Positions 1 to 55,578 of a DNA stretch of 55,578 bases are shown piece after piece. The notes under the pieces were generated by a model, which was not told the origin of the DNA, ran no database searches, and saw only the letters and a program-made list of their open reading frames with translations. The number at the start of each line of letters is the position of its first letter. The first letter of the stretch is position 1. A program made the translations under genes and the position numbers. Source of the stretch: a virus (taxonomy: Duplodnaviria; Caudoviricetes); the IMG/VR virus record IMGVR_UViG_3300045120_000280, positions 1 to 55,578 of that record. The stretch is one strand, 5' to 3'.

Positions 1-146
1 TTTTGACTTCAACGATGCCCGCCAGGAACGGCGGCGGGATTGTCCCGTCACCATTGACCCATAACCAGTTCCATTGGTGAACGCCCAGCTTAAGAACGGT
101 GGTCTGCTCCTTGGTGAGACTCATCGTGGTTTCCCCGGGGTGGTTC
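1..146. repeat. Terminal direct repeat (circular-assembly overlap), left copy
   Basis: 21-146 is identical to 55453-55578 (126 bp). 1-20 aligns to 55433-55452 with 4 mismatches. Confidence 0.95.
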
Positions 147-316
147 GTCTGGTCAGGAGTTTTCCTGGCATTCAGGCTGAACTGGGCTGTCGTGGCGACC
201 GGCGTCCAGTCACCAAGAGGGATGGGATGACCATTACGGTCTTTCCATTTGAGAATGACAGCCTCCCAGGTGCATCCGCGCCAGATTGTGGGGAGATCGA
301 CTGGTGCTGGTTTCAT
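1..316 (-). CDS. Virion/tail-associated protein, 5' part; spans the circular junction and ends at 55410
   Basis: ATG at 316 overlaps the upstream stop (ATGA). Reads MKPAPVDLPTIWRGCTWEAVILKWKD...FLAG(I/T)[11 protein letters not shown], and its stop overlaps the ATG of 53701..55413. Missed by the linear ORF track. Confidence 0.8.
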   Translation of the reverse strand, partial: MKPAPVDLPTIWRGCTWEAVILKWKDRNGHPIPLGDWTPVATTAQFSLNARKTPDQTNHPGETTMSLTKEQTTVLKLGVHQWNWLWVNGDGTIPPPFLAGIVEVK

Positions 317-762
317 GCTTTCTTCCAGACTTCGTTGGTTCCACCGACGCCCTGATTGGTAATATCCACCGGGCTTCCATCGGCAATGAGCGACACCTGG
401 AAGTCATTCCCGCGCGCGGCAATCACATAGTAGTAAACGCCAGCCGCCAGCGGAGCGGGCAGCACATTCTCCGGCTCAACGCCAAGGGCGAAACGCACCA
501 TGGTTCCATTCACCATGCCGTGGTTGTTTATGATGATGGTGTTGTTGGACACGCCAACGGTGAACACTCCCACCTTCACATCGGTTGCACTCTGGCCCGC
601 GCTCCTTCCCATGATAAAGGCGGTCTGAACCTGTCCCACCGGGCCTGTGCGGGAATTTGTGTTTACCAGCTCCCAGCCTTCGGCGGCCTTCCTGTTGACT
701 TCTGTCAGGTCAAGCTCTCCCGAGGAGTAGAGCACAATGTATTCTTTGATTGTTACAGCCAT
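313..762 (-). CDS. Hypothetical virion protein (149 aa) with a C-terminal beta-rich module shared with the nozzle protein
   Basis: Directly downstream of the MCP. HGMVNGTMVRF..LPAPL..GVYYYVI..FQVS..GSPVDIT resembles HNLAASDLVSF..LPPNI..GIHYYVL..LYIS..GTPI in 40784..42685. Confidence 0.65.
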   Translation of the reverse strand: MAVTIKEYIVLYSSGELDLTEVNRKAAEGWELVNTNSRTGPVGQVQTAFIMGRSAGQSATDVKVGVFTVGVSNNTIIINNHGMVNGTMVRFALGVEPENVLPAPLAAGVYYYVIAARGNDFQVSLIADGSPVDITNQGVGGTNEVWKKA

Positions 763-822
763 AAGTGATGTGGTTATCGACCAGCACCACGACGGGCGTA
801 ATGCTGGCGCATAACTACACTC

Positions 823-2034
823 TTATGAGTAACAACTCGTCTTGGGCACCCTTAGCGGAGGGCAGTTCAAGTGAGCGATGGCGTAACCCAGGTAGGTTTG
901 ACCGGGCTGAGACGCGCTCGCATAGAGCGCATCGAAGAAGCCCATCTCACCGCGCGGGTTACAAGCCTTGTCCGTAATGACAAGGAACTGGAACTCGCCC
1001 ATATGGGAGGCGTAATCGAACTTGATGCTGCCACCGGGATTGGTGGACGGTCGCTCCATCAGACTGGTGTACACCGTGGGGATGAAGACAAAGCTAATCT
1101 GGTACTTCGCATAGATGTAGCCAGGGTTCACATCGGTCTTGAATCCTACAGTGGTGCTTGTGGGCGGCAGGTATGGGTAAACCCTCAGTCCTGCGTTGTC
1201 GTAACGCGGCGGGAATTTGATCCAGACATGCTTAAAGCCGTTGTAGCTGTAAGGCGTGCCTAGAGCATTGATGAGTTTATCCGGGTCAGCGTAGCGGAAA
1301 TCCATCCGAAGCTCGGGGTCTTGACGAATCAGGTCGCGGGAGGTAACCGCATCGGTAAAGAGGGCAAAGATCGGTTGATCGTTTTGTCCTCTGCCGATTG
1401 CGCCACTTGTGGCGACCGCTCCGTCAAGAACGAGCTGGGTATAGATTTGCTCCAGCGTTCCCTGAACGAGCCGACTGGTGATGGCAGCCGTACTGGGTGC
1501 AATCGTGGCGGGAGTAAACGGTGCGCTTACTCCTACGTCAGCGATTGCGCCTGATCCGCTCTCTGTAATGTGATGCAGAGAATTGACCAGGTACTCGTTC
1601 TGATACCTGTTGCTCCAGACCCATTCTGTGACGTTCTCCAGCTGATCCATGACGTTGCCCAGGGTCTGGGCGATCATGAAGTCGTTCTGGAGATCGTTGA
1701 TACAAAAGTTCTCGGTCTGGATGTTCCTCCGGTACATTGTGAACGGCCTTAGAGTCTGGCCGAACTGCAAGATTTCCGGAGGAGGCAAACAGTTGTTGTT
1801 CGTCCCCGACACGGAAGGTGTCGCAGCCGTCCAACCACTGCCGTTCTCCTTGGTTCCGTCTGTCAACGTGCGCTCCAGCATCATCGAGTTAATGGTGAAG
1901 CCCATACCGGTGGGCCACTCGCCCTTTTCGATATAGCCTACCCACGGATCGTTGAGGCTGATGCGGTTGTAGAGACGGGGAGAAACCTGTCCTGTGAGAG
2001 CGTAGAAAGCGTTTTTGATGTTTTCGCAAGCCAT
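823..2034 (-). CDS. Major capsid protein
   Basis: 403 aa; position after portal and scaffold, with its own promoter and RBS (GAAAGGA). Assigned from synteny, size and composition. Confidence 0.8.
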   Translation of the reverse strand: MACENIKNAFYALTGQVSPRLYNRISLNDPWVGYIEKGEWPTGMGFTINSMMLERTLTDGTKENGSGWTAATPSVSGTNNNCLPPPEILQFGQTLRPFTMYRRNIQTENFCINDLQNDFMIAQTLGNVMDQLENVTEWVWSNRYQNEYLVNSLHHITESGSGAIADVGVSAPFTPATIAPSTAAITSRLVQGTLEQIYTQLVLDGAVATSGAIGRGQNDQPIFALFTDAVTSRDLIRQDPELRMDFRYADPDKLINALGTPYSYNGFKHVWIKFPPRYDNAGLRVYPYLPPTSTTVGFKTDVNPGYIYAKYQISFVFIPTVYTSLMERPSTNPGGSIKFDYASHMGEFQFLVITDKACNPRGEMGFFDALYASASQPGQTYLGYAIAHLNCPPLRVPKTSCYS

Positions 2035-2210
2035 GAAAAAGTCCTTTCTCTCAAACAGTTGGGCTGGATGATGTTCCTACTCCAAAGGAGAAGGCATTCA
2101 GCTTTTTCCGGGTGGCTGGCTTCCGGTATTCAGCCGCTACTGTTTGAGAACGGGACTATTTCTCGACCGCGTTACGCCCTTCGGTGGATGATTCCGCTTA
2201 ACATCCAAGA
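2035..2210 (-). ncRNA. Structured 5' leader of the MCP mRNA (candidate cis-regulatory RNA)
   Basis: Long-range stem TCTCAAACAGT/ACTGTTTGAGA (about 2049-2059 and 2139-2149), extended by GTCC/GGAC, encloses two further stems and covers the RBS. Confidence 0.5.
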
Positions 2211-2213
2211 AAG

Positions 2214-2242
2214 ATTTGTAGTTTCCCCGGGGTAAGTGTCAA
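2214..2242 (-). promoter_or_regulatory. Sigma70-like promoter for the MCP
   Basis: TTGACA-16 bp-TACAAA(T); the spacer contains CCCCGGGG. Confidence 0.55.
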
Positions 2243-2295
2243 GCGACATTTTTGGTTGTTGCAACCAAAGAACTTATGTGTTTCGATTGCAGGTC

Positions 2296-2475
2296 ATGGA
2301 CAAAAATCACAAGTCAGACCACAAACACGGTGAACCGGAGATCGAGCGCGATCATCTGGGCCAGGGGGTGAACCCGGCCATCGAGCTGGAGAAGAAAAAC
2401 ATGGCTGAAGCAGCCGAGAGGAACGAAAAAGCGGCCAAAGATGCCGAAAAAGCAGAGAAATCCAAAGCAGCTTAA
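2296..2475 (+). CDS. Small charged hypothetical protein (59 aa), opposite strand to its neighbours
   Basis: ATG 2296; Lys/Glu/Ala-rich helical sequence filling an intergenic gap; TTGCAA-17-TTCGAT upstream. Confidence 0.6.
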   Translation: MDKNHKSDHKHGEPEIERDHLGQGVNPAIELEKKNMAEAAERNEKAAKDAEKAEKSKAA

Positions 2476-2690
2476 GCTACTTCGTCGCCATCCGAAGCGG
2501 AAACCGGTGCGTAGGGCCGTGGCGGCGGTATAGAGGTGTCCGTGGGGACGTATTGAGCGATCCCCATGTAATAACCGATCTTTTTGCGTAAAATCGGGGC
2601 GCACACCGTCACTTCACCCTTCCTGACCACAAAAGCAGCGCAAATGTGGTTGGTTGTCACTACATAAAGGCCGTCTTTTAGCTGGATCAT
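2472..2690 (-). CDS. Hypothetical protein (72 aa)
   Basis: ATGA-coupled to the scaffold gene. Confidence 0.65.
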   Translation of the reverse strand: MIQLKDGLYVVTTNHICAAFVVRKGEVTVCAPILRKKIGYYMGIAQYVPTDTSIPPPRPYAPVSASDGDEVA

Positions 2691-3949
2691 CGGTTTCTGG
2701 CCTGCGACTTGTGGTATTCCCGTAGAAACACCTGCGCGAACGGCTGTTTCAGGTCTTCCTTCATCTGTCCTTCGGGCATCAGGTTGCCCGCATTCCCGCC
2801 GGACTCGCTTAATGTAGGCTCATTCCCCAGTCTTTCACGGATAATCTTGTTCAGCTCGCTAACTTTCTGCTGGGATTTGATGAACAGCTTCCGGTAGGCG
2901 TCTGCGGTCGGGGCCAGCAGGCAGGCGAGTGCAACTTTGTCCATGTCGGTGTTTTCAAGGAACAGCTGGCGTCCCTGTTCAATCAGCTGGTCACCCTGAT
3001 CGTTCCACCATTTGGTTTGGGGATCATCGGTTTTCATGAACACTTCCACCTTGGCCTCGTCCCGCAGCCTTGCGAGCGCGCGGTCAAACATCTGCGCCAT
3101 TCCGGTGCGCTGCTGCTGAAGTTCCTGGTATTGGCGCGCTGATTCGCGCTCCCGGATCGTTTCCAGAGTCTTGGGCGCGTTAGCCACGGCGCGCTGCCGC
3201 GCATCCTCGTAACGGCGATAAGTCCGGAGTGCGTCATTGGCCTCTGTCTTGGCACTCTCCGGCATCTCCGCGAAAAGCTGGTCAAGGGCTTCAAACTGCT
3301 GTCGGCCCGATAGCGACATTGCGGCGGCCAGCTGGTTGGGGTCAGCACCGGCCTCGGCCACGATCCTCACCGCTTCGTTCCATGAACCGGTGAGAGGCGC
3401 AATGATCTTCTGCTGGAACTCCTGCGAATGCTCGACACCCACGCGGGACAGCATTTCGCTCATCTGCTTGTTCTGGTTTTCCAGGAACAGGAGACGCCTT
3501 TGCTCAATGGGGTCGCGGCTGGGCTGGTTACGTAGCTCGCTGACTTCGGTTTTGAGTTTCTTGTATGCCTCACGCAAACCTTTGATGCGACTCTGCTTCT
3601 GCTCCGGTGGAAGATCGTCCGGGAATTCCTCGTCCGGATCGGGCTGCGGCGTAGGAGGAGTTGACGGAGCATCCGCCTTTAGTGCATCCTCAAGGAATGA
3701 AGGCAGCTTATGTTCTTCTGCTGGTGCTGGTGGCGTTGGTGACTCTGGGGTCGGTGGCGTGGCTGGTGTGGGTGTGCTCGCAGGAGCCGGAGGACTTTCT
3801 GTAGGAGGTTTCGACGGCTTAACATCGGGATAAGCGGTATCGAAGGCGCGCTGCACGGCGTCCATCCCCGGGGAGGTGTCGATTGGAGCCGGAGGCGCGT
3901 TGGATGGCTGGTAGACTGTTGGCGTTGGCGGTACGATTTGGTCAGGCAT
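2687..3949 (-). CDS. Capsid scaffolding protein (putative)
   Basis: Pro-rich disordered N-terminus followed by long coiled coils; lies between portal and MCP. Confidence 0.7.
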   Translation of the reverse strand: MPDQIVPPTPTVYQPSNAPPAPIDTSPGMDAVQRAFDTAYPDVKPSKPPTESPPAPASTPTPATPPTPESPTPPAPAEEHKLPSFLEDALKADAPSTPPTPQPDPDEEFPDDLPPEQKQSRIKGLREAYKKLKTEVSELRNQPSRDPIEQRRLLFLENQNKQMSEMLSRVGVEHSQEFQQKIIAPLTGSWNEAVRIVAEAGADPNQLAAAMSLSGRQQFEALDQLFAEMPESAKTEANDALRTYRRYEDARQRAVANAPKTLETIRERESARQYQELQQQRTGMAQMFDRALARLRDEAKVEVFMKTDDPQTKWWNDQGDQLIEQGRQLFLENTDMDKVALACLLAPTADAYRKLFIKSQQKVSELNKIIRERLGNEPTLSESGGNAGNLMPEGQMKEDLKQPFAQVFLREYHKSQARNR

Positions 3950-4250
3950 TGGGTTTTAACTCTGGTTCTTCTGATTGATAGGTTGGCAGTCCGATGTTTT
4001 CCGCCGGACGCAGGGGCATCGCAAGAATCCGAAGGGTGTCGCCGTACTTGGAGTATCCCCGGGTGAGGCCGAGTTCGATGGCTGCTCTGGTAGGTGAAAC
4101 GTCCTCGTCCTTGTCCCCCCGGATCGCGTATCGCGCCGGATGATTGTCTTCCATGAGGCCGAGGACTGTTCGCAGGATTCCATTGGTTTCGAGTTCCTTG
4201 GCCCACTGGCCTGCGAGAAATTTATGTCTCCGGAATTCTTCAATGGTCAT
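3942..4250 (-). CDS. Hypothetical head-assembly region protein (102 aa)
   Basis: Overlaps both the portal and scaffold genes. Confidence 0.7.
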   Translation of the reverse strand: MTIEEFRRHKFLAGQWAKELETNGILRTVLGLMEDNHPARYAIRGDKDEDVSPTRAAIELGLTRGYSKYGDTLRILAMPLRPAENIGLPTYQSEEPELKPNA

Positions 4251-6868
4251 TCACTTTTCGGCTTCTGGTTTTCCGCTTTTCTGGCCGCCCTCTCCTTCAG
4301 TGAAGCGTCATGGCGTGCCTTGCGCTCGGCAATCGACATGGCGTGCTTGGTTTTGGTTGCTTCCACTCCCATGCTCTGTCCTGTGCGCGCGGCCTCGATG
4401 TCCATGCCCTGCCGTGTCCTGGCCTGCTCCAGCTTCATGCCGGTCGCGGTTCGCTGTACATCCGCCCCGGTTCTCACCGTGTCGCGTTGGATTCCGGCGG
4501 CGGTTTTCTTGTCGGCCAGCGTCTCGTTGAAGGTCTGCTTACGGACTTTCAGCTCATGATCGGCCTGCATCTTCTGTTCCTTGATGGCGAGATCGCCTTT
4601 GACCTTGGTCATCTTGGCCACCATGTCCGGGTCGGGCTGTTCCTGCGGCTGCGGTGCGTTGGCGGCCTGTGCTTTCATCTGCTCGGTGACCTGTTGATGG
4701 AGCTGATCGGAAATCTTGCCCAGCTGTGAAAGCTGCTGCTGGAAAGCCGTGACCTGATCCTTTCGGGTGGGATCGCCGGACAACGCCTGAAGATGCTGGG
4801 TCATGTGCGGCCCCGCGTTTTCAAGATGCACCAGAACTTCCCCCGGGCTGGCCGCAGGCGCGGGCGGCTGCTGCTGGCCGTTCCCGTTTTGCTGCTGCGG
4901 CGGCATCATGCCGTTCCCGTTTCCGTTCATTCCGGGCTGTGGAACATTCTGCTGGCCCATCGCTCCGCCCACGGCACCCTGCGCGTGTTGCATCGCGTCC
5001 TGCATGTGGACACCAAAATGGATGGCGTGATTCTGCATCGGCTCGACCAGTGCCTTGCCGCCCTGCTGCCTTAGCGCATTGTTTTCAAGGACAGCCAGGG
5101 CGGCGTGCGCGTTGGGGACGCCGCTTTTCTCGATAGGCGGAAAGAAGGAATCAACCGAGTGCATGCCTATCCCGGGAAGGGCGCATGCCCGGGCGCGCAG
5201 CGCGTGGTTCCTCGAAATCTCGTCCATGTAAGGGATCATCGACATCAGCTGCGTCGTGGCGATGTCGCGGAGCTGCGGAGAGCCGTAACCGATACTGCGG
5301 GTGGAAATGACCCGCTGGATCAATTTGAAATCCATGGCCTGCTGCGGGATGCCGCGCGCGATGCAGCGTTGGACAAAGTGCATGGCGTCCTCGCCGCCGG
5401 GGACGGACTTGCTCTGGGCCGGGTCAAGGAGTCGGCGGAGCGTTTCACGGTGGAACTTGTCGAGGTTATTGTAGTAACGGTTGGTGCTGCCCTTGGTCAG
5501 CATGCCCTGTTGCTGCTGAACCAGCTCGGCCTGCCCCAAGGTCGGCTCGGCCTTGTTACCGCCTTCATCCGTCCTTTGCCGGTAGGAACCGGTGTTGGCT
5601 TGCAGGGTGCCGTGCAGCTCCCGGCGCATGGCCATCGCGCCTTCCAGGCTTTCCGCTATCCGCGTCTGGACAACTTTGTATCCCGGTGAAACTACAGCGG
5701 CACCTCCTACAAGAGCTATCTGCGTTTCCTCGATGGCGTTGGCATCCTGGCTTTCCAGCGTGATGCCGCTTCCTATGACGCTGCCATCGAGCATCTGGCA
5801 GAATGTTCTGTTACTAACGTCGCAGAAGTCGTAAATCTTCGGCCCCAGTCCCTTGATGGCGTGCCATGTGCCATCCGGGCCGGAGTCGTAGAAGAACGGG
5901 CAAAGAACCTGCGCGAAGGAGTCGAACTTGTTACGCCGCTTGAAAATATAACCGGTTTCCTCATCGGTTTCGCCACTGACCTCACTGGTGTGACCCAGGT
6001 TCTGGTCGGTCACCATGTAGTGTGAAACTTTGCCGCCGAACTCCTTGACGAACAGCGAAGCAACAAAAACTCGGTTAGAACGATGAATACCATAAAAGAG
6101 ATCACCAGTGCGAATAGCCCTTTGGTAGAGATCATAGTTTTCGGTTCCAAAGGTTTGGCGCATCTCGCGCATGGCGCAATCAACGATGGCCTGTTTGCAC
6201 AGGGGCGCGTTCCAACCGTCGCCGGTTGGATCATCTGTTGCGCCTTTTTTGATGAAAGCCTCCAGCTCATCGGCCCGGTAGGAATGCAGGACGACGCACA
6301 GCTCCAGGTCGCCCACGTTGGCGCGCGTCTCCTGCGGGACTAAGACCTTGCGGCTTTTGACGGCTTCACTCTGCCATCCGATGTAATGCGGCCAGAACAA
6401 GGGGCCGACACCGTTTACCACCATCTGCCACTGGTGCAGCTGCATCTGGTGATCGAACCCGTCCCACAGGTTCAGCACATCGGAGTATTCCTCGGAAATG
6501 ATGTCGTTCCACTGGTCGAGGAGGTATTGCTCCACTCCTTCGATCCCGTACTCGATCCGGGCAAAGGAAGGGACTTCAAAGACCAGGTCGTAGTAGGGCG
6601 TTTTGGCGGCTTCAACAATGCCTTCGCTTTCCCTGAGGTTGAAGTTGGCCCGGTGTCCCTGACCCAGATCATTGAGCTTCTGGGAACTCCATGGAGGATT
6701 GCCATCCATGAGTCCCTGGAACTTGGTGTAGCGAAACATCCGCGTCTCGTCCTCGTATTTGAGGCGGCTGACCAGTGAGCGCGCGTTACCGGCGTTGCCC
6801 AGTCGGCTGGCTGGCCGCTCGAAAGTTTCCGGATCGAGTGTCGCCAGTCCTGGGTTCGCGTCTAACAT
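4247..6868 (-). CDS. Portal protein
   Basis: 873 aa, downstream of the terminase. Q-rich/coiled-coil C-terminal extension like P22-type podovirus portals. Confidence 0.8.
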   Translation of the reverse strand: MLDANPGLATLDPETFERPASRLGNAGNARSLVSRLKYEDETRMFRYTKFQGLMDGNPPWSSQKLNDLGQGHRANFNLRESEGIVEAAKTPYYDLVFEVPSFARIEYGIEGVEQYLLDQWNDIISEEYSDVLNLWDGFDHQMQLHQWQMVVNGVGPLFWPHYIGWQSEAVKSRKVLVPQETRANVGDLELCVVLHSYRADELEAFIKKGATDDPTGDGWNAPLCKQAIVDCAMREMRQTFGTENYDLYQRAIRTGDLFYGIHRSNRVFVASLFVKEFGGKVSHYMVTDQNLGHTSEVSGETDEETGYIFKRRNKFDSFAQVLCPFFYDSGPDGTWHAIKGLGPKIYDFCDVSNRTFCQMLDGSVIGSGITLESQDANAIEETQIALVGGAAVVSPGYKVVQTRIAESLEGAMAMRRELHGTLQANTGSYRQRTDEGGNKAEPTLGQAELVQQQQGMLTKGSTNRYYNNLDKFHRETLRRLLDPAQSKSVPGGEDAMHFVQRCIARGIPQQAMDFKLIQRVISTRSIGYGSPQLRDIATTQLMSMIPYMDEISRNHALRARACALPGIGMHSVDSFFPPIEKSGVPNAHAALAVLENNALRQQGGKALVEPMQNHAIHFGVHMQDAMQHAQGAVGGAMGQQNVPQPGMNGNGNGMMPPQQQNGNGQQQPPAPAASPGEVLVHLENAGPHMTQHLQALSGDPTRKDQVTAFQQQLSQLGKISDQLHQQVTEQMKAQAANAPQPQEQPDPDMVAKMTKVKGDLAIKEQKMQADHELKVRKQTFNETLADKKTAAGIQRDTVRTGADVQRTATGMKLEQARTRQGMDIEAARTGQSMGVEATKTKHAMSIAERKARHDASLKERAARKAENQKPKSE

Positions 6869-7098
6869 TATAATCCGTTTCCGGGTATGATGATCCTGCT
6901 TGGTTCGTCCGGAGTCTTCTCATGCTCCATGGGAAAGCGTCTTTGCTTCTCCGCCTCCTCGTTAAGCACGTTGCGGAGGCGGCTGGTCAGCTGCTGCATG
7001 GAGGAAGCCTTGATTCCCTTCTGCCGCTCGTTTACGACGTCAAAGAGTGCCGCGCCGTAGCCGCGCTCGGGATCAAACCCGATGTCGATGCGGTACAT
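6868..7098 (-). CDS. Hypothetical protein (76 aa, MYRIDIGFD...)
   Basis: ATG 7098; TAATG-coupled to the portal gene. Confidence 0.65.
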   Translation of the reverse strand: MYRIDIGFDPERGYGAALFDVVNERQKGIKASSMQQLTSRLRNVLNEEAEKQRRFPMEHEKTPDEPSRIIIPGNGL

Positions 7099-7108
7099 GA
7101 GGATCGGG

Positions 7109-7732
7109 TTAGCCACGGTAATTCTCGCTTTCCTTGTTGAGCCAGCAGAAGCCCGGGTACATCTCTTGCATCTTTTCGTTGTCCGTGTCAAGAGTCTCTA
7201 TCGGGAAATGCACTTTCGCCTGAAGGAAACATTTACAAACGGCGCAGGACTTGAGAACGGCGTCGTATTTACTTTTTTTGTCAGCGATGACCTCCTTGAC
7301 GGCCTGGCCGCAGCCGGAGCAGCCCGAAACGCCGACATTCAGGTAACAACGGGAGCATATCTCTGCGCGACGGTCTGCTTCAGCCTGGGAGACGTACTTG
7401 CATCCTTTGGCTATCCATCTTGCGAAAGTTTTGAGGCCGCTACTGACATCGTTCCATGACAGGCCCACCGAAGGACGGGGACGATTGGGGTCGTCATAGA
7501 GACAGAACCCCGGCCTCAGGGTCAGGCAGAGTTGATGCTGCATATCTGCTTCAAGCGTGGCGGGAATTTCTCGATTATTTGCGCGCAGATGAGCTTTCTC
7601 CTCGTTTATCCAGTCGGCATAACTCCAGGCGTGTGCTACAAATCCGGATACGGGATCGACGTACCGGTAGCCATCCGGAGGGCAATCTCCCCGAAGCGGG
7701 TTAATAAGCTGGAGCTGCATAGGAGCTTTCAA
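7109..7732 (-). CDS. Cys-rich putative Zn-binding protein
   Basis: CSRC, CSGC and CAVCKC motifs; lies between terminase and portal. Confidence 0.7.
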   Translation of the reverse strand: MKAPMQLQLINPLRGDCPPDGYRYVDPVSGFVAHAWSYADWINEEKAHLRANNREIPATLEADMQHQLCLTLRPGFCLYDDPNRPRPSVGLSWNDVSSGLKTFARWIAKGCKYVSQAEADRRAEICSRCYLNVGVSGCSGCGQAVKEVIADKKSKYDAVLKSCAVCKCFLQAKVHFPIETLDTDNEKMQEMYPGFCWLNKESENYRG

Positions 7733-9374
7733 GGGCGCGTTTTTTCAGGAATCGTTTCCACGGCGAATCGGGCCTGTCCTCCGAAGTGGAAATCTCGTTA
7801 GGCGAAAGGCGGCAGCGCGCGGCGGCCACCTGCGCCGTCACGACGTCTGCATCGGCCAAGTCCGGGCTTCTGCGGGTGCGATCCTTCATCTTGGCCTTGG
7901 TTTCAAGGACGATGTAAGGCCCGCGCAATTCCCACCATCTCCGGCAGAATTCCATGGCCGATTCGGGGTCTAGTCCTCTAATTTGTCCGTTGAGCAGAAG
8001 GAGCCGGAAGAAGAACCAGAGTTCAGTAACTTTTCGGTCATATTCTTCGTCGCATCGTTTCGGGTTCGTACCAGAGACAGGATGGCGGGATGGTCTTCCT
8101 CCAAATTCCACACATAGGATTTCCCGGCTCCATTCCCTTTGGAATATCGAAGCCAGACCGCCACCTTCCCCGGTACTGTCGAGGCCGAAATAGTAAGGTG
8201 TAACTCCTTCATTCTTGCATAGCTCCTTTGTTTGCCGCACGATCTGGTAATGCGTTGGATCGTCAGCTTTGACCTTGGTTTTGATGAAGACCTTGCGCTC
8301 CAGGCGCAGAGTCATTTTACCATTCACCTTTCCGCACTTAGCAAACCGAAGGACACAACGGTCATCCCCTTCAAAGGCCGGATCGAGTCCGGCGACGGGA
8401 TTGACCTCCTGGTCGAAGGAACAGTCCTCAAAGGAGTTTGATCGCATAATCATCGGCATGGAGAGCACAGTCTTGGTAATTCCCTCCGGTGCCCAGTATC
8501 CGCGCCTCATCTGCCAGAATTGCGGCGAATCGACGCCGTAAACGTCCGTTGTCGTCTTAATGTCGGCCTGGGTCAGCAATCCGGGATAATTCTTGGTTTT
8601 ATCAACGATATTCGGGCTTTTGAGGCCATCGAGGTGGATACAGACGCCCCGGCGCGTCTTCCAGCTCTCAGACTCGACATCCACGCTGTCCCAGCCCATT
8701 TCCGGCTCGCTCATGCGCCCGTGCGGGTCAAGCATGTCATCCGCGTTGCCTAATCCGATGAACTGGAAGGATTTTGCCCCTGTTTCGAGGTTGACGCAGC
8801 TCTCCACGATGGCTTCGGGCGTATACGGCATCTCATCCACCACCACGACCATGTTTGGCGCATGGAACCCGATGATTTTCCCTATTGCCTTGTCTATTTC
8901 ACCCTTGTCAGTGGCAAGTCCAAAAATTCCCGCATCATCGTGGCCTTTTCGGTATTGGATGCAGTTTCTGGACTGAACCATGTGGCCGAAAAGGGGACGG
9001 AGCCTGTGGAAGTGGGATATTTCCTTCCATACTCGACGGCGTAATCCATCCAGAGTGGTTGAAGTGACGATAACAACGGTGTCCTTGGGGCTTGCATAGT
9101 ATTTGGTCAGGGCAAAGATGCCCGCCGAGGTGGTTTTCCAGCTCGCGGCGGGGCCAGTGACGGTACACCACGGATTTTCAGCAAACGTGCGCTGCATCCA
9201 CTCGCTCCAGTCGTTCCAGATGTAGGTATTGGGAACGTGCTTGTTCCAGATCAGGTCAATGGCGTTCCTGAGATGCTGGTAACGCCCCAGACCGGTGCGG
9301 GGATCGTTGGCAAAACACCAAAGCTCAATCGCCCTCTGGTCTTGCGTCGGGAAGTTCAGTCCGTACATCGTCAA
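7701..9374 (-). CDS. terL: Terminase large subunit
   Basis: Walker A GPAASWKT, Walker B VVVVDE, motif III GLGNA, RNaseH-like nuclease GLDPAFEGDD, C-terminal SPDLADA. Confidence 0.92.
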   Translation of the reverse strand: MTMYGLNFPTQDQRAIELWCFANDPRTGLGRYQHLRNAIDLIWNKHVPNTYIWNDWSEWMQRTFAENPWCTVTGPAASWKTTSAGIFALTKYYASPKDTVVIVTSTTLDGLRRRVWKEISHFHRLRPLFGHMVQSRNCIQYRKGHDDAGIFGLATDKGEIDKAIGKIIGFHAPNMVVVVDEMPYTPEAIVESCVNLETGAKSFQFIGLGNADDMLDPHGRMSEPEMGWDSVDVESESWKTRRGVCIHLDGLKSPNIVDKTKNYPGLLTQADIKTTTDVYGVDSPQFWQMRRGYWAPEGITKTVLSMPMIMRSNSFEDCSFDQEVNPVAGLDPAFEGDDRCVLRFAKCGKVNGKMTLRLERKVFIKTKVKADDPTHYQIVRQTKELCKNEGVTPYYFGLDSTGEGGGLASIFQREWSREILCVEFGGRPSRHPVSGTNPKRCDEEYDRKVTELWFFFRLLLLNGQIRGLDPESAMEFCRRWWELRGPYIVLETKAKMKDRTRRSPDLADADVVTAQVAAARCRLSPNEISTSEDRPDSPWKRFLKKRALESSYAAPAY

Positions 9375-9843
9375 TCATCCTTGCCCGGGCTTCTACCTCC
9401 TCGGGATTCACGGTCACCTGCGCGCCACCAATCAAAATCGCCCCTTCAATCAGGCCGCCTTCCTCCTCCGGCGGGTAAAGAACCTGGTAAACACCCGCAA
9501 CATCACGGACTTTGCGCGCAACCTCCAGTGGATCATGGTGTTTTGCCGCCTTTTCAGAGGCATTTTTCACGTAAGCAGCCAGGTTGCGCTCCGAGGATTC
9601 CCTGTTTGCCGCAATCTCCTTGGCAATCAGCTCCGCCGCGTCGATTGCCCGCTCCGACATCTGCTCCTGCGGATTGAATCCAGTGGCCTTCTTCCACTTG
9701 TACTTCGCAGCAATGCAAAGCATCGTCCCCGCAGGCACTTTCGCCATCCGTGCCGCCCCGCGAGCACCGTAAAGCGTAATCAACGCCTTGAGCGCAGCCA
9801 ACTCCTGCTTCTCAAAAGGCTTGGCGTGCTTCTTTTTCGCCAT
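9325..9843 (-). CDS. Terminase small subunit (putative)
   Basis: N-terminal HTH-like segment (YGARGAARMAKVPAGTM..W) plus helical region, immediately upstream of terL. Confidence 0.65.
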   Translation of the reverse strand: MAKKKHAKPFEKQELAALKALITLYGARGAARMAKVPAGTMLCIAAKYKWKKATGFNPQEQMSERAIDAAELIAKEIAANRESSERNLAAYVKNASEKAAKHHDPLEVARKVRDVAGVYQVLYPPEEEGGLIEGAILIGGAQVTVNPEEVEARARMIDDVRTELPDARPEGD

Positions 9844-9907
9844 TAGTCAAAGTCTCTACCCCAGACTTTGAACAATGACAAGCTCCTTAAATGCGTTTAA
9901 GACGCTA

Positions 9908-10190
9908 CCCCGGGGTTAAAACTAGACAGAAGATGGCGTCCCAGCCGTCCCAACTCGACAGAAACTCGACTGAATCGGGAGAAACTAGACAGAAAGTGGG
10001 CTTTTGGGACTTTTGGGGGACAACATTTACCCCGGGCTTGCATGGTACGCATGGTCAGCATGGTGTTTTGAACACAGGGTGGAAATTCTTAAAGCTCCTC
10101 CTCGCGCGCGTTAAGTACCTTCCCCGGGTTCCTGACCTACAGGAAATTTCCTTCAGGTGCGGGCCTTTCTTACAGGTAACCGCCCGGGTT
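9908..10190. repeat. Repeat cluster in the large non-coding region (candidate pac/terminus)
   Basis: AACTMGACWGAA at 9920, 9952, 9963 and 9983; three CATGGT copies at about 10041-10064; four CCCGGG sites. Confidence 0.55.
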
Positions 10191-10468
10191 CTGCATCAAG
10201 TAGAATTTGTCCAGGTAACTAGCCCCCCCTACCCCCCCGCTGGAACAAAAAAGAGATTCCTTGGCGCGGGGGTGCCCGCCTACCACCCTCGGTCATGACC
10301 GGCAGCCATTAAGCATGCTATCCCTCCGCTGCTTGTCGGCTCCGGTGCCGCATTGATGCACACCCTTTGAGCAGTAGGAAGGCCATGACCTAATGAGTAC
10401 GCATCATGACTGATTGCTCTATGATTACGCGTGATGCTGTGTCCCAAGCGTGGCACCGGTACAGCATG

Positions 10469-10502
10469 AAGCCCGAAGGTGTACTTGTGACCCTTCGGGC
10501 TT
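10469..10502. terminator. Stem-loop, probable terminator of the leftward early operon
   Basis: Perfect 11-bp stem AAGCCCGAAGG/CCTTCGGGCTT; U-tract is weak. Confidence 0.55.
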
Positions 10503-10559
10503 ATGACTGAGACTTATTGCTTTTACTCTCGGAGTTTCACGCGCTCAGTTGTGCGTCAT

Positions 10560-10640
10560 CCTCAAGGCTTGTTATCGGTCAGCCTACCCGTTTGCAAATT
10601 CGTGAGCCGTTTAACCGTCGATGCTCAGGACGACCGCTCC
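10560..10640 (-). ncRNA. Two tandem H-type pseudoknots (candidate structured RNA)
   Basis: CGTC-CTGAGCATC-GACG-GTTAAACG-GCTCA and GGT-AGGCTG-ACC-GATAACA-AGCCT. In each, the loop pairs with a downstream 5-mer after an A-rich linker. Confidence 0.5.
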
Positions 10641-10674
10641 ACCGTGCAAGACGAATGGCGCGGCTTGAGCCTTT

Positions 10675-11604
10675 TTATGACTTGCTCGTGTCTCGGTCAA
10701 TGCTTTCGGCGTTCAGTTGATCTTCAGTCTCACAGCTTCCGCGTCTCAGTTCATCGCGCTCATCCAATGCGCTCGCCAATGACGCGCGAAGCGCGGAGAG
10801 TTTGCCAAATTGTTCCTCAATCTGCTTGCGCGCTTCGCGGTATGCTTGCTCCCATTTGTCCACCTTGCGCGCGTATTCCATCGAGCGCGCTTGTGCGTCA
10901 TCGCGTTGGCGTTCGCAAAGGTGCAGTTCATCGGTCATCGCGTTCATTACTTCTTCGGCTTGCTCTTTGTGCTCGCGCTCGGTGGCGACTTCAGCCTTCA
11001 AGCGTTCGACATCGCGCACCAGTGAAGCGACTTCGGCTCTCGCGTTGCGCTTGATCTCGCTGACCGTATCAGTGAAGAACACCGTTATGGCTTCGCGGTC
11101 TTTGCGCTCGCGCTTGGCTGTCTCAGTCCATCGGACTAATTCACTGATTAACGTGCCTTTGTCCAACATCTCCAGCTTGGCGCGCTCAATGTCGCGCTTG
11201 TGCTCTTTGTTGCGCTCGTTCGTGGCTTCCAATTCCGCGCTGAGTCGCTCCCGCTCTTTGGTCAACCGCTCAATCTCAATTTCAAGCGGTGCGGGTTCCG
11301 GATTAAATTCCGGCGTCCTTGGCCCGTTGTAATTGCGAACCTTGGCAACCGTCTTTCCATCCTCAATGGCGTCAATGCCTTCGGGCGAACCGTGAAGGAT
11401 TGCATCCGGCCAAGTTTCGCGCACGAAGGTGATGGCATCGGTCAAGCTGTCCTCTACGATGCTGTCCCGCGTTGCGTCTCCCGCTTCATGTCCCCATGAG
11501 CAGTCTTTAGTCACCCAAAAGGTGACGCTGTATTTTGTGCTGTATTTTGGTTTTGTATTCATCATTCGCCCCACCGCTTTCCAGTGAGGCGCGGTGATGA
11601 ACAC
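10675..11604 (-). CDS. Coiled-coil protein (start may be ATG 11565 or 11562)
   Basis: Small globular N-terminal domain followed by about 200 aa of heptad-rich E/R/K/A/L sequence. Confidence 0.8.
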   Translation of the reverse strand: MFITAPHWKAVGRMMNTKPKYSTKYSVTFWVTKDCSWGHEAGDATRDSIVEDSLTDAITFVRETWPDAILHGSPEGIDAIEDGKTVAKVRNYNGPRTPEFNPEPAPLEIEIERLTKERERLSAELEATNERNKEHKRDIERAKLEMLDKGTLISELVRWTETAKRERKDREAITVFFTDTVSEIKRNARAEVASLVRDVERLKAEVATEREHKEQAEEVMNAMTDELHLCERQRDDAQARSMEYARKVDKWEQAYREARKQIEEQFGKLSALRASLASALDERDELRRGSCETEDQLNAESIDRDTSKS

Positions 11605-11607
11605 CGT

Positions 11608-13062
11608 CTAAATATCCGCTACGGCGCGATTGACTTCTCTCTCTCGCCGCCGCTCGGCGCGCTCCGCAATCGCATTGGCGCGCTCTTTGCGATACTTCGC
11701 CGCCTCGGCATCGCCAAGGTTGCCTTTGCCCCCGAATGCCTCGTAGGCTGCATCGAGTGAGCGGTAGACGGTCAATTCGCCGCGAGCAACCGCGCGCTCA
11801 ACAAGAGCATGAGCAACGATTTCACTTCCAAGCACTCCGCCGCAAAATTCCAAGTCACTGACCAGAACCCATGGCTTCGGATGCTTCATCAGCCATTTAA
11901 CAGCCGGAAGGTCAACCGCGTTTCCGCCCATCAGCGTGTCTACGGGCAATTCGCCATTGTAGCGTTTACCCTCAACCGCATAACGGGTTAGCGTCCCGTG
12001 TCCATCGCGGTTTCCGCCGCTGTAATAGGCAACCGTCGCAGTCGGTACCAAAGCGCAAAGCGCGCTCAGGTTTTCTTTGCTCGCACCCATCGAGCCGGAA
12101 GCGTCAATGACGACGCATCCCCCCGCTTTGGCGCGTACTCGCCGCTGAAACAAGCCATTGGCATCGCCGCAAATTACGGCATTCAAGAACCGCGTTGGGT
12201 TGATGATGACACCGTTAGGCGCATGTTTCCGCGTGATGGATTTTTCCTTGTCACAAGGAACCGTCTTTGGACGCAAGTCCCGAATTGCCATATGACCGTC
12301 GATAGCGTCTCCGCTATTGACCGGTGCCATGATGTCGCCTTCAGGCACTTCCGGCGTTTCCTCGCGCTCAGTTTCCGGACTCTCCGGAGTTTCCATCAGC
12401 GCAACAAGCACCGAAATGGCGCGCGCACGTTGACGGGAGTTTTTCGCAAGTTTGATGACGGTTGCAACCGCGCCAAAGGTTTTGTCCCCCACCGCGTTTT
12501 TCACCGCCAAGTATCCGCGCTCCCGCACGAATGCCTCTTTGCCGCCTTGCCCGTAACTGTGCAACATTGCCGTTGTCCGGACTGCGTTCAGAAGCTGACC
12601 GTTGCGAAGCGCGATAGAATCCGGCGCGGTCTTATTGTCAACCGCGCGCTTGTTTTTCTTAAGCGTCCGGACTCCATCCATGGCAACCGCCAAGTGTGCG
12701 CGCTTGTAGCCAATCAGGCTTTCAAGTTTCGGGAGCGGTGTGCATTCGATGTTTACGTCGTCCACGATCTGTGAAGCAATCGCTTCGTTTTCGGTCATTG
12801 GCTTCCGCCGCTTGACCGTGTGCCGCGTTGCGTGGCGCGTCTCATGGCCGCGAATTGTGATGCCCTTGGCATCATCAGCCGCTGGCGCACCGATTTTGAT
12901 GACGTTGCCACCGTTGGCGCGGTCGTACTCGGTAAAGCCGCCAATTTGCGCGCCTTTTAATTGCGCGTTGTCAGCAAGCACGATCTTTGCCCGTTTCAGT
13001 TTCCCTTTGGGGACGCTGGCTCGGATTGCATCGCGTACTGTTTTTCGATTAGGTTTTCTCAT
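11608..13062 (-). CDS. vWA (MIDAS) domain protein, CobT-like partner of the MoxR ATPase
   Basis: MIDAS VIDASGSM and VLVSD; N-terminal HExxH-like GHETRH; lies in the same operon as the AAA ATPase. Confidence 0.8.
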   Translation of the reverse strand: MRKPNRKTVRDAIRASVPKGKLKRAKIVLADNAQLKGAQIGGFTEYDRANGGNVIKIGAPAADDAKGITIRGHETRHATRHTVKRRKPMTENEAIASQIVDDVNIECTPLPKLESLIGYKRAHLAVAMDGVRTLKKNKRAVDNKTAPDSIALRNGQLLNAVRTTAMLHSYGQGGKEAFVRERGYLAVKNAVGDKTFGAVATVIKLAKNSRQRARAISVLVALMETPESPETEREETPEVPEGDIMAPVNSGDAIDGHMAIRDLRPKTVPCDKEKSITRKHAPNGVIINPTRFLNAVICGDANGLFQRRVRAKAGGCVVIDASGSMGASKENLSALCALVPTATVAYYSGGNRDGHGTLTRYAVEGKRYNGELPVDTLMGGNAVDLPAVKWLMKHPKPWVLVSDLEFCGGVLGSEIVAHALVERAVARGELTVYRSLDAAYEAFGGKGNLGDAEAAKYRKERANAIAERAERRREREVNRAVADI

Positions 13063-13065
13063 AAT

Positions 13066-13257
13066 TTAGCTTTTCTCCGCTTCCGAAAGCATCGCTTCCA
13101 GTTTTCCAATTTCCTCTTGCCAGTAGATGTCCCGCGTGAAGTGAAATTCCTGCTCGCATTGTGCGATTTGGCGTTTCAGTCCCGCGATCACGTTTTCCTT
13201 TTCAGCTTGACCGCTGGCATGTCGCCAAGCCTCGTTGATGTATTGCTTCGTACTCAT
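13066..13257 (-). CDS. Hypothetical protein (63 aa, MSTKQY...)
   Basis: ATG 13257, tightly packed between the AAA and vWA genes. Confidence 0.7.
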   Translation of the reverse strand: MSTKQYINEAWRHASGQAEKENVIAGLKRQIAQCEQEFHFTRDIYWQEEIGKLEAMLSEAEKS

Positions 13258-13259
13258 AA

Positions 13260-14012
13260 TTAGGCTTTCAGTTGATTGCGCGCCGCGTCCACCATGGACA
13301 TCAGCACCGTTTTTCCCTGACCCTCGCCAAAGACCAATTCTGCGGCCAATTCCTGCGAGATTCCTTCCGCTTTCAGTTGCTCGAAAGAGAGCATCCGGCG
13401 CGGTGTAATCGTGGGAACCCACTCGTCAGTTTGTGGCTCGTTAGCCATTTTGTTCAGAATGAATGCCGCAGACTCCGGCGACAGCCGCCGAAGGATTCCG
13501 GCGTGTGGCGTGTCGCATCGCAGAACGATGTCGAACCGATCCAGCACCGCTTCCGCGAGTTGATCCGGCGAACCGTTCATTGTGGCAATTACGCGGTAGC
13601 CTTCGCTCGGTGTGACGGTTTCGCCATTGTCGAGGTTCAGCTTGCAGATTGCCGCATCATCCAACACACTCTGCAAAGGTGCGTCTAATTCGCCCCCCGC
13701 TTTGTGAATTTCATCCAGCACTAACGGGCAACCTTTGATCGCCGCCCTAGTGGCGCATGCGTTACTCCAATGCGTCGAACCGTCTCTCAGCAAAAATTTG
13801 CCAAAGAGAGCATCCGCGAATTGGGATTGATTTAATGTCACTCGCTCGTACTCCGGAGAGAAAGAGCAAGCCGCCGTAGTTTTGCCGGTGCCGGGTTTAC
13901 CGAACAACAGCCAACGTCGAGGCGGATTCCGAAGCGCGCTCAGTATTTCGAGCACCTTCGGCCAATCAGTAATGGCAACCTTTTCGGTGCCAATAAGTTT
14001 TGATGTGTTCAT
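13260..14012 (-). CDS. MoxR/CbbQ/CobS-like AAA+ ATPase
   Basis: Walker A GKPGTGKT, Walker B LVLDE, sensor-1 ATMN, arginine finger AVLDRF. Confidence 0.9.
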   Translation of the reverse strand: MNTSKLIGTEKVAITDWPKVLEILSALRNPPRRWLLFGKPGTGKTTAACSFSPEYERVTLNQSQFADALFGKFLLRDGSTHWSNACATRAAIKGCPLVLDEIHKAGGELDAPLQSVLDDAAICKLNLDNGETVTPSEGYRVIATMNGSPDQLAEAVLDRFDIVLRCDTPHAGILRRLSPESAAFILNKMANEPQTDEWVPTITPRRMLSFEQLKAEGISQELAAELVFGEGQGKTVLMSMVDAARNQLKA

Positions 14013-14021
14013 CGTTGACCT

Positions 14022-14050
14022 ATTGTAATGCCATACGGGTTGGGATGCAA
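14022..14050 (-). promoter_or_regulatory. Leftward early promoter
   Basis: TTGCAT-17-TACAAT, 9 nt upstream of the AAA ATG. Confidence 0.7.
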
Positions 14051-14149
14051 GTGGAAAGTTTAATTTATTTTTGCCTCGGTTGTTCTAGTACCTCTCCCCC
14101 CTCTATAGTCTCCCCCCAAGGTTCGATTTATTCCTTTTTCAAGAACGGG

Positions 14150-14178
14150 TTGGCATCATTCCTGCTCCAATGTATAGT
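14150..14178 (+). promoter_or_regulatory. Rightward early promoter
   Basis: TTGGCA-17-TATAGT, 8 nt upstream of ATG 14187. Confidence 0.65.
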
Positions 14179-14186
14179 GAGACATC

Positions 14187-14378
14187 ATGAAACACACACC
14201 AAAAAGTAACAGCGACAAAACGCGCACGGTTTCGGAGCACTTCGCGGAGCTGGGCCGCCGGTCGGGAGCTGCCCGCCGCGCCCGCCGCGCCTCGCCCCCA
14301 CCCCGCGCGGGCCGAAACGTACTAGCACAATCCGAGCCTGAAATTGACAGGAGTCCCTTAACATGCGAACCTGTTTAG
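14187..14378 (+). CDS. Small basic protein with KGG-like motif (AELGRRSG)
   Basis: First ORF after the promoter; Arg-rich. Confidence 0.6.
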   Translation: MKHTPKSNSDKTRTVSEHFAELGRRSGAARRARRASPPPRAGRNVLAQSEPEIDRSPLTCEPV

Positions 14379-14382
14379 CATT

Positions 14383-14550
14383 ATGAATACGACCCCATCA
14401 GTCAAAGACTATTTAAGGAAGATCGGGAGCAAAGGCGGGAAGAAATCCGCACAGCACCCCAACCGTCCACAATTAAACAAAGAGGCCGCCATTGCACGAT
14501 GGCGCAAGCATATACCCACACCGAAAGCCATTGAAAGCACTCCGAAATAA
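14383..14550 (+). CDS. Small basic protein with KGG-like motif (55 aa, MNTTPSVKDYLRKIGSKGGKKSA...AAIARW)
   Basis: Translated by hand; below the ORF-track length cutoff. Confidence 0.7.
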   Translation: MNTTPSVKDYLRKIGSKGGKKSAQHPNRPQLNKEAAIARWRKHIPTPKAIESTPK

Positions 14551-14564
14551 AATTACAATAACAC

Positions 14565-14592
14565 TTGCCAAGCTGCTAGGCATGGCTATAGT
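14565..14592 (+). promoter_or_regulatory. Early promoter
   Basis: TTGCCA-16-TATAGT, 8 nt before ATG 14601. Confidence 0.6.
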
Positions 14593-14600
14593 CCTAGCAT

Positions 14601-14810
14601 ATGAAATCAACACCGATCAAAGCAGGAGCACGACCACAATCATGCGTCTTGTGCGCTGCACTATTCACTGGGTACGGCAATAACCCCGCGCCATTGGCGC
14701 AAGCGGGCCGTTGCTGCGACACCTGCAATTCAACAAAGGTCATTCCCTACCGGATGGCTCCCCTCATGATGGAAATCATGATGGACAGACTGCCGAGGAA
14801 TAACCAATGA
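14601..14810 (+). CDS. Small Zn-binding phage protein
   Basis: CVLC..GYGNNPAPL..RCCDTCN motif. Confidence 0.75.
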   Translation: MKSTPIKAGARPQSCVLCAALFTGYGNNPAPLAQAGRCCDTCNSTKVIPYRMAPLMMEIMMDRLPRNNQ

Positions 14811-14977
14811 AGGCTCAGGAATCAGTCGCAGACTTCAAGCAGCGCATCGCCATTATGATGCGGGAGAGGGAGACAGGAAAGAAGTACTCCATCATTGGAG
14901 CAGCACGACCACCGGAATGGTGCCGAAAGAAAGACTTGACTACTCCCAAGCCGGATGGTATTATACAGCATGACTAA
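14807..14977 (+). CDS. Hypothetical protein (56 aa, MKAQESVADF...)
   Basis: ATGA-coupled to the upstream gene; translated by hand. Confidence 0.5.
   Translation: MKAQESVADFKQRIAIMMRERETGKKYSIIGAARPPEWCRKKDLTTPKPDGIIQHD
14936..14964 (+). promoter_or_regulatory. Early promoter
   Basis: TTGACT-17-TATTAT, 5 nt before ATG 14970. Confidence 0.7.
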
Positions 14978-15221
14978 GAAACACTTTATCGAATTGGCCA
15001 ACACCATTCGTGACGAGAACGCGCACCGAGAATCAGCGGGACTTCCGCTGATGTTCGACAAGGCCGCTCAGATCGCGCTGGCTGATTTTTGCATCCAGCA
15101 GAACCCACAGTTTCGCAGAGGCCGCTGGCTCGATTACATCGAAGGCAGATGCGGCCCGAACGGTGGGGAGATTAAGACCACCGCAACAGCACCAACAGAC
15201 CCCTCGGACTCACTATTATGA
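14970..15221 (+). CDS. Hypothetical phage protein (MTKKHFIELA...)
   Basis: Follows a promoter; MTKKHF..A....NPxF..W motif typical of small early phage proteins. Confidence 0.75.
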   Translation: MTKKHFIELANTIRDENAHRESAGLPLMFDKAAQIALADFCIQQNPQFRRGRWLDYIEGRCGPNGGEIKTTATAPTDPSDSLL

Positions 15222-15901
15222 ACACACTAACATCGAACAGAATCTTACAGAAGGGGGACGAGTACCGGAAGAACGGAACATGGATGCCTGTGCCAAAGGA
15301 TGACTTTGGCTTGCAGATCATGTTTACCAAGTACGCCGAAGTGCGTCGTCCCTCAGAGGAATCAAAACCAATCTCGCCGGACAGTGAAAGGCCCGAAGCT
15401 GCAAAGCCTAGCGCAACGGTAACTGCAAAGGCAGAGAAGGTGAACGTCCCTGTCCCTACACCTTCGGGGACAGGGACAACCCCTGCCGAGGAAGCACCAA
15501 TGACAGGTACTGCCACAGGCAGCAGCGCAGAGTACTTGCCCACCGTGGTAAGTAAAAAGGCGCACACTAAGGAAATGACCCCTACTGAGTACCTGCAAAC
15601 CTTGGTGAAAACGAAGGCCGCAGACCCGAAACCCGTTGTGCTTGCTGGCACGACTGAAACACGCGCCAACATCACTTGGCCCATGCACTCAAAGGCTATG
15701 CCCGCATGCAGATGGATTGGCCGCAATGGCACGTTCCGTTGCCGTGGAGTCAACCTTGAATTACGCAAAGACGTAGCAGGAAATGGCATCATCGCCGTTC
15801 TGCCAGTGGGAGCGCGCGGCGAAGCCAAGAACGCGGAGATTGAGTTTCCGGCGGCTGCCATTCCTCAGGTCATTAACTTTCTAAACAAGCACAAACCATG
15901 A
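15218..15901 (+). CDS. Hypothetical protein (227 aa) with a disordered linker
   Basis: ATGA-coupled at both ends. Confidence 0.75.
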   Translation: MNTLTSNRILQKGDEYRKNGTWMPVPKDDFGLQIMFTKYAEVRRPSEESKPISPDSERPEAAKPSATVTAKAEKVNVPVPTPSGTGTTPAEEAPMTGTATGSSAEYLPTVVSKKAHTKEMTPTEYLQTLVKTKAADPKPVVLAGTTETRANITWPMHSKAMPACRWIGRNGTFRCRGVNLELRKDVAGNGIIAVLPVGARGEAKNAEIEFPAAAIPQVINFLNKHKP

Positions 15902-16158
15902 TAACAAACACCGAAGAATTACTACTGGACGCAACCAACCAGATCACAAGGCTCAACGCCGAGCTGGCTGAAATGCGTAAGATCAATAAGCAGCAAATGG
16001 CGTTCTTTCAGGACGCGGCTGCATTCATCAGGGGAGAATGGGGCAATGATGTTGTCCTCTCCACCCTGATTCACGACATCAACGGCCTTGCCGAAGATCA
16101 ACCCTGCTTCCAACCCCGGGTATCCGGGTATGCAAAGCGGGAGCGGGAGACATCATGA
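15898..16158 (+). CDS. Hypothetical protein (86 aa)
   Basis: ATGA-coupled. Confidence 0.7.
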   Translation: MITNTEELLLDATNQITRLNAELAEMRKINKQQMAFFQDAAAFIRGEWGNDVVLSTLIHDINGLAEDQPCFQPRVSGYAKRERETS

Positions 16159-16508
16159 GCGACGAGCACGGAGTGGAAACCATCGAAGAAAGTGGTGGCG
16201 GGGAAAGTTACATGAACCTTTACGACGTAGCCAAGAAAGTCTGCCATGACTCCGGACTTCCCTACACTGACCCCCGCACCGGAGAGACTACCATCCCGAG
16301 TACTAGCACAGTCCGACACAAGAATATGTTTAACATACTAACAACACAGGAAAACCAAGCTGTGCGTAGCGCAATCCGTGGGTCAATCGACCTTTATACT
16401 CGCTACGTCACCCTGAGGCCGGAAGATGCCGGAATGGCACGGAAGCAGGGACAGAAACGCCGACAACTGACATTGCTTAAGTCAGCAATGCTCAAACTGA
16501 AAGACTAA
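16155..16508 (+). CDS. Hypothetical protein (117 aa)
   Basis: ATGA-coupled. Confidence 0.65.
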   Translation: MSDEHGVETIEESGGGESYMNLYDVAKKVCHDSGLPYTDPRTGETTIPSTSTVRHKNMFNILTTQENQAVRSAIRGSIDLYTRYVTLRPEDAGMARKQGQKRRQLTLLKSAMLKLKD

Positions 16509-16511
16509 CCT

Positions 16512-16937
16512 ATGAACGAACACGAAACCAACGGCTTCATCCCCAATGATGATGCTGCAACAGAGACGGTAAACCCGTTTTTCTGCCCCAAGTGCGACAA
16601 GTCATTCAAGAACGCAGTCGCGCTCAGGATGCACGACATTCGCAAACACCAGAACAGGGGATGGAGCACCACGCAGAATTTCGGCAAGAGGCAAAGCCGA
16701 GAACAGGTGCTCGCCAAAAAGCGGGAGTACAACCGCAAGTGGCGGCTAAAGCATGGCATGAAAGTCAGGCCCGCATCGCTCATGCAACCCCAACGTAAAA
16801 GGCTGCAAACCCTTAAACGCAAAGCCTTGGCTCCCATTCCGGCCCCGCCTACCCCGGGGTTGGTTACATACTGCCCTCGCTGCGGTTGCAACATCAAGGT
16901 CGTATCAGCGGCCATTGCCTTCGGAGACAAGCAATGA
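16512..16937 (+). CDS. C2H2 zinc-finger protein
   Basis: FFCPKCDKSFKNAVALRMHDIRKH matches the C2H2 consensus; basic segment; C-terminal CPRCGC. Confidence 0.8.
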   Translation: MNEHETNGFIPNDDAATETVNPFFCPKCDKSFKNAVALRMHDIRKHQNRGWSTTQNFGKRQSREQVLAKKREYNRKWRLKHGMKVRPASLMQPQRKRLQTLKRKALAPIPAPPTPGLVTYCPRCGCNIKVVSAAIAFGDKQ

Positions 16938-17224
16938 AGAAAACATTCATGGAAGGCAACGTGCAGCAAAAAGCACGAAGGGTGGACTTCTACATCTACA
17001 AAGAGGATTTCGAGGCAGCCCTCATGGGGTCACTCGGACAATCGGCTGCGGCCATATCGGCCAAGACCGGACTAACCAAAGGCAAGGTCACCTACCGGCT
17101 CAGAAAGGCCGGTGTGCGCCTTGGAGACTACAGGAGCGGGGAGAGCAGCATTGCCCGACTCGTTCTACGCAACATGCGCCCCACCTTGGAGCGCGAATTA
17201 TACGCACACTTAAAATCACTATGA
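16934..17224 (+). CDS. HTH DNA-binding protein
   Basis: SAAAISAKTGLTKGKVTYRL helix-turn-helix pattern. Confidence 0.7.
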   Translation: MKKTFMEGNVQQKARRVDFYIYKEDFEAALMGSLGQSAAAISAKTGLTKGKVTYRLRKAGVRLGDYRSGESSIARLVLRNMRPTLERELYAHLKSL

Positions 17225-17532
17225 AACCACCAAAAGACTCACTTATGAACCCAACGGCAGGGCCGCGCCCTGCAAAGCTAATCAAAACCACTGGCGAAGT
17301 GCTCGCAGTCCTTCCGGAAAACGGCACCGACTTCAAGCTGGAAGAATTGAACCGCTTTGTGGGCGGCTACATCGAAGTCATTCACCCGCCCCATCAGGAC
17401 GGAAAGATCATGATTATCAACGAGGAAGGGAAGCTGAAAGGTTTGCCCTATAACGCGGCTGCCACAGCAATCTGGACGCATGACGACATTGTGGGCAATG
17501 CCCTGCTATGCGACGACGATCAAGTCAAATGA
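17221..17532 (+). CDS. DUF3846-like protein
   Basis: LEELNRFVGGYIE...INEEGKLKGLPYN..AT...IVGNAL motifs. Confidence 0.75.
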   Translation: MKPPKDSLMNPTAGPRPAKLIKTTGEVLAVLPENGTDFKLEELNRFVGGYIEVIHPPHQDGKIMIINEEGKLKGLPYNAAATAIWTHDDIVGNALLCDDDQVK

Positions 17533-17810
17533 AATGGATTAAGACAGACAACGGCTACCATGCCGTGGTGCCCATCATCACCTACGCGGAACAACCCGAC
17601 GCCAGATACGAGATACACGCGCAGCGGCGTCCAGTTTACTGTGACCGTGGTGACTGGCTGATCTACATGGATGGAGTCAACGACATTGACCACGCTGACG
17701 GTTTCCCTCGCTACTTCATTGGCAGCGACGAGGAAATGAAAGACCAGATGGAGCGGTGGGTGAACCGCCGCGCAGCCTACCGGAAATACCTTCAACGTGA
17801 ACACGCTTAA
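17529..17810 (+). CDS. Hypothetical protein (93 aa)
   Basis: ATGA-coupled. Confidence 0.7.
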   Translation: MKWIKTDNGYHAVVPIITYAEQPDARYEIHAQRRPVYCDRGDWLIYMDGVNDIDHADGFPRYFIGSDEEMKDQMERWVNRRAAYRKYLQREHA

Positions 17811-18018
17811 GACTTCACTCGGATGCCTGTTCATCGCGCTGATGTTGCGAAGCGGATTCATGCTGGCTCAGGGCGAGCTGCCATGGCTGCAATTAAACTG
17901 TCACAATCCGAGCAACAACATGACACTGAAACCCAAGTGGACGGTCATCATCAGCTCGGTCAGGCCGAACGTGAAACAGATCAGAGATAATCGTTGGGAA
18001 ATTGAATTTATCCCTTGA
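17797..18018 (+). CDS. Hypothetical protein with a hydrophobic N-terminus
   Basis: GTG start; fills the operon gap. Confidence 0.5.
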   Translation: MNTLKTSLGCLFIALMLRSGFMLAQGELPWLQLNCHNPSNNMTLKPKWTVIISSVRPNVKQIRDNRWEIEFIP

Positions 18019-18043
18019 CAGATTATCCGAACCCGCTTAGTAT
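18015..18043 (+). promoter_or_regulatory. Promoter
   Basis: TTGACA-17-TAGTAT, 5 nt before ATG 18049. Confidence 0.65.
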
Positions 18044-18048
18044 TCAAC

Positions 18049-18249
18049 ATGAGAATAAAACACACACTATGGCGCGTGAAGAACGGATGGCTGCTCGTTC
18101 CCGAAGGGGACAACGGCATCATCAAGTCTGAATGCGCCGACGAAATCATGGTGTTCAAAACACTAAAAGAATTTGCGGAATTTACCCCCAAGAGGGTGCG
18201 AAACCGCAAAGCAACAAAGAAAGAACCAGAACATGCCAATATCAATTAA
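18049..18249 (+). CDS. Hypothetical protein (66 aa)
   Basis: Follows a promoter. Confidence 0.65.
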   Translation: MRIKHTLWRVKNGWLLVPEGDNGIIKSECADEIMVFKTLKEFAEFTPKRVRNRKATKKEPEHANIN

Positions 18250-18496
18250 CGTCAACGTCGAGAAGATCGACAAAGACCGTTTTTTCCAAGGAAAGAAAGG
18301 TCGATACATGGACTTGGTGCTGTTTGAGACACCGGAATCCGAATACGGAGACTACATGGTGAAGCAGCGCGGGGACAAAGGTGAGAAGATGCCGATTCTC
18401 GGTAACGGGAAATACTTCAAGCCAAAAGACAAGGAAGGAAAAACCGATGAACCAGCCAGCGGCGGAGACAAACCAGCCAAAAAAGACCCCTGGTAA
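18233..18496 (+). CDS. Putative single-stranded DNA-binding protein
   Basis: KIDKDRFFQGKKGRYMDL...PILGNGK core with a flexible tail ending DPW, similar to the SSB DIPF tail. Confidence 0.55.
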   Translation: MPISINVNVEKIDKDRFFQGKKGRYMDLVLFETPESEYGDYMVKQRGDKGEKMPILGNGKYFKPKDKEGKTDEPASGGDKPAKKDPW

Positions 18497-18692
18497 TCCC
18501 TGCCCCGGGTGTGGTTGCCCTTATCCGGGCGACCACACTCAGGATTGCAAGTGGACTACGGAACAACGCATCAAGGCATTGGAAGGCCAAGTACTGGTGC
18601 TGGCTGACCTGACCAGCAAACTGGCAGACCAGCTTTGCCATCATCAGGAGAGTTTCCTGAGATTACTCAAAGTGATGCAACCCAATGGCTGA
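18447..18692 (+). CDS. Hypothetical protein (CxxC plus coiled coil)
   Basis: ATG 18447; overlaps both neighbours. Confidence 0.55.
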   Translation: MNQPAAETNQPKKTPGNPCPGCGCPYPGDHTQDCKWTTEQRIKALEGQVLVLADLTSKLADQLCHHQESFLRLLKVMQPNG

Positions 18693-19137
18693 TGACGATC
18701 AGGGTGACCTGTTCAGCTGGAACGGCCACAGGCGAAAGACCAGAGCAGATCAAATCTACGCTGCCTTCCGCAAATACCACCTAGCCAACCCAATCGTATA
18801 TGAATTGATTGAGAAACAGGCTCTTGAAAGGATTCGGCAGGGATACAAGAATTACGGAATTGCCAAGTGCATTGAGGATATTCGCTGGACAACCCCAAGT
18901 CATCTTATTGCCAAAGCTGGTGGCCTCAAAATCCGCAATGACTTCCGCGCCTATTATGCCCGCATGTTTCATGCACACCATCCGGAGCATGCAGGATTCT
19001 TCCGAACCCGAAAGAGGCCAAGCACAGACAGGCCGGAATTTCCCGGTGACCCTGACCCCAAGATTGACCCACCTGACCTTCCCCCGGACATAGATTTGGA
19101 CAACAAACTGAGAGCACTAATCACCGAAACACTATGA
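18685..19137 (+). CDS. Conserved-type phage hypothetical protein
   Basis: F..YH..NP.VY...IRW...KI.ND.RAYYAR.F...FF..R pattern. Confidence 0.75.
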   Translation: MADDDQGDLFSWNGHRRKTRADQIYAAFRKYHLANPIVYELIEKQALERIRQGYKNYGIAKCIEDIRWTTPSHLIAKAGGLKIRNDFRAYYARMFHAHHPEHAGFFRTRKRPSTDRPEFPGDPDPKIDPPDLPPDIDLDNKLRALITETL

Positions 19138-19337
19138 AACAACCCGAAGTGAAACTTAAACCCGAAGCGCACAAAGCGAGACATGAGGAATTACACGCTG
19201 CTCTGGATGAATTGTTTGCCGACTACATCAACCATCACCCCGACCAGCATGGTTTCCTTAACATGCCAATCCTCCAACTGATTGAGTGGAGTAAAACACA
19301 AACAGAACACCCCGATGAAACTTACGAATCGTTTTAA
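19134..19337 (+). CDS. Hypothetical protein (67 aa)
   Basis: ATGA-coupled. Confidence 0.65.
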   Translation: MKQPEVKLKPEAHKARHEELHAALDELFADYINHHPDQHGFLNMPILQLIEWSKTQTEHPDETYESF

Positions 19338-20238
19338 CCTACCCGAACCCTTTGTTGCCGCTGTCAGCAGCGACGATTACGAACGCGGAACCGCCGAGTA
19401 CACTGCGACTGAGCTAATCAAACCCAGTCGCATTGTTGCGTACTCCAGAAAGTACGACGCTGAAATGACCGAGGATGCCTCTGATCGGGTCTGGCGTTTC
19501 CAAGGGCAGACAAAGCACGTTGTCCTTGAGCGCATCGCCAAGACCCATCCCGAGCGTTACATCGTGGAAGAACGCTTTCAAGCCACCATGCCCGGTACTG
19601 GCGCGATCATCAGCGGCAAGATTGACCTTTACGACAAGCAAGACCGCATCCTTTATGACTGGAAAGAAACCAGCGTGTGGAAATTTTTGATCGGGGACAC
19701 AGAGGAATGGGAGTGCCAAGCGAACATAAATTTATATCTAATGCGTCAGGCTGCCCATCATCCGGTGAGTCTCATGAACATCGCCATTCTAAAAGACTGG
19801 AAGGCGCGAGAGGCACGGTTCAGCCGGAAGCCTGACTACCCCAAGTGCGCTGTCCATGTCATGCCGCTCCCGATGTGGAGCATCGGACAGGCTCAGGATT
19901 ACATCAACAAGCGGGTGGAGAAACACCGCGCAGAGGCGGCTAACCCTCCGGTCTGCAACAAAAAGGAACGCTGGCAGCGAGACGCAAGTTTCGCTGTCAT
20001 GCGTACCGACCGGAAAAGGGCCGTGAAACTCTGCATGTCGCGCGATCAGGCCGAGGCAGTCATGATGCACTCCATGAAGATCGCTCCCCCGGGGGACGCC
20101 AAGAAATTCTTCATTGAGGAACGCGCAGCCGAGCCGGTGCGCTGCCTCGACTTTTGCGGAGTGCAACTACAATGCGACTTCGGCATGGAAGCGGAAACCA
20201 AATGGAAGGAAAAACATGAGTCTAAAAAAGAGGATTAA
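19315..20238 (+). CDS. PD-(D/E)XK (Cas4/RecB-like) exonuclease
   Basis: G..KH..LE, EERF, SGKIDL, DWKET, Q.N.N motifs; C-terminal RC..FC...C. Confidence 0.85.
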   Translation: MKLTNRFNLPEPFVAAVSSDDYERGTAEYTATELIKPSRIVAYSRKYDAEMTEDASDRVWRFQGQTKHVVLERIAKTHPERYIVEERFQATMPGTGAIISGKIDLYDKQDRILYDWKETSVWKFLIGDTEEWECQANINLYLMRQAAHHPVSLMNIAILKDWKAREARFSRKPDYPKCAVHVMPLPMWSIGQAQDYINKRVEKHRAEAANPPVCNKKERWQRDASFAVMRTDRKRAVKLCMSRDQAEAVMMHSMKIAPPGDAKKFFIEERAAEPVRCLDFCGVQLQCDFGMEAETKWKEKHESKKED

Positions 20239-20335
20239 ACTTTTCTGGCACTGCCTGATTCGCTTTCACCGGCCAGCCTACGACAACCTTTACCCCGACA
20301 AGTCCTTTTGTTGGGACTGTGACTACATGCCATGA
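20216..20335 (+). CDS. Small Cys/His protein (39 aa)
   Basis: ATG 20216; stop is ATGA-coupled to the next gene. Confidence 0.5.
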   Translation: MSLKKRIKLFWHCLIRFHRPAYDNLYPDKSFCWDCDYMP

Positions 20336-20553
20336 GCGACCAACCCAAACCCGCGTCAGGCATGGAAACTGAATTGCCCACCGAGATTCACGTTAAGATT
20401 GACCCATCACTCTTACCCAAACCCGCGACAGGCGAATGGACGGTGTATTCAGTGATGAAACTGCGACAGAAGCACTGGCACGAAGAAGATAAAAACAACG
20501 CCATAGCTATTGCCCACAACGCCGCACTCGCCGCCGAGAGGAAGAAGAAATGA
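20332..20553 (+). CDS. Hypothetical protein (73 aa)
   Basis: ATGA-coupled. Confidence 0.65.
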   Translation: MSDQPKPASGMETELPTEIHVKIDPSLLPKPATGEWTVYSVMKLRQKHWHEEDKNNAIAIAHNAALAAERKKK

Positions 20554-20903
20554 TAGACGACGACGAAATCAAAGACATCGAGAAGAAGATGCAGGAGTGC
20601 ATCGCTGATCTTCGCAAAGCCGCTCCGCACGTTGGGGCAGCACGACAGGTCAAGGAATTTTCAAGTGACCAGCGCAAGAACGCCATGGCCGCCGAGCAGA
20701 TCAAATTCATTTCACGCGGGGAATCCGTGTCGGCGGCTGAGAACCTTGCCCGCTCCAGCCCTGTCTATCTGGAGAAATTCAAGCAACTGGAGAAAGACTA
20801 CGCCAATGCCTGTGCCACCATAGCCAACTGGGAAGCCACCTTATCCAGATTTGAAGCGTGTAGGTCTATGTTAGCGATGGCCCGTCAAACCCTTGGTTTA
20901 TGA
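20550..20903 (+). CDS. Helical hypothetical protein ending RSMLAMARQTLGL
   Basis: Coiled-coil-like; the last codons are AT-rich compared with the rest of the gene. Confidence 0.75.
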   Translation: MIDDDEIKDIEKKMQECIADLRKAAPHVGAARQVKEFSSDQRKNAMAAEQIKFISRGESVSAAENLARSSPVYLEKFKQLEKDYANACATIANWEATLSRFEACRSMLAMARQTLGL

Positions 20904-21301
20904 GATTAGGTTCCAAAATGTCAAAGCAGCAGAGAATGAACGTAGGCACAGGAAGAAAACGTGCTTGGGACTCTTTGCCTGTAGAGGAACAAAAGCGGAT
21001 AGCGGATAAACTAATAAAAGACCGTTCAGAATATCTGAAGACGCACCCGGGGAATAGGGCCGGTCAAATAACTCCGGATGCGGTCAGGCGCAAACTCTCA
21101 CGCGCTACCAAGCGATGGAGAAACTCTGTTCGGAACGAATGTATGGTTTCACTGAATGGTAAATGGTCTCGACGTTTTGACCATTGCACTGTTTGTGGCA
21201 CACGATCTTATCGTCACAGCAGCCATGGCGTTTGCACTTCCTGTGACTGTAAAAGACGCCGCTCCATGCTGGCCATGGCGAGGCAGACACTGGGACTGTG
21301 A
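20900..21301 (+). CDS. Inserted basic protein with NUMOD3-like and Zn-binding motifs (homing-endonuclease-related)
   Basis: TPDAVRRKLSRA; WS..FDHCTVCGT...H.SHGVC..C; lower GC; ends in the same 13 aa as the upstream gene. Confidence 0.6.
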   Translation: MRLGSKMSKQQRMNVGTGRKRAWDSLPVEEQKRIADKLIKDRSEYLKTHPGNRAGQITPDAVRRKLSRATKRWRNSVRNECMVSLNGKWSRRFDHCTVCGTRSYRHSSHGVCTSCDCKRRRSMLAMARQTLGL

Positions 21302-21438
21302 GTTTCCTCGTAAGCTGGATGGCATTCATCGCCTGGAACTGGTGGATGATTAACTTCTACCGCGACACCCGGGGCGAGTCGATCAGGGACGTCTGCAACC
21401 GCGCTGCGGATTGGCTTTACGATATTGGGAACAAATAA
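21298..21438 (+). CDS. Small Trp-rich, possibly membrane protein (46 aa, MSFLVSWMAFIAWNWW...)
   Basis: GTGA-coupled; translated by hand. Confidence 0.55.
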   Translation: MSFLVSWMAFIAWNWWMINFYRDTRGESIRDVCNRAADWLYDIGNK

Positions 21439-21467
21439 TTGACAAACCCCGGGTACGGGGGCTTAAT
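21439..21467 (+). promoter_or_regulatory. Promoter
   Basis: TTGACA-17-CTTAAT, with CCCCGGG in the spacer; 8 nt before GTG 21476. Confidence 0.55.
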
Positions 21468-21475
21468 CGTACTCC

Positions 21476-21667
21476 GTGAAAACTACTCATACCAGCGCAA
21501 TGGGCGGAGGATACGGAATCAATCGCAATCTTAAGGCGGCCTCGCATCTCGGGGTGGCATGCACACCGCATGCTGGAAAAGGGTGTGTTGTGCCGGGATT
21601 GAACAAGCAGATGCCGGGAACCAGGAAGTCAGGCTACGCTAAGATCAGCGTTAAGAAGAACGCTTGA
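21476..21667 (+). CDS. Small basic Gly-rich protein (63 aa)
   Basis: GTG start after a promoter. Confidence 0.55.
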   Translation: MKTTHTSAMGGGYGINRNLKAASHLGVACTPHAGKGCVVPGLNKQMPGTRKSGYAKISVKKNA

Positions 21668-21681
21668 GGGAGTAATTCCCC

Positions 21682-22314
21682 ATGACGTACGACGAATGGG
21701 AACAATCTCAATTCGATAAGAACCCGTCTCCAGTCGGCGGGATGACCATGGGGGGAAACTCGCCCCCGCTGCCACCACCGAACAACGCAGGTGGACTGCT
21801 TCCAAGTTTCGGATACGACACCGGGAGCAAAATTTACAACGCTTTCCGTGGTGTGGAGAACTTCCTTCGTCCACGCCCCACCACCAATCCTTCCTTCGCT
21901 CCCATGGGCGGCGGCCAGCCTTCCTTTTCGGTGCCGCCGGGAGAGCGACAGGCACTTCAGATGCCCGGTCTTCAGCGCGTGATGGACGCTCGACGCCGAA
22001 TGCTCGATCTGGCCGACCCTCAGGTTAGGGCAGGAATTCCTCCACCTAGTTTACGGAAAACTTTAAGAAACTGGTGGGATCGCACCGGATACCAGGAGCC
22101 ACCAAACTTCAGGGCCATGCCAAGAATGAACTCCGGGCCTGAGGCGACACCATATCCACGGCCTCCGTGGCTCAATATGCGGAACTGGATGGACACCGGC
22201 GAGCGAGGGCCGCTTCCATTGCAGTCATACCGCCCCGGGGGTTATCCAGCTCCAGCCAATCCGCAGATGCCGGAGGCATACGACACCTTGACCTCAGGTG
22301 GCGCATTGGCATGA
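21682..22314 (+). CDS. Pro-rich low-complexity protein (210 aa)
   Basis: GAGGGAG RBS; N-terminus MTYDEWEQSQF resembles that of the next gene. Confidence 0.7.
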   Translation: MTYDEWEQSQFDKNPSPVGGMTMGGNSPPLPPPNNAGGLLPSFGYDTGSKIYNAFRGVENFLRPRPTTNPSFAPMGGGQPSFSVPPGERQALQMPGLQRVMDARRRMLDLADPQVRAGIPPPSLRKTLRNWWDRTGYQEPPNFRAMPRMNSGPEATPYPRPPWLNMRNWMDTGERGPLPLQSYRPGGYPAPANPQMPEAYDTLTSGGALA

Positions 22315-22320
22315 CGCGCC

Positions 22321-24270
22321 ATGAGTTTCGAGGAATGGTATGACCAGCATTTCGGGTCAGCCGACCCAAATGTAGTCAAAGCCGGAAACATCGACCTTGG
22401 CGACCGTCCGGCGGTCTACAACGAAGACGGCACGGTAAGCACCGAAAGATCGTTCTCCATCGGAGACGAGTATGGCCGCGAAACCCTGATCCCTCAGGTT
22501 GTCGGCGGGAAGATGCTCAGTAAGAAAGACGCCATTAAGCACTATCGGGAGACAGGAGAGCACCTTGGAATCTACAAGGATATTCCCACGGCCAACGCTT
22601 ACGCCGACGCGATTCACAACCGGACTCCGAGGCTCGACACACCGGAAACATTTCCGGCAGGAAACCTTTTTCAGTCCGTCCGGGACTTGCCGGGATGGGC
22701 GGCCTATCGAATGTATCGCGGTGCCACCCGCAACGACTTGCCCGGGGAAGGCCCAAGCGCGCGGGAGCAGGAAGCTGCCGGTGTTATTCCACCGCCGTAC
22801 CAGCGGGGATCATTCAGTGTTGATAACGCCCGCGCCAACCTCAGGGACATAAAGAATGCGATTCTACCACCGGGGTTCTCAGTCCAGCGTGGACTTGATA
22901 GTGCCTTAGCTCCAGCCAAATGGTTGTTCAACGAAGTTCGGCAGGGCGTGTTACCCGATGAAGCCATCGAGGAAATCAAACGCAATCCCTATTCGCCTCG
23001 CTCCATTGAGTACATGACGCAGGCCGCCATCAGTCTAAGCGGCGGTAAAGGCGGCAGGGAAGTGCCGATGGGGCCAAGACCTGTGCCACGACGGGTATGG
23101 GATATGTGGAATCCCACAGATCATCCCGGGGTAAAGGTGGATGAGATGGGAAATCACTACGAGGCAACCGGCACCCATTACGATAAGGCCACGGGCGAAT
23201 CTCACATTGTCGTTAAGCCAACGGCTCCCGTTCCGCCACCTGAAGGAACATCCACTGGCATAAGTCCCAAGGAAGCACCACCAGGTACTGACCTCTTAAA
23301 GAAAACCATCGGTGATGCCTACGACGCGGCGGGTAAATCGTACAATCCCACGACATGGGAAGAACTAACACCGTGGCAGAAAGAGTGGTTTGAGAATCAA
23401 TGGAAGCTAGGTAACAGCCCATCCATGAAGGATGTGCCAGCCGAAGGAACAGGATTCGGGTCAGGGTTAGTTAAACCTGAAGACTGGCAGGATAATCCTT
23501 TCCAGAAGTTTATGGAAAAGACGTACCCCGGAGGAACGAGCGGGCCGTTTCCAGACCCTGAAACGCTTCCACCGGGTGAACTGTCTAAGCCATCTGAGCC
23601 TCTGAAGCCAGAACCTGGCAGCGCGATGGATGACCTTCAGAAGTCGCAGGAGTTACAAAAGGCGGTGGAAGACTGGAAAAAGAAACATGGCGGGCTAAAT
23701 CCATTTGAGCCACCGCCGTCAGTCGGAGACGATTTTCCGGAAATGCCACCCGGTGTTACGCCTGAAGATTACTGGAACCAAAATAAACCGGAAGGTGCAG
23801 GAAAGTACTGGGACAACCTCAATGACCCGAAATACTGGGATAGGAAGGACTCAGGGCCGCTCACAGGCCAGGCATGGGCGGATATTTATGCTACCCCGGA
23901 TGTGGAGTTCACGGTTGGGCCTAAGAAGCCAGCGGAACCCGGGACTCCGGAGTACCTGGACGAGACGCTCGACATCTTTAAGAACTTTGCTGACAAGTAT
24001 GGCGTTGAGCCTTATTCTCCGCCACCATCCGATTATCCCTCTGGAACGATACTGCCACCAGACCCAGGAGAATCACCGGCTGATTGGTGGAAACGGTACA
24101 CCTATCACAGAACGTGGCATCATCCTGGTGATAAATCATTCCCTGAACCTCCAACTGGGCCTACAAAAACGCCAAAGCCGCCAGCAAACTGGGACGACCT
24201 TTCACCAGAGCAACGGCAGGCTTGGTTTGACCGCTGGAAACCGCCAGAGCACGGCGGGAACAATCTCTAA
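22321..24270 (+). CDS. Pro-rich protein (649 aa) with an N-terminal domain shared with the giant ejection protein
   Basis: GNID...PAVYNED..RS..I....LIP.V....AI..YR.TGEHLG motif. Confidence 0.8.
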   Translation: MSFEEWYDQHFGSADPNVVKAGNIDLGDRPAVYNEDGTVSTERSFSIGDEYGRETLIPQVVGGKMLSKKDAIKHYRETGEHLGIYKDIPTANAYADAIHNRTPRLDTPETFPAGNLFQSVRDLPGWAAYRMYRGATRNDLPGEGPSAREQEAAGVIPPPYQRGSFSVDNARANLRDIKNAILPPGFSVQRGLDSALAPAKWLFNEVRQGVLPDEAIEEIKRNPYSPRSIEYMTQAAISLSGGKGGREVPMGPRPVPRRVWDMWNPTDHPGVKVDEMGNHYEATGTHYDKATGESHIVVKPTAPVPPPEGTSTGISPKEAPPGTDLLKKTIGDAYDAAGKSYNPTTWEELTPWQKEWFENQWKLGNSPSMKDVPAEGTGFGSGLVKPEDWQDNPFQKFMEKTYPGGTSGPFPDPETLPPGELSKPSEPLKPEPGSAMDDLQKSQELQKAVEDWKKKHGGLNPFEPPPSVGDDFPEMPPGVTPEDYWNQNKPEGAGKYWDNLNDPKYWDRKDSGPLTGQAWADIYATPDVEFTVGPKKPAEPGTPEYLDETLDIFKNFADKYGVEPYSPPPSDYPSGTILPPDPGESPADWWKRYTYHRTWHHPGDKSFPEPPTGPTKTPKPPANWDDLSPEQRQAWFDRWKPPEHGGNNL

Positions 24271-24271
24271 A

Positions 24272-24310
24272 CAAAAAGGGCGGCAGGTACACCGATGAAC
24301 CTACCGCCCA
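24272..24310 (-). terminator. Intrinsic terminator oriented for the minus strand (possibly bidirectional)
   Basis: GGGCGGTAGGT...ACCTGCCGCCC followed by TTTTTGTTT on the minus strand. Confidence 0.65.
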
Positions 24311-24524
24311 GTTTCGTCTCACTTCATCTACGATGAACACTTAACCTGAGGCGAAAAATAAATCTGAAAAAAAGTTTGTCAACACATCCGGAAACGTGTT
24401 TAGTGCGTTTCCATGCACGTAAGGAACACTTCGCTCCAACCTTCCGGTGGGTGCTCTGTGTGTATCTCATGCGACAAGTGTGACCTACGTGCAAAGCACG
24501 GAGTACCCACCGGAGGGGTGGCGC

Positions 24525-24848
24525 ATGTCTGAGATTCAGGGAGCGTTCTTTCAGGAATGCACCCATCCGCACAAGGTCGTTGTAGCGGAAAAGCGCGGGC
24601 CGCACACAGCCAAGCTGGTTTGTAAACACTGCAAGAAATTCTTCCAGTGGGTGCCATCCGCTGAGAACGTCCAGCAGCGCAAAGAGAACACTGAAATTTT
24701 AACTGCGCTCGCCAAGCTGGAGCTGCCAGCATGGGAGCGCGAATTCGTGAGGACACTCGTCACTCACAGAAACATCAGTCCCAAGCAGCAGACGAAGCTA
24801 CTTGAGCTGCGGGACATCTACCTGAAAGACAAGAGGACTCACGTATGA
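24525..24848 (+). CDS. Zn-ribbon protein upstream of the primase
   Basis: C.H....GPH.AKL.C..CKKF.QW motif, then a helical WE..F...S.KQ segment. Confidence 0.7.
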   Translation: MSEIQGAFFQECTHPHKVVVAEKRGPHTAKLVCKHCKKFFQWVPSAENVQQRKENTEILTALAKLELPAWEREFVRTLVTHRNISPKQQTKLLELRDIYLKDKRTHV

Positions 24849-26767
24849 CCGTATCCATGGTGAAACGCTGTCACCAGACCGAAACCAGCCCCATCACGTT
24901 TGAGGAAATCTGGTCGGTCACACGCAACGGAGATCACGGACTCAAAGAGAAGATCACGCAAATACGTAACCGCTACGAAGCTGAACGGGATATAACCGGA
25001 GATGCGGTGAAGGCCAAGAAAGCTGTGGCCGACCTGAAGATGGAGCTGCCGGGATTCCTGCCTTCGGGGACGTTCACCACGCGCAACAATAACGCTCTGG
25101 TGGAATACTCCGGAATCCTGTGCGCCGATCTGGACTCCCTTGGTGACCGGTTGACCGCCATCAGGAACACGCTCAAGGACATGCCGTTTGTCCGGGCTAT
25201 CGCGCTGTCGCCATCAGGAGACGGGCTGAAGGTTTTCTTTAACGTCATTAACGATCCACTCAGGCATGAGGACTCGTTCCGAAACATCAAAATAGGCATC
25301 CGGGAGAGCCTGGAAGTGGATATTGACGAAAAGTGCAAAGACCTGGCCCGAATCTGCTTCTTTACGTACGATCCTGACCTTTGGGTCAGAATGGACGGCA
25401 ACGAGATATTTCCGCCTGCGGAGCCGTTGCCCCGGGGTAGGACATTTGTAGGAAACGCTCCGCATGATCCTACAAGTCTGACGTCAGCCGACGTCAACTC
25501 GCGCGAGCAGATCGCGTTCAGGCTCCTTGGGGAATTGCGGCCCGCGCCGGAGAAGGGCGGCTTCTTCGTGGCTTGCCCCGGGGTTGGCTTCCACACCAAC
25601 AAGAGCGGGGATAAGCACACCATTTTATTTCTGGAAACTGTCCCTACATTGCATTGCCAGCATTTGAGTTGTTCCCATGTTGTTGAGTCCTTCAACAAGG
25701 TGCTCCGCTCGGAAATCGCCAAAGCCGAGTTTCGGCCCGAGCCGCCGAAAGACCCGTTTGGGAAGAATGGAGCGGCAGTCGAGGACGACACCAAAAAAGA
25801 AGACGAATGGGCGGAATCCCTTGGTAAATCGTTCGTTACGTCGAAAGAACTGAAGGGACTCACCATCGTCCCGAGGAAGAAACTCATGGACGAGTGGTTC
25901 CGCGAGGGCGATTTGGGTTACATCTTCGGATTCCGTGGAGTGGCCAAAACATGGTTTGCCCTTGGACTGAGCACCGCGTTATCCACAGGGGCGAAATTCG
26001 GGGAATGGCCAGCGCACGAAGCCGTGGAAGTGGCCTATCTGGATAGCGAAATGCCAGCCGAGGACATTCGTTCCCGCGTCCTGGGGCTTGGATTGGACGA
26101 AAGCGAGCATTTCCACCTTCTGAACCATGAGCTGCTGTTTGAGCGCACCGGCAAGGTGGTCAACGTCAACAACATCGTCATCCAGAAGGCGATTACGCGC
26201 TATTGCATCCTGAACCGGATTCAGGTGCTGGTCGTGGATAACCTTTCCACGGCGGCCTACGGCATGCGGGAGAATGAGGCCGATAGCTGGGAGCAGATGA
26301 ATCGCTGGCTGCTTGAGTTACGGCGCGAGAAGATTTCCGTGGTCATCGTCCACCACGCGGGCCGCGCGGGCAACATGCGCGGCACTTCCAAGCGCGAGGA
26401 TGCGGCATTCTGGATCATTCAGCTCGATGACGCCAAGAAAGACTCCGACGACCGCAATGGCGCGCGGTTTATCACCCGATTCACTAAAGCCAGCCGGAAC
26501 ACCCAAACGGACGTTCCAGCCTACGAATGGCACTTCCTGACCGACTTCGCCACCAACGAAGTGTCCGTAACCTGCAAGAAAAGCGAGGGATTGGCCGTAT
26601 TCCATGCCGTGCTGGAGTCCGGAGTCACCAAACCCAGTGAGATCGCCAAAGTGATGGGAATTCAGGATTATCAAGTTTCCAGGCTCGCCAAGAAAGCCAT
26701 CGACATGGGGTGGTTGGAAAGAGCCAGCCGAGGCGAATACCGACTGGTTGAAATTAGCCCATCATGA
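24845..26767 (+). CDS. Primase-helicase (BT4734/VirE-N-type N-terminal domain plus AAA_25 RepA-like helicase)
   Basis: PSGTF..R....YSGILCADLD, SPSGDGLK, KDLARICF; Walker A GFRGVAKT, YLDSEM, VVDNL, HHAG..MRGTS; C-terminal HTH. Confidence 0.85.
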   Translation: MTVSMVKRCHQTETSPITFEEIWSVTRNGDHGLKEKITQIRNRYEAERDITGDAVKAKKAVADLKMELPGFLPSGTFTTRNNNALVEYSGILCADLDSLGDRLTAIRNTLKDMPFVRAIALSPSGDGLKVFFNVINDPLRHEDSFRNIKIGIRESLEVDIDEKCKDLARICFFTYDPDLWVRMDGNEIFPPAEPLPRGRTFVGNAPHDPTSLTSADVNSREQIAFRLLGELRPAPEKGGFFVACPGVGFHTNKSGDKHTILFLETVPTLHCQHLSCSHVVESFNKVLRSEIAKAEFRPEPPKDPFGKNGAAVEDDTKKEDEWAESLGKSFVTSKELKGLTIVPRKKLMDEWFREGDLGYIFGFRGVAKTWFALGLSTALSTGAKFGEWPAHEAVEVAYLDSEMPAEDIRSRVLGLGLDESEHFHLLNHELLFERTGKVVNVNNIVIQKAITRYCILNRIQVLVVDNLSTAAYGMRENEADSWEQMNRWLLELRREKISVVIVHHAGRAGNMRGTSKREDAAFWIIQLDDAKKDSDDRNGARFITRFTKASRNTQTDVPAYEWHFLTDFATNEVSVTCKKSEGLAVFHAVLESGVTKPSEIAKVMGIQDYQVSRLAKKAIDMGWLERASRGEYRLVEISPS

Positions 26768-26773
26768 CCACAC

Positions 26774-26962
26774 TCTTGCAAACATCTTGCATCAACTCTT
26801 GCAGTAGGAGAGGCCAGTTCTTGCGTTCTAGCAGCCTATACTGTTGTGCAAGATGCAAGAACTCAGTTATCGTTCATTTTCAACGCTTTATGAGCCTAAG
26901 CCAAAAAGTCCGTCTTGCACTCTTGCAGGAGAGCCGTTTTGCACTCTTGCATAGTTCTTGCA
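26774..26962. repeat. TCTTGCA iteron cluster (putative replication origin)
   Basis: Direct copies at 26774, 26785, 26797, 26913, 26921, 26945 and 26956; inverted copies at 26847 and 26854; near-matches at 26819 and 26937. Confidence 0.75.
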
Positions 26963-27007
26963 TCTACGCATAAAACGTAAAATGGTGTTGAACCAAATTC
27001 CTACGGA

Positions 27008-28057
27008 ATGACCCCCACCCCCACAATTCTAATAGGGGATGCGGCGGAAATCCTTTTGACGCTGCCTGACCGGAGCGTTCAAATGTGCGTTACGTCGCCC
27101 CCATACTACGGCCTCAGGGATTACGGTGATCCGCGCCAGCTCGGAGCTGAAGCCTCACCGGAGCTGTACATCATGCGGCTTGTCGAAATCAGCCGGGAGA
27201 TTCGCCGGGTTCTCAAGGACGACGGCACCTTCTGGCTGAACCTTGGAGATTCCTACTACAACTACAGGCCCGGGGCTGGGCAGGCACTGGTCAAGCAGAC
27301 CGTTTCGTCAAGTGGACAAGACCTTCCCCAGCTTTGTCCACGGCGGGGCAATGTCCTTTCCGGTTTCAAAGAGAAAGACAGGATGATGATTCCGGCGATG
27401 ACTGCCATAGCCTTGCGGGGCGATGGCTGGTGGCTGCGGGACGAGATCGTGTGGCACAAACCCAACCCGATGCCGGAGTCCGTGACCGACCGCACCACCA
27501 AGGCGCACGAATTCATCTACCTTTTGACCAAAAATCAGGACTACTACTACGATGCCGAGGCGATCAAGGTGCCGTATTCACCGGCAACCATGCCGCGCAT
27601 GGCGCGCGGCGTCAGCGATCACCACAAGAATGTTGACGGTGCCCCGGGGCAGACGCCACATTCAATGAACCAGCCTCGCCTCCACAGTGACTACAGCGGG
27701 CAGGCTACGAAGGATTACGAGCTGGCACTCGCGCAGAATCCCAGTGATTCCAAGCGGCGTATCGAAGAATCCATCCTCAATGGCACGGGCGCGAACAAGA
27801 AAAGCGTGTGGACTGTGGCCACTTCACCCTATCCCGACGCTCACTTCGCCACCTATCCTCCCGACCTTATCAAGCCCTGCATCCTGGCGGGCAGCAGGTA
27901 TGGCGACACGGTGCTTGACCCTTTCGGCGGGCGAGGTACAACGGGCGAAGTGTGCATTGAACTGGGAAGGAACGTCATCCTGATAGAACTGAACCCCAAG
28001 TTTGCCGCGTTGTGCGAGCACAGTGTCAACACCACGCCGGGTCTGCCCTTCCTATGA
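27008..28057 (+). CDS. Beta-class N4-cytosine/N6-adenine DNA methyltransferase
   Basis: Motif IV TSPPY precedes motif I DPFGGRGT; WHKPNPMPES and HFATYP segments resemble the M.Cfr9I/M.SmaI family. Confidence 0.92.
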   Translation: MTPTPTILIGDAAEILLTLPDRSVQMCVTSPPYYGLRDYGDPRQLGAEASPELYIMRLVEISREIRRVLKDDGTFWLNLGDSYYNYRPGAGQALVKQTVSSSGQDLPQLCPRRGNVLSGFKEKDRMMIPAMTAIALRGDGWWLRDEIVWHKPNPMPESVTDRTTKAHEFIYLLTKNQDYYYDAEAIKVPYSPATMPRMARGVSDHHKNVDGAPGQTPHSMNQPRLHSDYSGQATKDYELALAQNPSDSKRRIEESILNGTGANKKSVWTVATSPYPDAHFATYPPDLIKPCILAGSRYGDTVLDPFGGRGTTGEVCIELGRNVILIELNPKFAALCEHSVNTTPGLPFL

Positions 28058-28275
28058 GCCGCAACAAGCCTGCCGCCTACCATGCCGCCAAAAAGAAGAT
28101 GAAGCTGGAACGCCTGGTGGAAAAGTATTATGGGAAGCTGGCATTGTTGCAGGCATGGGAAGGCAGACGAGATGCCGACCCTGCTTACATCAGAGAATTG
28201 AAAGTGAAAGTCAGAATGTACAAAAACGACCTTACCTACCGAGGACACGACGATGTTAGTGATATACCCGTTTAG
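28054..28275 (+). CDS. Hypothetical protein (73 aa)
   Basis: ATGA-coupled. Confidence 0.6.
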   Translation: MSRNKPAAYHAAKKKMKLERLVEKYYGKLALLQAWEGRRDADPAYIRELKVKVRMYKNDLTYRGHDDVSDIPV

Positions 28276-29977
28276 CATAACCGATGAAGATCAGGCGTTG
28301 AAGAACGCTGAGTGGATTGCGGAGCTGGGGCCATATAAGAACCATGACATCGTTATCCTGTCCGACCGGCGATGCGACATTGGCATTTCTCAGGGAATCG
28401 TTGACGCGCTGACTCCAGTTTTCAAACACGCCCAACACCAGATCGCTCCGGCTGACATAGACGGGTGGCCGCAGGGAGCCAACTATATGTTCGGCTACAG
28501 CACCTGCATGATTGCGAACAACCCGCACGAATGGCCTTACTTCCTGTGGCTGGAGCCGGACGCCATTCCCATGAGGCGGGGCTGGCTTGACGATCTGGAC
28601 GCGGCATACCAGCGGGGCGGAAAGCCTTTCATGGGCGAGAAGGTTGACCTTGGAGAGAAGCGACCCGACGTACCAATCCATATGTCCGGGGTAGGCATCT
28701 ACCCCAACCCGATTGTGAACTACGCCGGTGAATGCTCCCGAGCGCACGACGTCGCGTGGGACATCGCCGCCAAGGATCAGATCCTGCCCAAGTGCCACTT
28801 CACAAAACTGATTCAGCACTACTGGAAGCATGGAACTTTCATCAACCTGAATCCTATCAGGGAAGAAACCGTGCTGTTTCATTCTTCAAAGGACGGGAGT
28901 CTCATAGATGTCCTTCGGAAGCAGGCTGCACCGGGCCTTAATCAAAACTCTGTCCCGACAGAACCGACGAGTGATAAGTCCTCGCGCGAAGAAATCGGAA
29001 CTCGGGCGGTGCAGCCTTCCATTAAGAAACTTCGTGACGGAACATGGGTTTTGGAGAACGATACGATCAGCGGCCAGATCATAGACACAGGACGCCTTGA
29101 TTTTGATCCCCTCATTCCTCACATCCTCAAACTCATCAGACCCGGTGATACCGTGGTTGATGCTGGTGCTTTTATTGGGGATCATACTGTTGCGTATGCT
29201 GACGCGGTAGGCAAAGAGGGCGAAGTCTACGCCTATGAACCAAACCCAGTGGCGTTCCAGTGCCTGGTTCATAACACCAACGGCATGTCGAACGTCTTCG
29301 GGTTCTGCCACGCACTGGGAGCGCAGGATGGTGTAGCCGGTCTGGTGGGAGAGTGGCCCGCAAACTTCGCCTCGCATTTCATTTCCCATAACAACTCCGA
29401 GCATGGCCCGGTCATACAGGTCAGGCGACTGGACATTGACGCGGCCCTGTTTCACCGGCTTGACCTTATCAAGATAGACGTTGAGGGCTACGAGCTGAAC
29501 TTGCTTAAGGGCGCGGAACAAGTCATCGAAAAATTTCACCCCACAATGGTGATTGAGATTAACGAGATTGCCCTCAAGCGACAGAACGCCACCGCCGAAG
29601 ACGTCATCAGCTGGGTGGTTCGCCATGGATATGAAGTGAGCGTTCTTCATCGCCATGGCGAGGGTGTTCCCTTCTACGACATTCTAGCTTTGCCAGCGGC
29701 AAAACCACCGGAGGATGTCAGCAGCACGGCTGCCCATGCACCGAATCAGTTCGTGACTGCTCCTCCAGTGGTGCCGACTGTTAAGGAAGAAATCGAATGG
29801 CACGTTGGAGTGCTGAAACAATTCTGTGAAAACTCACCACAAACCAAGGCTATCGTTCATCAGAAACTGGTGTATGCTGGTCTTAGAAAACCTAACAACA
29901 CAAAGAAACATGCCTCAAAAACTCATCGCACAACCAACGGGCAACGTAGGCCCGCTGCTGAAGAATGCCAAACCTGA
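28253..29977 (+). CDS. Glycosyltransferase-like domain fused to an FkbM-family methyltransferase
   Basis: N-terminal GT-A-like WLEPDA (ExD); C-terminal VVDAGAFIG, YEPNP and IKIDVEGYE FkbM motifs. Confidence 0.8.
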   Translation: MLVIYPFSITDEDQALKNAEWIAELGPYKNHDIVILSDRRCDIGISQGIVDALTPVFKHAQHQIAPADIDGWPQGANYMFGYSTCMIANNPHEWPYFLWLEPDAIPMRRGWLDDLDAAYQRGGKPFMGEKVDLGEKRPDVPIHMSGVGIYPNPIVNYAGECSRAHDVAWDIAAKDQILPKCHFTKLIQHYWKHGTFINLNPIREETVLFHSSKDGSLIDVLRKQAAPGLNQNSVPTEPTSDKSSREEIGTRAVQPSIKKLRDGTWVLENDTISGQIIDTGRLDFDPLIPHILKLIRPGDTVVDAGAFIGDHTVAYADAVGKEGEVYAYEPNPVAFQCLVHNTNGMSNVFGFCHALGAQDGVAGLVGEWPANFASHFISHNNSEHGPVIQVRRLDIDAALFHRLDLIKIDVEGYELNLLKGAEQVIEKFHPTMVIEINEIALKRQNATAEDVISWVVRHGYEVSVLHRHGEGVPFYDILALPAAKPPEDVSSTAAHAPNQFVTAPPVVPTVKEEIEWHVGVLKQFCENSPQTKAIVHQKLVYAGLRKPNNTKKHASKTHRTTNGQRRPAAEECQT

Positions 29978-29999
29978 TGGAACGTGGGATTACAAACCC

Positions 30000-30569
30000 T
30001 TAAGCCGGTTGAAGCCGGTAGGTAAAATCTCCATCCGTCGCTGGGACGTCAGGCCATAGCTCGTAGAGATAGTTCCGGGCTTTGTCACCGGAATTGTGTT
30101 CGATGTCGGGATTGATTTGCTTGGCCAGCGCGTAACCGCACTCGCCACTGGTGTAATCAGGGCCAATCTCTCCGACCACGCCTTCCTTTACCACCTTCGT
30201 TATCAGGTTGGTAACACGGCCACGGCATCCCATAACAACCCCGGGCAGCTTGGCCCGAACCTGTGGAGGGACGACAATGTATTTGTCCACATCGGCGTTC
30301 AGGTATTTGCCGCCCTGTATACCGCCGGAATAGTATGCGGTCTGCGATTGGTGGTGCTGATCTCCATGCGATGGCCCGCTGCCATCGTTGCAAATATCCA
30401 GGTCACTTTTGAATTTGCAGTACGTTCCTTCCTTGTTCCTGTAGAAGTTCACCCCATCAATGGTGAGGAAAATATCCACATTTTCTTCTTCCACTTCCGG
30501 AGCTGCTGCTTCCTTGGGAACGGTGATAACAAGTACGTCCCCGGCTTTGAGTGTTATGTTCTTTGTCAT
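30000..30569 (-). CDS. GH75 chitosanase-like hydrolase (candidate lysin)
   Basis: DLDICNDGS, QSQTAY, LNADVDKYIVVP, G..VTN, VVGEIGP, GEC..ALA match the GH75 motif order. Confidence 0.65.
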   Translation of the reverse strand: MTKNITLKAGDVLVITVPKEAAAPEVEEENVDIFLTIDGVNFYRNKEGTYCKFKSDLDICNDGSGPSHGDQHHQSQTAYYSGGIQGGKYLNADVDKYIVVPPQVRAKLPGVVMGCRGRVTNLITKVVKEGVVGEIGPDYTSGECGYALAKQINPDIEHNSGDKARNYLYELWPDVPATDGDFTYRLQPA

Positions 30570-33500
30570 TAGTGTCGTCCTCTGTGTGGTTTCCTCGACG
30601 GTGTTTTCACATGCGAGGAATAAGTATTCACGCTTGCCCCGAAATTTTCAAGCACAGCTATTGCCACTCCGGCAGCCAGTCCATGCTCCACGGTGGCCTT
30701 GTAAATGTCCATGCCGTTCAGCGGCAGCACTAGGCCACCCAGCTCCCCGGCCCATGTGGCAGGTTCTCCGGTCACCTTCTGGCCAGCCTGCGCGTTAAGT
30801 ATTGCCGAAGGTACTGGCGCAAACTTGGTTCGCAGGAAATCCCACACAACACCGGGAAGATTTCTTGCAGTGAATGGCCGACCCGGCCCCTGCTTGAGCG
30901 AAACTATCTGCCCTGATGAAGTTTTGGTGTTATGCGTCCCGAACCGGCTCATGATTGTCAGTGTCTGTGCCAGTCCCGCCAGCAGGTCAATGCGGGTGTT
31001 GCCAATCTTGATCTTCCCGAAGTCGGTGGAGAGAGGGTTCTTCTCGATGCTGACTCCAGCCTGCTTTCCGAGCATGTTAATCAACCCGTAAACCACTGAG
31101 TACCCCACCAGTGTCCTGCCATACTCCCATGCGATGGCTTTCCTGACAGCGGCATCCTTGGCGTAACGAAGTGGCTGGAAGGTCAACGCCTGAAAGCGCG
31201 ACATCACATACCGTGGGGCGAAGAACAACTCGTTGAGTGCCGCTATGCCTCCGGCGTACTGCTCCGGTATGTGGCCGCGCCCGGTGAAGACATTGATGAA
31301 ATTGGAAAGTCCCTTGGCCTGATCCAGCGTGAGCTGCGCCCCGGCCTTCTCTGCAACTGAATCCGCCATGACGTCAAAGGTATCCGCACGCAGCCGGTTC
31401 AGGAAATAAACGTAGGCGCGCTGGCTGTGGTTAAGCAGCGGGATTTTGTCCACCCACGCGCTCATGTAGGCTTCTTCCAGCTGTGACATCTTGGGATTCT
31501 TGATGTCGGTCAGGCCGAGCTTGGACTGCTGGTACAATGGAGCATTGGGACGCTCCCTGATGTCCTGCATCAGCTTGAAGTAATTAAAATCACTCTTGGC
31601 GGAACTGAAGGTGTCCTTCATCAGTCCAAGGGAACGCAGCGGATGACCGGAAAAGAGTAGCCCGCCCTGCCGGAGCAGCGCGCTGGTCAGGTCAGCGGTC
31701 ATGATCGACCGGGACACGCCAGCCACGTTGCGGTAAAAACGGAACGTCTTCTGGAGCTTATTCTGGTGCTTCAACACCTGATTGAAGACCGTTTCATCCA
31801 GTGCCTGCTTGGCCTTGAAGACGTCCTCCTGCCTGTGGCGCACCTGCCCGACGTCGCCGCCCTTGCCCTGACCGGGCCGCCATCCTGAGCTGACCTTTTC
31901 CCGCTCCAGTGCAGCCTGCGCCCTGCCCAGCTTGGCCACCTTGCGCGTGAGGTCTGCCGTCTCCGCCGGAGTCACGGGTTCTCCCTGCTTGGCGATTGCC
32001 AGCTTCTGCTCCATGGCCGGAACGTCGTAGTCCTTGGCCCTGAACTGATGCCATTGTAACTGGTTGGCCTTGCCACGGATTTTGTCTCCATTATTGGTGG
32101 CCTCCTCCATCTGCCGGATTCCGTTGTCGGCCTTTTCAAAATCAGCCGCCGCGCTGGCCCTCTCACCCGGTGTAATCTTCGCGTTCAACGCCACCTTGCC
32201 CGCCTGATCGCGCGAATTGGCGAGCAGCCCCCTTCGATCCACAACTGCCTGCTCCTCGATGGGATCGAGATGTGTTCGCTCACCTGTTCCCAGCTCCTTG
32301 ACCAGCCTGTCCGGGTAATAAGGGTTGGCTGCCGTTCTGGCACGCGCCTGAGTTTGAATATCCTCCCGTGACAGCACCGGCCTTGGTTCATTTGCCGCTA
32401 TGAAATCGTTGGCCGCGCCATTGTCGCTGAACACTCCAAGATGCTGGCCCGTGTCCCTGTAACGGGAAATGGCCTGCGGGACAGTGAGCGGATGACCGGC
32501 TTCATCCACGGTGGGAATGACCACGCTGCCTCTTTCATTCCGGATTGGAATCGAGCGTACGGCGGGCGCATCATCATTGTAAACCGGTGCCCGAGTGTTG
32601 TAGTCGATGTTGCCGCGCTCGACCATGCCCGGGGTATCATTGACGCGAGGGCCGTAATTGGGCTTGGCCTTTGGCTCGGCAATCATGCCGGGTTCGGACG
32701 GCGGCCTTGCCTGCGCGCGTGATTCCGGCCTTGGTGCTTCCACTGATTCCACTGGTAGGCCGGGGCCGGGACGAGCTGCTCCACCGGCGGCAACTTCTTC
32801 AGCTCCGGCTGCCTGCCGTTGCTGCTGGTCGCTGGGCGGTGCTGGCGGGGGAGGCAGTTTTTTGGGTGGAGGTTTCAGCGAGGTGGGAGGAGGCTTCTCC
32901 ACTTTGCCGCCCGTCATCGACGGATTGCCCTGTGCATCCACGTAAACCCATCTGCCATTGACGAATGTCTTCTGTCCAGTGCGTTCAAAGGATGGTTTCC
33001 AGAAAGCGGTAGTGTCGGTCTTGGGTTCTCCCCCAGCCGGTGGAGCGTCCTCAGGGAGAGGCTGGGTTGACCGGCCAGGTAATCCATACTCCTGACTGTT
33101 GAAAGTGGCCCGCAGGTCGCGCTTCCACTGCGGCATATCCTTCTCGTTGTCCAGAAGGTATTGACCGATGTTGGCGACGGCGGTTGAGCCTTCTCCCTGC
33201 GCCGAGGGCGCGCGGTTGGTTGCCCCGAAGCGCACCGTGCCTCCGGCATACAATCCATCCATAGGGACGTTGGTTTTCGCTCCGGTGAACCCGACGTTCT
33301 CCCTCTTGAGAACCTGTAACTTGTCATTGGTTACGATTGCTCCAAAGGGTTTCACCTTACTCCTGAGTGCCGCAGCGGGCATAAAATCAGAGGCTGGAAT
33401 ACCTCCCATGAACTGCGCCAGCGTGTCAGCTTTTACGGTTGCGGCTTCGGTTACCGGATTCTTGTCGGAATCCAGTTTTACGGAGCCATCGGCATTGGTG

Positions 33501-36283
33501 ATTGTTTTACGGGTATGTGCAATCACCCTGTTCCCATTCGCATCACTGGGAGCTTCTATGGAAACTATCTGTTCATAAGGATGCAGCACCAGTTTCTTAT
33601 TTTTAATGGCATCTTCCAGTCGGGGTCGAAGGTAATCGCTGGCCTCCGGAATCCCACTCCTGTAAATAACATGCACCGGGCCAGCTCCTGATTCGGCGGC
33701 TGATAGCGCGCCCTGAATTGACGAGTTCGCTCCGCCGAGAAAAATAGCTGACCCTTCCTTGCCAGCGGCTTTCGCTTTTCTCATGGCGGAAATCGCGCCC
33801 GTGGCCTTGTCGTAGATTTTAACCCCGCTTTCGTCTCCCGGAGTTCCGGTCACGCCACGCTCGGTAACGATCTTATTATTAGAGTCCACAATATCGAAAG
33901 GCAGGCCGCGTCCCCTCACGCCGGTGGCAACCAGGATGGTTCTGCCAGTAAATGTTTGACCTCCTTCTCCATTAGGGCCAGGCCCAAGAGTTCTGATCGT
34001 CCACATTTTAGTCACCGGGTCTTGGACAGGCTCACCTGCAATGCCGCGAACCTTTTCAAACTGCGCTCCCATCCGCATGGCCCGCTGGCGGCTGTTCAGG
34101 GCCACGCTTGCTCCCATGTCACCGAAGGGATTTGTTCCCATGGTGTTCTCAAGGACAGTTTGATTGGTGGCACCGCCATAGTCAGGGCCGGACTCCAGAA
34201 CGGTTACGTTGTGTCCTTCCGCAGAGGCGGAAATTGCTCCCTGTAGTCCCGTGTTTCCGGAACCAAGGATGATTACATCCTGATCCTTACCCCCGGGCAG
34301 CTCGGACTCCAAGGCACGCTGCTGCTTGCGGATTTCTATCTGCCGCTCCACGATGGGCTGCTGCTTGTCCCTGTTGCCGGAGAGTTTCACGCCCTCGTTG
34401 TCCAGCCTGCCCCATTCGGCCTCCAGTGCCTGGTAAGTCTTCCACTTGTCGGGAGATAAAAGTTTCTCAATGGGTGCATCATGCGTGTCCGGAGTGTCCG
34501 GCGGCGATTCCTTTAGCGGCGTGGTGTTCTCCTTTGTAGCCGGAGGCGGAGCCTGCTTGCGCTCAAACGGCGTCATGTCCACGCCCTTTTTAGTGAGGTC
34601 GTTGTAGTCCGACTCCATCATGCTCTGCATGGTGTCGGGAATTGGCTGACCGCTGTCCCTGAGAGCAGTCGCTTCCTGCATTCGCTTAATGGCGTTCTGG
34701 GTCGGGACATCATATACCCAGATCGGCCCCATCCCCATGTCTCTTTGCTCAAGACCGCTTGCCTTGGCCTGGTTATCCTCGGCTTTCTGCCTTTCTTCGT
34801 GCGCTTCCTTGAGAGTTTTCGCTACGAAAAGCGGAGGGATATTCCGCTGCCTTTTGTCAACAATGTTGTAAGTGCCATCGGCATTTGCCTCAATGGCGAT
34901 GTCAGGGCCAGCGGCGGTTTTAGCCGTTGCGGCTTGTGATGCCTGCTCTGACTTGTCAGCCTGCTTCTTGTTCAGGTAATCTGCCTGCGCCTGTGCGCGT
35001 TCCTGACCCTGATCCCCGGTGAACCGGCCTTCATCCAGGTCAGGCGGGTCACCCTTTTTTACTACCAGCCAGACACCCTGTTGCTTGATGACACCGTATT
35101 GTCCTACCGGGACTTCCGCCGTTGCTCCAGTGCTATCGCCACCATCTGCTGGTTTGCTTTCAGTTGTCCGAACTTTTTCAGCGTCCGTTGATACTGCGGC
35201 CCCTGCCGCAGCTCCTTCAGATTTTGTTTCATCACCTGTTTGCTCTGTCCCTGTTTTAGCGGCATCTGCTGGTTCTCCTTTTTTTGGTTTGTAGTAACGG
35301 GTTTCGTTTCTTATCGGATCATGGACTGCGATAATGTCTCCGATCTTGACCTGTGCTTCGACGTCAGCGGGGATGTCCGACCCTTTAAGTTCAACCATCG
35401 TCTCACCGACTGATTCACCGGGCGGCTTCTCCTCGTTGGGAGTGGTGTACTTAACCCCGGGTCTTTCGCGGGTGAACGCCAGCGGCGGCACGATGTAGCC
35501 CTTGCCAGGAAGTGGCACCGGTTGGAAAGACGTAGTAGGGAAGGCTTTCTTGGCTGCCCAATGCGCTCCCGGAACTAACAACGCGGCGTCTTCCCATGCC
35601 GTCTGGGCTGACTCCGCTGGTGAAAGCTGGTTCGTTGCGGCCCGCCAGTTCTTCTTTAGAAAATCTATCCCCCCGGGCGCAAACTCAGCACCCAGGAATG
35701 CCAGTCCAGCTGGTGGAAACAGGGCAGTTGCTCCCAGCTCCAGCAGGCCACGCGGGGAGGTGACAAAATCACTCAGGGCAGCTCCGGTATTGGCAGCCCC
35801 TCTTGCTTGCGTCTGGACAAAGTTTCCGGTTTCCGGAGTTTTTCCGAACAGGTATTGCGACCACACTGGAGCGTCAGCACCGCCCGGTCTGGGAAACGGG
35901 CCTGCCACTGGCCGCCCTGTTAGCTCCATGATGTTGCCGAAGTTCACCTGATCCGCAGACGCACCCGGCACAAAGTTCTTCCTGGCCAGAGCGACTTCAG
36001 GGCCAGGCTGAGTCAGGAGCTTGTTCAGGAACGACCCCGGATCGCTCATTATGTTTATTGCCTTGTCTGTCTCCGGGGTGCTTGGCGGAGAAGGAGAAGG
36101 CGACATCCCTTGTGGCGGGGATGCCTGTGGAGGCGGAGACGAACCCGTCGAGGGTTGTGGCCCGAGATCAGATAAATCTACATCCCGTCCCTGACCACCG
36201 GCCTGTGATTCAACTGGCGGCGGGCCGAGGTCGGAAAGATCAGGATCACTGTTGGTCTGTGATGACTGTGAGACCGGGGTCAC
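30569..36283 (-). CDS. Giant internal virion/DNA-ejection protein (1904 aa) with an embedded TrxB-like flavoprotein domain
   Basis: Last of three ejection-type genes; N-terminal DLSDLGP repeats; C-terminal helical/hydrophobic domain; FAD/NAD(P)-binding fold at about 33152-34285. GTG start is uncertain. Confidence 0.8.
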   Translation of the reverse strand: MTPVSQSSQTNSDPDLSDLGPPPVESQAGGQGRDVDLSDLGPQPSTGSSPPPQASPPQGMSPSPSPPSTPETDKAINIMSDPGSFLNKLLTQPGPEVALARKNFVPGASADQVNFGNIMELTGRPVAGPFPRPGGADAPVWSQYLFGKTPETGNFVQTQARGAANTGAALSDFVTSPRGLLELGATALFPPAGLAFLGAEFAPGGIDFLKKNWRAATNQLSPAESAQTAWEDAALLVPGAHWAAKKAFPTTSFQPVPLPGKGYIVPPLAFTRERPGVKYTTPNEEKPPGESVGETMVELKGSDIPADVEAQVKIGDIIAVHDPIRNETRYYKPKKGEPADAAKTGTEQTGDETKSEGAAAGAAVSTDAEKVRTTESKPADGGDSTGATAEVPVGQYGVIKQQGVWLVVKKGDPPDLDEGRFTGDQGQERAQAQADYLNKKQADKSEQASQAATAKTAAGPDIAIEANADGTYNIVDKRQRNIPPLFVAKTLKEAHEERQKAEDNQAKASGLEQRDMGMGPIWVYDVPTQNAIKRMQEATALRDSGQPIPDTMQSMMESDYNDLTKKGVDMTPFERKQAPPPATKENTTPLKESPPDTPDTHDAPIEKLLSPDKWKTYQALEAEWGRLDNEGVKLSGNRDKQQPIVERQIEIRKQQRALESELPGGKDQDVIILGSGNTGLQGAISASAEGHNVTVLESGPDYGGATNQTVLENTMGTNPFGDMGASVALNSRQRAMRMGAQFEKVRGIAGEPVQDPVTKMWTIRTLGPGPNGEGGQTFTGRTILVATGVRGRGLPFDIVDSNNKIVTERGVTGTPGDESGVKIYDKATGAISAMRKAKAAGKEGSAIFLGGANSSIQGALSAAESGAGPVHVIYRSGIPEASDYLRPRLEDAIKNKKLVLHPYEQIVSIEAPSDANGNRVIAHTRKTITNADGSVKLDSDKNPVTEAATVKADTLAQFMGGIPASDFMPAAALRSKVKPFGAIVTNDKLQVLKRENVGFTGAKTNVPMDGLYAGGTVRFGATNRAPSAQGEGSTAVANIGQYLLDNEKDMPQWKRDLRATFNSQEYGLPGRSTQPLPEDAPPAGGEPKTDTTAFWKPSFERTGQKTFVNGRWVYVDAQGNPSMTGGKVEKPPPTSLKPPPKKLPPPPAPPSDQQQRQAAGAEEVAAGGAARPGPGLPVESVEAPRPESRAQARPPSEPGMIAEPKAKPNYGPRVNDTPGMVERGNIDYNTRAPVYNDDAPAVRSIPIRNERGSVVIPTVDEAGHPLTVPQAISRYRDTGQHLGVFSDNGAANDFIAANEPRPVLSREDIQTQARARTAANPYYPDRLVKELGTGERTHLDPIEEQAVVDRRGLLANSRDQAGKVALNAKITPGERASAAADFEKADNGIRQMEEATNNGDKIRGKANQLQWHQFRAKDYDVPAMEQKLAIAKQGEPVTPAETADLTRKVAKLGRAQAALEREKVSSGWRPGQGKGGDVGQVRHRQEDVFKAKQALDETVFNQVLKHQNKLQKTFRFYRNVAGVSRSIMTADLTSALLRQGGLLFSGHPLRSLGLMKDTFSSAKSDFNYFKLMQDIRERPNAPLYQQSKLGLTDIKNPKMSQLEEAYMSAWVDKIPLLNHSQRAYVYFLNRLRADTFDVMADSVAEKAGAQLTLDQAKGLSNFINVFTGRGHIPEQYAGGIAALNELFFAPRYVMSRFQALTFQPLRYAKDAAVRKAIAWEYGRTLVGYSVVYGLINMLGKQAGVSIEKNPLSTDFGKIKIGNTRIDLLAGLAQTLTIMSRFGTHNTKTSSGQIVSLKQGPGRPFTARNLPGVVWDFLRTKFAPVPSAILNAQAGQKVTGEPATWAGELGGLVLPLNGMDIYKATVEHGLAAGVAIAVLENFGASVNTYSSHVKTPSRKPHRGRH

Positions 36284-37271
36284 GTTCCTTTGCCTCCTGA
36301 AGTTTGTTGGCGTAAATCGGCATCTGCTTTCCGGAAGATGTCCTGACCGTCACCACACCTCCTGAAGCCGGAACAACACCGATGTCGGGATGGTTAATGG
36401 GTGCAGCCATGTTTTTCCAACGGGCATCCAACTCTGCCCGTTTCTGCTGGAAAGAGTTTATCGTTCCCATGTCCACCTTGGCCAAGACATTACCGTTGAC
36501 GTCCTTGATTATCTTCCTGCCGGTTGGCGTTGCGCCATAGCTGGTGCCAAGGTATCCGCCCACCTTCTCGTCCTCCAGGTCTTTCGGACTCATGTACCAG
36601 TTCTTGTTCTGTAGCAGGGCATTTCCGCCACCGAGCGTTTGCCCGATGTTGTCATTGAACAGCTGTTCGTCCGTTTTCAGGGCGCGATAATTCTGGTCGC
36701 GCACCGTGTTGGCCTGACGCATCAGGTTAGCGGCTGCCGTCTGAATAGCGGCTGACGTACCGGGTAGTTTTCCCCACTCTGACTGAAGTTTCAGAATGTC
36801 CCGTTCGTACGGCGGCGTGCCTGGCTGGCTATCAAGCAATGAAGCTGCCTGATTGAACCCGGCGGTGGCTTCTGCCTCGTTCCTTTTGAGTGAGTCCTGG
36901 TTATCAAGCCTTGTTTGCCTGATCTGAATCGCCCAGTCCCGGTTATCCTGCGCCCTGTCCCTGTCCTTGCCAGCTTCAATGTCTTTTGCCTTGTCCCAGT
37001 TCAGCCGGTCGTAAAACTCCTTCATCTGGGTGTCCTGCTTTTCCTTATCCCACTGGAATTTTGCTTCCCTCATTGCGTTCTCATGCTGCATCTGTGAAGC
37101 GCGAAGATTGTACTGAGCTAACTGGTTTTCGTAGTACTGCTGTTTGGCATTGTTATTGGCGTGAGCCTGCCAGGCGTTTGTTCCTTCCCGGAATCCGGAC
37201 ATGACGGCTCCCGCGATGTCGGGTGACGCCACTGTGGGTATTTGAACTGATGGTGAGAATTCGTTAGCCAT
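36246..37271 (-). CDS. Internal virion/ejection protein (341 aa)
   Basis: Q/N/A-rich coiled coils; position in the ejection cluster. Confidence 0.65.
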   Translation of the reverse strand: MANEFSPSVQIPTVASPDIAGAVMSGFREGTNAWQAHANNNAKQQYYENQLAQYNLRASQMQHENAMREAKFQWDKEKQDTQMKEFYDRLNWDKAKDIEAGKDRDRAQDNRDWAIQIRQTRLDNQDSLKRNEAEATAGFNQAASLLDSQPGTPPYERDILKLQSEWGKLPGTSAAIQTAAANLMRQANTVRDQNYRALKTDEQLFNDNIGQTLGGGNALLQNKNWYMSPKDLEDEKVGGYLGTSYGATPTGRKIIKDVNGNVLAKVDMGTINSFQQKRAELDARWKNMAAPINHPDIGVVPASGGVVTVRTSSGKQMPIYANKLQEAKERDPGLTVITDQQ

Positions 37272-37272
37272 G

Positions 37273-38271
37273 TTAGATGTTTCCTCCCGGGATGTTTAAG
37301 TATCTTTGATTGGGATCATACCCTGGTTGATACGAAATGGGATTGTATGACCCGCCTGCCGGGTTGACGGAACTGGGCGGCGGGACTGAGTTAAATGAGT
37401 TAGGAGGCGGCGGGTAGTACAGGCTGCCATCCGGATTGGTCTGGAATGGAGTCGCGTTATACTGGATGGTGGCGTTCGCACCACTGTCACTGCCGCCTAT
37501 CTCATACGGCTGTCCGGTAAGTTTAGCCCACTGTCCCGAAATGCTGTCGCTAGAAGGGACACTCTTGATTGCTGATGCACCTGTCTGGGCTGAATTCATT
37601 GAGTTACCAGCTCCAAAGCCGCCTCCCGCGTACGCACCAAGAATGCTTCCTGCCAGTCTCCCGCGATCAGCCCATGCCGGGTCTGGTTGGGCATTCTCGA
37701 TTGCCTTTTGCAATTTTGCATCACGCTGGGCCGCATACTGTTTCGCCATGAAGTCGGTGTACCACTGCGGGCTGTAAAGATATGCGTTCTCAGGCAGCAT
37801 GGTGCCCTTGGCTATCTGCTGCCATCTCTGTGTTGCGTTGCCACCGGCGGCAGCGGCGTCTATCCCGGCTTTCTGGTAATCCAGTAGCCCGCCCGGGCCA
37901 GCGAAGAAATTACGAATCTGGTTCGCTCCTCCTGCGGCTGGATTCCAGAACCCCATTCCGCTTGTCAGGTTCTGCTGCGCCCCGAATCGTCGCAGGGCGT
38001 CCTGAGCTTCCGGTGGAATGTCTCCCTTCTGCCATGCCAGCGCGTTCTTTTCTGTCTGGAGAGCATTCTCTCCACCGGCAGCCAGCAGACCGGGAAGGTC
38101 AAATCCCATCTCGCTAAACTGGTTCTGCTGGAACAGCTGGCTGAGTTGCTGAATCTCCGGCCAGTCGGTGATCTCCCCGTTGAGGAGCCTTTTAAGCATT
38201 TCATCGGGATCGGTTTTCTTAAAATCCGGAACCTTGACCTTCGTACCATGAATCAGTGTTGATAATGACAT
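37273..38271 (-). CDS. Internal virion/ejection protein (332 aa)
   Basis: Gly/Ala/Gln-rich with an LAGSILGAYAGGG segment. Confidence 0.65.
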   Translation of the reverse strand: MSLSTLIHGTKVKVPDFKKTDPDEMLKRLLNGEITDWPEIQQLSQLFQQNQFSEMGFDLPGLLAAGGENALQTEKNALAWQKGDIPPEAQDALRRFGAQQNLTSGMGFWNPAAGGANQIRNFFAGPGGLLDYQKAGIDAAAAGGNATQRWQQIAKGTMLPENAYLYSPQWYTDFMAKQYAAQRDAKLQKAIENAQPDPAWADRGRLAGSILGAYAGGGFGAGNSMNSAQTGASAIKSVPSSDSISGQWAKLTGQPYEIGGSDSGANATIQYNATPFQTNPDGSLYYPPPPNSFNSVPPPSSVNPAGGSYNPISYQPGYDPNQRYLNIPGGNI

Positions 38272-38274
38272 ATT

Positions 38275-39723
38275 TTAGCTCCCGTAACCGCCGACATCGC
38301 CCAGTCCAAAACCATAGGTCTGGATATGGACGGTGTGCCTGATTCCTGACAGGTAATTTTTGAGTTCCTTGTCCAAAATGTCCAAAGCCTGCTGCTGATC
38401 CACCTGTGCCAGCTGGGCAATCTGAGGATTAGGATTCTCCTCTTTCATTTTGGCTGACACCATCAGCCTCAGGGCTTCGTAATTCCTGATAACCATCAGG
38501 TCACCAGGTTCTTTCAAGACCCATTTCAATTTACAGACTGCGGTGAATGAAGTCCCAACGTCGCAGCTGGCGATCAGTTTGTAAGCCCTGCGCGGAGCGT
38601 TAAACCCGGGCTGCAACTTGTTGCCTTGGTCAATCAGCATGGAACAGCCCGGAGCACCGCCAGGCCCGTTCTCCAGAAACTGAAAGAACTGGCTTCTGAT
38701 GGGGATAGGCCGTCCACAAAGATCAACCGCCAGAACCGATTCCACGCTGGTGGGCATGTAAAGGAGGCCGCCAAGCACCGTCCCGTGGATGGTAACCACG
38801 GTGTCTTTCCAGATGCCGCGCTCCATGAGCCTGCGCTCGGCCTGCTGGATTGTCCATGTAAGGTCACGCTTGGACATGCGGAGAGCTTCCGGGAGATCGA
38901 GCGCGATCTGGGCGCGCACCCAGCCCAGCGTGTTTTCCCTGAAGTTCACAATGTCCTCCAGATACCCGGACTTGCGGTGCATGTAGTTGCGGGGATCGAA
39001 GATGTGCTTCTTGACCTCGGCCTGAAGGATGTCCATCCCGCTCTGCCGGTACTTCTGGGCCTCGTCCGGGGAGTTGTTCTCGTAACGCTCGATGGAAAGG
39101 ATGATGCACTTAATGGCCTCGATGTTCTGGATGATGAGGTAATCCTCGTCCCCCTTGAGCGGGAGGTAACGCTTCGCTCCGGTCACCTGGATAACTGCAT
39201 TGGCCGGGTTGAGGCCGGGGTAGAAGTAGATTCTCCTGACATCCTCTGGGTCTTCAGGGTTTCCGTTCAGGCCGAAGTCCAGCAGCGGGTTGTCCATGGC
39301 CGAAGCGGGATCGAGATACGCCGACTGGCTCACGATCTCATACCAGACCTGAGTGGTGTCCTTCTTGTTATAGGCAGCGGTCGAGTCTGCGGGAGTCAGC
39401 GGATGCGCCTCAATGATGTTCTCCATGTTCGGCGGGAGCACCAGGAAACGGCTTATGGCGGTGATGTTACAGACCATCATGCCACCAACAGGGATCATGT
39501 AATCCATGATGATTTTCGTGGCCTCGTTCAAACGAACCAGGACACGCGGGTCATCAAATCCCACGCCATTGTCCACGATCCCTGCGATCATGGGGGCAAC
39601 GTCCTTGAACTGCATTCCCCCGGGTATGGGAAGGAAAGCCTGCGGCGGCGGGAACACAATATCCGCCATCTCTGCTGTGTCTGGTGATGTAATCATGTTC
39701 GGTACCCCAGGAAGATTATCCAA
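38275..39723 (-). CDS. Head-tail adaptor (tail tubular A-like), tandemly duplicated domain
   Basis: Two similar halves: RLNEATKII/TIQQAERRL, LVLPPNMENI/LYMPTSVESV, IIQNIEAIK/VIRNYEALR. Confidence 0.6.
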   Translation of the reverse strand: MDNLPGVPNMITSPDTAEMADIVFPPPQAFLPIPGGMQFKDVAPMIAGIVDNGVGFDDPRVLVRLNEATKIIMDYMIPVGGMMVCNITAISRFLVLPPNMENIIEAHPLTPADSTAAYNKKDTTQVWYEIVSQSAYLDPASAMDNPLLDFGLNGNPEDPEDVRRIYFYPGLNPANAVIQVTGAKRYLPLKGDEDYLIIQNIEAIKCIILSIERYENNSPDEAQKYRQSGMDILQAEVKKHIFDPRNYMHRKSGYLEDIVNFRENTLGWVRAQIALDLPEALRMSKRDLTWTIQQAERRLMERGIWKDTVVTIHGTVLGGLLYMPTSVESVLAVDLCGRPIPIRSQFFQFLENGPGGAPGCSMLIDQGNKLQPGFNAPRRAYKLIASCDVGTSFTAVCKLKWVLKEPGDLMVIRNYEALRLMVSAKMKEENPNPQIAQLAQVDQQQALDILDKELKNYLSGIRHTVHIQTYGFGLGDVGGYGS

Positions 39724-40466
39724 GCCAAGGCGACAAATGGCGGGATGATGCTAATAGGATCAGGAGTTGTATTACCGCCTGTCGCTTGAACGGGAACGGC
39801 TATATTTTTGGTCGGGTCACCAATAGCCACTTTGCCAAATAAGGGCTTGGTTCCATCGAGTGTTTCTCCTCCACCTGGCGTAATTCCATATCGGCCAACC
39901 TCAAACTGCCCAATGTCACCAGCGGTATCCTTGAACATATTAGCCGCAGCCAGTGTGACATCTTTCTCTCCACCAACGTGCTTTCCCGTGTCGTCGCCAA
40001 TCCAGCTCACCCATTCGTTGTCCACATAACCGGAGTGGCCCTCGTTGTTCATATGCGCTCCAATCATGAACTGGTCGCTGTAATCCGGTGCGCCATCGTT
40101 ACCGTTGCACAGATGCCAGCCATCGTATTCGCCGCCCACATTCCCCCATCCAGTGGAGTCGAAGTCGGTGCCGGGGTTTCCGTTGTAGCCACGGATTTCG
40201 TTCATCATCCCGTTGTAGATTCGCCGCCATGTGCCGTTCCAGTGAACCTTGATGGCAATCGGGCGGCCCTGTGAATCCAGCTGAAACCACACCTTGTCCT
40301 GGTCGTCAGCCCCGGGTTCTCCATTCTGGAGCACGTAGGGCGTGTAGTCCCCTACGATATTGGAAATGAGGTGGAGGTTCAGCAGCGTGAACAGCTGCTG
40401 AAGATTCAACGGTGCCGCGTTTGGATCGGGCATCGAGACTTGAGTTGTAACTGTGGGGCTGGGCAT
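39693..40466 (-). CDS. Tail collar-domain protein
   Basis: GWHLCNG..GAPD..DQFMIGA, GGEKDVTL, PPFVALAWII. Confidence 0.75.
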   Translation of the reverse strand: MPSPTVTTQVSMPDPNAAPLNLQQLFTLLNLHLISNIVGDYTPYVLQNGEPGADDQDKVWFQLDSQGRPIAIKVHWNGTWRRIYNGMMNEIRGYNGNPGTDFDSTGWGNVGGEYDGWHLCNGNDGAPDYSDQFMIGAHMNNEGHSGYVDNEWVSWIGDDTGKHVGGEKDVTLAAANMFKDTAGDIGQFEVGRYGITPGGGETLDGTKPLFGKVAIGDPTKNIAVPVQATGGNTTPDPISIIPPFVALAWIIFLGYRT

Positions 40467-40469
40467 AAT

Positions 40470-40784
40470 TTAGACCTTGGCTGTGCTTTTTTCTATCTGC
40501 CTCTGGGCGTGAAGCCTGAACCGGTCTATGACAATGTGGCCGGTGCCTGAGAACTTGACCTGAAAATCGTAACCACGGCGCAACCTCCGGCCAGTCGTTA
40601 GATCAACGTCGTTGGCTGGTTTGCCCAGCGGCACGCGGGGCGCGAAACCAGCGCGCACGGTGGGATTGCCACCGGCATCAATAGCCCCGGCCTTCCCGAT
40701 CATGGTGAACTTGTCGGTGAAGTCCCTCCAGAGCGTCCAGTACGGGTAATTGTCCGGACGGTAATGAATTCTTAAATCGTGCAT
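40470..40784 (-). CDS. Probable C-terminal fragment of the tail nozzle protein
   Basis: TAATG-coupled; YRPDNYPYW..W...GYDFQVKFSGTG..I.RFRL beta-strand ending typical of nozzle C-termini. Confidence 0.6.
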   Translation of the reverse strand: MHDLRIHYRPDNYPYWTLWRDFTDKFTMIGKAGAIDAGGNPTVRAGFAPRVPLGKPANDVDLTTGRRLRRGYDFQVKFSGTGHIVIDRFRLHAQRQIEKSTAKV

Positions 40785-42685
40785 TATTCGATAATGTCCT
40801 TCAGCCAGAGGTCGCCATCGTAGAGTTCATTCTCGGTGAACACGGTGGAGTCCTGCGGGTTGAGTTTATTGAAATCAAAGGAGCGGCTGGTCATGTCCCA
40901 GCTAATGCGATTGCCATCAAAGTCATCCTTGTCGTCCTTCGACAGCTCAAAGAGTTGATTGGCCAGAAACGGTACGCCATTGTCGTCCAGCTGTGTTTCC
41001 AGTCCAAACACGAATGCGCGCGTCGTTCCCTGAAACGTCCCGGTCAGCATGGTGACGGGAAGAAACTGCTCGCTGTACCACTGGCCTTCCCATGCTGGTT
41101 TACTGGCCTGAGGAGCCTGCACGCTTCCGCCAAAGGAGCTAAGGACATCGAAGTCCACCACCGCCATGCCAGCGTGAATGGGCCGTCCATTGTTCCACAT
41201 GGGCGAAGTGGTGACCAGTACGCGGTTGTCGAAGTAAATGGCGGAGCAGTATTTGAGCAGCCAGTCGCTGTCGTTCCCGAGGTACTGTTTAACATTGGTG
41301 GAAAGCGGGATGTGCGCCCAGCCGCTCTGTTCGCTGCGCGCCTGCCGGTAGGAACGCATTCCGTCATCCGCCCTGAACCAGAGGTCTTCGTTCACCACGG
41401 ATATAGAGCGATGCCCGCGAAGCCCGGTGGTGAGGAGTGCCAGTATCTGGAAGGAGCTGGTTTTCCAGAGCGTCCTTTCCAGCGACATGAAGAAGCTGGT
41501 GGCACCGCGCTCGGCAAACACCATGAGCTGGCCGTTGCCGGTGGAAGTGTCCAGCTGCGGGAAGAAGATCATTCCCGTGGCGATTCCCTGCGTGAATGGA
41601 ATGGCGGCATCGAAACCTTCAGCCAGGAAATTTCGCTCAGTGAACAGGATCAGCGAATCAGCCGGGTCGGGAAGATCGTGGCTGCCATGGAGATCACCGA
41701 AAGCCACATCGCGCTTGTTTACGATCACGCACAGGCGTCCCATCCCGTAGGCCATGATGGTGCCGACAGGAATCTCGGTGTTGTTGATGTCCACGCTGAC
41801 CTTGGCCCGACGCGCCTTTATCGAATTGTAAATGATGGCATTGGCTTTTCCGTCCTGCGCGATCAGCCATTTGTCGGCCTGCACCATGTAGGCAATCGGA
41901 CTGTTCTGCATGTTGCGAAGGTTCCTGTCCTCGTCCTGAATGACGACTTCAGTGACCCTGGCACTGGTAACGTGCGGGACGATCTTGAACATGCGGCCAC
42001 CGATCATGGCGATGATGCAGTCTTCGCCATTGTGCGGCGAGTAGGCGATTGCGCTTTGCAGGATGCCGTGCCTGTAAATGTACTCGGAATTCTCGTTGGT
42101 GAAACAAGTGTCGACGGCGACGAACTTCAGGATCGTATGCACGCCACTCCCGTGGTGAACGAACCCGATGGGCGTCCCTCCGTCCGTATGGGAAATATAA
42201 AGCCTGGTCGCGGTCAGTCCTTGCGCCAGAACGTAATAATGGATGCCAGGGCTTATGTTTGGAGGAAGTATCCCAGTGGTGGTAAACGACACCAGATCAG
42301 AAGCGGCCAGGTTGTGAGGAACGCTCACCCTGATGGTCGGCGGATGAGACGGGTCATTGGCAAAGGAGCAGGTTCCGATAGTGGCGGATGCGCCAACCGG
42401 GATGTTGTCCGGCTTGTATTCGCCCTCGATGAAATCGCGCGCGGGAGCAGGCAGCGGATAAGAGCGAGGAGCGTTGAAGCACCATTTCTGTCGGGTGCGA
42501 GGTTGAGGGAAGGTTTCCTTCAGCTTCCTAAACCCGGGCCGGGTAGTCATGCTCCCGCCACGGAAGGTGACATTGCGAGCCTCATGGGACTGATTGATTT
42601 CCAGCGTGTCTGGAAGGCGGCCAGCGTCCACGCCGCCCTCCAGTGACAACCAGCCATCAAAAACTCTATTCTTGTCAGTAATCAT
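40784..42685 (-). CDS. Tail nozzle (tail tubular B / stabilisation protein-like)
   Basis: GGVDAG.LP, ARNVTFRGG.M.TRPG N-terminus; beta-propeller-like composition. Confidence 0.7.
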   Translation of the reverse strand: MITDKNRVFDGWLSLEGGVDAGRLPDTLEINQSHEARNVTFRGGSMTTRPGFRKLKETFPQPRTRQKWCFNAPRSYPLPAPARDFIEGEYKPDNIPVGASATIGTCSFANDPSHPPTIRVSVPHNLAASDLVSFTTTGILPPNISPGIHYYVLAQGLTATRLYISHTDGGTPIGFVHHGSGVHTILKFVAVDTCFTNENSEYIYRHGILQSAIAYSPHNGEDCIIAMIGGRMFKIVPHVTSARVTEVVIQDEDRNLRNMQNSPIAYMVQADKWLIAQDGKANAIIYNSIKARRAKVSVDINNTEIPVGTIMAYGMGRLCVIVNKRDVAFGDLHGSHDLPDPADSLILFTERNFLAEGFDAAIPFTQGIATGMIFFPQLDTSTGNGQLMVFAERGATSFFMSLERTLWKTSSFQILALLTTGLRGHRSISVVNEDLWFRADDGMRSYRQARSEQSGWAHIPLSTNVKQYLGNDSDWLLKYCSAIYFDNRVLVTTSPMWNNGRPIHAGMAVVDFDVLSSFGGSVQAPQASKPAWEGQWYSEQFLPVTMLTGTFQGTTRAFVFGLETQLDDNGVPFLANQLFELSKDDKDDFDGNRISWDMTSRSFDFNKLNPQDSTVFTENELYDGDLWLKDIIE

Positions 42686-44454
42686 GTTGGTAAAGTCGGT
42701 GGCGTTCCGCGACCAATGCGTTCTCCCGGCAGGCTCGGCCCCTGTCCGGCCTTTGGCATAGAACTGACAAGGCTGTTGTAGTAGGCGGGATTGGCGCGAA
42801 GGATGTCGCCCAGCTGAACCTGTCCGGCATGGAACGCATTCCAGTTTCCTCCGGATGGCCCTGATGGGGTATTAGGGAACGGACTGGGCATCAGTGCTTT
42901 CATGCCGCCGAACTGGCCTGGGCTGGTGTAACGTCCCCTCATCATGTTCTTAAGGTATTGCCTGTCCAGAATGCTTAACGCTCCGCTGCGCGCTCCCAGC
43001 ACATTGGCATTCGTCATGTTATTGCCGAAGCCTCCCGCTGTTGCCCCGGCCACCGAGGTCGCTCCATGCACCGGAAAGTTGTAACCACCGGGATTCATGG
43101 TGCTTGGGCCACGGTCAAAGATTCCTGTTCCAGCGTTGGTGAGAGTGGTGTCATGGAAGAAACTTCCTCCCTGACCGCCAACACCATAATCACCCACATC
43201 GTATGCGCCTGCGGTCGGGCCGGTGACCTGAGAAGGGAACTGACTGTTCGTTCCCTGTCCCTCCCTGTAGCCAATGCTGGTCAGATAGGCAGGATCAGTG
43301 TTCCGTGGATCGTTCATTATGTTGTGATACAAATCCTCGCCCGCCTGAATGCCTCCCTTGATGATATTGCCAGCGGCATCAACGAGAACTCTGGTTCCAT
43401 CTGACATCAGTTTCACCATCGTCTGCCCGGGGTGAAACGCATCATGCCAGCTGTATCGGGGATCAATCGGAGGCGGATTGCGCTCAAAGTTGCGAATCGC
43501 CGCTTCATCACTCTGAGAGGTTTCCGTGCCGGGAATAACCTTTCCATCAGCACCAATCATTCCGGGGCTTCCACGGGTTACTACATCCCCGCCTGAAGCA
43601 GACTGATTGCCACCTCCACCTGTTCCAAGCAGTCCGGTGGCAGATGTCCCCGGGAACTGGTTGACGTAGAAAGGATATTGATACGGCTGACTTGGTGGAG
43701 TGAACGGGCGATTCACTGGTTCTGTCCCCGTCTCGTCATAGGAAATAGTTCCCGGCGCGCTGCTGCCTGCATCAGCAGCATTTGGCTGATCTTCCCAGCC
43801 CCAGATTTGCTGGTAGATGTCCGGTGGCATCGGCTGGATTCCGGTAATCATCCCCGGGTCTGTGGTCGAGGAGTAATCCGGCGGCAAATCCGGCGGGAAG
43901 TAACCACCTTGCTCATTGGGACGCATCGCATCGTTAGTCACCGGGTTCTGGATGGGATCAAAACCCGCCGGGGGCGGTTCATTAGCGTAATCCGGTGGCG
44001 GTTCATTGGGGAAATCCGGAAACGGGTCTTCATTGAAACCCGGCTGAGTGGCGTAAGAGGTATCAGGATCGCCCAGGTAATACTTGCCATCGGGATACAT
44101 CGTTTCATTGATGGGGATGTTCCGCGTTGGGTCGTTGGTGTTGATAGGAGGCAGTTCTCCACCCCAGAAATTGGGAGGGTAAGTTACGTTGGGAGGATTG
44201 GTTTCAGAAAAGATGTTCACCTGACCCGGTACGTCCGGGGTGGGATCAGGAAACACGCCGGGTGGAACGTCGAACCCAGAGTGTGGCACATTGGGCGGAA
44301 AGTAGTTTCCCTGGAACACACTGGGTGGAGCATTAACAGCCTCATGCGGGTAATTGTAACCTCCCGGCGTGGGAGATGGCAGCGGAGGAGGTTCAATCCC
44401 GGGATTGGAATAACCCAGCTGCTGCCTCAACAAATCCAGTTGCTGTTGCGTCAT
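42682..44454 (-). CDS. Pro/Gly-rich low-complexity virion protein (590 aa)
   Basis: ATGA-coupled within the tail operon. Confidence 0.7.
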   Translation of the reverse strand: MTQQQLDLLRQQLGYSNPGIEPPPLPSPTPGGYNYPHEAVNAPPSVFQGNYFPPNVPHSGFDVPPGVFPDPTPDVPGQVNIFSETNPPNVTYPPNFWGGELPPINTNDPTRNIPINETMYPDGKYYLGDPDTSYATQPGFNEDPFPDFPNEPPPDYANEPPPAGFDPIQNPVTNDAMRPNEQGGYFPPDLPPDYSSTTDPGMITGIQPMPPDIYQQIWGWEDQPNAADAGSSAPGTISYDETGTEPVNRPFTPPSQPYQYPFYVNQFPGTSATGLLGTGGGGNQSASGGDVVTRGSPGMIGADGKVIPGTETSQSDEAAIRNFERNPPPIDPRYSWHDAFHPGQTMVKLMSDGTRVLVDAAGNIIKGGIQAGEDLYHNIMNDPRNTDPAYLTSIGYREGQGTNSQFPSQVTGPTAGAYDVGDYGVGGQGGSFFHDTTLTNAGTGIFDRGPSTMNPGGYNFPVHGATSVAGATAGGFGNNMTNANVLGARSGALSILDRQYLKNMMRGRYTSPGQFGGMKALMPSPFPNTPSGPSGGNWNAFHAGQVQLGDILRANPAYYNSLVSSMPKAGQGPSLPGERIGRGTPPTLPT

Positions 44455-46010
44455 GGCATATTTTCCAGTTTCTCAAACAGCACCCACTTTGAAATGTCGT
44501 CGTTGTAGACGAACCGTGACGCCATCCGGGTGAATGGCCCCATCAGGGTGACCAGTGGAATGGCGGTCGAGGCCGTGAACTTTGGCCCCCAGGCGATGGA
44601 GGTTCCAACCGGGCCTAACGCTCCGGCAGAATTGAAAATCCAGATCAGCAACTCCTGTCCGTTATCCGCGCCCCCGGTCATGTTGTCACTCATCGACACG
44701 ATGTTGTCGGTAAGGTTGGTGATGTGAAACACATCCATGTTGTCCGTGTTGATGCCCGGTTTCGGGTTGGAAGCGATCTTCACCGTTCGCTTGACGATGT
44801 GCTTGTTCTTAAAGGTTTCCGCTCCGCTGGTGGTAGCCACTTGTCCCGCGACAGGAAGGGTCAGACTGGTGTTGTCGGTCAGTCTGAAGGTCAGGGAGTT
44901 GGCTGAAACAGCATCGAGAATATCAACGGTCTTCAGGTCGCCATTTATCATGAGACGACCAGCATTGGCATGCCCTGTTCCGCCAATCAGTGGACTAAGC
45001 AGTGTTGCCTGCCATGTCCCTGTCGTGACCACACCGAGAGTCACAATGGAATCCTGGCCGACGTAGGCGGGGTCAATGTCAACGCTGTCCGGGTTCACAG
45101 CGATTCGCCCTGCCGTTCCTCCCACGTTAAGCGTCGTTCCATCAGCAGTCAGACCTGTTCCTGCTATCAGGGCGGAGATAATAGACTGCGCCGAGGAAAA
45201 CTGAACGAAATGCACGTTGTCGCCTATGCCGGGAGGATCATTAACGAAAGCGGGCGTTGTCTGAACCCAGCTTGTTCCGGCGTTTTGAGTGCCTTCCAGC
45301 ACAGTGCAGTACGCTCCCAGGAATTCCGGGGAAGTATCGCAATCATCTGCCCGATCCCAGTTACCCGTTTCGGTAACTACCCAGATACCATTTTCGTATG
45401 GTCTTGAGTGCTGGTTTTTAACCAGTATTCGGTCGTCTACCTCCGTTTCAAATCCATCAATGAATCGAGTCCCTTGCAAGATAATATCCCCGGAGGTGGT
45501 GGCTAACCTGACTGCTTCTTTTGGAACCAGTCCTTGCAGCAGGCTGTCCATAAATCCCATGTTGACCGCATCCCCTGGGTCTACCGGGTTGGCGACATTG
45601 ATGAGGCGTTTGAAGTTCAGGTTTACGTCGCCCTGGGGATGACGGATGAACTCAAGGCTGGGCACCCTGTCCGGATCAAGAGGCGTCCCATGCCACACTC
45701 CGGAACTGATAGTTCCCACCTGTGCAATCCTGCCTTGCTGCTGCGGCGTCAGGGTTCCGTTGTCCGGGCCAATGTCCACGAATTGAGGCCGCCTTGAATG
45801 CCACACAAGCGGGTCTGCCATGTCGAAATCATGTATCCATTCATTGGCCGGAGGATGAAACGCTGGCGGCTGACCGAACGGTGGAAGGTTGCTGGTGTCC
45901 AGATGGAGCAGGCGATGGTTCGCCATGTCTACGTCGTTCTGCGCCAGTCCGTCGTAGATGAGCGTGCGCCCCGTGAGCATGTCGGGTGGTGCTTCGATTT
46001 CGTCGTCCAT
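44451..46010 (-). CDS. Tail fibre/decoration protein (519 aa)
   Basis: DAVN..FMD...GL.PKEAVRLAT...DRILVKNQ...ENGIW module; C-terminal domain shared with 53701..55413. Confidence 0.7.
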   Translation of the reverse strand: MDDEIEAPPDMLTGRTLIYDGLAQNDVDMANHRLLHLDTSNLPPFGQPPAFHPPANEWIHDFDMADPLVWHSRRPQFVDIGPDNGTLTPQQQGRIAQVGTISSGVWHGTPLDPDRVPSLEFIRHPQGDVNLNFKRLINVANPVDPGDAVNMGFMDSLLQGLVPKEAVRLATTSGDIILQGTRFIDGFETEVDDRILVKNQHSRPYENGIWVVTETGNWDRADDCDTSPEFLGAYCTVLEGTQNAGTSWVQTTPAFVNDPPGIGDNVHFVQFSSAQSIISALIAGTGLTADGTTLNVGGTAGRIAVNPDSVDIDPAYVGQDSIVTLGVVTTGTWQATLLSPLIGGTGHANAGRLMINGDLKTVDILDAVSANSLTFRLTDNTSLTLPVAGQVATTSGAETFKNKHIVKRTVKIASNPKPGINTDNMDVFHITNLTDNIVSMSDNMTGGADNGQELLIWIFNSAGALGPVGTSIAWGPKFTASTAIPLVTLMGPFTRMASRFVYNDDISKWVLFEKLENMP

Positions 46011-46011
46011 A

Positions 46012-47154
46012 TTATGGAAGTGGGTTGGGAGTCAGGTCTGAGATTGGTGTCATGACCGTCCATTCTTCGATGTCGCTGTTGTTGTATCCCTGCTTTGCGG
46101 CGTAAGCCTCAATGAACTCAAATTCATTCACCTCAAGAGTGATATGGGGATCATCCGGCGTTTTATCGTAAAGGGCTTCCTGGAAGTCGTCCGGATGAAT
46201 AACGTGCTGCGGCGTCACCCGATAGAACAGACGGGAATCCTTCAGCAATGACCGGATGGTGACATGCGCCTTGACCAGCGAAGGATCATCATCGGTGGGG
46301 TCATGCTTTTCCCACCAGTCCAGCACAATGGTGACATCGGGAACGTGCGGCTGTTTCGCCGCCGCAGGATTAGTGACCACGAAATGATGCCACAGCATGT
46401 CCCTCCCAAGATAGTTTGTAGCTCCAGTTGATCCCGGGTTTGGAACGTATCCCTTCCTTGAGGTCGATGGAGGCACAGGCGGAACACCCTTGCCAAGAGC
46501 TACGGGGAAAAAACGATAAGGAAATTTCCCGCCAGTGAATTTGCTGCAAGGCAGACTAAACATCCCGGCGTTAAATGCCTGCGTCACAAAGAAGGGATAG
46601 ATAAATTCATGATGCTGGGGATCAAACGTCCCATCCGACCCGAACCAGGCATGGGTGGATGGATGATCCCACGTAAAAACGAATGTGCCGCTGTTGGTGA
46701 TTTGGGCCGGGGTCACATGAAGCGGCGGCCTGATCGTAATACCGATTGAGCTGATAGAACCTACGGCGTCCCCCGGGGTGAAGTGAGCCAGAGGAATTTT
46801 ACCGCCCGCGTCGAGCGCAGCGTAGCCGTTGTGCGCTCCTTTACGGGAAAGGAACTCAGCTTTGCTCCCGCGCGCAGCCACCGGAGCATCGGAGATGAAT
46901 ACCAAACCGTCAGTCAACCACGGCGAAGGCATGACACCATTCAGACTGAGCTTACTCTGGTCGATTGCGGCGGTGGCATTCACACTATCGTCGGTCACTG
47001 AGCCGGGAGCTGGCGTTCTTCCTCCTGTCAGCCTGGGGTCATCAATACCTACCAGTCCGTCCGGCACAGGGTCTAACAGGCTGACGTTCCTGATGTCGTA
47101 GTTCTGGCAATCCAGATCATTGGCCAGCACTGCGTTTTCAAGGATAGGGGTCAT
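46012..47154 (-). CDS. Tail fibre-like protein (380 aa), paralog of the adjacent gene 47151..48152
   Basis: MTPILENAVLANDLD...AAIDQSKL.LNG...GYA.LD shared with 47151..48152. Confidence 0.7.
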   Translation of the reverse strand: MTPILENAVLANDLDCQNYDIRNVSLLDPVPDGLVGIDDPRLTGGRTPAPGSVTDDSVNATAAIDQSKLSLNGVMPSPWLTDGLVFISDAPVAARGSKAEFLSRKGAHNGYAALDAGGKIPLAHFTPGDAVGSISSIGITIRPPLHVTPAQITNSGTFVFTWDHPSTHAWFGSDGTFDPQHHEFIYPFFVTQAFNAGMFSLPCSKFTGGKFPYRFFPVALGKGVPPVPPSTSRKGYVPNPGSTGATNYLGRDMLWHHFVVTNPAAAKQPHVPDVTIVLDWWEKHDPTDDDPSLVKAHVTIRSLLKDSRLFYRVTPQHVIHPDDFQEALYDKTPDDPHITLEVNEFEFIEAYAAKQGYNNSDIEEWTVMTPISDLTPNPLP

Positions 47155-48152
47155 GGCCAGGGAAGAACGTGAACCGCATTGGAATTGTTCCAGCCGACGC
47201 GGGATGAATATATCCAGACACCCGTGGAAGAATTAGGAACAGTGACATACCCGGGGTTAGGAAACTCAGCAAAGCCAGTTGAGTTGGAGGTAACTGAATA
47301 GAAAAACACCACATCTCCCACCGTGCTTCCGGCAAAAACCTTGGTGTTGCTGCTGCCATCGGCCTGTTTGGAAAAAGTCGGGTCTGGCAGCTGGGGCTGG
47401 TATCCAACGGCGACAATGGGAGCCGCCATAAAAGTCATATTGCGAGCCAGGTAATCAGTGGGATCGCCAGTGCTCGGCCCGGGGTCTGGGACAGCTCCAG
47501 GAGCGGAACCTGCTCCATAGATTGCGACAGTCATCCTGTCCGAAGGAAACTGCCCGCTGGTTACCTGTGCCGCGTTGAGGTTTGGGACAAGCGATATTGG
47601 GATCGGAGTGTACTGGAAGGTTGGTGCTCCACTTCCCGAAATGCGACCAAACCACGCCGCATCAGACATTGGCAGCCATCCAATTTTGAATACTCCGGAG
47701 CCGGTTATGGGATTTGTGCTCCCGGGCAACAGTACCAGTTCCGGAGGCAGTGTAATTCCCACCGAGGTAACGGTGGCCAGCCCGACTGAATCAGGCAGCA
47801 TGGACACCGGTATTTGCCCGGTGTTGTCCAGTCCGGCGTAACCACCCGGCTGATTCTTATTGGAAAGGTATTCGGCCAAATCCCCAGGGGCTGCTGTACC
47901 TGCCGTAGTACCCAGCCACGCCGTGGGGATTGAGCCGTTCAAATTGAGTTTAGACTGGTCAATGGCGGCATCGGGAGCTACCGAAGCATTGACGACGCTC
48001 CCTGGGATTGGCTCACGGACGTCAGTCAGCCTGATGTCATCACTTGTGGCCAGGTTGAGGGGAACCGGGTCAAGGGATTTGACGTTAAGCAAGCTGTGAA
48101 ACTGAGCATCGAGATCAGTTCCCAGCACTGAGTCTTCAATGATTGGTGTCAT
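47151..48152 (-). CDS. Tail fibre-like protein (333 aa)
   Basis: Paralog of 46012..47154. Confidence 0.7.
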   Translation of the reverse strand: MTPIIEDSVLGTDLDAQFHSLLNVKSLDPVPLNLATSDDIRLTDVREPIPGSVVNASVAPDAAIDQSKLNLNGSIPTAWLGTTAGTAAPGDLAEYLSNKNQPGGYAGLDNTGQIPVSMLPDSVGLATVTSVGITLPPELVLLPGSTNPITGSGVFKIGWLPMSDAAWFGRISGSGAPTFQYTPIPISLVPNLNAAQVTSGQFPSDRMTVAIYGAGSAPGAVPDPGPSTGDPTDYLARNMTFMAAPIVAVGYQPQLPDPTFSKQADGSSNTKVFAGSTVGDVVFFYSVTSNSTGFAEFPNPGYVTVPNSSTGVWIYSSRVGWNNSNAVHVLPWP

Positions 48153-48781
48153 GGTGTTCTTGCTGCCAGGAAGTAATGTTGCCCGGAACGCGGTGTTGGG
48201 TTCACCGACAGAGTGAAATCGCTGATCGTTTTGGCTGTCACCTGAACCCGTATGATGGCCTGACCGGCAGGCGGATCGAGCAGGTTCTCCACGCGCAGTT
48301 CACTGAACCCGTAATCAGTGTTGCTGCGCGGATTAGTGAATGGAACAACCATCGTGCTGGAAGGCGGCATCAGGAGATAGATGCTTTCCGGTGCATCAAT
48401 CTGGACAAGAGAGCTTGTCCGGACAACGGTGACCCTCCAGTGCAGGACATAAACTGATCCGGGCGGTGCCTGTGGACTGGGCGGGGGAACGCCAGCGGCA
48501 AACACCACTTGGAAACCGTAGGTTTTCCTGACTGTCGGGACAATATGAAGTCCTCCTGCGTGCGGGATTCCCTCCGCATCCACGTAGAGATACTCAAAGT
48601 TGTAGTTGATGCTGATCTTAGGAACCCGGAACAGAATCTCTGCGTGAGTCTGTCCCGTGACCAGCTCCAGCTCCCCGCGTTCATCCAGGTCACTGGTAGT
48701 GCCAGCAACATCGACTAGGAAGTCGCCCTCCGGCTCAAGGAGCTGAATCGTATCGCACTCGATTGATCCCGGGCTGCTCAT
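48149..48781 (-). CDS. Beta-rich virion protein (210 aa) with an internal two-domain repeat
   Basis: F..PK...NYNFE.LYVD...KT.YGF versus F..PR...DYGFS.LRVE...KT.SDF. Confidence 0.65.
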   Translation of the reverse strand: MSSPGSIECDTIQLLEPEGDFLVDVAGTTSDLDERGELELVTGQTHAEILFRVPKISINYNFEYLYVDAEGIPHAGGLHIVPTVRKTYGFQVVFAAGVPPPSPQAPPGSVYVLHWRVTVVRTSSLVQIDAPESIYLLMPPSSTMVVPFTNPRSNTDYGFSELRVENLLDPPAGQAIIRVQVTAKTISDFTLSVNPTPRSGQHYFLAARTP

Positions 48782-48942
48782 TGATGACCCTGTATTGCGT
48801 GGATTGCCCCGCCTCCCATCAGGAATGCAAGAAGTCCTGTCCAGAACATGATCCGCCCGACCTCAACGATCTTGGGATTCGATGACAGGACGTACATCAG
48901 CAGTCCGATTATGGAGACTAGGAGTGGGAGATAGATTATCAT
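48778..48942 (-). CDS. Holin-like protein with 2 TM segments (54 aa, MIIYLPLLVSIIGLLMYVL...)
   Basis: Translated by hand; two hydrophobic helices; stop is ATGA-coupled to the next gene. Confidence 0.6.
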   Translation of the reverse strand: MIIYLPLLVSIIGLLMYVLSSNPKIVEVGRIMFWTGLLAFLMGGGAIHAIQGHQ

Positions 48943-49156
48943 GGTTGTTGTCTTTCTGTGTTGATGGTTGAACTAACTGCTGCAATTCCCGGAGTGCGCC
49001 ACTTATCTGGGCAAACCGGGTCTGGTTTTGAACTACCTGCTGTTGAAACTCCTGGTTAATTTTCTGGTTCTGCTGCACCATCGCGTTGTGGGCTGTCTCC
49101 AGCGTATTGCGCTCATTGACCAGTTCCGTGATTCTTGCTTGGATTTGTTCGTTCAT
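48863..49156 (-). CDS. Coiled-coil protein (97 aa)
   Basis: Q-rich heptads; ATGA-coupled to the upstream gene. Confidence 0.65.
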   Translation of the reverse strand: MNEQIQARITELVNERNTLETAHNAMVQQNQKINQEFQQQVVQNQTRFAQISGALRELQQLVQPSTQKDNNHDNLSPTPSLHNRTADVRPVIESQDR

Positions 49157-49485
49157 GGTTTTCTTTCTAGCGTCTGGAGTCGCGCACGTAAATCTTCAAG
49201 TTGCTTGTCCCTGATCTGCTGTTCCAGGTCGATGAGCTTGGCTTCCTGCCGTGCCTGGGTTCGCAGATACTCGTCGTGGAACAGCTTGAAGGAAGTGGTT
49301 CCCTGACTGTCCATGCGCTCGATTCGCGGAGCAGTCTCCGTTTTCCAGTCCACGACCTCTGCAATTTTATTGGTGCGCTGTCCGACGCCGTAAAAAAACC
49401 CGAGGACACCAACGGCAGCAATGATAATCGGGAGGCCGATAGCAACCCACTTTGCCTTTCCGTTCCCGTTATGTTGTTCAGCCAT
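49153..49485 (-). CDS. Single-TM protein with a coiled coil (holin/spanin-like)
   Basis: WVAIGLPIIIAAVGVLGFFYG followed by a coiled coil. Confidence 0.65.
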   Translation of the reverse strand: MAEQHNGNGKAKWVAIGLPIIIAAVGVLGFFYGVGQRTNKIAEVVDWKTETAPRIERMDSQGTTSFKLFHDEYLRTQARQEAKLIDLEQQIRDKQLEDLRARLQTLERKP

Positions 49486-49489
49486 GTCA

Positions 49490-50941
49490 TTAGAAATACT
49501 CTGTTACGATGATTCCCCCTGCTGCTCCTGCACCGCCAGCAAACCCCGTTGCGCTGTTGGACGCTGCTCCAGACCCGCCTCCACCAAACGAACGACCGAC
49601 ACCACCAGCAGCCGCATTTACGGCACCTACAGTTGTTCCTCCCCATTGTGACGAACCGCCAGTGCCTCCCTTTCCGATGCCCCCCCCTTGGACAATTCCA
49701 TGATCTCCGTAGCTTCCACTAAATCCATAATTACCAAGGCTGCCCGTTCCACCAAGTCCACCTATGCCAGCAAAGGTAGCAACGGTGCTGCCCGTTGCGC
49801 TGTTAAGCCCACCAACGCCACCACCCGCCGTGCAAACGCTCGGGCTGTCAAAGGTCGTACTTCCTCCTGTGCCGCCGTCAGTGGGAGTAGCTGCTCCAGC
49901 AGTTCCGCCAGCACCAATCACCACCGTGTAGCTGGCTTTAAGGCCACTGGTTAAAAGAGCAACCTCGTATCCCCCACCGCCACCGCCGCCGCCTGTCGTG
50001 CAGGTTCCAGCACTCGCTTTCGCTCCTCCGCCTCCTCCTCCGCCACCGAGGCATTCAACCTTGATGGAGCGAACACCTGTCGTGCATGTAAAAGTGCCGG
50101 ACGCGGCTATGGCGGTAACCTTGGGCGGCGTCAGGGCGTAAAATCCCTTCGTCCCACTGGCGTTGGTTCCGTAGTACTGACTGTTGCCCGGGGAAGCGGT
50201 GGAAATGGTATCCAGATCAGAATCCCATGCCTGAACATTGGTGCCTATGACAAGGCCAAGGCTGGTGCGCCCCGTGGCGGCGACAAGGCTGGTTGCGCCA
50301 CCGTCCCACCGAAGGTTGTTGGTGAACGCCGTGTCCCAGTTGGATCGGTTATCAGCCACGACGGCATAAACACCACTCGCTACAGTAACGAGGCCCGTGC
50401 CTGTTCCTGCCTGAATAGACTTGCCACCCGCGCCATTGAACACACAAATTTGACCCGAGGACACCGACACCGGAAAGTCGCTGGCTTTGATCTGCGCGTC
50501 ATTGGTGACGTTGTTAAGACCAATGCTGGTCAGATGCGTTGCTGCACTCTCGGCTACTACGGTATTGCCTACCAGAATCTTCGGAAACGTGACTGCATTT
50601 GGATTTGTGAGCGTGAATAAACTTTGACCAACGGTTGTGCCACCAAGGCTGGTTCTGCCAGTGGCGGCAGTCAATCCCGTCGCGCCTCCGTCCCACTGTT
50701 TTGTGGTATCGGCAACACCTTGAATATGTGTGGCGTCCGTCCACAAAGCTATTTGCCCTACGGTCGGGACGCCTGAATTGCTGACGTTACCGCTGGAGCT
50801 GGCCAGTCCCAGCATGACCCAGTTTGTGCCATCGTGGTAATAGAACTGCTTGTCGGTCGAGTTGAAATACAACTGCCCTGACAAACCAGATGGTGCGCTG
50901 GCGTAGTTCGGTATCCTTAGACTGGTGGTAACGTCAGGCAT
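49490..50941 (-). CDS. Tail fibre with a Gly-rich C-terminal domain
   Basis: WDGGAT.L.AATGRTSLG occurs twice; SGTFT...GGGGGGG...GAAGGIIVTEY. Confidence 0.8.
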   Translation of the reverse strand: MPDVTTSLRIPNYASAPSGLSGQLYFNSTDKQFYYHDGTNWVMLGLASSSGNVSNSGVPTVGQIALWTDATHIQGVADTTKQWDGGATGLTAATGRTSLGGTTVGQSLFTLTNPNAVTFPKILVGNTVVAESAATHLTSIGLNNVTNDAQIKASDFPVSVSSGQICVFNGAGGKSIQAGTGTGLVTVASGVYAVVADNRSNWDTAFTNNLRWDGGATSLVAATGRTSLGLVIGTNVQAWDSDLDTISTASPGNSQYYGTNASGTKGFYALTPPKVTAIAASGTFTCTTGVRSIKVECLGGGGGGGGAKASAGTCTTGGGGGGGGYEVALLTSGLKASYTVVIGAGGTAGAATPTDGGTGGSTTFDSPSVCTAGGGVGGLNSATGSTVATFAGIGGLGGTGSLGNYGFSGSYGDHGIVQGGGIGKGGTGGSSQWGGTTVGAVNAAAGGVGRSFGGGGSGAASNSATGFAGGAGAAGGIIVTEYF

Positions 50942-50942
50942 G

Positions 50943-52517
50943 TTACGAGGGTTGTGTGCCGCCTCCCGCAGCTTGCAGGCCGATGAGCGTTGCCCGTATG
51001 GCGTTTGCAGACTGACTTGCTGAAAAAGTTATGGTGACATTCCCTGTTCCCGGTGCCACAACGACATCAGGAAGAATGATCGCTCCGGTTGCTTCAAGCT
51101 GAACCTGAACAACAATGGCTGCACTTGCGACCATCAGATGGGTGCTTTGCAGAATTGTCCATGTCGTTCCACCCGCTGCCCAGAGCGAGGTGTACCATGT
51201 AGGAACACCGAGATTTGCCCGGGCCTGCGTAGCAGACGTACCATTTGTGCCGCCATGCGCTATGTCGATTGCGGTGGCCATCCACTTCCCAGTGGTAATT
51301 CCAGTGGTTGCCGAAACCGTGGTGATCGAAGACTGACCGACGTAGTTGCTGTCAATGTCGATGCTGTCAACACCTACGAAGATGCGATTGGATGTCCCTA
51401 CGGCATCAATGGTGTTGCCGGTTTTGGTAAGACCGTTTCCTGCGATTGCTGATCCGGCGGAGGAAAACTGAGTCCACAAAATAGCAGTCGCATTGATCGT
51501 CCCGCCCTGGTCTGAAATGCAAGTCCAGCCAGTGTCCTGGTTGATGGTTCCTGTCTCAACCCAGACGTAGGCCGATGGAACTTCAGCCCATGTGTCCTGA
51601 TCCAACGCCCTGACCCATGTTCCGGTTGCACCGGTTCCGGCGGATTGAACATAGTAAATACCGTTATCTTTTTGAAGTGTCTGGTCTTTGACCAGTACGC
51701 GGTCATTGGCAACAAGGGTTACGCCATCGAGAACCTGCGGAGCACCGCCGACAAGGGTGATATTCGCGCCCACTGTCGCCACCCGACACGAAGGATGCGA
51801 GTCCAGCCCCTGGGCAAAAGTATCGACGTAATTCTTTGTGGCGGCTTCCTGTGGGTTAAGAGGATCGCCAACGCCAGTGATGCGCTGACCGTTGAATGGA
51901 ACCGGCGCGGTAGGCGGGTTATTGGTGGCAATCAGGTCAAACCTGGCATCTCCGGGCATTGCCTTCTGGCCCGTTCCTGCCCCGAACGCCAGAGTTCGCA
52001 TGCAAAATGTTCCTACCGCTCCATCCTTGTTAGCCGTAGCCACCTTGGCATCCGTGATAGCCAGAGCCGCCACTGTCGGGTTGGGGTATGTGGAACCGGT
52101 GAGATCACCACCGGCAGTTCCTGTCGGGGTGCGGGAATCACTCAGGCGCGAGTCGTTTCCGGCGCACGCTGTAATCCCGGTTACTCCCAGTGAACGGAGT
52201 GAAGCTGTGCCAGCAGCCTGGTCGCTCATCGACGCATTGCACTTGGCGAGCGTGACAACGCTGGCGGCAATTACGGGGTTGGGATAAGTGCTTCCAAGAA
52301 GGTCACCACCAGCCGCGCCCGTGGGCGGGCCTCCAACACCGGAGGAAGCGTCAGCCGAACGCCATGCCGTTCCGTTCCACCAATAGAATGTGTTGTCGCC
52401 AGTGTTGTAATACATCTGGCCCGTGACCGGGGATGATGGATTTGACCCGAGCTGGTGAAGTCGTTCGTTGCGGATTTCCAGTTTGGCGCAATCGAGTGGT
52501 GCAGCGAGTGTTGGCAT
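50943..52517 (-). CDS. Tail fibre/decoration protein (524 aa)
   Basis: PTG.AGGDL.GSTYPNP occurs twice; AATKNYVD...DRVLVKDQ...NGIY module. Confidence 0.75.
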   Translation of the reverse strand: MPTLAAPLDCAKLEIRNERLHQLGSNPSSPVTGQMYYNTGDNTFYWWNGTAWRSADASSGVGGPPTGAAGGDLLGSTYPNPVIAASVVTLAKCNASMSDQAAGTASLRSLGVTGITACAGNDSRLSDSRTPTGTAGGDLTGSTYPNPTVAALAITDAKVATANKDGAVGTFCMRTLAFGAGTGQKAMPGDARFDLIATNNPPTAPVPFNGQRITGVGDPLNPQEAATKNYVDTFAQGLDSHPSCRVATVGANITLVGGAPQVLDGVTLVANDRVLVKDQTLQKDNGIYYVQSAGTGATGTWVRALDQDTWAEVPSAYVWVETGTINQDTGWTCISDQGGTINATAILWTQFSSAGSAIAGNGLTKTGNTIDAVGTSNRIFVGVDSIDIDSNYVGQSSITTVSATTGITTGKWMATAIDIAHGGTNGTSATQARANLGVPTWYTSLWAAGGTTWTILQSTHLMVASAAIVVQVQLEATGAIILPDVVVAPGTGNVTITFSASQSANAIRATLIGLQAAGGGTQPS

Positions 52518-52526
52518 AGTGCTTGT

Positions 52527-53003
52527 TTAGTTGAAGTAGGCTTTACCGGATGTGGCTGACCCAAACAGGAGGGTTACATTGTTAGCGTCGATGTAATGGA
52601 TGTCTGCGATGATGACGCTTCCTCCGCTGTCCACGATCTCAACCGAAGGAAATTTCCCAAGGCCATGCGTCACCGGCCATGATGCTGAAGGCGCAAGCTG
52701 GGTATAAACGAAAGTCACATCTCCGGAAGCCCCGGGCGGCCCGGTTGGGCCTGGAGGGCCAGGTTCTCCAGGTGTTCCAGGTTCTCCCGGCGGGCCTTCT
52801 TCTCCAGGTATGCCCGGGGTTCCTGGTGATCCTGGCGAACCAGTCTCACCGGCAGGAGAACCGACCTTGACTATGAGTGCGCCACCTGGCTCCTCGATAA
52901 ACACTCCGCCAAAGGGCGAGTCTGGGAAGATAATGTCCACCTGCGCTGGCAGCGGGAAATTCTCCAGCTCCTCAAATTCAATGGTTGGTGTCGGTGACTT
53001 CAT
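52527..53003 (-). CDS. Collagen-like virion protein (158 aa)
   Basis: Gly-X-Y run; C-terminal [14 protein letters not shown] domain. Confidence 0.75.
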
Positions 53004-53701
53004 GTGAACATAAAAAATCCTGCCATTTGCTGAACGCTCGGGCCAGCGGGAGGAATTACCTTGAAGGACGCTGCCGCCAGCACCAGGCCAGTGATGTTGT
53101 TCGTCGTGGATAACGTCATCACTGCTGTATCCGCACTGGCTTTCGCCGTGGTGACGCCATACCCGTTTGAATAATGGTTCGTGGAGGTAGCCCCGTTATT
53201 GTTGCCTGCTGCCGTGATGGTGGAGTTGTTGGATGTCCACGTATCATTTGATGCCCGGGCAATGCTGCGAAGGTCAGCTCCGGTCATCACGATCAACTCT
53301 CCCGAGAGAGCGTCTACCGCCGCGAAGGTGCCAGTCAGAGGCGAGCCAGTGCCGCTCGCGCTGCCGGTCTGATCCAGTGGCGATGCCGCGAGATTGCCGG
53401 AAAACTCCGCGAGCTGGGCTGCGATGACGCCGCTGGTAATGGCGGCAATGGTGGGAGCTGTATCCGCGCCAGCCGCGAGCCTGTAATAGATCGTCGCTGA
53501 ACACGACGTTCCGGCTTGCTGTTTACCAATCGACCAGCCTGAAGGCGTGACCGGAAGGGTGGCTATTCCCGACACCGCAACGAAACAGATAAGCAGGTTG
53601 CCGAGGGTTCTGCTTTCGCCCGTTCCAAACGTAGGGCTGACAGCCGCGCTTGCCGCTCCCTGCACCGCTGTTCCTATTGTTCCTACAAGCGCGTAAGCCA
53701 T
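53000..53701 (-). CDS. Thr/Ala/Ser-rich beta protein, possibly receptor-binding (233 aa)
   Basis: Coupled between the two collagen-fibre genes. Confidence 0.65.
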
Positions 53702-55413
53702 TAGAAGTTCTCCATCTTGGCGATGTTATCCCACTTGGTATCGAGGCTGTTAAAAATGAATCCCAGATAAGTCGTCTTGCTGGCGATCAGCGTGGTCGGC
53801 GCAGCCATGTCGCTTGAGAAGCGGTATTGAGTTCCCCAACCTGAGAGGGCGCGAGCTGTGCCATCGCACTTCACGCGGAACACCATTGTCTGTCCGTCCA
53901 CCGGGGTTCCTGAAGGATTATTGATGAGCGTCACCGCTGCGGCCTGCGCGGTAGTGATGGTGAAAACATCAGTGGTATCGGCATTGGGCGACCAGGTTGC
54001 ACCGGAAGCCTGCGCGACCACTCGCGGCACAAGTTCCTTATTGCTCAAAACCTGGGTATCAGTGGTTCCGACAATCGCTCCTGTTGGAGCTGTGGCCGCT
54101 GCTGCGCTGCCGCATCCGATGTAAGTGCGAACTGCCGGGCCATCGACCTGTTTAAGTAAATCCCTGCCGTAAGCTGTGGTGGCAATGGCGGCAATGGCGG
54201 TCAGGTCAGCATCAATGGGCTGATAAGTTGCGGTGGCGAAAGTCGTGGTTACCGCGTCCGTGATTCCGTATCCAGCCACGGTTGTTGGCGTTCCAGTCAG
54301 CGCACCCCATGTGCCATTGAAATTGCTTGTCCCCGCTCCAATGTAAGTCCGGGCTGCGGTGGCATCAGCCAGCGGCAGGAAACCACGCCCGAACGCTGTC
54401 GTGGTGAGAGCGGCTATAGCAGTCAGGTCAGTGTCAATCGGCTGGAACGCGGTATTGGCTTCAGTCTTGGTGTAGCAATCGCTGATGCCGTAGCCAGCGA
54501 TGGTGGTCGGAGTGCCGGTTATTGACGACCATGAGTTCGACTCGGCCTGCCATGAATAATTGTAGTTGGTGCCGTCTACCTTCTTGAGCACCTGTCCGGT
54601 GGTGCCGCCCGTGGGAACTGATCCGCTGCCCGTAATGGCACCGATAGGCACTTGCAAGCCAGCACCGGAAACGGTCACTACTTCCGATCCGCCAGCGAGA
54701 AAAGAGAACAGAGGTGTTGAAAAGTAAAATCCAAGCCTGTTGGGAAAACCAGAGCTAACTCCTCCAATGAACAGGCTGCCGAGTTGCCCCGTGGAGTTGT
54801 ACATGACAATGCCCGGGGTCTTGGCGGGATTGTTACTTGTGATATTAAACCGTGGATCATCTCCAGTAAGATTGAGTCCATTGGTCGCGGCGTTGCTGGT
54901 GATGTAGAGTATGTCGTTGGTCTTGTCCCAAGTCAGTCCCGTGTCACCGGCAAACGCACCAGCGTCATTGAACTGAAGCTGCGTGGTCGCACCGCCAGGA
55001 GTTCCGCCTCCGCCTGTTCCCGGCGGGCCTGTTGCTCCGGTGTCGCCAGTGTCGCCTTTCGGGCCTGTTGGCCCAGTTGGGCCTGTTGCCCCGGGGATTC
55101 CCTGCGGGCCTTGCGGGCCGGTTGCTCCTGCCGGGCCTGTTGGCCCTATTGGCCCTGTCGCTCCTGGTGGCCCTGCGGCTCCGGGGTCGCCCTGTGCTCC
55201 ATCCCTTCCATCTTCTCCATCTGCCCCCGGCGGGCCTTCTGCTCCGGGCGGGCCTGGATCACCTTCCGGGCCTTCTGGCCCTTCTGGCCCTTCCGGGCCT
55301 TCGCCTGCTGGAAGTTTAACAGTGATGGAACTCCCCGGAGGCTCGATCTGAACGCCGCCAAACTCAGAGGTCGGGAAAAGCACCTCAACTTCAACTGGGG
55401 AAGGAAAGCTCAT
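53701..55413 (-). CDS. Collagen-like tail fibre (570 aa)
   Basis: About 30 Gly-X-Y triplets; PTT.AGYGI.D..QPID.DLTAIAA repeat occurs twice. Confidence 0.8.
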
Positions 55414-55578
55414 GAAGCACTTAAGACCGGGTTTTTGACTTCCACGGTTCCTGCCAGGAACGGCGGCGGGATTGTCCCGTCACCATTGACCCATAACCAG
55501 TTCCATTGGTGAACGCCCAGCTTAAGAACGGTGGTCTGCTCCTTGGTGAGACTCATCGTGGTTTCCCCGGGGTGGTTC
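55410..55578 (-). CDS. 3' part of the junction-spanning gene that starts at 316
   Basis: In frame with 1..316 across the terminal repeat; TGA at 55412-55410. Confidence 0.8.
55433..55578. repeat. Terminal direct repeat, right copy
   Basis: Matches 1-146. Confidence 0.95.

Follow-up and report, generated by a model that had tools for sequence, protein, structure and literature searches.

The window analysed here, one stretch of 55,578 nucleotides, comes from an uncultured podovirus-like soil phage whose virus record is rated 100% complete. It encodes a giant protein in whose interior an earlier note, made from the nucleotide sequence, had recognized an entire flavoenzyme resembling thioredoxin reductase (TrxR). 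The locus raises the question of whether this fold is a genuine part of the giant protein and, if so, what a phage might do with such chemistry at the start of infection.

A thioredoxin reductase fold inside a giant protein

The reading frame around the giant gene is open over 1926 aa, with no internal stops, and Pfam recognizes a single enzymatic domain in its product. The match, to Pyr_redox_2 (E = 4.8e-11; 43.1 bits, gathering cut-off 26.1), covers residues 669–1032 and runs end to end through the profile (positions 2–291 of 291). The AlphaFold2 model of the domain, computed from a 66-row alignment, has a mean pLDDT of 94.5 and a pTM of 0.89, a confident Pyr_redox/TrxR-type fold of the sort that the earlier note had proposed to look for by structure prediction. 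Searched against the PDB with Foldseek, the model returns low-molecular-weight thioredoxin reductases as all of its top matches (best E = 3.2e-21), with the best TM scores, 0.69/0.84 at an r.m.s.d. of 3.3 Å, to 3cty. It lies closer to the flavin-reducing form (5mh4, TM 0.67/0.83) than to the flavin-oxidizing form of the same enzyme (5mjk, 0.50/0.61). The motifs of the TrxB fold listed from the letters are all found, in the order given, in the minus-strand translation of the domain, and the reading of a whole TrxB-fold domain within a giant phage protein is borne out by the full-profile Pfam match, the AlphaFold2 model and the Foldseek matches. That a TrxR fold is genuinely embedded in the 1904-residue protein is, in our judgement, virtually certain. 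A PHROG match (phrog_6397, E = 2.5e-10) that spans the Pyr_redox_2 residues bears the name ‘ribonucleotide reductase large subunit’, which was set aside as uninformative.

The fold had been described as flanked by disordered linkers. Proline-rich low-complexity linkers do occur, but farther out: both ends of the fold are directly adjoined by conserved segments, helical on the N-terminal side and of P-x-W-K type on the C-terminal side (P1051 invariant and W1053 at least 90% conserved in 12 rows), and the linkers sit beyond these.

Two copies of residues 660–1080 with FAD were predicted to form a complex with a score of 0.75 (best of three controls, 0.00), a result that resembles dimers already solved for TrxRs, may therefore reflect memory and is read as a likeness only. 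Among proteins of solved structure, 20 of 30 one-chain pairs reached the mark of 0.75, as did 1 of 23 single chains. Across the dimer runs, contact agreement was at least 47% and partner pLDDT at least 79, with the helices of the FAD domain forming the predicted interface.

Table 1 Features of the giant gene and its neighbours in the window
Feature	Residues	Position (nt)	Strand	Basis
Giant polyvalent virion protein, Cys-free (probable virion role)		30569..36283	(-)	1904 aa, GTG start, stop included, one open frame
Conserved C-terminal anchor module (~600 aa), family-defining	~1307-1904	30572..32365	(-)	family search
~80-aa motif common to internal-virion-type proteins	1210-1287	32423..32656	(-)	tblastn
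Diverged cassette with flavoprotein domain	467-1091	33011..34885	(-)	comparison with P0004
Conserved P-x-W-K..L-R..F-N segment directly following the fold	1051-1067	33083..33133	(-)	12 rows
TrxR-fold FAD/NAD(P)H two-dinucleotide-binding domain, subtype A	667-1044	33152..34285	(-)	Pfam, AlphaFold2, Foldseek
FAD ‘GD’ motif with Thr for Asp, G-L-Y-A-G-G-T-V-R	1010-1018	33230..33256	(-)	alignment
Second Rossmann motif, G850-G-A-N-S-S-I-Q-G-A859, presumed NAD(P)H site	850-859	33707..33736	(-)	conservation
Position equivalent to TrxR redox CxxC, G820-V-K-I-Y-D-K-A-T-G829, no Cys	820-829	33797..33826	(-)	alignments
First Rossmann GxGxxG, G674-S-G-N-T-G679, presumed FAD ADP site	674-679	34247..34264	(-)	sequence
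Conserved helical segment directly preceding the fold	~603-665	34289..34477	(-)	family consensus
341-aa Cys-free protein, candidate small internal virion protein		36246..37271	(-)	25% identity, E 2e-14, to same-place L004 gene
332-aa Cys-free protein, candidate small internal virion protein		37273..38271	(-)	29% identity, E 3e-17, to same-place L004 gene
482-aa protein, possible head-to-tail adaptor (lead only)		38275..39723	(-)	ESM Atlas; 68% identity to same-place L004 gene

Independent contigs bridge both domain borders

An assembly chimera, in which a bacterial TrxR-like gene was joined to a phage structural gene, has practically no chance of being the explanation. A 2089-nt contig from run X2 spans positions 32831–34919 with one difference, and contigs from runs X3 and X4 also cross both borders of the domain. 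The border-crossing contigs, which come from three other soil studies, carry 0–2 differences and no reported joints or indels; we regard the chimera as already refuted by these contigs. The same architecture recurs in relatives from several sources (JGI, Logan and ENA), G+C is even across the giant gene (0.54–0.62), and the gene is a single open frame without stops. Seven contigs from the small RNA library X15 were also seen; they do not constitute a demonstration of transcription.

Cofactor motifs are conserved and cysteine is absent

Twelve aligned rows, at 33–64% identity, contain 32 invariant columns, many of them within the cofactor motifs: the invariant-rich stretches are GG..T...N, GGANS..QG, an Arg after the β-strand H-x-I-x-R, G..P and G....G..R.....G.G. 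In the first Rossmann motif, conservation of G674 and G676 reaches at least 90% (12 relatives), and GxGxxG is kept in eight of the nine family rows covering the site, P0009 reading G-G-G-P-T-N. G850, N853, S854, Q857 and G858 of the second motif are invariant in the 12 rows. The FAD Asp site is Ser or Thr in each of the 12 subtype A rows with coverage there; subtype B has the canonical G-D in seven of nine rows, with G-N in P0167 and I-G-D in P0164. More distant subtype A relatives read S-G-V-K-x-H-L-x-D at the position of the CxxC, and an extra insert of about 35 residues, relative to TrxB, lies beside the former disulfide site. The missing CxxC, the absence of Cys from the domain and the GT in place of the FAD ‘GD’, all noticed at the outset, hold in the sequence and in the alignments.

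Cysteine is lacking well beyond the redox site. The giant protein has none in 1904 aa, as against 109 in the 11902 aa of the other 27 tabulated open reading frames; the same is true of 122 of 125 family members, of each of the 22 aligned phage domains and of both genes upstream of the giant gene. It is also true of the ejected T7 proteins gp15 (747 aa) and gp16 (1318 aa) and of the Klyazma internal virion proteins IVP-B, IVP-C and IVP-D (0 in 1603 residues for IVP-D). The earlier note had read the missing CxxC and the lack of Cys as pointing to a possible decoy with altered catalysis, a reading that this comparison weakens: since Cys is absent family-wide, as it is from T7 gp15 and gp16, the missing CxxC reflects a constraint of lineage and delivery route and is no sign of lost catalysis, and the nearest hits outside the phage giants mostly lack it too. 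The near-total absence of Cys also means that the TrxR-fold domain would be unable to use thiol chemistry. As a simple compositional marker, Cys absence could help to recognize ejected proteins in uncultured phages.

For comparison, 137 hits were collected that rank nearest once the 22 aligned phage giants are set aside. They measure about 300 aa, or about 550 aa where the N terminus is extended, and share 24–32% identity over the whole domain. Only 8 of the 137 have a CxxC; GGANS is present in 53, of which 48 lack CxxC, in agreement with the earlier statement that GGANS goes with CxxC-less relatives. The tail R..[ST]A.G[ED]G is found in 54 of these hits and the G-D motif in 76, with a median of four Cys per domain. 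In a tree, subtype A and subtype B of the phage domains come out as separate clades (support 100 and 99), subtype A on a long stem branch of 1.0 changes per column. Further CxxC-less TrxR-like domains form fusions with Phage_portal_3 (P0060 and P0104), ADP-ribosyltransferase, zeta toxin and 2H phosphoesterase, and the long outside proteins that were checked (P0060, P0104, P0064, P0039 and P0122) are of phage or polyvalent type, so the outside set is not purely cellular. The portal–TrxR fusion P0060 matches 1139 GenBank records, none covering 80% or more of it, and the 25 matches listed hit the portal part only. Free-standing relatives of 207–662 aa gave nothing at E ≤ 1e-3 in a word-index search; an exhaustive search found distant ones.

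A conserved anchor bears exchangeable cargo

At least 194 giant proteins match residues 1480–1904 at E ≤ 1e-3, and relatives without the TrxR-like domain are similar only from about residue 1307 onwards. AlphaFold2 models residues 1480–1904 with a pLDDT of 89.9; structural matches of this anchor in BFVD are ‘Large polyvalent protein associated domain’ proteins, and no solved structure, ejectosome proteins included, was matched (best Foldseek E, 0.64; best VIA-align Z, 3.8). The C-terminal anchor is conserved, whereas the first two thirds of the protein differ from one relative to the next, bearing different effector domains. A survey of homologues for presence or absence of the domain, as proposed earlier, indeed finds variation: the TrxR-like domain occurs in 17 of the 120 anchor relatives listed, all 17 within the top 22 by anchor similarity. 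Other proteins carry ART-PolyVal, PBECR5, PBECR3, GGDEF, ddrB-ParB, RadC, GNAT or Sigma70_r4 on the same anchor, in combinations that include ART-PolyVal with PBECR5 and GGDEF with ART-PolyVal. We consider it very probable that the flavoprotein domain is a cargo of this polyvalent protein family.

An exhaustive HMMER search gives eight matches at E ≤ 1e-30, all of them proteins of 862–2223 aa, followed by a 195-aa fragment (P0013, E = 1.4e-18) and then a gap to E = 3e-12. None of the 57 more distant anchor-module loci in metagenome-assembled genomes has an open-reading-frame piece resembling TrxR, and the domain is thus dispensable for the protein family. The genome labels of the anchor loci span many phyla and are unusable as a host assignment. 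Searched by tblastn, the domain matches nothing at E ≤ 1e-3 in 50,697 GenBank phage records, which leaves no cultured system, and scans of viral_contigs by domain and by family alignment returned no relative. A PDB sequence search with three relatives that lack the domain (P0159, P0160 and P0166) gave no matches. Three other annotations of relatives, a JGI ‘nitroreductase’ (P0215) and precomputed PF02195 (P0187) and PF26092 (P0223), were not reproduced at E ≤ 1e-4.

Position among virion genes

The giant gene ends a four-gene order (482-aa, 332-aa, 341-aa and giant protein) that is kept in L004, where the homologue of the 341-aa protein is also Cys-free. The 482-aa protein has an ESM Atlas feature score of 0.97 to SU10_adaptor (PF24175) clusters in 27 of 30 matches, a language-model lead only; compared with the MW202497 ‘phage stabilization protein’, the 482-aa protein shows no similarity. 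Tail-fibre PHROG matches lie in the same gene block, in keeping with the original placement of the giant gene among virion genes. Within the giant protein, the 80-aa motif matches SPN1S gene 0017 (E = 4e-8), which is preceded by two ‘internal virion protein’ genes, and a Klyazma ‘IVP-C-like protein’ (E = 8e-6). No strong hydrophobic helix was found in the giant protein (19-residue Kyte–Doolittle maximum, 1.42), and a membrane anchor was accordingly dropped; no lytic domain was found in it either. Notes in the T7 record put the copies per virion at about 3 for gp16 and about 12 for gp15.

The term ‘ejection protein’ used in the earlier note has indirect evidence behind it, from the position in the gene block, the 80-aa motif and the Cys-free composition; solved ejectosome proteins gave no structural match. 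We infer that the giant protein is probably packed in the virion and injected. It is improbable that it acts instead undelivered, in the producing cell or in the capsid (an internal core or a scaffold being one possibility), with the flavoprotein working late or at assembly. Packaging and ejection are deduced, and the lack of both hydrophobic helices and a structural counterpart among solved ejectosome proteins would suit such a role; against it stand the Cys-free composition common to T7 gp15 and gp16 and the Klyazma IVPs, the fusion of a similar domain to portal proteins, and the family members with ART-PolyVal, PBECR and ddrB-ParB, domains read as those of injected early effectors in passages of PMC5512222.

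Comparison with known systems

Low-molecular-weight TrxR (TrxB, TIGR01292; 3cty, 5mh4 and 1f6m) shares with the phage domain the two-Rossmann FAD/NAD(P)H fold and the motif order; a TrxR-like dimer through FAD-domain helices is predicted for the phage domain. The phage domain differs in having no CxxC or Cys, Thr for the FAD Asp, GGANS in place of the usual second glycine motif and the insert of about 35 residues, and in being embedded in a 1904-aa phage protein; it scores 43.2 bits with the NCBIfam TrxB equivalog model TIGR01292, below the cut-off of 343.45.

[quoted passage not shown] In its stead, the phage domain carries a conserved P-x-W segment of its own after the fold, which might, as a speculation, serve as a flavin-stacking lid. 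Like the phage domain, these enzymes (Bacillus cereus FNR1, 6gar; 3ab1) have a TrxR fold without the redox disulfide, and they are among the Foldseek matches (E = 6.9e-19 and 2.2e-18), below the true TrxRs. They reduce ferredoxin or flavodoxin with NAD(P)H, according to the abstracts of PMC10294844 and PMC8564101.

Polyvalent proteins (PMC5512222) are, like the protein described here, giant multidomain phage proteins encoded among virion genes, and in passages of that work they are predicted to be injected with the DNA (Iyer et al. 2017, PMC5512222). The likeness extends to the family, in which ART-PolyVal, PBECR, ddrB-ParB, RadC and GNAT occur on one anchor. The protein described here differs in having a single recognizable enzymatic domain and in the chemistry of its cargo, that of a redox flavoenzyme rather than of nucleic-acid or protein modification. 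A literature search found no ejection or polyvalent protein with such a domain, consistent with the earlier note, which knew of none: the main text of PMC5512222 contains no thioredoxin, flavin, FAD or oxidoreductase, although its supplementary domain lists might still include a TrxR-like domain, and ‘thioredoxin’ is absent from the main text of PMC9503650.

With T7 gp14, gp15 and gp16 and the podovirus IVPs, the locus shares a three-gene run that ends in a giant gene beside tail or putative adaptor genes, the Cys-free composition and the one 80-aa motif (SPN1S gene 0017 and the Klyazma IVP-C-like protein); the giant protein has no further sequence or fold similarity to the T7 and IVP proteins. 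T7 gp16 has an endolysin domain, according to its record annotation, whereas the giant protein has a flavoprotein and no transglycosylase domain.

Proposed role and alternatives

The best reading, to which we give about an even chance, is that of an injected, dimeric NAD(P)H-dependent flavin oxidoreductase with a non-thiol acceptor. The giant protein would be packaged inside the capsid together with the 341-aa and 332-aa Cys-free proteins of the upstream genes and would be ejected with the DNA, largely unfolded, as for T7 gp14–16. In the host cytoplasm the domain would refold, take up host FAD and dimerize through its FAD-domain helices; NAD(P)H would be oxidized and the electrons passed to a non-thiol acceptor (a flavodoxin- or ferredoxin-type protein, a quinone, free flavin, a metal chelate or O2), which would make the enzyme ferredoxin-NADP reductase-like and not a thioredoxin reductase. 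The redox state of host pyridine nucleotides or flavodoxin would thus be shifted in the first moments of infection. The domain is slightly more apt to be a catalytically active flavoenzyme than not, and any one named physiological target is improbable. Several points count against the best reading. Unfolding would release a non-covalently bound FAD, so that the domain would need to take one up again after entry into the host; Thr or Ser stands at the FAD Asp site in every subtype A row with coverage, P0009 lacks GxGxxG and the TIGR01292 score is low.

The fold may instead have been kept and its redox chemistry lost, giving a dinucleotide- or ADP-ribose-type binder (a sensor, decoy or sponge) or a dimerization or spacer module that sets oligomeric state or length. 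We consider this unlikely. The Thr or Ser in 12 of 12 subtype A rows and the long subtype A stem branch point towards it, as do the well-kept predicted dimer interface, itself possibly memory, and the strong divergence of the cassette between near-identical backbones, of a kind often seen in binding surfaces in arms races. The invariant residues, however, reach beyond the dimer helices and cluster in both nucleotide-binding motifs, subtype B retains its canonical G-D in 7 of 9 rows, and the nearest outside hits also have GGANS and lack CxxC. The low copy number of virion internal proteins in the T7 record notes is ill-suited to a stoichiometric sponge; with so few injected copies, catalysis would fit better than a stoichiometric decoy. 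A true thioredoxin reductase or other disulfide reductase, using thiols of another chain, would match the top sequence and fold hits, which are thioredoxin reductases, but is extremely improbable given the absence of Cys from 22 of 22 aligned phage domains and from the whole giant protein, the 43 bits against a 343-bit equivalog cut-off and a predicted arrangement that resembles the flavin-reducing form without a disulfide site.

To our knowledge, the virion-delivered phage effectors known so far act by modifying proteins or nucleic acids or by breaching the wall. NAD-centred defences and phage counter-measures are decided within the first seconds of infection, a phase to which an injected flavin oxidoreductase would bring chemistry acting on host redox state and pyridine nucleotides. 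We propose only tentatively, and as less likely than not, that a working, cysteine-free NAD(P)H flavoenzyme injected within a polyvalent ejection protein is the first redox enzyme among injected phage effectors. If it is, its action would reset the host ratio of NAD(P)H to NAD(P)+, or the host pool of flavodoxin and ferredoxin, within seconds of DNA entry. The phage might in this way supply partner effectors that consume NAD+, drive nucleotide synthesis, or starve or short-circuit a defence that depends on redox state or NAD; the domain is fused directly to an ADP-ribosyltransferase in one relative, which fits the feeding of NAD+-consuming effectors. Being small and confidently folded in prediction, the domain is amenable to direct assay of FAD binding and NAD(P)H turnover.

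A diverged cassette between near-identical backbones

Identity between the giant protein and its relative P0004 is about 95% over residues 79–466 and about 99% over residues 1092–1904 (seven mismatches), and falls to about 63% in the intervening cassette, which contains the flavoprotein domain. L004 is too diverged (39%) for a dN/dS estimate of the cassette. If the domain is an injected enzyme, the cassette would be the trace of an arms race over a host target. The family offers a natural experiment: different cargoes (flavoenzyme, ART, RNase, GGDEF, ParB and others) sit on one conserved anchor, and near-identical backbones exchange their cargo alleles. Contig depths are summed over organisms, and the differences in depth between cassette and flanks are therefore no evidence. 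Contig breaks at 32831 (X2 and X3) and at 34919 (X2 alone) hint weakly at the edges of the cassette.

Thioredoxin-reductase-fold domain of the giant protein

The giant protein is read from a single open frame, and all of the motifs that an earlier note had listed for an embedded TrxB-like flavoenzyme are present in the translation of 33152–34285 (residues 667–1044). The embedded fold claimed there is real. The Pfam profile Pyr_redox_2 matches residues 669–1032 over its positions 2–291 of 291 (E = 4.8e-11; 43.1 bits, the cut-off being 26.1). An AlphaFold2 model of the domain, made from a 66-row alignment (mean pLDDT 94.5, pTM 0.89), places low-Mr thioredoxin reductases at the top of a Foldseek search, with a best E of 3.2e-21 and TM values of up to 0.69/0.84 (3cty). 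For the Lactococcus enzyme, the model fits the flavin-reducing form (5mh4, 0.67/0.83) better than the flavin-oxidising form (5mjk, 0.50/0.61). At the sequence level, solved structures are matched only weakly (13 at E ≤ 0.01, the strongest at 4.8e-5), in every case a thioredoxin reductase or close kin, and the thioredoxin reductase (TrxR) equivalog model, which has a cut-off of 343 bits, gives 43. The domain belongs to this fold superfamily, yet it is not a thioredoxin reductase.

The possibility of misassembly at the domain borders, raised in the same note, was addressed with public runs that contain part of the stretch (20 rows from 17 studies, every one a soil metagenome). Contigs were compared from three runs (X2, X3 and X4), none of which is a possible source of the record. 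A single 2089-nt contig of X2 spans 32831–34919 with 1 difference, the X3 contigs cover 32831–33577 and 33754–34742, and those of X4 cover 32708–33334 and 34185–34605; in each run both borders are bridged, with no joints or indels reported, and the embedded domain is no assembly artefact. The G+C content along the giant gene is 0.54–0.62. Seven small contigs of a soil metatranscriptome library (X15) also lie on the gene, within 31514–35389, five of them without differences; these may be carried-over DNA and are no proof of transcription.

The domain lies within a cassette, residues 467–1091, in which the close relative P0004 diverges from the giant protein (table), and the relative P0005 provides a third allele, its domain being 64% identical. 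Contig ends fall near the cassette borders, at 32831 in X2 and X3 and at 34919 in X2, a hint of co-existing alleles within one soil.

At the N terminus, residues 1–80 (36043–36283, minus strand) contain the motif D-L-S-D-L-G-P twice, followed by T-P-x-T-D-x-A, and relatives have a duplicated short motif of their own, after which the same T-D-Q-A signature appears. This arrangement favours the GTG start, which lies upstream, rather than the Met79 start assigned to P0004, and the region might act as a signal for packaging or processing.

Features of the giant gene and its surroundings (nucleotide positions unless residues are stated)
Feature	Position	Strand	Remarks
Giant ORF, 1904 aa, single open frame	30569–36283	−	
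Giant protein compared with P0004	residues 79–466		~95% identity
Giant protein compared with P0004	residues 467–1091		~63% identity
Giant protein compared with P0004	residues 1092–1904		~99% identity, 7 mismatches
Zero-Cys ORF, 590 aa	42682–44454	−	
Zero-Cys ORF, 333 aa	47151–48152	−	
Zero-Cys ORF, 649 aa	22321–24270	+	
Two adjoining DNA methyltransferase-like genes	27008–28057, 28253–29977	+	phrog_67, E 1.4e-67; phrog_8156, E 2.1e-23
Two paralogue-like genes	44451–46010, 50943–52517	−	same PHROGs: 30390, 2647 'head decoration', 27782, 11518 'tail fiber'
Collagen-like tail-fibre family matches	53701–55413		PHROG search
640-aa protein, BT4734-like N-terminal and AAA_25 domains	24845–26767	+	E 7.9e-23, 1.1e-21

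A polyvalent protein with exchangeable cargo

Residues 1480–1904 match 194 proteins of 1047–3332 aa at E ≤ 1e-3, and in relatives without the flavoprotein the shared part begins only at approximately residue 1307; what the family conserves is therefore a C-terminal anchor, and the N-terminal two thirds vary. Cargo was counted in 120 listed relatives of the 194. By local hmmsearch the TrxR-like domain is present in 17 of these 120, all within the 22 whose anchors are most similar, and in none of the remaining 98. Alternative cargo in other members comprises ART-PolyVal with PBECR5, GGDEF with ART-PolyVal, PBECR3, ddrB-ParB, RadC, GNAT and Sigma70_r4. Domains of the window's own subtype (A) also occur in P0007 and P0012, giants not among the 120 listed, the former with an additional GHKL ATPase domain; by eye, both contain a candidate ParB-like stretch.

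The fold of the anchor is predicted confidently (pLDDT 89.9) and has no match among PDB structures. In BFVD it resembles viral giants (top E values 3.6e-21 and 4.7e-17), and several rows at E 3.7e-4 to 2e-3 are named 'Large polyvalent protein associated domain-containing protein'. The giant protein belongs to the polyvalent proteins, the class that Iyer et al. 2017 (PMC5512222) describe as injected together with the DNA. The words thioredoxin, flavin, FAD and oxidoreductase do not occur in the main text of that paper, nor does thioredoxin occur in the main text of the same group's later survey (PMC9503650), and no earlier description of such flavoprotein cargo was found in the literature searched. 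Automatic annotation had already named relatives 'thioredoxin reductase', which is the JGI label of P0004.

Composition and probable location in the virion

Several indirect observations point to a virion-borne, ejected protein. The giant gene lies within a minus-strand block with tail-fibre PHROG matches, and a language model links the 482-aa protein encoded upstream, as a lead, to the family of the SU10 adaptor (0.97; 27 of 30 hits). Residues 1210–1287 match SPN1S gene 0017 (E = 4e-8), which comes after two 'internal virion protein' (IVP) genes, as well as an 'IVP-C-like protein' of phage Klyazma.

The strongest new clue that the giant protein is virion-borne and ejected, albeit an indirect one, is its composition. 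It has no cysteine in 1904 aa, compared with 109 in the 11,902 aa of the other 27 tabulated ORFs, for which arithmetic from these ORFs gives a chance of approximately 2.5e-8. Cysteine is likewise absent from the products of the two genes immediately upstream (341 and 332 aa), from 122 of 125 family giants (each of the remaining three has a single one), from the 1582-aa giant of MW202497 and from three genes of the metagenome locus L004. The T7 proteins gp14, gp15 and gp16 are experimentally known to be ejected; gp15 (747 aa) and gp16 (1318 aa) have no cysteine and gp14 has one. The giant protein shares its cysteine-free composition with gp15 and gp16, and with Klyazma IVP-B, IVP-C and IVP-D, which also have none. 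Such absence may reflect a demand placed on proteins whose exit from the virion takes them, unfolded, across an oxidising compartment. Three further zero-Cys ORFs (table) gave no Pfam or PHROG match; two of them are within the structural block, and these might encode more internal or ejected proteins.

Recurrence of the domain

Searched exhaustively with HMMER, 1.84 billion representatives yielded 486 hits to the domain at E ≤ 1e-3. All 8 hits at E ≤ 1e-30 are proteins of 862–2223 aa, below which, apart from one 195-aa fragment (E = 1.4e-18), there is a gap to E = 3e-12, followed by hits of approximately 300–700 aa. A word-index search found only two giant proteins with the domain, the window's own cluster and P0004, and GenBank phage records gave no match to it. 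In a metagenome scan only the locus L004 came close (39% identity; ≤29% for every other locus), and its gene order repeats that around the giant gene: a homologue of the 482-aa protein (68%), two small genes (29% and 25%) and then a domain-bearing giant ORF of >2241 aa.

Virion proteins of other architectures also contain the TrxR-like domain. P0060 combines Phage_portal_3 with Pyr_redox_2 and is also matched by the NCBIfam phage HI1409 model, no GenBank phage record covering more than its portal part; P0104 is a portal protein with a terminal Pyr_redox_2. The domain is fused to an ADP-ribosyltransferase in P0039, to a zeta toxin in P0064 and to a 2H/LigT phosphoesterase in P0122. In all of these, and in P0121 and P0028, it is without CxxC and has 0–1 cysteines. 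In place of a single odd protein, the picture is now one of a recurring flavoprotein cargo, exchangeable and cysteine-free, that polyvalent virion proteins of uncultured phages carry.

Missing disulfide and possible function

The earlier note had proposed an injected flavoprotein or a catalytically altered decoy. That interpretation is supported in part: the fold and the absence of thiols stand, but the argument for a decoy is weakened. None of the 22 aligned phage domains has a cysteine. Of the 137 full-length hits that come nearest without belonging to those 22, only 8 have any CxxC, and it is absent from 48 of the 53 among them that bear GGANS. The missing disulfide is therefore ancestral, is also enforced by the carrier, and is uninformative on loss of activity.

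The phage domains form two subtypes. Subtype A, to which the window's domain belongs, has GGANS..QG, an insert of ~35 residues beside the former disulfide site, and an FAD Asp replaced by S or T in each of the 12 rows that cover this Asp position; subtype B is without the insert and keeps G-D in 7 of 9 rows. In a quick tree of 19 phage rows and a random 45 of the 137 other hits, A and B each form one clade (support 100 and 99) and, together with P0028, P0039 and P0060, are separate from 42 other rows (support 97). The 12 subtype A rows, at 33–64% identity, have 32 invariant columns, many within the two nucleotide-binding motifs and the C-terminal flavin motif, a pattern as expected of a working cofactor-binding enzyme.

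The fold, the intact dinucleotide motifs, the lack of thiols and the cargo position on a polyvalent anchor are established. On the most likely model the domain would be ejected, refold and acquire host FAD. The flavin would then accept hydride from NAD(P)H and hand it to an acceptor other than a thiol, as TrxR-like ferredoxin/flavodoxin reductases do (PMC10294844, PMC8564101). A TrxR-like homodimer is predicted with a score of 0.75 against 0.00 for the best control (contact agreement at least 47% and pLDDT at least 79 across runs), although the prediction may merely echo like dimers that have been solved; among solved proteins, 20 of 30 pairs of one chain reach the 0.75 mark, as does 1 of 23 single chains. 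The T7 record notes ~3 copies of gp16 and ~12 of gp15 per virion, and so few copies of internal proteins favour a catalytic role over a stoichiometric one. More speculatively, its fusion to an NAD+-using ADP-ribosyltransferase in P0039 could link the domain to pyridine-nucleotide supply.

Genome setting

The 55,578-base record is rated 100% complete, with an even G+C content of ~0.55 and no tRNA genes found. Among the large ORFs tested, Pfam and PHROGs recognised neither a terminase nor a portal or major capsid protein; this phage stands very far from those described so far. The giant gene is followed closely on its downstream side by the methyltransferase-like gene pair, which is on the opposite strand, and the 640-aa product is probably a replication protein of the primase/helicase type.
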